Positions 1 through 32,000 of a DNA stretch of 32,000 nucleotides are shown piece after piece; position 1 is the stretch's first letter, and every line of letters starts with the position of its first letter. The stretch lies in NCBI GenBank assembly GCA_025839675.1, contig CP104013.1, forward strand, positions 4,590,001-4,622,000. Reading direction: 5' to 3'. A model generated the notes under the pieces. It saw only the letters and a list, made by a program, of their open reading frames with translations, was not told where the DNA came from and made no database searches. Position numbers and translations under genes: made by a program. This stretch comes from Candidatus Lokiarchaeum ossiferum. GTDB taxonomy: Archaea > Asgardarchaeota > Lokiarchaeia > Sigyniarchaeales > Promethearchaeaceae.

Positions 1-742
1 CATTGGCGAGAAGGTGATGGAACATATCCAAGTTTGGAAATGACTCTTTCCATGGATAATAAAGCCCACTTAGATTTATCTCATACAACATATTTGAGTT
101 CCTCACCAAATGACCTAATTCGATTGTTGGAAAGTATTGTCTGTATTCGGGAGTGAACCAAATATGATGATTTGTTAAAAATCGAAAAATGACATCTGGA
201 TGGGCCACTACATCAAAAAGCTGACTGTGAATCAATTTATGCAATTTATCAAAATATTTGCCAAGAACTTTTGAAAAAGATCCATGTTTTTCAACCAACC
301 ATTGTAAATCTCTTAGAACTGTAATTGCTCGGAAATCTTCTATCTCATGGGCACTTCCTACAATCAAATCGAATTCATTTTGATAGTCCTCTAAAAAATT
401 CTGGAGTTGGTCTTCTCTTTCGGGATAATATTCTAATTCCAAGCCTGATGAAATATGTTTGTAGTGTTCTTTTGCTGAATCTATTTCTTCTAAATATTCT
501 GATAAGGTTTCAGGATTTAAGATAGAATTTCGCGTGTTAATGTGGGATTTCTCAAAACATGCCAATTCGTAGTGATCTGCAAATCCAATATGAATCTTAT
601 ATTTTTCAGATAATTGAGCATATTTTTCAATTGTGGCTCCTGAAGAAGCATCTATGGACCAATTTGTGTGTACATGGAGATCAAAATCCCAATTAGGTGC
701 AATTTTTCGGAATATTCTGTAATGATTCGCTCTATTTGGCAT
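1..742 (-). CDS. PHP-domain metal-dependent phosphoesterase (histidinol-phosphatase/HisJ-like family); C-terminus cut by window edge
   Basis: Absent from the ORF track because it runs off the window. Manual minus-strand translation from ATG (742-740) gives MPNRANHYRIFRKIAPNWDFDLHVHTNWSIDASSG...GFADHYE...LELEYYPE...VGSAHE...VVAHPDVIF. These are the successive His/Asp/Glu metal-ligand motifs of the PHP fold. The frame stays open to position 1. The start lies 1 nt from the Hef stop codon (744-746). Confidence 0.7.
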   Translation of the reverse strand, partial: MPNRANHYRIFRKIAPNWDFDLHVHTNWSIDASSGATIEKYAQLSEKYKIHIGFADHYELACFEKSHINTRNSILNPETLSEYLEEIDSAKEHYKHISSGLELEYYPEREDQLQNFLEDYQNEFDLIVGSAHEIEDFRAITVLRDLQWLVEKHGSFSKVLGKYFDKLHKLIHSQLFDVVAHPDVIFRFLTNHHIWFTPEYRQYFPTIELGHLVRNSNMLYEINLSGLYYPWKESFPNLDMFHHLLAN

Positions 743-743
743 C

Positions 744-3155
744 TCATTCATCTTTCTCGGAATTAACGTTTCCATGGTCTAAATAATCGGCATTTGCATA
801 CTTGAAAATATTTTGTGCAATAGCTGGGCCGATATTTGGGACTTTTTGAATTTTTTTTTCGTTGGCATTCAATAACTCACGCAACGTTCTAAATTCAATC
901 AATAAATCTTTAGCTCTCGAAGCATTTATTCCTGGAATTCCAGAAATTATGAATTCTAATTGTTCGGGTATTTTTTCGGGAAATTTTTTGAATCTAATAG
1001 AAAAATGTTTTGAAGGTTTGTCTGATTGTTCTTTTTTAGCTAAAGCTATTAAAATCTCAGCTGTTTCTTCAGGGGAGGTTGTTTGATATAAAAATATCCT
1101 CATTTTTAACAAAATACTGGTTAAAGTTCCTAATACGGCTGCTCGATTAATTGATGTTATCGAATTTATTCCTCCCTCAATTATTAAAATTGGAATCGTG
1201 AATTGAGTCTTTAGCCGTTGAAGTTCGTTAAAAAGTCGACCATCTTTTATTGAACTAATAAAATCCGGAATTGATTTTCGCTCTATTCCACACTGCTCCG
1301 ATATTATATAATCTCCCGTTGGTAATTTTTGGATTGATACATTTGCATTTCTTTCAGCTAACTCACGTGTTACTGAAGATGCCGTTTCTCGAGAATCAAC
1401 TAAGATATAAGGTTTTGATTTGTCTAGGGGTATAGAAATCTTTCCTAAATTATCTGATTGGAGTAGATCTGGTGCAGAATTTGGTTCTTTTGGATCATTT
1501 TGCAGTTTAGAGTCTTTTTCTTGGGGGGATTTTATTTCCTTATTTGGGTTATTTGGTGTTTTTTTTAAAAATGCAGTTAAGCTCTTTTGCCCCCGATTTT
1601 CTGATGAATTTGCCATTGGTTGTATTTCTCTTCGAATATCATTTAAAACTCTTTTCATTTCCTTCTCACGATGTTTTTCAGCCCAAAAATATCCTTCTTC
1701 CCGAGTTCCCATGGTTTTAAAAATTATGACTTTTCCCGATCGGTTTCGTCCAGTTCTTCCTCGTCTTTGGATTGCACGAATTTCACTAGGTACCACATCA
1801 AAGAAGATTACAACATCACATTCTGATATGTCTAATCCTTCTTCTGCAACTGATGTCGCTACCAATGTATTATATACTCCACTCTTAAACTGTTGTAAAA
1901 TTTCAAGTTGTTGTTTTTGAGACAAGCCTTTTTCTTTTCCTTTTTTCTGTTGTCCCACAAAGCTATGGGGGTGGATTAATGTATTTTTCTCAATTTGCTC
2001 AACGATATTCTTGACCGTATCTCGGAAATGGCAGAATACCAATACGCGGGAGTCTGGGCTTTCAGTGAATTGTTCCATCAGTAGACTCATCAGAAGTGCC
2101 ATTTTAGGATGATCTATATGGTTTTTGGTGAGATGAGATATTTTTTCCATAACGTCTTGCATCTGAGTGCTCTGAAAGAGTTCCTTTAGCGACTTTCCTC
2201 CTTTCCCTTGTTTGACTTGTTCTACATTTTTATCAAGATATGCTTTCAAAGAATTGATTCCTTGAGCTTCCAATAATTCGCTCATATGGGAAATGCGAAT
2301 TGCATTGGCTAACAATTTCTTACAAAATAACAAACGGGGAAGATCATTTCCTTGTTGTGCCTTAATGATCATTCCATCTAACATTTTTCCTGCTGCAAGT
2401 AGATCTTTGCGTGAAATCTTACGAATATCTTCGGAATCTAAAATTTCATTTTTCTTGAGTTCGCTTAAGATTAATTTTTGCAGGTTCTCAAATGCTTTAA
2501 GCACTTCGAGCATTTCTTCCGGAAGATCGACATTTTTCCATATCGTTTCCACTTCTTGAATATAGGGTTTCACATCTGGATCTGAGTCAGTTCTAATTTC
2601 AATAGCATCAAGATATAGATTTTGCATAACCTCTTTTATTTTCTCTCTATTTTTACCTGGAGATGCTGTCATTGCCAGTATTTTTGGATCATTTGCATTT
2701 TGCATATATCGTTTGGCTAAGAAGGTATAAGCATAATTTCCTGTTGCCCGATGGGACTCATCAAAAATCATTAATGATATGTTTTTTAAGGAAATTCGGC
2801 CTGAAATTAGATCATTTTGCAATATTTGCGGAGTCATGAAAAGACATCGCGTGATATCTTCTTGATAAAGTTGTTTACGTTTTTCTGGGGTTATGATTCC
2901 TGTCATCATTAGTAGTGAATCAGGATCAATGTTGGTTAAATTCTGAAAGGTACGTAAATGTTGTTCCACCAAAGGACGTGTGGGTGCAAGGAATATTATT
3001 TTAGTATCATTATTCTTTAACCTTTGTAAACTTAACAGTAGTGCGATTATGGTTTTTCCCAATCCCGTTGGAACTACCACTAAACAATTTGATTTTGTAC
3101 AAGTCACGAAAATATCGACTTGAAATTTGCGCTTTAGTAAAACATTCTCTTTCAA
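744..3155 (-). CDS. hef: Hef: SF2 helicase fused to XPF/ERCC4-type structure-specific endonuclease (FANCM-like)
   Basis: 803-aa ORF. Helicase motifs: PTGLGKT (I), FDESH (II, DExH), TASPG (III), QRRGRTGR (VI). C-terminal nuclease signature GDYIISEQCGIERKSIPDF (GDxnERKxxxD). Tandem helix-hairpin-helix follows (GIPGINASRAKDLL ... VPNIGPAIAQNIF). Start is TTG at 3155-3153, with no in-frame ATG/GTG upstream before the stop at 3212-3210. Confidence 0.92.
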   Translation of the reverse strand: MKENVLLKRKFQVDIFVTCTKSNCLVVVPTGLGKTIIALLLSLQRLKNNDTKIIFLAPTRPLVEQHLRTFQNLTNIDPDSLLMMTGIITPEKRKQLYQEDITRCLFMTPQILQNDLISGRISLKNISLMIFDESHRATGNYAYTFLAKRYMQNANDPKILAMTASPGKNREKIKEVMQNLYLDAIEIRTDSDPDVKPYIQEVETIWKNVDLPEEMLEVLKAFENLQKLILSELKKNEILDSEDIRKISRKDLLAAGKMLDGMIIKAQQGNDLPRLLFCKKLLANAIRISHMSELLEAQGINSLKAYLDKNVEQVKQGKGGKSLKELFQSTQMQDVMEKISHLTKNHIDHPKMALLMSLLMEQFTESPDSRVLVFCHFRDTVKNIVEQIEKNTLIHPHSFVGQQKKGKEKGLSQKQQLEILQQFKSGVYNTLVATSVAEEGLDISECDVVIFFDVVPSEIRAIQRRGRTGRNRSGKVIIFKTMGTREEGYFWAEKHREKEMKRVLNDIRREIQPMANSSENRGQKSLTAFLKKTPNNPNKEIKSPQEKDSKLQNDPKEPNSAPDLLQSDNLGKISIPLDKSKPYILVDSRETASSVTRELAERNANVSIQKLPTGDYIISEQCGIERKSIPDFISSIKDGRLFNELQRLKTQFTIPILIIEGGINSITSINRAAVLGTLTSILLKMRIFLYQTTSPEETAEILIALAKKEQSDKPSKHFSIRFKKFPEKIPEQLEFIISGIPGINASRAKDLLIEFRTLRELLNANEKKIQKVPNIGPAIAQNIFKYANADYLDHGNVNSEKDE

Positions 3156-3406
3156 GAGAGGGTGGTTAATAAATTGGGTATTTGCTATGCAAATTTCACC
3201 TCGTACATTCTATATTAAAATCATTTGCTTACTCTTTATAAAGTCCTAGGTTTAGATGCTTTTCTTGTTTATAATCCAAGTAAGAATTAAATGAACGAAA
3301 TCAAAACATCGATGAAATTCGCATAACCTATTTAAGTAGAAAAAATGAAGATATATTAGAATTCTGTTTTCTGATTGGGTAAAATCAATTGGAATGGCAG
3401 TTTTTT

Positions 3407-3411
3407 GGAGG
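3407..3411 (+). promoter_or_regulatory. Shine-Dalgarno-like GGAGG 8 nt upstream of the histone ATG (3420)
   Basis: GGAGG is read directly at 3407-3411. It supports the 3420 start over the 3375 start given in the ORF track. Confidence 0.5.
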
Positions 3412-3419
3412 ATTTAATC

Positions 3420-3698
3420 ATGGCAAAGAAAAAAGCAGCAGCGAAGAAAAAAGCACCTGCTAAAAAGAAAGTCGTCAAATCGACTTCTGAAAATCGTAGT
3501 TCTTTTATCTCGAAAGCACCAGTACGTCGGTTAATGAAGGGAGAAGGGGCTGGTTTAGTTAGTGATGAAGCAGTCAAGCTACTCATTGAACAACTTGAAA
3601 AAAATGCAATTCAAACCACCAAAAAAGCTTTAACTCTAGTCAAAGATGAAAAGCGAAAACGTTTAACTGCAGAAGATATTACCTGGGCAACCCGATAA
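3420..3698 (+). CDS. Archaeal histone-fold protein with ~33-aa lysine/alanine-rich N-terminal tail
   Basis: The core SKAPVRRLMKGEGAGLVSDEAVKLLIEQLEKNAIQTTKKALTLVKDEKRKRLTAEDITWA aligns by eye to the HMf-type histone fold: DNA-binding Arg near the start, then the 'RK..L.AEDI' end of helix 3. It is preceded by MAKKKAAAKKKAPAKKKVVKSTSENRSS. A GGAGG sits 8 nt upstream of this ATG. Confidence 0.85.
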   Translation: MAKKKAAAKKKAPAKKKVVKSTSENRSSFISKAPVRRLMKGEGAGLVSDEAVKLLIEQLEKNAIQTTKKALTLVKDEKRKRLTAEDITWATR

Positions 3699-3716
3699 TT
3701 TCTTCCCTTTTTTTAA
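3699..3716 (+). terminator. Oligo-T tract directly after histone stop (archaeal intrinsic-terminator-like)
   Basis: tttcttccctttttttaa immediately follows TAA (3696-3698), with a T7 run at 3708-3714. Confidence 0.45.
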
Positions 3717-3795
3717 TTCAACAAAGTAAATTTCTTTTTTCTCGGTTTTGATGGTATTAAAAAAGTTAAATTGTAAGATTTTCTTTGAGATCTTA

Positions 3796-4212
3796 ATGAA
3801 AATCATTAATTTTTCTCCTGATATGTATGAAGAGGTTTATAATATCTGGGTACTAACCGGTCTATCCCTTGGAAGTTCAGATACCAAAGAACAAATAACA
3901 AATGTCTATCATCGCAATCCCAATACTTTTTTGGTCGGCATGCTCGATAAAAAGATCGTTGCTGTTGTTATGGGTGGTTCTGATGCCCGGAGAGGTTATG
4001 TTCATCATCTCGCAGTCCATCCTGATTATCAACGCAAAAATTACGGTAAAGTTATCATGGATGAGCTCATAAAACGATTTATTTCCCTCGATATCAAGAA
4101 AATTCATCTTTTTATTGAAAAATCGAACAAAGGAGTAGAGTCCTTTTATCGAAAAATTGGCTGGATTTTGCGTGACGATCTAAAAATGATGAGTTTTGTT
4201 CTTGAAAGATAA
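3796..4212 (+). CDS. GNAT-family N-acetyltransferase
   Basis: GNAT motif A region HHLAVHPDYQRKNYGKVIMDELIKRF (Q/RxxGxG/A-like acetyl-CoA loop) and the downstream ...NKGVESFYRKIGW. I prefer the start at MKIINFSP (3796). The track's longer 3748/3751 start adds a hydrophobic leader that is not typical of GNATs. Confidence 0.75.
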   Translation: MKIINFSPDMYEEVYNIWVLTGLSLGSSDTKEQITNVYHRNPNTFLVGMLDKKIVAVVMGGSDARRGYVHHLAVHPDYQRKNYGKVIMDELIKRFISLDIKKIHLFIEKSNKGVESFYRKIGWILRDDLKMMSFVLER

Positions 4213-4221
4213 TTTTTTTTT
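4213..4221. terminator. T9 run between convergent gene ends
   Basis: Nine consecutive T immediately after the GNAT TAA (4210-4212). On the other strand it abuts the stop of the 4220-4468 ORF. Confidence 0.45.
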
Positions 4222-4468
4222 ATAATTCGTTGTTTTCTTTATCTAAATTGCTTGGAAGGGCATGAGGTGGTTTTTGCTTTTCAATCGAAACAAAATTTTC
4301 TAACATCTCGCATGAGATTTTGTCTATCTCATTAAAGGAGAGTAGTTTTATGACAATATGGATGATATAGTTAAAAAGATTCTTCAAAAGTGGATAATTT
4401 GCGTAGATTGCATAGAAATAAACATTTTGGATAAGCTTTAGAAGTTTCTTTTTATCGTTTGAATTCAT
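4220..4468 (-). CDS. Hypothetical small protein (82 aa), uncertain
   Basis: It is an ORF only. It has no recognisable motif and Asn/Ile/Lys-rich composition typical of AT-rich sequence. It fills an otherwise empty gap downstream of the tRNA. Confidence 0.3.
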   Translation of the reverse strand: MNSNDKKKLLKLIQNVYFYAIYANYPLLKNLFNYIIHIVIKLLSFNEIDKISCEMLENFVSIEKQKPPHALPSNLDKENNEL

Positions 4469-4596
4469 ATTATTTCATAGGGGGAAATCGCCAAAAATAA
4501 TAGTCATGGTAAAAATTTTTTAGATTTAGGGTGATCGAAAGTAAAATTATTGCAATCCTTAAAATTAGAGAAAATTGATAATAAAAATGCAAATTA

Positions 4597-4672
4597 TGGT
4601 AGGGAAACAGGGACTTGAACCCTGGACTTCTTGCGTGTGAGGCAAGCGAAATAACCACTAGTCTATTCCCCT
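4597..4672 (-). tRNA. tRNA-Val (anticodon CAC), 3' CCA encoded
   Basis: The reverse complement folds by hand into a 76-nt cloverleaf, AGGGGAA-UA-GACU-AGUGGUUA-UUUC-G-CUUGC-CUCACAC-GCAAG-AAGUC-CAGGG-UUCAAGU-CCCUG-UUUCCCU-A-CCA. The acceptor stem has 7 bp (A1-U72, one G-U). The anticodon and T stems are perfect 5-bp stems. U8, U33, G18G19 and the T-loop UUCAAGU are present. The D stem has only two Watson-Crick pairs. Confidence 0.85.
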
Positions 4673-4727
4673 ATTTTTGAAAAGGAAAAACTGAGCTTTT
4701 GAATTTTAGAAGATTAAAAAATGTTTC

Positions 4728-5021
4728 TTAATAGTTTTCATTGATCAACCAAGCCACAGGAACCATTTGATTGGACCCGTCTGGTAAGCTTCGTCGAATG
4801 GTTATAGGGAGGACTTTGTGTTCCAATTCATAGGCCGCAATTTCCATCGGATCAGTTATAAGTGGTGGTATATCAGTAAAAGGTGATGCTTGAAATGAAA
4901 TTTGTAAAGCTCGGGCTCCAATGATTCGCGATCTTTCATATCGAGTAATAAATATACTACCGATCTTGATTCGTTTTTCCGCTGCAGTATAATCCTCATA
5001 ACGTTTAAGAGTTCGTGACAT
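4728..5021 (-). CDS. rpoK: DNA-directed RNA polymerase subunit K (Rpo6, omega/RPB6 homologue)
   Basis: 97 aa carrying the hallmark ITRYERSRIIGARALQIS...P segment and C-terminal ...PITIRRSLPDG of Rpo6/RpoK. Confidence 0.9.
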   Translation of the reverse strand: MSRTLKRYEDYTAAEKRIKIGSIFITRYERSRIIGARALQISFQASPFTDIPPLITDPMEIAAYELEHKVLPITIRRSLPDGSNQMVPVAWLINENY

Positions 5022-5210
5022 AAGATTTTCTTCCTTTCGTTCAGAAAAATAATAAGGTAATAAACCATCCGTTTGTAAAAAATTTTATCATTGACCGTTC
5101 ATAGAACGTAAAAAATTTATCTAAATCAAGCTTAATTTTTCCTAGCGATAAAACGGCGGTTATTTTTCACGAGAAAAAAAAAAAACGATATTGCTCCAGA
5201 GACCGTAGAG

Positions 5211-5741
5211 TTGAAAAACGGAAGGAAAGTCCTTCTGCGTATGATTCAAAAAGCAGATTTAGATGGGATTTGGGAGAATTTTAATGTTGTGGTGGCAGAA
5301 GGTGTTTATTTGCCCGTGTACACTCCAGTTATTTCTGATTGGGAAAAAAAAACTTGGTATAACGATCTCTTTGAAACGGGAAATTTTTGTGTGATAGCTC
5401 AAGATTTAGAGGGAGTACAAAAGAATCTTGTTGCGGGGCAAGTCACCATTGAAAATTTGAACTGGGAAGCTGCAGATCATGTAGGATTACTTGGAATTAT
5501 CGTTAATAAAGATTTTAGAAACTTGGGTTTGGGTTGGGCTCTTATTGAATATACTAAAAAGATCGCTTTAAGACGAGGAAAATCAAAATTGAACCTTTCT
5601 ACGCTTGCGACTAACACTCGAGGGATTCATTTATATCAAAAATGTGGATTCAATGCGATTGGGTTTTATTCGAAACAATATTTGATCCAAGAAGAATATG
5701 TGGATGAATTGCTCATGGAATGTTTCCTCGAAGAAGTCTAG
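5211..5741 (+). CDS. GNAT-family N-acetyltransferase
   Basis: 176 aa with a TTG start. Motif A GIIVNKDFRNLGLGWALIEYTKKIA (RxxGxG) and motif B ...GIHLYQKCGFNAIG are typical GNAT. Confidence 0.8.
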   Translation: MKNGRKVLLRMIQKADLDGIWENFNVVVAEGVYLPVYTPVISDWEKKTWYNDLFETGNFCVIAQDLEGVQKNLVAGQVTIENLNWEAADHVGLLGIIVNKDFRNLGLGWALIEYTKKIALRRGKSKLNLSTLATNTRGIHLYQKCGFNAIGFYSKQYLIQEEYVDELLMECFLEEV

Positions 5742-5839
5742 GTTGAGTTAAAAAAATCTTGTTAAAGATATTAAAGTAGAAAAAATAATAGTATTATGCA
5801 GTAATCATTTTTTATTTGTAAAAGTTGGAGCTCGAATCT

Positions 5840-6382
5840 ATGTCAGAAATCCCTGTTATGAAAGTTTTCTTTGCTGGAGAAGGTGGTGTTGGTAAATCTA
5901 CTATGGTAGAGCGAATTGTGACCGGAATTTTCAACGATAAACTAATCATGACAATTGGGGTGAATCATGCTGTAAAGACCATGAAGACAGATGATGGGAG
6001 AGATGTCACTCTTCAAATCTGGGATATTGGTGGTGAAGATCGGTTTCGATTCGTAGTACAAAGTTATGTAAAAGGGTCATCAGCCGGAGTTATTGCATTT
6101 GATACCACGCGGATGTCCACATATTTGCATCTTACTCATTGGTTAGATATCATTCGAGAAACAATACCCTCAGCGCCATTATTTCTTGTTGGGATGAAAT
6201 CTGATCTTGATACTGCAAATTTAGACAGAGATCAATATAAGGAACTAGTGGAAAAATATCATTTGGAAGAATTAATTTTTACAAGCAGTAAAACTGGAGA
6301 AAATATTGAGGAAACTTTTCAAAAACTTGCAAATTGTTTGCCACAAATTCCTCAGTATTACCGAAAAGCAGAAGAAGCTTAA
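5840..6382 (+). CDS. Rab/Ras-like small GTPase
   Basis: G1 GEGGVGKS; switch-I Thr in MTIGV; G3 WDIGGEDRF; G4 GMKSD; G5 TSSKTG. The overall layout aligns to Rab (TIGV..., LQIWD..., ...RF...YY/YV.G..G.I..FD). GGAG at 5827-5830 lies 9 nt upstream of ATG 5840, which supports that start over TTG 5825. Confidence 0.9.
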   Translation: MSEIPVMKVFFAGEGGVGKSTMVERIVTGIFNDKLIMTIGVNHAVKTMKTDDGRDVTLQIWDIGGEDRFRFVVQSYVKGSSAGVIAFDTTRMSTYLHLTHWLDIIRETIPSAPLFLVGMKSDLDTANLDRDQYKELVEKYHLEELIFTSSKTGENIEETFQKLANCLPQIPQYYRKAEEA

Positions 6383-6389
6383 AAAAAAT

Positions 6390-6411
6390 AAATGGATTTC
6401 AAAATCCATTT
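6390..6411. terminator. Perfect hairpin between convergent GTPase and guaA ends
   Basis: AAATGGAT-TTCAAA-ATCCATTT, an 8-bp stem with a 6-nt loop, extendable to 10-bp arms. It starts 8 nt after the GTPase stop (6380-6382) and ends 10 nt before the guaA stop (6421-6423). A-rich and T-rich flanks make it usable in both directions. Confidence 0.4.
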
Positions 6412-6420
6412 TACTAAAGA

Positions 6421-7989
6421 TTATTCGAATTCAATTGTTGATGGGGGTTTATTTGAGATATCATACACCACGCGGTTGAATCCTTTAACCTCGTTGATTA
6501 TTCGCGTGCTTATATGTTCTAATACTTCCCAATCTATTTTTGCAAAGTTGGCTGTCATAGCATCAATACTCTCAACAATCCGCAAACCACAAAGATATTC
6601 ATAGGTTCGAAAATCTCCCATGACTCCAACAGATTTCACTGGGAGGAATACCGCAAATGCTTGCCAAACGTGATTATATAAACCTGCATTTCGAATTTCC
6701 TCAATGACAATAGAATCTGCTTCACGAAGAATTTCAAGTTTTTCTTTGGTGATATCTCCGATACATCTTACTGCTAAACCTGGGCCAGGGAAGGGATGGC
6801 GTTCAATCAATTCTCTGGGCAATCCGAGTTGTTTTCCCAGTTCTCTTACCTCATCTTTATACAAATCCTTAAGTGGTTCTAAAATTTTGAGTTTCATATC
6901 ATCTGGAAGTGCTAAATTATGATGTGATTTAATTTTACTGGATGTTTTTCCTCCAGAACCCGCTTGAGATTCAACTCGGTCGGGATAAATCGTTCCTTGA
7001 GCTAAAAACTTAATATTATCAAATTTTTGTTCCAGTTCAATGGCTTTTCTTTCAAATACATCAATGAAAGTGTGTCCTATAATTTTGCGTTTCTTCTCTG
7101 GATCCTCCACACCTTTCAAATTCGTTAAAAATTCTTCTTCTGCATCGGCTAAGTGAAAATTTGCAAATTTAAATTTATTCTGAAACCAATCACAGACTTG
7201 TTCTACTTCATTTTTTCGCAATACTCCATTATTGACAAATATTAAGTGAACTTTATCACCAATTGCTTTTTTCAATAATGCTGCGACAACCGAAGAGTCA
7301 ACACCACCCGATAATCCCAAAATTACATGGTTTTCTCCCACTGTATTTTGAATATCTTTAATTGCATCATCAATCCAATTTTCAATCTTCCACTCAGGAT
7401 TTGCTTTGCAGATTTGGAATAGAAAATTCCGGAACATGGTTTCTCCATGGACTGTATGGTTAACTTCAGCATGAAATTGAAATGAAAAGATTTTTTTAGC
7501 AATATTCCCCATCGCTGCAATGGGGCATGTATCAGTTGAGGCAAATATTTCAAACCCTTCTGGTAATTCTTCCACTTGGTCGCCATGGGACATCCAAACG
7601 ATTTCTTCAGAATTTAAACTGTCAAATATGGATGTTTGTTGTTTCAAAGTAATAGTTGCTTTCCCAAATTCTTTTTCATCATGGGCAACTATTTTACCTT
7701 GGTAATGCTGACCAATTAAATGGTGGCCGTAGCATAATCCCAAAAGGGGTGTTTGATGTTCTTTGATATAATCCCAAAATTCTTCTAAGGGTTGAGGTGC
7801 TCCTTCCTCATAGACCGAAGATGGGCCTCCAGATAAAATAACCCCAATTGGATTTATCGATTGAATTTTACTTTTTGAAGTATTAAAAGGAAGAATTTCA
7901 GAATAAACTCCAAGATCTCGAACCCGCCTAGCAATTAAATGAGCAAGTTGAGATCCAAAATCAAGAACGAGTACTGTGTCCATGTACAT
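6421..7989 (-). CDS. guaA: GMP synthase (glutamine-hydrolysing), fused GATase + ATP-pyrophosphatase
   Basis: N-terminal class-I amidotransferase (VLVLDFGSQ..., GLCYGHHL with catalytic Cys, HAEV). PP-loop SGGVDSSV. C-terminal dimerisation/GMP-binding domain ending ...KPPSTIEFE, the canonical GuaA C-terminus. Confidence 0.95.
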   Translation of the reverse strand: MYMDTVLVLDFGSQLAHLIARRVRDLGVYSEILPFNTSKSKIQSINPIGVILSGGPSSVYEEGAPQPLEEFWDYIKEHQTPLLGLCYGHHLIGQHYQGKIVAHDEKEFGKATITLKQQTSIFDSLNSEEIVWMSHGDQVEELPEGFEIFASTDTCPIAAMGNIAKKIFSFQFHAEVNHTVHGETMFRNFLFQICKANPEWKIENWIDDAIKDIQNTVGENHVILGLSGGVDSSVVAALLKKAIGDKVHLIFVNNGVLRKNEVEQVCDWFQNKFKFANFHLADAEEEFLTNLKGVEDPEKKRKIIGHTFIDVFERKAIELEQKFDNIKFLAQGTIYPDRVESQAGSGGKTSSKIKSHHNLALPDDMKLKILEPLKDLYKDEVRELGKQLGLPRELIERHPFPGPGLAVRCIGDITKEKLEILREADSIVIEEIRNAGLYNHVWQAFAVFLPVKSVGVMGDFRTYEYLCGLRIVESIDAMTANFAKIDWEVLEHISTRIINEVKGFNRVVYDISNKPPSTIEFE

Positions 7990-8051
7990 AAACAGTGTGC
8001 ATAATTAAAAAAATTTCTTATTAAAGACTTAATGAATATAAAAATGGGTTT

Positions 8052-9008
8052 CTATGTTTGAGTTTCGATTTTGTCCAAGTAATTTTGATAAATTTTACGT
8101 TTTGACTCATTTTTTTCATTTTTGACTAAATTTTCTAAAATCTGAAGAATTTCATCTCGAGTGAGTTGGGTAGTGACAAATTTTTTTAATTTCAAATTTT
8201 TCGGATCAGCCAGATATAATTTGAAAAGTATATTTGAAACAGGTTTTCCGATCGCGAGTAATGCTTTAACGGAATGTTCCCGCACTTCATCGTACATATC
8301 ATTTGTTTTTTTGGCTAATTCTGGACCTGCTCGCGGATCTTTCAGTTTTGCTAAAGCTTTGGCAACATCTCTTCTAACATACCAGTATTTATCCATCTTT
8401 AAACGTTCTATTAAGGGTAATACGGCAGATCCATCTCCTATTTTGCCTAATGCGATCGCAGAAGCACATCGTACATCACCATCTGCTTCATCTTCTAATC
8501 CTTTTATTAGGGCTGGAACTCCAGCAGGGTCTTTGATATTTCCAATTGCTTTAATCGCACTAACGATAATATCGCTAAATTTGATTCCTTCTTCTTTCAA
8601 TTTCGCTGAAGCTTCATTTTCTTTTGTATTCGATTGAGCTTTAGGATCACCCACCATGGCATATGATCTTTGATTTGGATCAACCATTTTCATTAGAGAT
8701 GGGATCGCTCGTTTGTCCTTCAATTTTCCTAAACTCCAACAAGCGTTTGCTTTTACATAAGAATCAGGATCTTCTAGAGCTTTATCGAGTGCTTCTAAGA
8801 TGGTGTCAAATTGATCTGGATCTGCGATCTTTCCTAAAGCTCGTGCGGCAGAATTTCTTACTACTGAATCGCTATCGGTTTCAAGTAATTGAATTAAAGT
8901 GGGGATTGCTTCCTTGACTTTTAGATCCCCAATTTTGAAAATACTTTTTTTTTTTTCAGCAAGATCATTTGAATTTAGATTTTTGAGTAACTCTTGAGCT
9001 TCAGACAT
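8052..9008 (-). CDS. HEAT-repeat protein (PBS-lyase HEAT-like repeats)
   Basis: The ~31-aa unit recurs: D..VR..AA.ALG.IGD..A...L. Instances are SVVRNSAARALGKIADP, YVKANACWSLGKLKDKRAIPSL, DVRCASAIALGKIGDGSAVLPLI and YVRRDVAKALAKLKDPRAGPEL. Confidence 0.85.
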   Translation of the reverse strand: MSEAQELLKNLNSNDLAEKKKSIFKIGDLKVKEAIPTLIQLLETDSDSVVRNSAARALGKIADPDQFDTILEALDKALEDPDSYVKANACWSLGKLKDKRAIPSLMKMVDPNQRSYAMVGDPKAQSNTKENEASAKLKEEGIKFSDIIVSAIKAIGNIKDPAGVPALIKGLEDEADGDVRCASAIALGKIGDGSAVLPLIERLKMDKYWYVRRDVAKALAKLKDPRAGPELAKKTNDMYDEVREHSVKALLAIGKPVSNILFKLYLADPKNLKLKKFVTTQLTRDEILQILENLVKNEKNESKRKIYQNYLDKIETQT

Positions 9009-9093
9009 AAATTAAATTAAAATAAGCTGTTTCTAAATTAAAAATTCACTGAAAATTTTTTGAAATTCATTTTTTTAATGTTATTATTTTTGA

Positions 9094-9111
9094 GAATTTT
9101 GCTCAAAATTC
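9094..9111. promoter_or_regulatory. Inverted repeat GAATTTTG-CT-CAAAATTC in divergent promoter region
   Basis: 8-bp perfect arms with a 2-nt spacer, about 28 nt upstream of the JAMM-protein start. It could be an operator. In DNA this AT-rich a chance occurrence is plausible. Confidence 0.25.
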
Positions 9112-9138
9112 AAATAAAATGCATAAACAAAACACTTG

Positions 9139-10218
9139 ATGGGAAAAAAAAAAAATGTTAAAGTGTCTGATTCTTTAGAGGATTTATTTGGAGTGGAATC
9201 AAGTGAAAGAAATGACAATACGGATACGAAAAATCAACCGACTTCAATAAAAGAAAGATTACAACCAAAAAAGACACATGCAGCTACAAAAAAAAGTAAA
9301 TCTCATCGAATGTTAAATATTCCTCAGCTCACTGGAACAGAAATGATTGAATGTCCTCATGAAATCGATTCAGTTTTTATTACTCAAAAAGCCTTTGATG
9401 ATATAATAATGATGGCTCGGGCAATAAACGAAATTAGTCGAGAAAGATGGGGATCTGATTCTCAAAAGTTGGAAGTTTTTTGTTATGTACTCACTAATGA
9501 ATCAGATTTTAAAAATGATTTTCCTGCACGAATTTCGGAAATTTATATCCCTCATCATTCTGCATCTGAGACTGCCGTGAATGTTTCAACTGAAGCAGTA
9601 ATAGAAGTGGGTGAATATATTAAAGAAAATAAAAAAATTTTGCTTGGTTGGGCTCATAGCCACGGACACTTTAAAGTTTATAGTTCTAAAACCGATGAGC
9701 AAAACCATAAAGCATTGTTAAATGATACCTCGAATTATATCACTCTAGGGCACTTTAAGATAAAATATTCTTATGGAATTACTGTTATTGAAGATGGAAC
9801 TCATTTGGGTGTTATTTTGAGTCAATATCCTTGTGGACATATTGGACGAGTTGAAGACACATCCTTTGATATACAAGGGCCTCGATATTCAAGCAAAGAG
9901 AAAGAAAATCGTTATTTGCAAATTAAGGAACAACTGGAAGATCGCGTTGATCTAGTTCGCCCTTCTATTCAACCTTCCCGGGAAGATTCATTGAAAAACA
10001 TTTCTGAAGAATTTGTTTCTGAATATATACGAAACTTAAGGAAAGCGAAAAATTTATTGTATGATAAACTTCCCGACGATATGGACAAACATTTCGAGCT
10101 CTTTCAACGTGTTTTGCAAGAATATGACACACTCCTAATGAGTACTGCTGAGGAAAGTTTTACAAATGTGTCCGAAAAACTTTTGTCGGCGATGAAACAA
10201 TATAATAACAGTATTTAA
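9139..10218 (+). CDS. JAMM/MPN+ domain metalloprotease (Rpn11/AMSH/CSN5-type active site) with disordered N-terminus and helical C-terminal extension
   Basis: Complete JAMM motif: E113 (KLEVFCYVL), then 61 residues later H-S-H-x7-S-x2-D in GWAHSHGHFKVYSSKTDEQNH (nt 9655-9696). Residue numbers follow the track ORF starting at 9136. About 70 N-terminal residues are K/S/T/E-rich. The C-terminal ~120 aa look helical. Confidence 0.8.
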   Translation: MGKKKNVKVSDSLEDLFGVESSERNDNTDTKNQPTSIKERLQPKKTHAATKKSKSHRMLNIPQLTGTEMIECPHEIDSVFITQKAFDDIIMMARAINEISRERWGSDSQKLEVFCYVLTNESDFKNDFPARISEIYIPHHSASETAVNVSTEAVIEVGEYIKENKKILLGWAHSHGHFKVYSSKTDEQNHKALLNDTSNYITLGHFKIKYSYGITVIEDGTHLGVILSQYPCGHIGRVEDTSFDIQGPRYSSKEKENRYLQIKEQLEDRVDLVRPSIQPSREDSLKNISEEFVSEYIRNLRKAKNLLYDKLPDDMDKHFELFQRVLQEYDTLLMSTAEESFTNVSEKLLSAMKQYNNSI

Positions 10219-10310
10219 TTTTTTACACTTTTTCAAAAGTTCTTGTATGATCCAGATATTACCCGCAGATATTTAGCCCCAAACACCATATATTCTGTAG
10301 AACATCTCAA

Positions 10311-11747
10311 GTGGTCAGAAGGTCTAGTGGTGTAAAATCTATGGTTACTCAAAAAAAATTCTTTAAGTGTAATTCATGTGGTCTGGAACAAAATCTAGAT
10401 CAAAGCGTTCATATCACGTTAAAATATTGTGTTAGCTGTTATAATAAGGAGCAAATTCATCGAGAATCAATGCGAAAGATCAACATGTATATCGCTTTAC
10501 TAAAGGAAAAAAATAAATATTCCAAAATAAGGCGACAAAAAATCCAAGATATTATAAGAATCAATGAACTCATCTTACCCTTGACTATTTTTCAGCTCGA
10601 AGACGGTGAAGTGCTGGATTACTTACATGAATCAAGAAGAAATGCTTTTAAATCTGGATTAAAACAAATCACAGAAAAATATAACCTCTCGTTAAATCCC
10701 GATATTATCACTCATGAATTAATAAACAAGTTGGAACCAATTTGGAAATTTAGACGGGTACCTACTAGCCAAAAACTCGATGAACGTTTATCCCCTTTAG
10801 ATCCGTTTATTGATAAACCCATTAAAGAAAAGCAACTGTTTTTCAAGGATATTAAAAAAGCAATTACAATGCCCTATTTTACCAAAGTGAAAGGAAAATA
10901 CTTAATAAAACAAATGGCACCATTTAAATTCAAAGATTCCTATATTTTAAAGACAATTAAGACATATCGAAAGGCAATAGAGAAAGCCGCGACCCAACCC
11001 GAACAATTCAGACGGTTTTTGAAAGCTCTTGGGATGAATTGTCAATTCCAAACAATTGATGATCGGTTAAAGTTGGGGATTCAAGAGTACGCTAGAGATG
11101 TATCTGAGGATCAAATCAAAATTTTAACAAATCGAATGATCTCTGAAATAGATCAAGCTGAAAATTCCTTCTTAATTCCAAATATTGCGAAGCATATTAT
11201 GGATAATCATGAACGTTTATTTGAAAAATGGTTTTGCTATATTTTACCCTTTGATAAAAGCCGGTTTATGTCTGTTCAAGCAAAAACTGGGAGTCGGACA
11301 GATTTTGTTGTACGACTTCAATATCATTTTAGAAAATATGAGCTAAAAATGATCTATGATGCTCTTTGGGAAAGTTCTGAATATTTAGTTCGTGCAAAAA
11401 CTGAACAAAAATTAGCAAAAATAAAGAAAGATTCATCTCTTGCTCCTGAACAGAAAAAATTGAAAATTGCGAAAGCCCTTGAACGTTTAGAAAAAAATCT
11501 TGCTGCTGATAAATTACAGCAAACTCGGGAACAAAATGCTAAAGGATCCCCAATGGTCGCCCGATTTTTACTTTTGAACTCAGAAAAAGCGTTTAATATG
11601 GTGTTAGATAAAATCATTCGATATCATTATAAGCGATTGAATCTAACAACTCCTGTGAGTTACATCACCAATGTTCTTGAATCTGGTGCCGAAGAAAAGA
11701 AAGGGGAATTAAAAGCTTTTTACATGATTCAATCTCGTGAATGGTAA
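10311..11747 (+). CDS. Hypothetical protein with N-terminal CxxC...CxxC zinc ribbon
   Basis: 478-aa ORF (GTG 10311; alternative ATG 10341). KCNSCGLEQNLDQSVHITLKYCVSCYNKE is a four-Cys zinc-ribbon pattern. The rest is a K/E/I-rich helical sequence with no motif I recognise. Confidence 0.6.
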   Translation: MVRRSSGVKSMVTQKKFFKCNSCGLEQNLDQSVHITLKYCVSCYNKEQIHRESMRKINMYIALLKEKNKYSKIRRQKIQDIIRINELILPLTIFQLEDGEVLDYLHESRRNAFKSGLKQITEKYNLSLNPDIITHELINKLEPIWKFRRVPTSQKLDERLSPLDPFIDKPIKEKQLFFKDIKKAITMPYFTKVKGKYLIKQMAPFKFKDSYILKTIKTYRKAIEKAATQPEQFRRFLKALGMNCQFQTIDDRLKLGIQEYARDVSEDQIKILTNRMISEIDQAENSFLIPNIAKHIMDNHERLFEKWFCYILPFDKSRFMSVQAKTGSRTDFVVRLQYHFRKYELKMIYDALWESSEYLVRAKTEQKLAKIKKDSSLAPEQKKLKIAKALERLEKNLAADKLQQTREQNAKGSPMVARFLLLNSEKAFNMVLDKIIRYHYKRLNLTTPVSYITNVLESGAEEKKGELKAFYMIQSREW

Positions 11748-11830
11748 GTTTGCATTTTTTTTCATTTCTGCTTCTTTTTAATAACAAAGTGAAACTCCCT
11801 TTTTAAACATTAAAAGCTACTTCTGTAATT

Positions 11831-12748
11831 ATGGAAAATATTACTTTTACTGATCATGCTGGTGTTAAAATCACCGCATATAAATGGGTCCCAAAAACTG
11901 GGATAACTCCGAAAGGTCTTATTCAGATTGTTCATGGCATGGCTGAACATGCCTTGCGATATGATTTCTTAGCAGAAGCACTCACAGATGAAGGATTTGT
12001 GGTATATGCTGAAGACCATCGAGGTCACGGGAAAACGATGGAATCGATGGATAAGGCAGGATCTTTGAATCCTGATGGGTGGGATGGTGTTGTCAAAGAT
12101 TTAAAACAATTAAAGGATATAATGGTAAAAGATTATCCTGATTTACCAGTGTTTATGTTTGGCCATAGTTGGGGATCATTTTTAACTCAAGATTTCATCC
12201 AAAAATGGGGTGATGAATTAAAAGGTATTATATTAAGTGGAACTGCAGGAAAACAAGATACTCTTGGCTTATTAATTCTTATTGCTAAGTTACAAGTAAA
12301 ATTGCATGGTTCTGATACTCCTGCCGGATTAATATATAAGTTAGGTGTGGAACCTTTAAATAGAAGATTTGAACCTGCTAAAAGTGCTTCAGCATGGTTA
12401 TCAACTGTGGAAGAAGAAGTTCAGAAATATGATGACGATCCATTATGTGGTTATAGACCTCCAAATGGGTACTACTTGGAGATGGCATATGCTATGAAAC
12501 GTTTATGGAAAAAAGAAAATGAATCCAAGATTCCTAAAAATCTGCCAATTTATATGATCGTGGGTGAACTTGATCCAGTGGGGAATTTTACAAAAAATTT
12601 CATGCCCCTAGTTCATCGCTATCAAAATCAAGGAATTGCAGATGTGAGATACAAAATATATAAAGATGCTCGTCATGAAATTTTGAATGATTATTGTCGT
12701 AAAGAAGTGGTTCAAGACACTGTTAACTGGTTTAATAATCATATGTAA
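11831..12748 (+). CDS. Alpha/beta hydrolase, lysophospholipase / monoacylglycerol-lipase-like
   Basis: HGMAEHALRYDFLAEALTDEGFVVYAEDHRGHGKT (oxyanion HG plus DHRGHG), nucleophile elbow GHSWGS, and distal D...H (GELDPV ... ARHEILND). This is the typical PldB/MGL-type layout. Confidence 0.85.
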   Translation: MENITFTDHAGVKITAYKWVPKTGITPKGLIQIVHGMAEHALRYDFLAEALTDEGFVVYAEDHRGHGKTMESMDKAGSLNPDGWDGVVKDLKQLKDIMVKDYPDLPVFMFGHSWGSFLTQDFIQKWGDELKGIILSGTAGKQDTLGLLILIAKLQVKLHGSDTPAGLIYKLGVEPLNRRFEPAKSASAWLSTVEEEVQKYDDDPLCGYRPPNGYYLEMAYAMKRLWKKENESKIPKNLPIYMIVGELDPVGNFTKNFMPLVHRYQNQGIADVRYKIYKDARHEILNDYCRKEVVQDTVNWFNNHM

Positions 12749-15700
12749 TATTATTTCTGTTTTTCTTTTTTCTTCATTCATTACCCTTTATTCAGAAATT
12801 TTTTATTCAAGATGCTCACAAATAAGCATAGGTATTAAAAACCGAATTTCAAGTTATAAATCATCCATAAATTCGGTTGTTGGTGAAGCAATTTTGGAAA
12901 AAACACAATTTGATCGAAAACAAGAGATACTTTCTGCATCAAAGAATAGGATTGAGCAACAATTGAATGATCTGGAAAAATCTTTGAAAATTCGAGACCA
13001 GAAAATCCATAAATTACAGAAATATCTAAAGGAAAAGCATCGGGAAATTGTGGATACTAAAAAGAAAATCAAAAGTCTTGCTCATATTGAAGAACAATCC
13101 AAAGCTCAAATCGATCAAAATATCGAAATGTTGACTTGGTTGGTGGATTCTGTAGATGGAACAGTAACTGAACTCAAAGCCAATATGATCCTTAACTCTG
13201 AAAATGCGATCTTAGAAAATATTAGTGATTTTCAAAATTATGTGAAAGATCTGGAAGAGATTATGGAACCATTAGGCGAATGTTCTGCAATTTCCAATCA
13301 AAAAGAATTAAACATGATTACAAATTCTATTGCTTCTACTTTGGAACTTTTTTCAGAAAATATTGATCAATCTATTGATTCTATGTCTGAATTAGTCCAA
13401 AAAGCTGCTGTTGCTGCGGTAGACCGTTCTTCGAAAGAATTTGATGGGTTTATTGAGGATATTCATCAAATTTTTGATACTTTTAATAATATCTTGCAAA
13501 AATTAAAACTTTCAAATTCCACCAAAAAATATCTCGCTTTGGAAGAAATTTATATTGAATCTAATTCGCTATTGGGTGAGATGATTGAATTAAAGAAAAA
13601 ATCATCCACTGAAAATGCTCGGAGGCTCTTATTTAAAAAGGATTTAGATATGCTTTCTCAATTTGGATTATCAAAAGATAAAAATAACCTTCGTAAACAA
13701 TTAATCGAAATGCAAAAGACAAAAAGTGAGATTCAAGAAAAATATCATAAAAAGCAAAATATTCGCGAATCACTGGAAGAAAAAGTTGATTTCATTGAAT
13801 CGGAAAAGGAAACTATTCGTACATGGTTTGAAGCCTTAACTGATGAAGTTGTTGATAATCAGGATACTGCAACTGAGACTTATAATATCATGTATGCAAC
13901 TCTTGATTCCATTCATTCTTCTATTTCTTTTATAAAAGCAGATCTTCGAAATACAAGTGAAGCAACTATTCGATCTATCATAGAAGAATTCTCAAAAAGT
14001 GCAAAAGCCTTTGGTCGTATGGTTGCTATTATTAAAAAATTGGATAAAGTTGTCGATCCAAAAAAAAAGCAAAAGTCAATCGAATTAATTTATCAAAAAT
14101 CTAAGTCTCATATCTCCAAAATTAAAAAAATAGTCTCCCGGTTATCAAAAGAAGTTAAAACTGCTAATCAAAAAGCCATCGAAGAATCTTTCATTGATTT
14201 TAATAAGTTCATTGAAGTGTTTAAAAATAAATTCTATGTTATTCAAGATGCTGTTTCTGCAATCACACTTTCAAGTTCCGCCCAATTGATCCATGATTTA
14301 GAAGATTTAAGTGAAAATCAGCTGGAATCTCGCGAAGAATTACAAAACTTAGATCTCATTTTATCTGAGCTTAAAATTCAACTGGATTCCTATGATGAAA
14401 AAATTCAAGGATTTGAAAATGAACTGAAAATCTTCGGACATTCGGATCGAAAACGAAGAAAGGTTTTAGTTATTACAAAATCGGTTTCAGAGGGTGAAAC
14501 ATGGTTAATGCAAGATGTTACATGGAATGTTAAAAATGATGGAATTGTTGCGTTTGAAGATATTCATCTGAACGATCTTGTTGTTCATAGCCACGAATGT
14601 CTCACATCCAATGTGAATTATGATAAAAAGGAATTTAATTCTTCTCATCAATTAATTTCTTGGAACATCGACACTTTGGATAAAAAAGATCATATAGATA
14701 TTCATTGTCTTCGCCAAGGATTTCGCCCTCTTCATAAAAATAACAAAAATTATACGCGAAACATTAGTACCCCTAGGACTTTTCGATATCGGAATCTTGC
14801 CCAACCCATTTCTTTAACATTCATAGAAAGGGAGGGTGAAGGTGCCATGGTTCTTACCAATACTGGTGTAAGTGATACTATTTGGAATATTTCTTTAGAA
14901 TTTAAAGAGACTTCTGAGGTTTCAGATATCCCTAATGTCAAAATTTTTGGTTTAAAACCTCAACAATCATTTATAAAAAAATATTCATATTCTCGAGCTG
15001 GTTCTTTGAAACCCCGCCTTTTTGAAGCTAGTTCCAAATATCTTGTGGGAATTCGGGAGCAGAGATCAATTCGTTCAGAAAATGAATACAGATGTGAACT
15101 TATTTTTGAAAATAAATCTGAATTTCTGCTTCATTTAACCTCATTCGAAGTTTATGATATTAAGAATCCCAAAACGCCCGTCATTCAGGTTAAAGACCAT
15201 CATCTTGAAATATTGCGTCCTAATTTAGATTTTCGCAAAAATTATGATGTTGAAACAGCATTGGACCCTCCTCAATTTGTCATCGACTATTCATTCACTC
15301 TACATCTTGTGTATGAGTATGACACTACTAGCAAAATTGATCTTAGTGAATTGAAAGAAACTCCTGATCTTATTTACAATAAAGATATTTCTGCTGAAGC
15401 TCTCCAAGAGTTTATTCCAAATTTATATAATCAAAAACAAACTTCAATTGAAATACACCCAGAAATACAAATGATTAATGAGGAAATTGATGCTATACGT
15501 GATCAAATAAAATCACTTGAATCCCAGCTCCAAGAACAAACTATAATGCTTGAAAAGAAACAATCTGATAAAGAAAATTTATTGATTCTCATTAAAAAAG
15601 AAATGCAAGAAGAAAAACTTAAAGAAGAAAAGCGCAAGCAAGAAGCAAAAATTCTTGCTCAGAAGCAAGCTGAGGAGCAACAAAAATTACAAATTGAAAA

Positions 15701-16043
15701 AGAAAAAATTGCTGAAATGAAAGCTAAACTGGCCAAGAAAAAGAAAACACTGGCAAAGAAATCTATTAGTGTGAAAAAAGTAGTGGAAAAGGAAATCGCA
15801 CCAAGGAAAGAAGCTGATAAAAAAAAATCTACTACCAAAAAGAAAAAATCTACTACCAAAAAGAAAAAATCTACTACCAAAAAGAAAAAATCTACTACCA
15901 AAAAGAAAAAATCTTCTACTAAAAAGAAAATATCTAAGAAGAAGAAAACCTCAACAAATAAGAAATCAACCAAGAAGAAGAAAACATCGACCAAAAAGAA
16001 ATCAACGCTTAAAAAAAGTAAACAAAAGAAGTTAAAAACTTGA
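12687..16043 (+). CDS. Giant coiled-coil protein: helical rod (~500 aa) + ~300 aa beta-sandwich-like modules + K/E-rich helix + polybasic STTKKKK-repeat tail
   Basis: 1118-aa ORF. Heptad-like E/K/I/L/N/Q sequence spans aa ~75-600. Strand-like alternating patterns span aa ~600-900 (VTWNVKNDGIVAFEDIHLNDLVV; GAMVLTNTGVSDTIWNISLEF; YRCELIFENKSEFLLHLTSFEVYD). Then come KLKEEKRKQEAKILAQKQAEEQQKLQIEKEK and a K/S/T tail. No P-loop or catalytic motif was seen. The start is uncertain: ATG 12687 overlaps the upstream gene by 62 nt, and in-frame TTG 12894 is the alternative. Confidence 0.8.
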   Translation: MIIVVKKWFKTLLTGLIIICNIISVFLFSSFITLYSEIFYSRCSQISIGIKNRISSYKSSINSVVGEAILEKTQFDRKQEILSASKNRIEQQLNDLEKSLKIRDQKIHKLQKYLKEKHREIVDTKKKIKSLAHIEEQSKAQIDQNIEMLTWLVDSVDGTVTELKANMILNSENAILENISDFQNYVKDLEEIMEPLGECSAISNQKELNMITNSIASTLELFSENIDQSIDSMSELVQKAAVAAVDRSSKEFDGFIEDIHQIFDTFNNILQKLKLSNSTKKYLALEEIYIESNSLLGEMIELKKKSSTENARRLLFKKDLDMLSQFGLSKDKNNLRKQLIEMQKTKSEIQEKYHKKQNIRESLEEKVDFIESEKETIRTWFEALTDEVVDNQDTATETYNIMYATLDSIHSSISFIKADLRNTSEATIRSIIEEFSKSAKAFGRMVAIIKKLDKVVDPKKKQKSIELIYQKSKSHISKIKKIVSRLSKEVKTANQKAIEESFIDFNKFIEVFKNKFYVIQDAVSAITLSSSAQLIHDLEDLSENQLESREELQNLDLILSELKIQLDSYDEKIQGFENELKIFGHSDRKRRKVLVITKSVSEGETWLMQDVTWNVKNDGIVAFEDIHLNDLVVHSHECLTSNVNYDKKEFNSSHQLISWNIDTLDKKDHIDIHCLRQGFRPLHKNNKNYTRNISTPRTFRYRNLAQPISLTFIEREGEGAMVLTNTGVSDTIWNISLEFKETSEVSDIPNVKIFGLKPQQSFIKKYSYSRAGSLKPRLFEASSKYLVGIREQRSIRSENEYRCELIFENKSEFLLHLTSFEVYDIKNPKTPVIQVKDHHLEILRPNLDFRKNYDVETALDPPQFVIDYSFTLHLVYEYDTTSKIDLSELKETPDLIYNKDISAEALQEFIPNLYNQKQTSIEIHPEIQMINEEIDAIRDQIKSLESQLQEQTIMLEKKQSDKENLLILIKKEMQEEKLKEEKRKQEAKILAQKQAEEQQKLQIEKEKIAEMKAKLAKKKKTLAKKSISVKKVVEKEIAPRKEADKKKSTTKKKKSTTKKKKSTTKKKKSTTKKKKSSTKKKISKKKKTSTNKKSTKKKKTSTKKKSTLKKSKQKKLKT
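15828..15932 (+). repeat. In-frame 21-bp tandem repeat (4 identical copies + 1 degenerate) encoding STTKKKK
   Basis: tctactaccaaaaagaaaaaa begins at 15828, 15849, 15870 and 15891 with 100% identity. A degenerate copy (tcttctactaaaaagaaaata) begins at 15912. Further K/S/T-rich decay continues to ~16040. Confidence 0.95.
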
Positions 16044-16174
16044 TTGTCCGATTATTTATTAGATCTTTCTTACTTCTTTAACATTTTACAGTCAATAAAA
16101 CAAATACTGCAGAAAAGAAAGATTAAAAAAGACTTATGTGAATATTAAGTTCATAAAAAGGAATCTAATTTGCT

Positions 16175-17818
16175 ATGGTAAAGGATGAAGTTGAAGATTT
16201 AATTTATCGATTAAAATTTAAGAACCCAAAAGAAAGGGTTGAACTTATCAATACCCTGGGTAATTCTGGAGATATACGCGCAACTACGCCAATTCTTCAA
16301 CAACTTATCTCTAAAAACGTTGATTTACTCGTAGCATCCATTTTTGCGTTAGGAAAACTAAAAGACGCTAGAGCTGTGTCTTCTTTGGTAGATCTACTCA
16401 ATCATAAAAAAGAGAAGGTAGGCAAGTATGCAGCTCAATCTTTAGGAAAAATTGGAGATCCGAGTGCAGTTGAATCTATGTGTGCTTTATTATTGCAAGT
16501 TAAAATTCCAATTGCTCAATATATCTTGGAATCCCTGGGGATGATAGGTGCCAAAGAAGCAGTTTCTTCGATTCTATTGTATATTGAAAAGAAAAAACCA
16601 AAAGAAGAATTATTGGCTACAGCAATTAAGGCTCTATCCTGTATCAAAGATCCCAGCGCAGTTTCTGCAATTATTCCTTATTTAGATGATTCTAATCGAA
16701 ATACTCGCGCATTTTCTGCTGAAGCTTTAGGTATTTCGAAAGATCCAAAAACAATTAAAATTTTGATTGATCATTTATCCGATCCAGATGATTATGTGAT
16801 TGAGAAAATAGTTGAAAGTTTGGGAAATTTAAATCCTTCTTTCAAAGAGAAGTCCAAAGAAGAAATTGTATCCAAGGTGTACTTAAAATTAATCAAAACA
16901 AAAAAAGATTTAGCGTATCAAGAACCAGAAGATTTAATAACTCTCCTTAAAAAAGAGAAGGATTCTGAGTTAAAAGTATTCATTATTCATCAAATAGGGG
17001 AGAAACAAGTTTCAAAAGCCTTAAAACCTCTAGTAAAGATGCAAAAATCAGAAACAAATATTTTTGTTTTAAAAGCTATTCAAGAAGCACTGGATAAATT
17101 GAATTATTTACCCAAAGATCTCGAAAAATATATTAATCAATTTCGTTCAGATGATTTTCAACGAAAATTGAACGCAGTGAGCGCTCTTTCTATGATTCAG
17201 AATGATTCGGTATTTGAAGAACTCTTTTCTTATCTAAAAAACAATTATCAAAATCAAGACGATCAATTTCTATCGGTGAATTCTTCCATTATTGATGCTT
17301 TAAGCAAGTATGAACTTGAAAAAACTATAGAATTCTATAAAAAAATCTATCAAAGTTGTCCAATTGAACTATATGATGCAATAAATGGTGTAATTGAAAA
17401 TTCGATGCATCCTATTGCTAAATCCCTATTATCACAACCTTATCGTTCTGATGGTAGATGGGGGAAACCTCTAAGTTTAATGGACATGGGATTTAAGAAA
17501 GCTGCTAAAAAGGAAGAAAAACATCTAAAAGAACAAGAAAAACTTGAAAAACAAAAAATTCAATCATCAATTAAAGCGAAAGAGGCTTTTGCCATTCAGA
17601 AAGAGAAAGAACAAATCGCTTTAAAAAAAAAAGAGCAAGAAAAATTGCGTCTTGAAACTAAACAAGGGCTGAAAAAGCAAAAAGAACAAAAAAAAAGAGA
17701 TGCATTAAAGGCAAAAGAACTGGAAAAACATAAAAAAGAATTGGCCAAAAGAGAAGCAAAACGTAAGAAGCAGATTGAAAAATCTACATCTGGTAAAAGT
17801 TCAGAAAATAAATCCTAG
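16175..17818 (+). CDS. HEAT-repeat (PBS-lyase-like) protein with C-terminal K/E-rich helical tail
   Basis: Repeats include ERVELINTLGNSGDIRATTPIL, LLVASIFALGKLKDARAVSSLV, KVGKYAAQSLGKIGDPSAVESM and NTRAFSAEALGISKDPKTIKIL. The last ~105 aa are KEEKHLKEQEKLEKQK...KELEKHKKELAKREAKRKKQIEK. Confidence 0.85.
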   Translation: MVKDEVEDLIYRLKFKNPKERVELINTLGNSGDIRATTPILQQLISKNVDLLVASIFALGKLKDARAVSSLVDLLNHKKEKVGKYAAQSLGKIGDPSAVESMCALLLQVKIPIAQYILESLGMIGAKEAVSSILLYIEKKKPKEELLATAIKALSCIKDPSAVSAIIPYLDDSNRNTRAFSAEALGISKDPKTIKILIDHLSDPDDYVIEKIVESLGNLNPSFKEKSKEEIVSKVYLKLIKTKKDLAYQEPEDLITLLKKEKDSELKVFIIHQIGEKQVSKALKPLVKMQKSETNIFVLKAIQEALDKLNYLPKDLEKYINQFRSDDFQRKLNAVSALSMIQNDSVFEELFSYLKNNYQNQDDQFLSVNSSIIDALSKYELEKTIEFYKKIYQSCPIELYDAINGVIENSMHPIAKSLLSQPYRSDGRWGKPLSLMDMGFKKAAKKEEKHLKEQEKLEKQKIQSSIKAKEAFAIQKEKEQIALKKKEQEKLRLETKQGLKKQKEQKKRDALKAKELEKHKKELAKREAKRKKQIEKSTSGKSSENKS

Positions 17819-18438
17819 TTTTTCCTTTTTGCTAAATTTTGTTTGGCCTTTCTTCTCAAAATAATTATTGTCAAAGTTGCAGTTGTAATAATAAAAATTG
17901 ATGGGTAACCTGGAATAAAAGGGATATAATAGGCTTGAACGTCTTTATATTGGTTGTTAATCTTACTTTTCAGAACAAATGTATCTGGACCATTTTCAAT
18001 CAAACGAATTTCTAAGTAATAAAGAGAATCTGCTGGTGCTTTATACTCCAAAGTAATGGTGTGGACTGTGTCATTCAATTTTGCGGAAAATACTTCCGTA
18101 GGTGTTTCATTATATGCAACCAAAGCGCCTCCGATTTCGGGATATTCTGTATTTTCAGTTAGGAAGTTTTCATTGGTTGGTCGAGCATTATAAAGGTATA
18201 AGTAGAAAATTCCTTGATATTTTGCGGTACAATTCAGGAACCAAGTATCATTCATTGTGAGATCAGTTAAATACAAACGACTAGCATTTTGTTGCATGAT
18301 AAATTCTTCGGGTAAATACGTCTCATTTTCAGTTTCAGCTTTAACGCTTTGTGATCCAACTAAAATTTGTAGTGAAGAAATCCAAATCATAATGAGAGTA
18401 ATTTTAACTGTTTTCTGAATTTGCTTTGATGAGTTCAT
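17815..18438 (-). CDS. Secreted, C-terminally membrane-anchored putative glycoprotein
   Basis: N-terminal signal-like segment KITLIMIWISSLQILVGSQSVKA. Six N-x-S/T sequons: NET, NAS, NDT, NCT, NET, NDT. Beta-rich ectodomain (GIFYLYLYNA, LYYLEIRLIENGPDTFVLKS). The C-terminus IPGYPSIFIITTATLTIIILRRKAKQNLAKRKN is motif + TM helix + basic cluster. Confidence 0.7.
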   Translation of the reverse strand: MNSSKQIQKTVKITLIMIWISSLQILVGSQSVKAETENETYLPEEFIMQQNASRLYLTDLTMNDTWFLNCTAKYQGIFYLYLYNARPTNENFLTENTEYPEIGGALVAYNETPTEVFSAKLNDTVHTITLEYKAPADSLYYLEIRLIENGPDTFVLKSKINNQYKDVQAYYIPFIPGYPSIFIITTATLTIIILRRKAKQNLAKRKN

Positions 18439-18510
18439 GAATATATGTTCTCTATAGCTGTTTTAGCAAAAAAGGTTTTTTGGCGATCAAAAATTTTTAT
18501 TTTTCATAAA

Positions 18511-19434
18511 ATGGGAAGAAAAAATGATATAATCCCTATTAAACCTGAAAAGGGATTACCGTTAATTGACTGTCACTGTCATTTTCCAAGTGATGAACTA
18601 CCAAGAAGTCTGAAAAAAGGAAATAAATCTATTGAAAAGCTAAATGAAGAGCAATACCGTGATTTTTTTGAGAATCACAATGGAAAATATATAGTTACAT
18701 CTACTTCAATTTGGGGTGTTGATTTTCGTCAGAAATTCCGAGAAACTCATGATAATATGCTATTAACCATTGGATGGGGTGCTCAAGCAACCACATATGC
18801 GACTCCTGAAGAATGGAAAGTAGATTATCCAAAATACTATGAATACTTGGAAAAAAATACTGATAAATATGATGTTATCGGAGAGATTGGCATTGATTTT
18901 CACCACGCTAAAACTTTTAAAAAACGAGAACATCAAATCGATATTTTTGAAGAAATGATCCAGAAAACTAAACATTTGGGAAAGAAATATAGTTTACATG
19001 TAAGAAATCCTACTCAAAATGATAGAGATCCAAACTCTCCAAATGCTTCTTATAATGATCGGGATATTTGTAATGATTTAATTCTAGATATCTTAGAAGC
19101 AGAGAAAATTCCACCATCGGATGTAATGTGGCATTGTTTTAGTGGTCCCGCAGAATGGGGAAAAATGTTGGGTGATAAAGGATATTATATCTCTATTCCA
19201 AGTTCAGCGTATGGTTTCAAGAAATGGCGCCGAAATATACAAGATGTTCCTTTAGATCGACTTCTTGCCGAGACCGATGCAAGCGCCCAACACCCTTATA
19301 CAATGGGGGCTTTTAATACACCAAGTAATGTGGAATATTCTTTAGCCGCTATTGCTTATGTAAATGAAATGGCGCAAATGGATATAGCAAAACAAGTTTT
19401 AAAGAATGCAAAAGTATTCTTTGATATTAATTAG
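18511..19434 (+). CDS. TatD-family metal-dependent hydrolase
   Basis: LIDCHCHF (HxH), GEIGIDFHH, SLHVRN, HCFSG and AETDA are the conserved TatD/amidohydrolase metal-ligand series. I prefer the start at MGRKNDI (18511). The track start 18445 would leave only 6 bp to the divergent gene start at 18438. Confidence 0.85.
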   Translation: MGRKNDIIPIKPEKGLPLIDCHCHFPSDELPRSLKKGNKSIEKLNEEQYRDFFENHNGKYIVTSTSIWGVDFRQKFRETHDNMLLTIGWGAQATTYATPEEWKVDYPKYYEYLEKNTDKYDVIGEIGIDFHHAKTFKKREHQIDIFEEMIQKTKHLGKKYSLHVRNPTQNDRDPNSPNASYNDRDICNDLILDILEAEKIPPSDVMWHCFSGPAEWGKMLGDKGYYISIPSSAYGFKKWRRNIQDVPLDRLLAETDASAQHPYTMGAFNTPSNVEYSLAAIAYVNEMAQMDIAKQVLKNAKVFFDIN

Positions 19435-19444
19435 TTTTTTTTTT
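19435..19444 (+). terminator. T10 run immediately after TatD stop
   Basis: TAG (19432-19434) is followed by ten T. Confidence 0.45.
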
Positions 19445-19563
19445 CTACTTCTATAAATTTGGCTTGCTTAATTGAAAAGTCTATAAAAATATATTAATTT
19501 TGGTTTATCGGTTAATATTAAGGTAGAATGCTGATTTGTTTGAATTTCTAAGATTTTATGGTA

Positions 19564-19582
19564 GTGCATTAATTATGCACTA
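19564..19582. promoter_or_regulatory. Inverted repeat AGTGCAT-TAATT-ATGCACT upstream of ferredoxin-like/ArsC-like gene pair
   Basis: 7-bp perfect, relatively GC-containing arms with a 5-nt spacer, 56 nt upstream of ATG 19638. Candidate dimeric transcription-factor operator. Confidence 0.3.
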
Positions 19583-19637
19583 ACTTTAAATATCATAAAA
19601 TACTAAATAACATAACAAAGAATCCCAGTGAAAACTT

Positions 19638-19832
19638 ATGAAATGCAATAAAGTTGAAGTTAGAGAATATTTATGTCCGAAAAATCATCCCTGTCCTTCG
19701 GTTCGTTCATGTCCATATGGGGCTATAGTTCAAGATAATCCTTACTCTGTCCCATATATTCTTGAAGAGAAATGTAAACATTGTGGGCTATGCACTCGCG
19801 CATGTCCCGTTTTTCAATGTGCAGTAGCATAA
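19638..19832 (+). CDS. Small 4Fe-4S ferredoxin-like protein (64 aa)
   Basis: One canonical CxxCxxCxxxCP motif (CKHCGLCTRACP), plus an upstream Cys-Pro-rich segment CPKNHPCPSVRSCPYG and a further C-terminal Cys. Confidence 0.6.
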   Translation: MKCNKVEVREYLCPKNHPCPSVRSCPYGAIVQDNPYSVPYILEEKCKHCGLCTRACPVFQCAVA

Positions 19833-19916
19833 ATTTTATAAATACTTGTAATAGGCATCGTTTTTTTTTACAATTCACCCATCACATTTATCAAGGTTAA
19901 AATTTATTAAGTTATC

Positions 19917-20339
19917 ATGAAATCCGTTTTATTTTTAGGATTGAACAATACACGAGCGCCAATGGCTGTGGGTTTTCTTGAGCATTTGGCAAAGGATCCC
20001 GTTGAAGTTAATTATTCTTGTGCAAAATCTTTTAAAACAGTGCATCCTCATGCCGTTACTGTCATGAAAGAATTTGGGGTTGATATTTCTGCAAATTCTT
20101 ATTTAGAAGATCCTAAAATTGATATGTTTTCTCAGAAGATAATTTCCATGGGGGTTGATGTGCAAGAATTTTATTCAGATCATAAGGTGATAGTATGGAA
20201 ATCTGTCGAAAACTGGAATTTAGACAATCCTGATGGGGCTGATATTACATTCTTCCGCGACATCCGAGATAGAATAAAATATCTCGTGATTAAATTATTG
20301 GATGAGATGAAAATCGACTATATTCACGATGAAGAATAA
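19917..20339 (+). CDS. Low-molecular-weight phosphotyrosine phosphatase / ArsC-fold protein lacking the catalytic cysteine
   Basis: MKSVLFLGLNNTRAPMAVGF aligns to the LMW-PTP/ArsC P-loop (I/V)LF(V/I)CTGNSCRSQMAEG(F/W). The Arg and the MA.G are retained but there is no Cys in the loop. The distal WNLDNPDG matches the D-P general-acid region. Confidence 0.75.
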   Translation: MKSVLFLGLNNTRAPMAVGFLEHLAKDPVEVNYSCAKSFKTVHPHAVTVMKEFGVDISANSYLEDPKIDMFSQKIISMGVDVQEFYSDHKVIVWKSVENWNLDNPDGADITFFRDIRDRIKYLVIKLLDEMKIDYIHDEE

Positions 20340-20364
20340 TAGAATCAGTTCTAATCAGTCATTT

Positions 20365-21558
20365 TTAATATTTAGCGGAAACCCAATCGAGATAATTATC
20401 AGGGGTTTGAAAGGTTACAGTTGATAGATCGTTAACCATTTCCTTAAATATTTGGGCCGAGAGAGGATGTAACATCATTGCTAAATTTAATCCTACTAAA
20501 CTCATCGCAAGGGCAGTGGTTATTTCCCAAATTGGACCTCTTAAAAATCTATTACCTCCATGATTTGGAACGTGGTTAATCTTCTTCATATGTGATTCTC
20601 TGGCACCCCATGCATTCGTAGTTCCTGCTGAAAGAGGAAAATTAAGATTTGAATCTCCTTTCAAACCTGCAAGTCGGATTTGTTGGTAGATTGAGTAGGA
20701 ATACTCCAATCCATACCCCAATGTTGCGCAAGTTGGGTCCAATACGATCTGATTTCGCGGTATTCCCATAGATAATGCATCCTCCACTAATTTTGATTGA
20801 TCATTAATGTCCAATTGAGCCCAAAGCAATACATTATGCTCATATTTTCGAGCGATAGGAACTACTTTGTCAATTGTTATTTTATCTGCACTGGAAAGCA
20901 TTAGACGCTCTCCTTGGGTAATTGCACCTAATTCTTCGAAAAGTTCTGTATCTTTCTTTTTATTTCCAGATCCTCCAATAATAACGGGACATTTTACTCG
21001 TTCCAAAACATCCTCTAATATTTGGCGAGCTTTTGATACTGGTGTATCATTCACTCCTGGATCGGTAGACACAAAATGCATAGTTATGAGATCTGCTCCA
21101 TATTTTTCCGCTAATTCTGCCCAACCAGCAGGATCTGTCAAAACTTCTCGATATGCGTTCTTAATTACCTTGGGTAGTTTTATTTTCATATCAAAGACAT
21201 CAAAGGTGACAACAGGAGAATTGGGATTTTTGAGTATTTTTCCATGTTTATCTTGCAGAAAAGTGAGATAAGGGAGAGTTTTATCTCCTCCTATTTTTAC
21301 AGATCGTCCATTTGAACGACTAAATTCAATTTCTTCAATTGGATGAAAGGATTTTGGAGGGAGGGGTGGTATTTGGGTTGATACCCATTTAAAATCTGGA
21401 AGCTTTTTTTTCATTGCTTGCATTTGAGCCTGTTGAAGAACGGGGGAAATATGTGCTTTGAGTTGATCAACAGTAATATTTACATCCTCGAGAAATAAAC
21501 TTCCTTTTTGATCTAATAAGGCTTTCAACTTTTCGAAAAAATCTTCCGAATTTTCCAT
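20365..21558 (-). CDS. cdhD: Acetyl-CoA decarbonylase/synthase complex subunit delta (corrinoid Fe-S protein small subunit, CdhD/AcsD)
   Basis: 397 aa. ADLITMHFVSTDPG, CPVIIGGSGN, LDPTCATLGYGLEYSYSIYQQIRLAGLKGDSNLNFP and TNAWGARE match my recollection of the conserved CdhD TIM-barrel segments. Confidence 0.8.
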   Translation of the reverse strand: MENSEDFFEKLKALLDQKGSLFLEDVNITVDQLKAHISPVLQQAQMQAMKKKLPDFKWVSTQIPPLPPKSFHPIEEIEFSRSNGRSVKIGGDKTLPYLTFLQDKHGKILKNPNSPVVTFDVFDMKIKLPKVIKNAYREVLTDPAGWAELAEKYGADLITMHFVSTDPGVNDTPVSKARQILEDVLERVKCPVIIGGSGNKKKDTELFEELGAITQGERLMLSSADKITIDKVVPIARKYEHNVLLWAQLDINDQSKLVEDALSMGIPRNQIVLDPTCATLGYGLEYSYSIYQQIRLAGLKGDSNLNFPLSAGTTNAWGARESHMKKINHVPNHGGNRFLRGPIWEITTALAMSLVGLNLAMMLHPLSAQIFKEMVNDLSTVTFQTPDNYLDWVSAKY

Positions 21559-21608
21559 ATCTAAATTAAAGAAGCGTAAAAAAAAAGGTTTGTTAGAAGA
21601 TAAGATTT

Positions 21609-23039
21609 TTATTCTGCTAAATAACCATAGCCTATTAAACGAAATCGATTATGAATCCTACGACTTAACGCAACAATTGATCCTCCAAGTGCACAGATTG
21701 GACGTTTCAATTGAAGACTCACGGAATTATGTTTTCCAATTTTAGAAACAACTCCAGCTGAAAGGGAAGTTCCAACAACAATCATGATTAACTCATTTTT
21801 CGCTATTGGTTTAACACTAATATCCTCTTCTGCTCCTAATACTTTTTCTAATAAGTGAGTTTCAATCTCTACGGTATTTTTTACTTCAGGAAGGGTTTCA
21901 GGTGTTCCAACAACATTTCCAATAAGCTGATCTGTTCGAGTATTGGATGGATCTAATTCAGTTCCAATAGCAATTAGACCTCCTGGACGTGCAGTCTCAA
22001 GTGAATGTTTTCCTTCATAAATACTTTTAACAGTCGTAATTACAGGTTTATATTTTCCACTGTCCGGATTTTTTAACCCAGGACGAATTTCGACTTGATC
22101 CCCAACTGAGATTTGACCTGAGATGATACTTCCTCCCATCACACCTCCAGCGAGATCATCAATCGAAATTCCTGGGCGATTAATATCAAAACTTCGGGCT
22201 ACGTTGAAAAGGAAATCTTCTTCATTTAGATCTTCAAAATCAGGAGATGGTATTATTTCTTCGATTAATTCGGAAATTTTATCAACATTAGCTTGGAAAA
22301 TAGCTGAAGTTGGAATTATTGGTGCATTTTCAGCTATGGTGCCTTTGACGAAACTTTTAATTTGATTGTAATGTTCTATAGCACGTTCTTTTCCTACAGA
22401 ATCTACTTTGTTTTGAACAATTATAATATTTTCAATTTTAGCAATTTCTAGGGCTGCCAAATGTTCTCTTGTTTGAGGTTGGGGGCAATCTTCATTCGCT
22501 GCAACTAACAATACGGCTCCATCCATAAGTGAAGCGCCTGATAACATCGTTGCCATCAAAATTTCGTGTCCAGGGGCATCAACAAAACTAATTCGACGTT
22601 TAAATGCTAATTTTTCGCCACAATCAGGACAATGCCCTTTTGGATCTTTTTTGCTTTTTCGGAGCAAATTAGCGAGTGCTTCAGCAATCACTCGATTGCA
22701 CTTAGGACATTGCATAACTGCAGCTTCAGCATACCCTAATTTAATAGTAATTCCACGATTTATCTCATCAGCATATTTTTCTGTCCAAGTTCCGGAAAGG
22801 GCTTTAACTAAGGTTGTTTTTCCATGGTCAACATGGCCGACCAACCCTACGTTACAAGATGATTGAATGAAATCTGATTTTTTAGAAGATTTTTTAGTTG
22901 TTTTTTTCTTTGTTGTGGTTTTTTTCTTTGAAGTTTTCTTCTTAGCAGTTGTTTTTTTCTTTTTTTCTTCGGGAACGACACCTAAGTCTTCTGCTGAAAG
23001 ATCATCTTCGGCTACTGTTTTTTTCTTTTTCTTTGCCAT
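21609..23039 (-). CDS. eif2g: Translation initiation factor aIF2 gamma subunit with ~57-aa lysine-rich N-terminal extension
   Basis: GHVDHGKTTL (G1), DAPGHE (G3), NKVD (G4), and the zinc knuckle CPKC...CPDC inserted in the G domain. Domains II/III run to ...RLIGYGYL. The N-terminus is MAKKKKKTVAEDDLSAEDLGVVPEEKKKKTTAKKKTSKKKTTTKKKTTKKSSKKS. No alternative in-frame start exists before the G1 motif. Confidence 0.95.
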   Translation of the reverse strand: MAKKKKKTVAEDDLSAEDLGVVPEEKKKKTTAKKKTSKKKTTTKKKTTKKSSKKSDFIQSSCNVGLVGHVDHGKTTLVKALSGTWTEKYADEINRGITIKLGYAEAAVMQCPKCNRVIAEALANLLRKSKKDPKGHCPDCGEKLAFKRRISFVDAPGHEILMATMLSGASLMDGAVLLVAANEDCPQPQTREHLAALEIAKIENIIIVQNKVDSVGKERAIEHYNQIKSFVKGTIAENAPIIPTSAIFQANVDKISELIEEIIPSPDFEDLNEEDFLFNVARSFDINRPGISIDDLAGGVMGGSIISGQISVGDQVEIRPGLKNPDSGKYKPVITTVKSIYEGKHSLETARPGGLIAIGTELDPSNTRTDQLIGNVVGTPETLPEVKNTVEIETHLLEKVLGAEEDISVKPIAKNELIMIVVGTSLSAGVVSKIGKHNSVSLQLKRPICALGGSIVALSRRIHNRFRLIGYGYLAE

Positions 23040-23176
23040 CAGTCATCTCAAATGCAACATGAAAAATAATGTTTATTAATCGTTCAAAAACAAAATTTCC
23101 AAAAAAATAAAAACTCACGGATTAAACATTAAAGTAGGATTAAATCAGAAATGAAATTCTGAAAACTATCCGAAAT

Positions 23177-26086
23177 GTGAAATGTATGCCACAAAGCAAT
23201 AAGGATGTTATTTCTGAACTATTTGATGATATAGACAATCAAATTTCTTCAAAACAATATGATAAAGCAGTTGATTTAATTGGTTCTTTATTAATGGAAC
23301 ATGTTTTTCATAAAAGTGAGAAATTCTTAGCCAAATGTTTGGAATTAATTAATATCATTTGTGATAAAACAAATTATACTGTCGATACTATCACCGAATT
23401 TATCGCACCATTATTAGATCATGAGGAATATTGGGTTCGACAAGATGTTCTTGGCATACTAAAAAAAATATATCCTTCGGTTTCCCTAGGCAAGTTTGAT
23501 TCTCTAATTGAAAAATGTGAAGCTAAATTATTTGATCCTGATAAGAAAGTCCGAGAAATAGCAGTATCTTTAGTTGCTACTATTATTAAGAAATCATATA
23601 CTGATTATCCCGATATTTATTTGACATATTGTCGTATGTTTGATGATGACTCTTGGAAAGTTCGTGCTAAATCGTTGGAAGGAGTATTAGAATTTTTAAC
23701 TCCTGAGTCAAATCCTCCTGTTGATTTAATCAATGCACTCAAGGAAAACTTGACCCATTTATTTAAAGATCCTGATGAAGAAATTCGAGGATTTGCTTCC
23801 GAAGTGATGAAAGCATTATGTTTTCATATGGAATCTGATGAGATTATTACGATTTTGCAACCAATTCTTGAGGATGATGATTGGGAAATCCGAGAAAAGG
23901 GTATTTGGATAATTGGAGAGATTGGTTATCTTTATTTCAGTGAATTTGAGGTATTATTTAATATAATGATATCGCTATTTTCTGATCAAATCATGATGAT
24001 CCAGACAAAGGTGATTGATGCTTTTGTTAAGATTGGAAAAACTCAAAGTAAAAATCTATTTCGCTTGTTTTTGGATTATTTATCCAGTATATGTAATATA
24101 GCTGAATGTAAAGATCAAGAAGATGGAATTTCGGAAACATTAATTTTCATTTCTCTTCAAAATATGAAAAAATTGCTTCCTATTCTAATCATTGAATTAC
24201 AAAACCCAATACAAATCATCCGTGATATCATTGCGAATTGTTTATTAAAAATATATATGGAAAAACCCGACGCTTTCGAAGAAGAACTCTATAAAATGTT
24301 TCAAGGCTTAGATCCTGAAGATTGGCGTCAACGAAAGCAACATATTAGTTTGGTGGGAGATTTAGCTTATATTTTACATATTCAATCTGTAGCAATATGG
24401 ACTGCAATCAATTTAAAAAACTGGCAATCTCTAGAAAAGGATTTGGATGTATTAGATGAGATAGAAAATTCGTTGTCTAAAATTAAGAATGTATATGAGA
24501 ATATTGATACTGAAATACAAGAAGTTGAAAAGCGAAAAATTTCCTTTTATAAAGGATTAGACAAATTCCAATCCCTTTCTACAAATCTTCGAGGAAAAAC
24601 CGAGCAGCTTATTATCAAGAAGAAATTTAATGATGCGGAGGTTCTCTTGGAAGAAGAAGGAAATAGAATTTCCGAAAAACTCAACGAATTTGAAAAGATC
24701 TTGTATGAATCCGAGTTTAAGCGTTTTTCTGTCGATATTTTGCAAGATTTCAAAGAAATTAAAGAAGAGATCTTGGAAAATATCTCTGATATTAAGGCTG
24801 TTATGTTCAATCAAATATGTGATGGACGTGCGGAATATTTAGAAGATCTTCAGGATGTTGTAAAAAATATTGAAGAATCTATTTTAGATGTTAAAAATGA
24901 TTATCAATTTGTTTTGAACTTAGAAAAGAAAATTGAGAACTTAGATTATCAAAATGACCCCTCCAAGATTGAATCCTTTCTAGATCGCATTTCCCATATT
25001 AGAGAGAAGTTGTACACCTTGGAATTCAAGATTGGACAAACTTGGTTAAATAATTTGGAATTTAAAGAATTTCTAAAAGAAGTGACAATATATTGGGTTG
25101 ATGTAAAAATTGAGGTTCAGCAGTATATTGGCAACATTTTCCAGAAGTTTAATTTATTACAATCTGAAATCGATGGGACCAATGGAGAATATTCCGATCT
25201 GAAGCGTAAAATTACCTTCAATTTTCTCAATTCAAACTTACAAAATATTATTTTGCAAGCTGTGCAGAGCCAACGGGATGTGCTTGAACGATTTGATTCT
25301 ATTACTGAGCCGATATACCAAGAAATTAAAAAACGAAGGTTTAAAGAAGCTCATCATCTGGTATCTCTTACCATCAATAATTTATATAATACAATTGAAA
25401 ATTACAATAAAGAAATTAACCATATTTATAATGATTTAGATAAAATTAATCTTTCAGCGGAAGCGTTAGCTGAAGTGCGAAATTATGTGAATAATTGGGC
25501 TGATGTAAAAGATTCACTTATTGAAAAAATTCGATCTTTCCAAAAAGAAGTTGAAGACGAATTGTTTATTCAAGAAGTTCGCGAGTATTTGAAATATATG
25601 AATCCGATTCCATTGGATCGTCTAGAGAAAGCCCTTTCAATACAAAAGAAGCATTTGAAGGATCGCTTATTTGCTTTAATCGAAGATCGTACTCTCCATG
25701 CAGAAATTCACAATGAAGAATTAATCATACCTGAACGTCCTTTAGGTGAAAATCTGTTGTCTTTCTCCCGTAAGGTTGAGATTATTGGTTCAAGAATAAC
25801 ATTTAATCTACGTATTTATAACCCTACCAAGTTTTTCCTCAATGATATGGGATTGATCTTCATTTTTCCAGAGTTTTTAAACCTTCAAAAGGAAGACAGC
25901 GATTTAACTGAGATTTTTATTCGGGAATTTGAACCAGAAGCAATCAGAGTCATACAGTGGAATTTTCGTTTGGAAAAACAAAATGAAAAGAAGTACGAAG
26001 TCAAAAAATGGTTGTTAAATGTGTCTTACCGCAACCCCTTCGATGAGATAACAACATTCCAGAAAGAGATGGAAATTATTTTTTAA
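23177..26086 (+). CDS. Large HEAT-solenoid / helical-rod / winged-helix-like / beta-sandwich protein
   Basis: 969 aa (GTG 23177 or ATG 23186). HEAT-type repeats: EEYWVRQDVLGILKKIYP, DPDKKVREIAVSLVATIIKK, DDDSWKVRAKSLEGVLEFL, DPDEEIRGFASEVMKAL, DDDWEIREKGIWIIGEIG. E/K/I/N-rich helical rod spans aa ~400-790. PIPLDRLEKALSIQKKHLKDRLFALIEDRTLHAEIHNEELII spans nt ~25568-25732. Strand-like C-terminus: RITFNLRIYNPTKFFLNDMGLIFIF, AIRVIQWNFRL, WLLNVSYRN. Confidence 0.85.
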   Translation: MKCMPQSNKDVISELFDDIDNQISSKQYDKAVDLIGSLLMEHVFHKSEKFLAKCLELINIICDKTNYTVDTITEFIAPLLDHEEYWVRQDVLGILKKIYPSVSLGKFDSLIEKCEAKLFDPDKKVREIAVSLVATIIKKSYTDYPDIYLTYCRMFDDDSWKVRAKSLEGVLEFLTPESNPPVDLINALKENLTHLFKDPDEEIRGFASEVMKALCFHMESDEIITILQPILEDDDWEIREKGIWIIGEIGYLYFSEFEVLFNIMISLFSDQIMMIQTKVIDAFVKIGKTQSKNLFRLFLDYLSSICNIAECKDQEDGISETLIFISLQNMKKLLPILIIELQNPIQIIRDIIANCLLKIYMEKPDAFEEELYKMFQGLDPEDWRQRKQHISLVGDLAYILHIQSVAIWTAINLKNWQSLEKDLDVLDEIENSLSKIKNVYENIDTEIQEVEKRKISFYKGLDKFQSLSTNLRGKTEQLIIKKKFNDAEVLLEEEGNRISEKLNEFEKILYESEFKRFSVDILQDFKEIKEEILENISDIKAVMFNQICDGRAEYLEDLQDVVKNIEESILDVKNDYQFVLNLEKKIENLDYQNDPSKIESFLDRISHIREKLYTLEFKIGQTWLNNLEFKEFLKEVTIYWVDVKIEVQQYIGNIFQKFNLLQSEIDGTNGEYSDLKRKITFNFLNSNLQNIILQAVQSQRDVLERFDSITEPIYQEIKKRRFKEAHHLVSLTINNLYNTIENYNKEINHIYNDLDKINLSAEALAEVRNYVNNWADVKDSLIEKIRSFQKEVEDELFIQEVREYLKYMNPIPLDRLEKALSIQKKHLKDRLFALIEDRTLHAEIHNEELIIPERPLGENLLSFSRKVEIIGSRITFNLRIYNPTKFFLNDMGLIFIFPEFLNLQKEDSDLTEIFIREFEPEAIRVIQWNFRLEKQNEKKYEVKKWLLNVSYRNPFDEITTFQKEMEIIF

Positions 26087-26129
26087 TATTAGGTTATTCA
26101 AATAGAGAAAGAAAGAGAAAAAATCTATT

Positions 26130-26621
26130 TTACATGTAAAAGGAAGCGCCAGGATCTTCGTCTTCGTCATCCTCGTCATCATCTTTCTTCTTTTGACGCT
26201 TTCCAAATAGTTGATCCATCATGCTTCGGGAAATTTGTTCCATCATTTTTGGATCGAGACCCATTTTTTCAAGATCTTTTAAATTTCCTCCTCCGAATGG
26301 CATGATCTGAACTCCTACCTTTTTATTTGCCATAGCTTGTTTTTTTTGACGGATCATCTTTTCTTGTTGAATTTTCCGCTTCTTGATTTCCTTTCCATGT
26401 TTCTTTTCCAGAATTTTTTGGAGTCTAGTAATTAGGAGGTTTTCAAGTTCTTCAGCTTCTTTCATGAAAAGTTCTTCTTCTGTCATCTCTTTTTCAATGT
26501 TGTGAATCGATTCTTCAATGCTGGCTTGATCCGGTGCGAATGTTGTTAGGGCTTCAATGCTATGTTGAATATTGGCCCAATTAATCATTGCCCAGGCTGC
26601 GCTGCGTTTCAGTGTTGTCAT
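26130..26621 (-). CDS. Hypothetical helical protein with K-rich centre and acidic C-terminal tail
   Basis: 163-aa ORF in a gap with no competing gene. EELFMKEAEELENLL...KKRKIQQEKMIRQKKQ...GLDPKMMEQISRSMMDQLFGKRQKKKDDDEDDEDEDPGASFYM. No family recognised. Confidence 0.6.
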   Translation of the reverse strand: MTTLKRSAAWAMINWANIQHSIEALTTFAPDQASIEESIHNIEKEMTEEELFMKEAEELENLLITRLQKILEKKHGKEIKKRKIQQEKMIRQKKQAMANKKVGVQIMPFGGGNLKDLEKMGLDPKMMEQISRSMMDQLFGKRQKKKDDDEDDEDEDPGASFYM

Positions 26622-26716
26622 TATTTTTCGCTCTTAAATAAAAAGAATAAACGTCAATATAAATAATTGATTACTAGAATAATATCAAAATTTAATTAAA
26701 AAGTGAATAAAAAATA

Positions 26717-27712
26717 ATGCCAATTGTCTACAAACCTAGTGAAATATTAAAAAATGTTTATTTAATAGATACGATGCAATTTTCGATTCCCCGAATCACA
26801 AGCGCATATTGTTATTGGGATGGTGAAAAATGTCTTCTAATGGATATAGGAACCAGTGATAACGTTCCAATTGTTATTCGAGCCTTGAAAAAAATGCATA
26901 TTCCCTTGGAAAAAGTGGAAGGAATTATGTTAACTCACTACCATTTTGATCATGCAGGAGGTTCCCTTCGTATATGGCGTAAATTGGTGAAACGCAATCC
27001 TAACTTTAAAATAATAACCACCAAAAAAATGCGAGAGAAATTGCAAAATGCAGAAGACCACATAATAGGTGCTCGTACTACTTTTGGAGAATTTGTTGGT
27101 ACTATGAAACCAATTTCTCCAGAATTTGCAGATCAAGCATTTTTTGAAGTGGAACCCGATAGCCCATTGCCCCTCAATTTGAAGAATAATTATGTTCTTC
27201 AATTACTATCAACTCCTGGTCATACTGGAGGGCATCTTTCTCCAACGATATTCCAGAACAATTCTCCCATATTTTGTTTTGCTGGAGAAACAGTTGGATG
27301 TTTATATCATAGTACAAAAATCTCTCCTCAACCAACTTCAATGCCTCCTAATTTCAATTATGATCTTACAATGCAAAGCTTGGAAAAATTACGAAAATTA
27401 AATCCTATTAACTTAGCTTTTTGTCACTTCGGTGTGATTACTGGATCAGAAGATGTTAACCGGTATTTCGAAGAGTTCCAAGAATACATGACTTCTCTAC
27501 GTTCCACTGTGATAGAATTATATTCTAAAAATCCAAGTACAAAATTCATAGTGGAAAATACTGCATTATTTTTCTCAAGTAATGGTGAAAGGGTTGATGA
27601 GTATTATCGAACAGTTCCCCAGAGCCAAAAATTCTTCAAAAATCTTCATTTAGCTCTAATTTATGGCCTTTTAGTTGATTTAGGTTATAGGAAATCGAAA
27701 TATGAAAAGTAA
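26717..27712 (+). CDS. Metallo-beta-lactamase-fold hydrolase
   Basis: Signature THYHFDHAGG (HxHxDH), with later His (TPGHTGGH) and CHFG ligand positions. Confidence 0.85.
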   Translation: MPIVYKPSEILKNVYLIDTMQFSIPRITSAYCYWDGEKCLLMDIGTSDNVPIVIRALKKMHIPLEKVEGIMLTHYHFDHAGGSLRIWRKLVKRNPNFKIITTKKMREKLQNAEDHIIGARTTFGEFVGTMKPISPEFADQAFFEVEPDSPLPLNLKNNYVLQLLSTPGHTGGHLSPTIFQNNSPIFCFAGETVGCLYHSTKISPQPTSMPPNFNYDLTMQSLEKLRKLNPINLAFCHFGVITGSEDVNRYFEEFQEYMTSLRSTVIELYSKNPSTKFIVENTALFFSSNGERVDEYYRTVPQSQKFFKNLHLALIYGLLVDLGYRKSKYEK

Positions 27713-27728
27713 AAAATGCTAAAAAAAA

Positions 27729-30700
27729 TTATTTATTGAGCTCAATTGAGCTAAATACCAGTTTTTGAAAGATTTCAAATAATTTTTCGGGTTCTTCCTT
27801 GTAATTTTGGATAAAACCTTGAGCGGAATCCGGTTTCCCTCCTCCTTTTCCATTCACTTTTTGTAAAAATTGCTTGGAGATTTTTGATAAATTATATTCT
27901 TTAATTTTTTCTCCACGCATTACTATAAAATTCACACCTTTGGGGGATGATCCAATTAAGAAGATTAATCCACTATTAACTTTTTTCAATAAAGCCTTAC
28001 CCAAATTAGATAAAACTTTATTATCCATATTGGGATAAATTGCTGCAATAAATTTAACATTATGCACTTCTTTGGCATTTTCTACAAGATATTCAACATT
28101 TTTTTCTCCCACTACTATTGCGATCTGCTGAATTTCTTTTCTCATGGTCTCCCATTCTTCTTTTAATTTTTGAATTTTACCAATTAGCATATCAGTTGAA
28201 ATTTCAAAAAATCTGGACAATACATGTAATGATTGGTCTGGATCTTTTTCTTTTATAGTTAGTGTTGTCATATATTCACTGTAATCACCTGTTGACATTG
28301 CTTTTCGAAGCATTCGCCATTTTTCAAGTAATTCTTGAGATCGAGCAACAAGTTCGTCTGGAGATACTTCTAAAATCTGACTCAATTTCTTTTTGATTTT
28401 CTCATTCTTTTCAAATAGAGCCTTTGTGGCATTTCCCGCTGTATATGTCAGACGCACTATCCCATCTTGTATTTTTTGAGATTTTATTATTTTGATTTGA
28501 CCAATTTCCCGAGTATTATTCACATGGGTGCCTCCGCATGCTTCTATATCAATATCGGGGATTTCTACTACTCGTAATGATACTCCGGGAACTGCTCCCC
28601 CTTGATATAATGACATTCCATATTTGGATTCCGCTTCACTCCTTTCCATAAAACGAATGTTTGATTGAATTTCTCGTGAAACTAACTCATTTGCAACTTG
28701 TTCTATTTGGTTTACTTGCTCATCTGTTAAAGAATCGTAATGGGTTATATCCAAATGGGCTTTTTCTAGTGTTTTTTTAGCACCTGCTTGATTAATATGA
28801 TTTCCTAATATTTTTCGAGCAGCTGCATTTACAATATGTGTTGCTGTATGATGTTGAGTTAAAAGCTTCCGGCGATCTCTATCAATTTTTAGAGTAACTG
28901 TATCTCCTTCCTTAAAATCTGGTTCTTGATCTAAAATATGGATTGTTATACCTCCTAATTTTATAACATCAATAAATTTAATTGTATTGATCCAGCCATT
29001 ATCATGAAGTTGACCTCCCGATGTAGGGTATGCAATAGATGAGTCTAACACTATTGCCCAAGCCGTTATTTTTAACATTTGCTCTCCTTCGGCTTCTTCA
29101 TCTTCAATTTCATGGGTAATTTTTTGAATTTTGAGCACTTTTGCAGAATTTTCTGTTTTAGAATAGTCGGTAAAATAAAGTTTCTTTGTATCGGGTATGT
29201 TAGTTAAATCAATATCTATTTTTTTATTGGTAGCATGGACTTGAACTATTTTTTCATGACGAGCAATTACTTTTCCATAAAAATCATCCGGGATCTTAAT
29301 TTTTTTACCCAGTTTTGCTGCCGCTGCCTTTATTAGTTCTGGATTGATTCCATTACTATCATAAAGTTCAATCAACTTTTCTTCCGTGATATCCTCTTTT
29401 TTGACCAATTTTTTAACAATTTTTTCTGCTTCTTTCTTGGTGGCATAATATTTTTGTTTTTCAATTTCCAAGATTGCCTTCACTTCATTTAAGCTCTCGC
29501 TTATTTCTGGAAATATTTCAAATAATTCTTCTGCATGCCATTCACAAACTTCTCCCATATCGATATCCCAATTAAATTGATCAATGAAAGAAATTGCTCG
29601 TCTGAAAATCACTCGGAGATTATATCCTCCTCCCACATTTGAGGGGAGTTTTCCATCGGTGATGGCAAATAAAAGGGATCTAGAATGCTCCGCAATGGAA
29701 TATACTGCTGTCATAGGAACAATCTTTTCCTTTAAAGTGATAGGATCAATATTTAATTCCCTCCCAACTCGAGCCCAAGCTTCATTCATATCTTCGACTT
29801 CATCTATGTTTAGAAAGGCTGAAAATTGGGAAAATCTATTATATAGTGTATAATCCAATTCAACTTTGGTTCGTTCACGAATACGCTGAAGAACTAATGG
29901 GAAAATTGCTTCGTAGATATTTGGTGTTCCTTGGCTGAACCAAGCAACTCGTTCCATACCCAATCCCATGTCAAGTACTTTAAGATTTAATCCGATTGGG
30001 CCTTCTGGAGTTTGCTGAAACAACGTGTAAACTTGATTAAAAAGCTCAACCCCTCTGCTGAAAAATTCCATGCATGGTCCAAAACATCCTGCACCTGCCC
30101 ATGCATCCTCATGAATAACAAATTCTGTATTAGCAAGCCCAACTCCATCTACTAAGAAATCATAAATATCTCGAAAAGCTTGATCTTGATCCCATTCTTC
30201 AGGAGAAACAAATTGATGTTGTCCTATCATTACGAATCCTGTGCAATGAGACCCTGTAATGCCTACATTTTCAATATCACCAAATCGTAAACAAAATTGA
30301 GGAATTAATAGTTTTTTTGCTGGAGGGGGGACTTCACCAGAGACAACATATGGTTGAAATGCTGCAATTGATGCAATCGTAAATTCTGTGGTCGGGTTCC
30401 ATCTTGCAACCACGGGATATCTTTTAATAGGTACATATCCTCGAGGTTCTAATATTTCAACAATTTTTTTCCATACCTGGATGAAAGATAAATGATTCTT
30501 CTTGGGATTATTATTTACAACTGTAAACCCATCATTACATTCAGGTTCACCACAAGTTTCTTTTGTATGCACTGCAGTCCAGAAATATTTCTTACAATTA
30601 ATACAATGTTTTCGAATAAATCCTTTTTGTTTTAATACTGTGATAGGATAATATTTTCCTGGGTTTTCTTCAGCAATTTTCTTAAATGCTTTTTTCTGTT

Positions 30701-30734
30701 CTTTATCTGACAGAAGTTTGGCCATATGTATCAT
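27729..30734 (-). CDS. alaS: Alanine--tRNA ligase, archaeal type
   Basis: The N-terminal archaeal AlaRS pattern (FIRKHCINCKKYFWT...CGEPECNDGF) leads into the catalytic core. The editing domain has HHTATHIVNAAARK and CGGTHV zinc ligands. A C-terminal DHHA1-like GGGKPDSAQG follows. Possible starts are 30734 or 30725. Confidence 0.95.
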   Translation of the reverse strand: MIHMAKLLSDKEQKKAFKKIAEENPGKYYPITVLKQKGFIRKHCINCKKYFWTAVHTKETCGEPECNDGFTVVNNNPKKNHLSFIQVWKKIVEILEPRGYVPIKRYPVVARWNPTTEFTIASIAAFQPYVVSGEVPPPAKKLLIPQFCLRFGDIENVGITGSHCTGFVMIGQHQFVSPEEWDQDQAFRDIYDFLVDGVGLANTEFVIHEDAWAGAGCFGPCMEFFSRGVELFNQVYTLFQQTPEGPIGLNLKVLDMGLGMERVAWFSQGTPNIYEAIFPLVLQRIRERTKVELDYTLYNRFSQFSAFLNIDEVEDMNEAWARVGRELNIDPITLKEKIVPMTAVYSIAEHSRSLLFAITDGKLPSNVGGGYNLRVIFRRAISFIDQFNWDIDMGEVCEWHAEELFEIFPEISESLNEVKAILEIEKQKYYATKKEAEKIVKKLVKKEDITEEKLIELYDSNGINPELIKAAAAKLGKKIKIPDDFYGKVIARHEKIVQVHATNKKIDIDLTNIPDTKKLYFTDYSKTENSAKVLKIQKITHEIEDEEAEGEQMLKITAWAIVLDSSIAYPTSGGQLHDNGWINTIKFIDVIKLGGITIHILDQEPDFKEGDTVTLKIDRDRRKLLTQHHTATHIVNAAARKILGNHINQAGAKKTLEKAHLDITHYDSLTDEQVNQIEQVANELVSREIQSNIRFMERSEAESKYGMSLYQGGAVPGVSLRVVEIPDIDIEACGGTHVNNTREIGQIKIIKSQKIQDGIVRLTYTAGNATKALFEKNEKIKKKLSQILEVSPDELVARSQELLEKWRMLRKAMSTGDYSEYMTTLTIKEKDPDQSLHVLSRFFEISTDMLIGKIQKLKEEWETMRKEIQQIAIVVGEKNVEYLVENAKEVHNVKFIAAIYPNMDNKVLSNLGKALLKKVNSGLIFLIGSSPKGVNFIVMRGEKIKEYNLSKISKQFLQKVNGKGGGKPDSAQGFIQNYKEEPEKLFEIFQKLVFSSIELNK

Positions 30735-30778
30735 GTAGCTAGAAGTCGGGATTTTTCAAAAATTTTATGCAATTTCTT

Positions 30779-31618
30779 TTATTGGTTTATAGTGTGATTT
30801 TTAATTGAGAACCCAGAGAATATAAAAATGGGGGATAGGGTCCATAGCATATGCCCAATCCAATGGGCTGTGACATACCAAAATTGAATTGACAAAAATT
30901 CAAAAACTGCTGGTATTTTTAATAGTAGGGATAATCCCAACCAGTAAATATGTCCACATGCCATGAATACTGTTCCCAAAATTAATATTTTGATCCTTCT
31001 CCGAAAAATATCATCTGAAATGGATGGGATTGATGATCGAAGTGTAATTGAGAGAAGGATTACACTTGTGACAAATAATAAGATAACTATTGCTACAAAA
31101 GCACCTTCAATTCCATCCCAAACTGCATTAACACTCGCATTACCTTCATTAATTTCTACTTTAATCTTATCACCTGCAGATAACACAATTGAACTAGTCA
31201 GAATTAATGCTTGAATAATTCGATTGTTCCCAAAAAAATGGTGGGTTTGCTTTTCTCCAAATTTAATGTTAAAAGCAGCAACAAAATAACACCATGAAAT
31301 TATTAATGCTCCAAAAAACCCTATATCTCTAAGAATATTCGCGATAAATAGCGAAGGAAATTGTGAATCATACCCAGTATAAACCCCAATAGGAGTGAGT
31401 TCTGTAAAAGAAAGAGGTGCAATGATGTATATGAAAATATCTAATGTAATATAAATTAACCAACCAATTAAACCAACTAAATATAACGTGTTGAGCTGTG
31501 GTCTTTCTTTCAAGGATAATCCTTTATATTTCTTATTCAATTTCAGAATAATTATCAAAAATAATACTGCTTCAATCGTTTTGGGTATAGCTAAAATTAA
31601 TTGCATAATTTCAATCAT
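30779..31618 (-). CDS. Polytopic (about seven-helix) membrane protein, unknown family
   Basis: 279 aa with about seven hydrophobic segments. Conserved C-terminal motifs MACGHIYWLGLSLL and HWIGHMLWTLSPIFIFSGF are shared with the next gene. Confidence 0.75.
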   Translation of the reverse strand: MIEIMQLILAIPKTIEAVLFLIIILKLNKKYKGLSLKERPQLNTLYLVGLIGWLIYITLDIFIYIIAPLSFTELTPIGVYTGYDSQFPSLFIANILRDIGFFGALIISWCYFVAAFNIKFGEKQTHHFFGNNRIIQALILTSSIVLSAGDKIKVEINEGNASVNAVWDGIEGAFVAIVILLFVTSVILLSITLRSSIPSISDDIFRRRIKILILGTVFMACGHIYWLGLSLLLKIPAVFEFLSIQFWYVTAHWIGHMLWTLSPIFIFSGFSIKNHTINQ

Positions 31619-31738
31619 TATTCATTTACTTCTAAATGTTAATTTATATCTAATTACTTAAACAGATTAGGACTTATTATCTCTATTTGTATCACAGAAT
31701 CTGTCATACTGGAACAGATATAGTAAAAATTTCTTGTT

Positions 31739-32000
31739 TTATTCTTTAAGACCGAAATATATAAAAATAGGTGATAACATCCAAATCATGTGCCCAAACC
31801 AGTAAAAAATCTCATAACTCATGTCAAATTTAGCAAATTCGAGAAATACTGGCCAATTTCGTAGAAGACCCAAAATTAGCCAATAAATATCTCCTAAAGC
31901 CATGAAGATAATTCCATATTTCAAAAGTCTAATCTTTTTTCTATATTGTCGATCCTGGTGCTCGATTACTGTTGATTCTAGCGTTGTATTGAGTAAAATT
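31739..32000 (-). CDS. Paralogue of the preceding membrane protein; N-terminal part beyond window edge
   Basis: The track lists only 31739-31924. My manual translation upstream stays open to the window edge (...ILLNTTLESTVIEHQDRQYRKKIRLLKYGIIFMALGDIYWL...FGHMIWMLSPIFIYFGLKE). It aligns to FRRRIKILILGTVFMACGHIYWL...IGHMLWTLSPIFIFSGF of 30779-31618. Confidence 0.65.
   Translation of the reverse strand, partial: ILLNTTLESTVIEHQDRQYRKKIRLLKYGIIFMALGDIYWLILGLLRNWPVFLEFAKFDMSYEIFYWFGHMIWMLSPIFIYFGLKE

Follow-up and report, generated by a model that had tools for sequence, protein, structure and literature searches.

The window, that is, the whole 32,000-nt stretch of Candidatus Lokiarchaeum ossiferum DNA analysed here, carries a forward-strand open reading frame of 1118 aa (12687-16043), which the initial annotation took to be one protein. 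The frame exists, but its length and start do not stand: the RefSeq gene call (WP_457917187.1) gives a protein of 1049 aa, and the orthologues and indels agree with a start at TTG 12894 (Table 1). The 69 additional N-terminal codons are almost certainly, or at the least probably, not translated; they cover the 3' end of an upstream hydrolase gene, overlapped by 62 nt, together with the intergenic/promoter region, and no in-frame start codon was found from ATG 12687 to TTG 12894. An orthologue of 90% identity (L004) has indels of 6 and 2 nt inside the extension, which break the frame, and its GGTGA-TTG block is identical to that of the window; in another (L001), the equivalent TTG is preceded by GGTGA at a distance of 5 nt. 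The orthologous proteins start with MEKT.

The only TM-like segment of the 1118-aa frame falls inside the extension, where the Kyte-Doolittle mean over 19 residues reaches 2.47; within the 1049-aa CDS it does not exceed 1.01. This CDS has no TM segment, signal peptide or membrane anchor, so the earlier notion of a tether with a terminal anchor falls, and the product of NEF87_003949, annotated as "hypothetical protein," is predicted to be a soluble, cytoplasmic multidomain protein.

NEF87_003949 is a genuine, conserved and uncharacterised protein. A phmmer search of 1.84 billion representative proteins gave 33 matches, about 10 of them full or near-full length with an identical order of parts and 24-90% identity, and two closed L. 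ossiferum genomes carry the gene intact (98% identity to the second), which excludes a fusion or assembly artefact. The family has so far been found only in Asgard archaea, the named sources being Lokiarchaeum and "Promethearchaeota." The order HEAT, JAB-like, ZnR-478 and target is kept in four genomes, including L004, L001 and L012 (target-orthologue identity of 90, 52, and 38%, respectively), and is missing in L003, L010, and L011; in the L. ossiferum lineage, the ZnR-478 and target genes are separated by the inserted hydrolase gene. No characterised relatives were found for the conserved neighbours. A Ras-family GTPase and HEAT-repeat proteins are encoded nearby in the window, which has no Ubl, E1 or E2 genes.

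Table 1. Features of the NEF87_003949 locus in window coordinates (aa numbering of the 1049-aa protein).
Feature	Position	Strand	Description
HEAT protein	8052-9008	minus	Divergently transcribed; same conserved block
JAB/MPN-like protein	9136-10218	+	JAMM motif HSHGHFKVYSSKTD intact; conserved upstream neighbour
478-aa protein (ZnR-478)	10311-11747	+	N-terminal CxxC...CxxC ribbon; conserved upstream neighbour
5' extension, spurious	12687..12893	+	69 codons with TM-like stretch
GGTGA, Shine-Dalgarno-like	12882..12886	+	7 nt 5' of TTG start; read from sequence
Real CDS	12894..16043	+	TTG start, 1049 aa + stop; NEF87_003949 / WP_457917187.1
Helical unit 1 (aa 1-258)	12894..13667	+	Helices 5-132, 136-203, 207-257 (AF2)
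Module 1 (aa 84-222), SMC-apex-like	13143..13559	+	Motif AV..SS.EFD.FI.DI..IF..FN..LQKLKL.NS
Helical unit 2 (aa 259-512)	13668..14429	+	Helices 263-385, 389-455, 459-515 (AF2)
Module 2 (aa 337-475)	13902..14318	+	Internal duplicate of module 1 (hhalign)
Basic junction R-K-R-R-K (aa 519-523)	14448..14462	+	Boundary of helical part and beta-sandwich 1
Beta-sandwich 1 (aa 524-609)	14463..14720	+	WNVKNDGIVAFEDIHLNDLVV as beta-hairpin; strands E17-102, block pLDDT 81-95
Beta-sandwich 2 (aa 639-724)	14808..15065	+	MVLTNTGVSDTIWNISLEF as beta-hairpin; strands E132-217, pLDDT about 94-97
Beta-sandwich 3 (aa 731-809)	15084..15320	+	ELIFENKSEFLLHLTSFEVYD as beta-hairpin, conserved DPP motif; strands E224-302
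C-terminal helix, putative (aa 853-948)	15450..15737	+	From sequence; heptad-like segment, then E/K/Q-rich stretch
Polybasic K/S/T tail (aa 949-1049)	15738..16040	+	Net +47, 49.5% K
21-nt tandem repeat, 5.5 copies	15822..15936	+	Encodes (KKKKSTT)n; TRF; part of tail

The N-terminal half had been read as about 500 aa of coiled-coil-type sequence. Helix over that length is upheld by AF2 (model m61a5bc017918), in which CDS residues 5-515 are all-alpha with a mean pLDDT of 85.8 and a pTM of only 0.60; a rod of the intermediate filament (IF) type is not, its place being taken by a duplicated, folded-back unit. The profiles of modules 1 and 2 match each other over 139 columns (hhalign probability 97.2%, E 2.9e-11), and the "rod" of about 512 aa is best described from this match as an internal duplication of a helical unit of about 250 aa. 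The helices are broken at residues 133-135, 204-206, 258-262, 386-388, and 456-458, the first turn lying after helix 5-132 at a conserved P-L-G region in unit 1 and after helix 263-385 at a D-P region in unit 2. P126 and P389 are the only prolines in aa 1-520, each beside the first predicted turn of its unit. In the model, the chain of each unit doubles back at conserved turns, and the helix lengths would add up to a bundle roughly 19 nm long, not an extended rod of 75 nm. The 3.5-residue periodicity is weak outside aa 29-84 and 841-896, and weak at 841-896 too.

K520-R521-R522-K523 of the basic junction are invariant between the window and L001 and retained in most orthologues. The predicted beta-sandwich region is confirmed as three tandem beta-sandwiches over about 300 aa (pLDDT 85.4, pTM 0.83; AF2 model ma2cac1d00e49), with a conserved NIS..F.YR..A.P..L (aa 623-641) in the linker before the second and into its first strand. 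Three segments had been said to share the pattern x-h-x-h-x-N-x-(G/S/T)-x3-h-x-(D/N)-h-x-h, and each sandwich does hold one of them as a strand-turn-strand hairpin (WNVKNDGIVAFEDIHLNDLVV, MVLTNTGVSDTIWNISLEF, and ELIFENKSEFLLHLTSFEVYD at model residues 37-57, 145-163, and 228-248). The exact pattern fits segment 1 only; segment 2 would fit with a loop of 4 residues, and the D/N is missing from segment 3. Each beta domain has a single copy of the core h-x-h-x-N-x-[GST] (shuffle P = 0.013). The full pattern is also present, as had been proposed, at aa 878 of the 969-aa protein, this site and segment 1 being the only exact matches among 22 window proteins. The shared module deduced from it was not recovered, as hhalign gave a probability below 2% for every pair of a target beta domain with the C-terminus of the 969-aa protein, in a comparison of low power, as the target's three domains do not detect each other either. 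The resemblance is at most one of fold class. Among the best 50 PDB matches listed by Foldseek, multi-Ig proteins of generic type rank at the top together with a DUF11 repeat protein, the latter being the only match listed at E <= 1e-3. The suggested likeness to arrestin/Vps26 was rejected, neither being among these 50 matches.

The K/E-rich helix and K/S/T tail noted earlier are both present in sequence and composition. Residues 853-948 are inferred to form a helix with a single-alpha-helix-like E/K/Q-rich stretch, and this segment is found in all orthologues (39-95 aa). The tail, about 100 aa with 30.7% S+T, is presumably disordered. Orthologue tails drift freely in sequence and are nevertheless basic in every case (net +6 to +81, K 23-53%). 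The copy number of the 21-nt repeat differs between the two L. ossiferum genomes, with a 7-aa deletion there in P0063. Other acid-free K-rich low-complexity segments in the window belong to a tailed histone and aIF2-gamma only, both nucleic-acid-associated. Such tails are common in the lineage, and HEAT proteins of L001 carry one as well.

Outside the family, module 1 matches the centre of three proteins, P0021, P0023, and P0024, annotated as "AAA family ATPase [Promethearchaeota archaeon]" (phmmer E 6e-7 to 2e-6 among 1.84 billion proteins). P0021 is identified as a true SMC by its scores against TIGR02168 (618 bits, cutoff 567) and the Pyrococcus Smc head (408 bits), and an ScpB gene adjoins its own; it has no SMC_hinge match in Pfam and no PDB matches outside the head and arm regions. 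The module aligns with the SMC centre colinearly and without gaps (alignment A6), with invariant S, F-D, D and L. Coiled-coil composition can inflate such similarity, but the control within the same proteins speaks against this, the module HMM scoring i-E 2.6e-20 to 6e-26 at the SMC centre and at best 2e-4, mostly 0.04 or worse, on the arms away from it. The helical unit is, on these alignments, a homologue of the region that takes the place of the hinge at the centre of an unusual Asgard SMC. P0026, of unrelated architecture, likewise couples the module to a basic tail, rich in A/P/K. The hinge-less SMC may be a more surprising item than the target protein.

We tentatively favour, at somewhat less than even confidence, an oligomeric scaffold derived from an SMC arm whose tail binds a polyanion, most likely DNA, and which would serve nucleoid architecture or tethering and would not be a lamin homologue. 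In hinge-less SMCs, the homologous module would occupy the very place at which two SMC chains have to come together, which makes the helical modules probable surfaces of association, for self-assembly or for docking onto an SMC apex; perhaps the tandem pair imitates the apex dimer. The C-terminal coiled coil would add oligomerisation, the Ig-like domains may be spacers or partner-binding modules, and the disordered tail would attach to a polyanion through electrostatic attraction, most likely to the DNA of the nucleoid, in the manner of histone H1. All findings are compatible with the general reading, which the initial annotation had also entertained, of a long scaffold whose basic tail binds polyanions. 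Against a DNA scaffold counts that no DNA-binding fold was found in the target. Ig-like repeats are unusual among chromatin proteins, the apparent specificity of the target tail may be overestimated given how common K-rich tails are in the lineage, and the neighbours (HEAT, JAB-like, Zn-ribbon) are uninformative on chromatin, with a synteny that is not universal.

It is unlikely that the tail instead rests peripherally on anionic lipids, with the rod and Ig domains holding a partner or shaping protrusions. A +47 tail with a charged helix between it and the body is a layout common in peripheral membrane tethers, and the Ras-family GTPase and HEAT-repeat proteins lie close by; the TM segment that once suggested an anchor, however, lies outside the real protein, the tail is devoid of hydrophobic residues and carries neither an amphipathic nor a lipidation motif, and SMC proteins are the only detectable relatives of the module. 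The target might also serve as a component of a JAMM (deubiquitinase-like) pathway, or as its substrate, alongside the JAB-like protein and ZnR-478 encoded with it; this reading would be compatible with the others and is itself improbable. The gene order conserved down to 38% identity and the intact JAMM motif point to it, and the lysine-rich tail would supply many acceptor lysines, whereas the absence of the synteny in three other lineages, the intervening hydrolase gene, the window's lack of Ubl, E1 and E2 genes and the lack of characterised relatives of the neighbours argue against it.

There is likewise little likelihood of a lamin/IF-like cytoskeletal protein, in which parallel helical dimers would build filaments decorated by Ig domains and the basic tail. 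The elaborate cytoskeleton of L. ossiferum (PMC9834061) counts for it, as do the long helices predicted at high confidence and an order of helical part, conserved KRRK, Ig-like domain and tail that recalls lamins. Against it, Pfam gave no Filament or lamin-tail (LTD) match, no lamin/IF chain is among the best 50 Foldseek PDB matches listed for the helical or the beta model, and the helical part is duplicated, SMC-related and interrupted by conserved turns, not an uninterrupted heptad rod, with periodicity weak over most of its length. On these grounds, the lamin plan of the initial annotation is abandoned and homology to lamins/IF rejected. Binding of rRNA or mRNA in place of DNA is hardly probable either, since the K/T/S-rich N-terminal extension of aIF2-gamma, which of all tails in the window is most like that of the target, is set against the SMC relationship, which favours DNA, the lack of any RNA-binding domain found and the lack of translation genes linked across orthologues.

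Compared with known systems, the target resembles lamins in outline only. It shares with them the order of helical N-terminal part, short basic motif, Ig-like beta-sandwich and C-terminal tail, and possibly contact with chromatin, but has three generic or DUF11-like beta-sandwiches instead of one, a long polybasic tail in place of CaaX, and a duplicated helical part without sequence or fold match. Tandem beta-sandwiches are also found in arrestin/Vps26, which have two lobes against three domains here. The Ig-like DUF11/CARDB repeats of prokaryotic surface proteins are likewise beta-sandwich repeats with a v-x-v-x-N-x-G hairpin signature, which we take to be typical of them; the target has no Pfam DUF11 or CARDB match, and its domains are predicted to be cytoplasmic because it lacks a signal peptide or TM segment. 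Histone H1-type tails bind DNA electrostatically, and bacteria have H1-like lysine-rich tails in Chlamydia Hc1 and the mycobacterial HupB C-terminus. The target shares with the H1 C-terminal domain and such tails a long, acid-poor K/S/T(/A/P) low-complexity sequence of very high charge, conserved among its orthologues in composition rather than sequence, but lacks the winged-helix or HU globular domain and bears its putative DNA-binding tail on a structured body of about 950 aa. Unlike the hinge-less Asgard SMCs, it has no ABC ATPase heads (no SMC_N match) and no kleisin or ScpB gene beside it, carries the module twice in tandem, and adds three Ig-like domains and the basic tail; in common with them, it has the helical module of about 140 aa with flanking coiled coil, aligned over about 350 aa, and its long helices are predicted by AF2 to fold back at a loop as at the tip of an SMC arm.

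The N-terminal half of NEF87_003949 (1049 residues, the numbering used here) contains two helical duplicates, aa 84–222 (module 1) and aa 337–475 (module 2), which align in an hhalign profile–profile comparison at 97.2% (E 2.9e-11, 139 columns). The AF2 model of this half, built with a 15-sequence alignment, is all-alpha (mean pLDDT 85.8, pTM 0.60), with helices predicted at 5–132, 136–203, and 207–257 and then at 263–385, 389–455, and 459–515. The turns between them fall at conserved loops, and aa 1–520 contain just two prolines, P126 and P389, each next to the first turn of its unit. Each unit is modeled as one ~125-residue helix followed by two helices of equal summed length, so that the chain would fold back on itself; calculated from its helices, the "rod" would measure roughly 19 nm, compared with ~75 nm for a fully extended coiled coil. 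The six helices may pack as two hairpins, as two three-helix bundles, or as a single four-helix rod with pseudo-symmetry. The initial annotation had proposed a rod of ~500 aa of coiled-coil type; its long helices are borne out by the model, but the single extended rod gives way to duplicated, folded-back units. Foldseek searches of the PDB with the helical model returned generic long-helix matches alone (TM below 0.25), a PDB profile search with this half gave nothing meaningful and no intermediate filament (IF) protein, and a crude hydrophobic-periodicity scan of the protein was weakly informative.

The relatives of these modules lie in SMC proteins. A single-sequence scan with NEF87_003949 matched the center (about aa 612–965) of three Asgard proteins of 1464–1483 aa, P0021, P0023, and P0024, at whole-library E-values of 6e-7 to 2e-6, and an HMM of module 1 gave i-E 2.6e-20 to 6e-26 at the same centers. 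Along the coiled-coil arms of the same proteins, this HMM reached 2e-4 at best and mostly 0.04 or worse, which serves as an internal control against coiled-coil bias. The alignment of module and SMC is colinear, has gaps at the apex loop only, and holds S, F-D, D, and L positions invariant. Because module 1 matches these centers, NEF87_003949 is SMC-derived in part, yet not itself an SMC: Pfam matched neither SMC_N or AAA (the halves of the ABC ATPase head) nor SMC_hinge in it, and TIGR02168 gave a weak arm-type match (E 2.9e-4, 18.7 bits against a cutoff of 567).

Judged by their sequences, P0021-type proteins are genuine SMCs. P0021 exceeds the NCBIfam SMC equivalog cutoff (618 bits vs. 567), and comparison of its heads with the Pyrococcus Smc head gave 408 bits. 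Pfam found no SMC_hinge in P0021, P0023, or P0024, PDB matches of these SMCs cover head and arm regions alone with none in the hinge position, and neither a glycine-rich hinge sequence nor a zinc hook or CxxC was seen on reading P0021; a zinc hook is present in ASRP/ClsN-type proteins (PMC9389158). The hinge position is filled by ~460 aa of extra coiled coil and a ~140-aa helical module, and the module therefore sits where the arms turn back and two SMCs must meet. No description of hinge-less Asgard SMCs was found in the searchable literature. The module also occurs in fragments and in other architectures, for instance in P0026. In this protein and in P0030 and P0033, all from a higher-G+C organism, coiled coil, module, and coiled coil are followed by an Ala/Pro/Lys-rich H1-like tail (569 aa); here module and basic tail have been combined independently.

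Coordinates of the genes discussed, in the window and at other loci (L001, L004, and L012, loci with orthologues of NEF87_003949; L007, L008, and L009, SMC loci)
Feature	Position	Strand	Remarks
NEF87_003949	window 12894-16043	+	1049 aa
969-aa protein	window 23177-26086	+	966 aa in NCBI, NEF87_003957, 100% identical
aIF2-gamma	window 21609-23039	-	~55-aa N-terminal extension rich in K/T/S (…KKKKTTAKKKTSKKKTTTKKKTTKKSSKK…)
Histone-fold protein	window 3375-3698	+	lysine/alanine-rich N-terminal tail (MAKKKAAAKKKAPAKKK…)
Alpha/beta-hydrolase (Hydrolase_4)	window 11831-12748	+	between 478-aa gene and NEF87_003949
JAB/MPN-like and ~470-aa protein pair	window 9136-11747	+	upstream of NEF87_003949
JAB/MPN-like and ~470-aa protein pair	L001 7329-9844		upstream of orthologue
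JAB/MPN-like and ~470-aa protein pair	L012 7273-9894		upstream of orthologue
JAB/MPN-like and ~470-aa protein pair	L004 2495-4932		upstream of orthologue
Hinge-less SMC	L007 8001-12452		P0021, Promethearchaeota; ScpB gene two genes downstream
Hinge-less SMC	L008 2778-7229		Promethearchaeota; ScpB gene two genes downstream
Hinge-less SMC	L009 8001-12425		Promethearchaeota

The protein occurs twice in the public collection, as UYP47664.1/NEF87_003949 (1118 aa, GenBank) and WP_457917187.1 (1049 aa, RefSeq), both annotated "hypothetical protein". An open reading frame for 1118 aa is indeed present at 12687–16043, as first described, but translation is very unlikely to include its first 69 codons. 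This 5' extension overlaps the upstream hydrolase gene by 62 nt, and no in-frame ATG, GTG, or TTG lies between the ATG at 12687 and TTG 12894, which is the RefSeq start and has GGTGA 7 nt before it. The orthologue at L001 has the same GGTGA...TTG GAA AAA AC arrangement without an upstream extension; the 90%-identical orthologue at L004 has 6-nt and 2-nt indels between the hydrolase stop and the TTG and is identical from GGTGA onwards; and the orthologues P0002 and P0003 start MEKT/MEKN. One stretch of this indel-ridden intergenic DNA, the 27-nt block TTATTCAGAAATTTTTTATTCAAGATG at ~70–100 nt upstream of the TTG, is conserved without a mismatch (window 12790–12830; L004 5950–5990) and may be a promoter (BRE/TATA) or regulatory element.

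Among 1.84 billion representative proteins, HMMER detected 33 relatives, ~10 of them full or nearly full length (24–90% identity, 824–1179 aa), and all of these ~10 keep the order of helical part, beta part, short coiled coil, and basic tail. L001, from a GTDB genome, carries a 52% orthologue, and the metagenome contig L002 a frameshifted one of 38%. The gene recurs at 98% identity in a second closed L. ossiferum genome, which, with the relatives of the same order, disposes of the concern that it is a fusion or assembly artefact. The searchable literature makes no mention of the locus tag, and neither the supplements of the L. ossiferum Nature paper nor those of the 2026 Asgard chromatin preprint list it. 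Taken singly, the parts belong to ordinary fold types; what is new is their combination and the SMC-apex origin.

The beta part leads through a poorly conserved linker into a helix-type segment of ~95 aa, with heptad-like periodicity first and E/K/Q-rich sequence later, and then the tail; both the helix and the K/S/T tail had been recognized from the outset, the tail at ~80 aa where 101 are found. It consists of 49.5% K, 30.7% S+T, and 4% acidic residues (net +47), and orthologue tails vary freely in sequence and length (23–226 aa) and are all basic (+6 to +81). Long, acid-poor, K-rich, highly charged, and conserved in composition, it is an H1-like tail. Its KKKKSTT units are encoded by a 21-nt tandem repeat at 15822–15936. 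Of the two available L. ossiferum genomes, one has a single copy of the repeat more than the other, and the proteins differ by exactly one 7-aa unit, so tail length is evolutionarily labile. Elsewhere in the window, comparable acid-free K-rich segments are confined to the histone N-tail and the aIF2-gamma N-terminal extension. The histone-fold protein looks like the "tailed" HLoB type of the Asgard chromatin preprint (10.64898/2026.07.02.735847), and its true start may be an internal ATG.

From their position in the SMCs, the helical modules would be association surfaces, and the tail would bind a polyanion, most likely DNA, given the protein's SMC relatives, the H1-like composition of the tail, and the proteins that carry such tails elsewhere in the window. 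NEF87_003949 may thus be a nucleoid scaffold, a reading that we prefer tentatively. A basic tail would also suit a peripheral membrane tether, which is unlikely. For a membrane-anchored form of the tether suggested initially, no TM or lipid anchor was found: the one TM-like stretch (Kyte–Doolittle 2.47) is confined to the non-conserved 5' extension, the 1049-aa protein reaches 1.01 at most, and the orthologues have no such stretch on this scale, and the protein is therefore soluble and without an N-terminal anchor. A role with RNA or the ribosome is improbable; the aIF2-gamma extension resembles the tail in composition, and the helical half points to SMCs.

The beta part is predicted by AF2 (13-sequence alignment; pLDDT 85.4, pTM 0.83) to form three tandem beta-sandwiches at aa 524–609, 639–724, and 731–809, as the initial annotation expected, and the segments that it singled out are a strand–turn–strand hairpin, one per domain. 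Its literal pattern fits the first segment but not the other two; the core h-x-h-x-N-x-[GST] occurs once per domain (shuffle P = 0.013), with the Asn conserved in the family. A v-x-v-x-N-x-G hairpin is typical of DUF11/CARDB-type Ig-like repeats, and the one Foldseek match of the beta part below 1e-3 among viral models (BFVD) is a DUF11 repeat protein. Against the PDB, no Foldseek match reached E <= 1e-3; transglutaminase beta-barrels, pilus chaperones, and AglB headed a set of generic matches alone, with TM below 0.25. Pfam did not recognize the beta domains, a PDB search with the beta-region profile found no match, and with the whole ORF as query and a limit of E <= 0.1, Pfam returned a sub-threshold MtrB match alone.

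Rod, Ig-like domain, and basic segment had suggested the lamin/IF plan. Lamins carry a basic NLS-like motif between rod and Ig domain, and a conserved K-R-R-K (aa 520–523; R-K-R-R-K 519–523) lies at the corresponding junction here, although so short a motif is non-specific; to our knowledge, archaea are without nuclear import. Pfam matched neither the IF rod domain (Filament, PF00038) nor the lamin-tail Ig-fold domain (LTD, PF00932) in the protein, and no lamin chain is among the 50 best listed Foldseek PDB matches of the beta model. IF proteins and lamins are parallel coiled-coil dimers that form filaments; the AF2 model, which is of a monomer, has folded-back helices. A lamin-like filament protein is very unlikely. 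The arrestin/Vps26 comparison fares no better, with no two-lobed arrestin fold and no such protein among the 50 listed matches; both comparisons are analogies of outline only.

The 969-aa protein, thought to share a beta module with NEF87_003949, begins with HEAT repeats, continues through ~400 aa of helical sequence, and ends in a conserved, beta-rich domain of ~110 aa whose Y-N-P-T turn is invariant; it also gives a weak PCI-like match at aa 790–847, and its 26 homologues, where named, are all from Asgard archaea. The pattern does recur literally at its aa 878, and this site and the first segment of NEF87_003949 are the only two exact matches among 22 window proteins, but the shared module did not hold up. 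In hhalign comparisons of family profiles (12–15 vs. 23 sequences), no beta domain exceeded 1.7% against its C-terminus, a test of low power because the three beta domains of NEF87_003949 fail to detect each other. The helical parts of the two proteins stayed below 1%, BLASTP returned nothing, and there is no evidence of a common module, apart from a fold class that the two may share.

The window (G+C ~32%), whose other content suits an Asgard archaeon, also encodes a Hef helicase-nuclease, the tailed histone, a Ras-family GTPase, aIF2-gamma, CdhD, and an AlaRS-like ORF, assigned from its translation. A block of a divergently oriented HEAT protein gene and genes for a JAB-like protein, a 478-aa zinc-ribbon protein, and NEF87_003949 is conserved in four genomes, down to 38% identity of the last. 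In the JAB/MPN-like protein the JAMM motif is intact and the C-terminus is extended by a long helical stretch, and the 478-aa protein has an N-terminal CxxC…CxxC ribbon; neither has an above-threshold Pfam match or any in NCBIfam, PADLOC, or the PDB, and no characterized relatives of the neighbors were found. A link to a JAMM pathway, though compatible with the other readings, has little to recommend it; the orthologue has different neighbors in three other lineages. PADLOC and PDB sequence and profile searches with NEF87_003949 also returned nothing, and a defense-system reading was dropped because PDB, NCBIfam, and PADLOC were empty for all three proteins. The Hydrolase_4 gene occupies its position in the L. 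ossiferum lineage only (window and L004); neither L001 nor L012 has it there, which marks it as an insertion into the conserved block that is specific to this lineage. Immediately downstream of the orthologue, L004 carries a second hydrolase gene with no counterpart in the window. Ras/Arf-family small GTPase genes lie near the NEF87_003949 locus (window 5825–6382, + strand; L001 315–872) and near a hinge-less SMC locus (L007 5464–6420), which probably just reflects their abundance in Asgard genomes.

Very few Asgard archaea have been cultured, Ca. L. ossiferum among them, which makes its large, conserved proteins specific to the lineage candidates for the novelties of cell architecture that are discussed in eukaryogenesis. 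NEF87_003949 can now be described precisely, with a corrected gene start and a homology that links it to chromosome-organizing SMCs, and two tempting but unsupported labels, lamin-like and arrestin-like, are removed. The bona fide SMCs near ScpB, in which a helical module replaces the hinge, may outweigh it for archaeal chromosome biology. It is a long shot that the protein is an SMC-derived, Asgard-specific nucleoid tether, whose apex-type modules dock on or copolymerize with the apex of hinge-less SMCs and whose H1-like tail holds DNA. If true, this would place a chromatin scaffold of coiled coil and Ig domains in the closest cultured relatives of eukaryotes, as a functional analogue, not a homologue, of the lamina or a condensin anchor. 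An SMC has a long antiparallel coiled coil that folds back at its apex, and the helix boundaries of the AF2 model, the feature read for this comparison, are compatible with two such pairings in NEF87_003949, 5–132 with 136–257 and 263–385 with 389–515.

Follow-up and report, generated by a model that had tools for sequence, protein, structure and literature searches.

A gene of Candidatus Lokiarchaeum ossiferum recorded as NEF87_003957, and annotated there as "hypothetical protein", is a genuine, conserved gene for a large soluble scaffold protein, in which a HEAT-repeat trunk, a helical rod, a PCI-type winged helix and an ear-like beta-sandwich are combined in a way not previously described. 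Descent from the adaptins is not demonstrated, and homology to adaptins or to subunits of PCI complexes is unproven. The most likely function, proposed here tentatively, is that of a modular protein-protein adaptor of the trunk-spacer-ear type. The gene lies in a window of 32,000 nucleotides, the whole stretch of DNA that was analysed, and its parts are located in Table 1; the genome is that of an Asgard archaeon, as the checks proposed in the first-pass annotation presupposed.

The open reading frame delimited by the first-pass annotation proved exact, and the public record differs from it only in starting at Met4 (ATG at 23186), which gives 966 aa with 100% identity. The protein is acidic, with a mass of ~110 kDa. 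All four parts are kept in 26 full-length homologues at 32-60% identity, with a mean column identity of 59% and conservation over the full length seen in 24 homologues, and the layout is therefore not due to chance. The full-length AlphaFold2 model has a pLDDT of 85.5 and a pTM of 0.53, the latter value leaving the arrangement of the domains relative to each other uncertain. The highest Kyte-Doolittle mean over 19 residues is 1.49, which indicates no transmembrane helix, and no enzymatic family was found with Pfam or NCBIfam, the latter returning zero family matches. The absence of membrane helices and catalytic families, and with it the earlier view of a scaffold or adaptor, is thus upheld for a soluble, non-enzymatic, multi-domain protein. 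A literature search by locus tag returned nothing on the protein. In the surveys reported below, Pfam families were counted in 24 full-length members, the sandwich in 23 relatives and the C-terminal module in 19 members.

Table 1. Location of the scaffold gene, its predicted parts and the divergent neighbouring gene in the window.
Feature	Position	Strand	Extent and basis
Whole open reading frame	23177..26086	+	969 aa from GTG; stop codon included
HEAT-repeat alpha-solenoid trunk	23201..24496	+	aa 9-440; Pfam, AlphaFold2, invariant columns, Foldseek
Helical rod	24503..25597	+	aa 443-807, 365 residues; AlphaFold2
Most conserved rod stretch	25010..25126	+	aa 612-650 (LEFKIGQTWLNNLEFKEFLKEVTIYWVDVKIEVQQ); invariant columns
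Predicted PCI-type winged helix	25598..25732	+	aa 808-852, from invariant N809-P810; Pfam, PDB profile, fold
Predicted C-terminal Ig-like beta-sandwich	25748..26083	+	aa 858-969; AlphaFold2, Foldseek, weak Pfam in relatives
aIF2-gamma with Lys-rich N-terminal extension	21609..23039	-	divergent neighbour; context, role in the system undemonstrated

The trunk is generic HEAT and not adaptin-specific. Its Pfam matches are HEAT (E 7.9e-15), Cnd1 (9.4e-9) and HEAT_2 (8.9e-8), AlphaFold2 places ~22 short paired helices along it with a pLDDT of ~90, and the tandem antiparallel helix pairs and HEAT consensus that mark HEAT membership are both present; a HEAT match recurs in 24/24 homologues. The solenoid announced by the first-pass annotation, of at least five repeats, is accordingly confirmed by Pfam and AlphaFold2, but the D-x-(D/E)-W-x-(V/I)-R signature attributed to these repeats occurs a single time in its strict form (DDDWEIR at aa 233), and ~6 times, from aa 81, 120, 156, 198, 233 and 379, as a looser D-x-D/E-x-x-V/I-R. 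The trunk carries a net charge of -27 and features four invariant patches, namely DPDEEIRG (198-205), IREKGIWIIGEIG (238-250), MIQTKVIDAFVKIG (274-287) and DWRQRK (382-387).

Across the 24 members, the trunk also matches Cnd1 (21/24), PDS5 (8/24, best E 2e-15), SCD (4/24) and Adaptin_N (3/24). ScpB and transcription-factor winged helices are found among the weak PDB matches of the winged-helix profile, and together with the first three trunk families they would suit a chromatin- or SMC-associated HEAT protein, similar to the HAWKs, which binds DNA through its winged helix. The Cnd1, PDS5 and SCD models of Pfam, however, cross-match generic HEAT repeats, and on these grounds Cnd1 and PDS5 were not accepted as signs of a condensin or HAWK protein. 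Since, in addition, the winged-helix region is net acidic, the gene has no SMC or kleisin neighbour, and a dedicated study did not find HAWKs in prokaryotes (bioRxiv 10.1101/2024.01.07.573240), a role of this kind is highly improbable.

The helical segment predicted downstream of the trunk is well founded in the AlphaFold2 model, where it comprises nine helices, all but one of which span 28-69 residues, with pLDDT mostly between 80 and 93; its net charge is -19. It is probably built of three consecutive spectrin-like three-helix bundles, a reading suggested by the helix lengths and by one weak internal repeat (aa 479-547 against 717-796, hhalign probability 77%, E 2e-5). The lengths fit successive bundles, which measure ~106 aa each in spectrin, and the 69-residue helix could be common to two of them. 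No significant match to a spectrin family was obtained for NEF87_003957, in contrast to true spectrin rods, and the sole weak spectrin match of Pfam among the 24 members is that of one relative to Spectrin_Anc-1_2 (E 7e-4). The stretch at aa 612-650, in which E616, G620, W623, N626, F629, K630, L633, T637, W640, K644, E646, Q648 and Q649 are invariant, is a candidate interface.

The rod is followed by a segment that AlphaFold2 folds as a winged helix, with a strand, helices at 813-820 and 824-836, and strands at 843-845 and 848-850. Both the fold and the PCI likeness proposed for it from the letters hold, the latter through Pfam at the family level and a PDB profile search, whereas its length is 42 aa (aa 810-851) and not 45. 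The domain appears to be of the PCI type in the family as a whole, and falls below threshold in NEF87_003957 itself: Pfam PCI (PF01399) gives E 0.0013 and 19.4 bits, where the gathering score is 22. Among the full-length members, 11/24 match the same model at E<=0.01 (best E 4.9e-7), the relative P0066 exceeds the gathering score with 24.7 bits, and PCI is the commonest match of the C-terminal module (12/19 members). One fragment of the family is moreover named 'PCI domain-containing protein' by NCBI. In the PDB, a profile limited to the winged helix finds first a DDRGK1-UFL1 fusion (E 0.0027), eIF3e (E 0.005) and CSN1 (E 0.016).

In this respect the family resembles PCI subunits such as eIF3e, CSN1 and Rpn5 of eIF3, the COP9 signalosome and the 26S proteasome lid, in which a helical solenoid likewise precedes a winged helix that matches PCI. 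The differences are nevertheless considerable: the solenoid of NEF87_003957 is HEAT rather than TPR-like, the rod intervenes between solenoid and winged helix, which follows the last rod helix (761-807), the C-terminal helix that forms the bundle in PCI complexes is replaced by a beta-sandwich, and a six-PCI horseshoe or MPN partners are without support.

The strand-like character noticed in the last residues corresponds to a beta-sandwich of 7-8 strands, modelled with a pLDDT of 91 and a pTM of 0.78 when the C-terminal 185 aa are folded separately, and bearing the invariant residues N882 and P898. Adaptin alpha and gamma ears, GGA GAE domains, the gamma-COP appendage and BBSome GAE domains make up ~20 of its best 50 Foldseek matches in the PDB, the matches to GGA, gamma-COP and the two adaptin ears having E-values of 4e-4 to 3e-3 and TM scores of 0.35-0.57. 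The alpha ear of AP2 (1w80_A), for example, aligns over 115 columns with an rmsd of 3.2 A (E 3.7e-4), and the GAE domains of BBS1 and BBS9 are among the top structural matches (6xt9_I, E 9.4e-5; 6vbu_9, 110 columns with an rmsd of 3.4 A). BBS proteins differ in that they contain beta-propellers and platform domains, and lack a HEAT trunk or winged helix. The sandwich thus seems closest in fold to the ears of adaptins, GGAs, COPI and the BBSome. Sequence support is weak: Alpha_adaptinC2 is matched below threshold by 4/23 sandwich relatives (best E 1.3e-4), though not by NEF87_003957, and GAE_BBS1 weakly by 2/23.

The same domains may be read differently, as a generic prokaryotic Ig fold of the E-set or CARDB-like kind joined to a generic winged helix-turn-helix in a lineage-specific scaffold, whose likeness to eukaryotic adaptin and PCI proteins would be convergent and due to the commonness of these folds. 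When the sandwich profile is searched by itself, it yields nothing significant in the PDB and places arrestin, factor XIII and cohesin first (E 0.1-0.5), with the GGA2 GAE domain at E 2; the sandwich strand 'LRIYNPT' is matched by P0049, a protein with CARDB/DUF11-like repeats (E 2.4e-5), and weak DUF11, CARDB and NPCBM_assoc matches occur among the sandwich sequences. Non-ear Ig folds are intermixed with the ears in Foldseek, and the winged helix of short forms of the protein has weak matches to MarR, FeoC and HTH families. Conversely, PCI is by far the steadiest Pfam match of the winged helix and rises above threshold in relatives, ears attain their share of the Foldseek matches although the great majority of Ig folds in the PDB are not ears, and no other Pfam family matches as many sandwich sequences as Alpha_adaptinC2 and GAE_BBS1 do. 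The convergent reading is a serious possibility, at lower probability than the adaptor proposed above. Searched against a set of 5.8 billion proteins, the sandwich profile retrieved only fragments of its own family.

This family is small, with 31 cluster representatives among 1.84 billion, and all its named members are Asgard archaea (Lokiarchaeum, Promethearchaeum MK-D1, Harpocratesius, CR_4 and Sigynarchaeota). It was not found in labelled Asgard lineages other than Loki and Sigyn, including records labelled Heimdallarchaeia, which is in line with convergence and unfavourable to adaptin ancestry. Being confined to Lokiarchaeia-like lineages and Sigynarchaeota, it has a distribution more readily explained by domain shuffling within these lineages than by an ancestral role for the eukaryotic complexes.

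Short-form relatives of ~590-610 aa are collinear with the protein in trunk and C-terminal module and devoid of the rod, and are homologous to it in both parts (BLAST E 1e-9 and 0.003; hhalign probability 92% over 344 columns). The evolutionary core hence consists of solenoid, winged helix and sandwich, and without the rod the solenoid of the short forms comes to lie next to the winged helix, in the manner of PCI proteins. Winged helix and sandwich constitute a two-domain module, which recurs in P0054, a protein composed of Zn-ribbons, an array of PCI/UFL1/DDRGK-type winged helices (Pfam PCI, 76.6 bits) and a sandwich, with which NEF87_003957 is collinear over both domains (probability 89%, E 2.2e-6). 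Asgard multidomain proteins in which UFL1-like winged helices are combined with adaptin C-terminal domains have been described (Liu et al., bioRxiv 10.1101/2020.10.19.343400; Makarova et al., PMC10936438), and the DDRGK1-UFL1 fusion heading the PDB matches points in the same direction. Unlike these proteins, NEF87_003957 has a single winged helix and no array, and a HEAT trunk and rod in place of Zn-ribbon, Vps28 and steadiness-box modules; ESCRT or UFM1 genes are not part of its genomic context.

A HEAT-type solenoid at the N-terminus and an Ig-like ear at the C-terminus of one chain are shared with the large subunits of AP1-5 and COPI and with GGAs, and, as in the gamma ear and GGAs, there is a sandwich only, the chain ending at its last strand. 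A true archaeal proto-adaptin could be envisaged on this basis, with trunk and ear homologous to those of AP/COPI large subunits, recruitment to membranes by an Asgard small GTPase, and an ear that gathers accessory proteins. Adaptin_N is matched by P0019, P0021 and P0022 (best E 1.2e-11) and by the short form P0050 (E 3.4e-8), which would agree with such descent, as would the Alpha_adaptinC2 matches of the sandwich and the richness of L. ossiferum in small GTPases and in ESPs with 'adaptin N heat repeats' (PMC9834061). Adaptin N and C domains have been reported from Asgard archaea, but 'not fused to each other' (PMC10307638), and the trunk-ear combination is held to have arisen in the ancestor of eukaryotes (bioRxiv 10.1101/2025.10.16.682753).

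Several observations nonetheless make this descent unlikely. Adaptin_N (PF01602) has no match to NEF87_003957 at E<=1, and other HEAT families match more members; full-length Foldseek finds generic HEAT solenoids only (TM <=0.27), which renders it uninformative on the family, and it ranks Integrator, SF3B1, karyopherin and PP2A-A ahead of AP-3 (rank 27). With ~430 aa the trunk is shorter than that of adaptins, the flexible hinge is replaced by the folded 365-aa rod and winged helix (aa 443-852, pLDDT ~80-93), the platform (TBP-like) subdomain of the alpha, beta and gamma-COP type is missing, and the ear similarity in sequence stays below threshold. No window ORF matches Clat_adaptor_s or MHD, and the vicinity contains no recognisable gene of the sigma or mu type (longin or MHD) and no conserved GTPase neighbour. 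Of the adaptin/PCI-like layout originally suggested, the PCI-like winged helix and a beta-sandwich close in fold to ears are supported, and a specifically adaptin-type trunk is not.

The surroundings of the gene offer limited guidance. The Ras-like GTPase (5825-6382) and the MPN+ protein (9136-10218) had been presented as related context, a link that lacks support from a conserved neighbourhood, the MPN+ gene being unlinked and 13 kb away. A 163-aa neighbour has no Pfam or PDB match, and Rfam and tRNA scans of the window returned only a tRNA-Val at 4597-4672. Among the compared loci there is no conserved operon partner other than aIF2-gamma, whose head-to-head pairing with the scaffold gene is limited to Lokiarchaeum, Promethearchaeum MK-D1, Harpocratesius and the P0021 lineage, and is kept there while the outer flanks differ. 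In these four lineages, aIF2-gamma bears a conserved MAKKKKK..DDLSxEDLGI extension and a Lys-rich tract. A PCI-type subunit of a translation-linked, eIF3-like assembly might be imagined from this, its strongly acidic HEAT trunk and rod binding the Lys-rich tail of aIF2-gamma and its winged helix, with eIF3e among its best PDB matches, docking on PCI-like proteins or the ribosome. The four genomes are however all close relatives, so that the pairing may be inherited synteny; it was not found in CR_4, Sigynarchaeota or the P0026 lineage, where the loci are unrelated, and in L009 the scaffold gene is present with an aIF2-gamma 3 kb away and without the extension. As no further PCI or eIF3-like genes were seen near the scaffold gene either, such an assembly is quite unlikely.

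In the adaptor reading, which is preferred here, the solenoid would hold one partner through its invariant loop patches, and the rod would act as a rigid spacer whose conserved patch at aa 612-650 may offer a second interface. The head formed by winged helix and sandwich would recruit further proteins, either by edge-to-edge pairing of winged helices, as in PCI complexes, or through short peptide motifs, as in ear domains. Several points weigh against this reading: winged helices are able to bind nucleic acid too, and those of the short forms have their weak MarR, FeoC and HTH matches; the sequence signals of the sandwich towards arrestin, factor XIII, DUF11 and CARDB-type Ig domains are just as weak as those towards ears; and the compared loci supply no conserved operon as a functional anchor.

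Scattered pieces of the trafficking and PCI-type machinery of eukaryotes have so far been reported from Asgard genomes as separate domains or ESCRT-linked fusions. In this family, an ear-like sandwich and a PCI-type winged helix share one conserved chain with a HEAT trunk. It is conceivable, if improbable, that it represents the first archaeal adaptin-type trunk and ear in one polypeptide, a proto-adaptor assembled from Asgard modules via a PCI-type winged helix, or, as a second and rarer variant, an eIF3-like PCI scaffold on the Lys-rich tail of aIF2-gamma. Were the proto-adaptor true, it would show how trunk-ear adaptors arose from Asgard modules. The gene is found in both cultured genera of Lokiarchaeia encountered in this analysis (P. 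syntrophicum MK-D1 and Ca. L. ossiferum), and its partners and localisation are thereby open to experiment. Without defined partners, the family would be another case of Asgard-specific domain shuffling; should such partners prove to be recruited by its ear or its winged helix, it would provide a handle on the pre-eukaryotic origin of modular adaptors.

The gene of the 969-residue protein was recovered exactly where the first-pass annotation had placed it, as a frame of 969 codons with a GTG start. The public-database copy, located on a 6.03-Mb contig, encodes the identical protein from Met4 (ATG at 23186; 966 aa). The window has a G+C content of about 33% and an archaeal, Asgard-like character throughout, and its genes include those for a Hef helicase-nuclease, a histone, aIF2-gamma, CdhD, AlaRS, a Ras-family GTPase and two further HEAT proteins. 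Twenty-six homologues with 32-60% identity, almost all of 910-985 aa, can be aligned from end to end (mean column identity 59%), and the gene is therefore real and selected along its whole length.

The full-length AlphaFold2 model, obtained with an input alignment of 24 sequences, has a mean pLDDT of 85.5 and reaches at least 70 in 903 of its 969 residues. Together with Pfam, it confirmed the four-part layout initially described, a HEAT trunk followed by a rod, a winged helix and a beta-sandwich, while the relative placement of these domains is uncertain because pTM is only 0.53. A separate model of aa 785-969 scored better (pLDDT 91.1, pTM 0.78), and on these values it is probable that winged helix and sandwich make up a single rigid head. 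No 19-residue window of a hydropathy scan exceeded 1.49, and net charge is acidic in all parts (trunk -27, rod -19). The protein is soluble, acidic and non-enzymatic, and is built of four modules. Two details of the first-pass annotation were revised: only one copy of the strict D-x-(D/E)-W-x-(V/I)-R motif is present, although a looser D-x-D/E-x-x-V/I-R loop is found about six times, and the peptide quoted for the winged helix has 42 residues rather than 45.

Features of the window, modules of the scaffold protein (aa) and related loci
Feature	Position	Strand	Length	Remarks
Scaffold gene	23177-26086	+	969 aa
Solenoid (trunk)	aa 9-440			AlphaFold2; about 22 short paired helices
Rod	aa 443-807			AlphaFold2; nine helices of 38, 28, 69, 31, 38, 35, 13, 34 and 47 residues
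Winged helix	aa 808-852			AlphaFold2; strand, helix, helix, strand, strand
Sandwich	aa 858-969			AlphaFold2; seven to eight strands
aIF2-gamma with N-terminal extension	21609-23039	-		Also loci L011 2349-3821, L014 2243-3829, L001 8291-9862, L002 8404-9861
Lys/Glu-rich protein	26130-26621	-	163 aa	Also loci L002 13191-13688, L001 7754-8242, L014 1686-2174
Histone-fold protein	3375-3698	+	107 aa
Ras-family GTPase	5825-6382
HEAT/PBS-lyase-type protein	8052-9008	-	318 aa
MPN+ protein	9136-10218	+	360 aa
Large ORF	10311-11747	+	478 aa
Large ORF	12687-16043	+	1118 aa
HEAT/PBS-lyase-type protein	16175-17818	+	547 aa
Short-form relative (example)	locus L006 3197-4963
P0054, protein with winged-helix array	locus L004 8001-10421		806 aa

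In the N-terminal part, Pfam recognises HEAT (E 7.9e-15), Cnd1 and HEAT_2. Across 24 homologues, HEAT and HEAT_2 were found in all (best E 1e-18 and 1.1e-13), HEAT_EZ in 22 (1.2e-9), Cnd1 in 21 (6.2e-11), GCN1_C in nine (5.9e-6), PDS5 in eight (2.1e-15) and Adaptin_N in just three (1.2e-11). Foldseek matched the full-length model to Integrator INTS4/7, SF3B1, karyopherin-beta2, PP2A-A and CAND1, with AP-3 first appearing at rank 27 and every TM score at or below 0.27. The trunk is a generic HEAT solenoid, for which no specific relation to adaptins emerged. A chromatin or HAWK-like role, to which the Cnd1 and PDS5 matches could be related, is considered highly improbable.

Since the helix lengths fit, we infer that the rod is composed of three consecutive three-helix bundles, the first two predicted to share the 69-residue helix. 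A weak internal repeat was detected by hhalign (aa 479-547 versus 717-796; probability 77%, E 2e-5). Residues 612-650 contain 13 invariant positions and are the best-conserved stretch outside the trunk, which suggests a candidate interface instead of a passive spacer.

For the winged helix, the Pfam PCI match of the protein itself (aa 790-847, E 0.0013) reaches 19.4 bits, below the cut-off of 22. For this domain PCI is the family that most members match, 12 of 19 when the C-terminal module is scanned and 11 of 24 as full proteins (best E 4.9e-7), and P0066, a relative lacking the rod, exceeds the gathering score with 24.7 bits. When a profile of the winged helix only was run against all PDB sequences, a DDRGK1-UFL1 fusion came first (E 0.0027), followed by eIF3e (0.005), CSN1 (0.016), UFL1 (0.04) and, lower, Rpn5, with a few unrelated wHTH proteins interspersed. 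The C-terminal fragment of one family member is named "PCI domain-containing protein" by NCBI. As judged from sequence, assignment to the PCI class is sound at the family level, with individual values for the scaffold itself that are not strong.

The C-terminal model returned 14 Foldseek matches in the PDB at E <= 1e-3, and about 20 of the best 50 are ear-type domains: BBS9/BBS1 GAE, AP2 alpha appendage, gamma-adaptin ear, GGA2 GAE and gamma-COP appendage. The AP2 alpha appendage (1w80_A) aligns with E 3.7e-4 and an rmsd of 3.2 A over 115 columns at 16% identity, and GGA2 GAE with a target-normalised TM of 0.57; TRAP subunits, MSP, Kir and complement and glycosidase Ig domains are also among the matches. 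Over 23 sandwich sequences, the most-matched Pfam families are Alpha_adaptinC2 (4/23, best E 1.3e-4) and GAE_BBS1 (2/23), all below threshold, and the scaffold's own sandwich matches neither. A sandwich profile against PDB sequences is led by arrestin, factor XIII and cohesin (E 0.1-0.5), with GGA2 GAE at E 2, and the conserved "NPT" strand is also matched by a CARDB/DUF11-like repeat protein. By its model, the fold is closest to adaptin/GAE ears, a resemblance that may or may not reflect homology. The platform subdomain of adaptin appendages is absent from the scaffold. A true proto-adaptin, for which the ear-like fold and the scattered Adaptin_N matches would speak, is set against a generic trunk and a missing platform, and is judged quite improbable.

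When the C-terminal module served as query of an exhaustive HMM search, only 31 of 1.84 billion cluster representatives were matched at E <= 1e-3, the majority of 960-1000 aa and of the same layout. The named members are all Asgard (Lokiarchaeum, Harpocratesius, "Promethearchaeota", Lokiarchaeota CR_4 and Sigynarchaeota), and a further member, with 55% identity, was found in Promethearchaeum syntrophicum MK-D1 when GTDB species genomes were scanned. Six clusters of short forms (582-613 aa; P0048, P0050 and P0063-P0066) lack the rod; they are collinear with the long-form trunk (BLAST E 1e-9; hhalign probability 92% over 344 columns from the very N-terminus) and also align in the winged helix and sandwich, P0050 having the strongest Adaptin_N match among them (E 3.4e-8). 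Since these rodless proteins align in both regions, the conserved core is solenoid, PCI winged helix and sandwich, and the rod is either a clade-specific insertion or was lost from the short forms.

The pair of winged helix and sandwich also aligns collinearly with a section of P0054 (probability 89%, E 2.2e-6), which combines Zn-ribbons at its N-terminus with about five winged helices of PCI/UFL1/DDRGK type (PCI 76.6 bits, DDRGK E 3e-11, E3_UFM1_ligase E 5e-9) and has the ear-like sandwich as well. Through P0054 the module is linked to a published Asgard multidomain class, in which adaptin/COPI C-terminal domains are fused to UFL1-like regions (Liu et al., bioRxiv 10.1101/2020.10.19.343400) or adaptin appendage, Ig-like and HTH/PCI domains are combined (Makarova et al., PMC10936438); no description of a HEAT-rod-winged helix-sandwich protein was found in the literature, these two reports included. 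The C-terminal domain of P0054 also has a weak match (E 3e-10) to NCBIfam 'Sel_Asgard', a putative selenocysteine system protein. A purely lineage-specific scaffold built from generic folds would suit the narrow distribution; it is unlikely, while retaining appreciable weight.

The scaffold gene and aIF2-gamma are divergent and 137 bp apart, and this head-to-head pair is kept, with differing outer flanks, in four lineages (L. ossiferum, MK-D1, Harpocratesius and that of relative P0021). Among the more distant members, the loci of P0026 (32% identity), CR_4 and Sigynarchaeota have lost it, and in locus L009 aIF2-gamma lies 3 kb downstream. A translation-linked PCI scaffold coupled to aIF2-gamma could draw on this pairing and on the eIF3e match; because all paired genomes are fairly close relatives, inherited synteny is the simplest reading, and we give the coupling little credence. 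The paired aIF2-gamma proteins carry an N-terminal extension of 55-110 aa, with a conserved MAKKKKK..DDLSxEDLGI followed by a Lys/Thr/Ser-rich tract, and the 413-aa protein of L009 is without it. The extension is reminiscent of the K-boxes of eukaryotic eIF2-beta. Near the pair, a 163-aa protein with no match in Pfam or PDB ends identically in all four copies read, in an acidic run and DDPGASFY[M/L]-stop; this short-linear-motif-like tail could be a putative ligand of an ear-like domain.

The proposed link to the Ras-like GTPase and the MPN+ protein was not borne out, as both lie 13-17 kb away and are unlinked in other genomes. In the latter the JAMM motif is complete (HSHGHFKVYSSKTD), but Pfam JAB matches the protein only weakly (E 0.006) and long regions at both its N- and C-terminus match nothing; it is a divergent MPN+ protein. 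The two further HEAT/PBS-lyase-type proteins, the shorter with a weak Adaptin_N match (E 7e-8), and the GTPase represent a dense set of ESP-type genes in the L. ossiferum genome. The window's histone has an N-terminal tail of about 46 residues, unusual for archaeal histones, ahead of a fold that begins near residue 47. Neither large ORF matches a Pfam family, and a 1206-aa ORF occupies the syntenic position in locus L002.

The reading tentatively preferred, with somewhat less than even confidence, is that of a modular adaptor or scaffold. Invariant loop patches of the trunk (198-205, 238-250, 274-287 and 382-387) would hold one partner, the rod would provide distance and a second conserved interface, and the head may recruit other proteins, through edge-to-edge pairing of winged helices as in PCI assemblies or through short linear motifs as in ears. 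The adaptor interpretation first advanced is supported in part: as structural statements, a winged helix of PCI type and a sandwich resembling an ear both stand, whereas membership of the adaptin or PCI-complex families fails, or is no more than possible, on several defining features. The architecture is new, its domain kinds are known, and it is confined to part of the Asgard archaea. Trunk and ear-like domains occur in one archaeal chain, against published summaries in which the adaptin N and C domains of Asgard are 'not fused to each other' (PMC10307638) and Adaptin_N|Alpha_adaptinC2 is placed among the innovations of the eukaryotic ancestor (2025 preprint, bioRxiv 10.1101/2025.10.16.682753). 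Cultured strains carry the gene, and it is there that its partners can be found.
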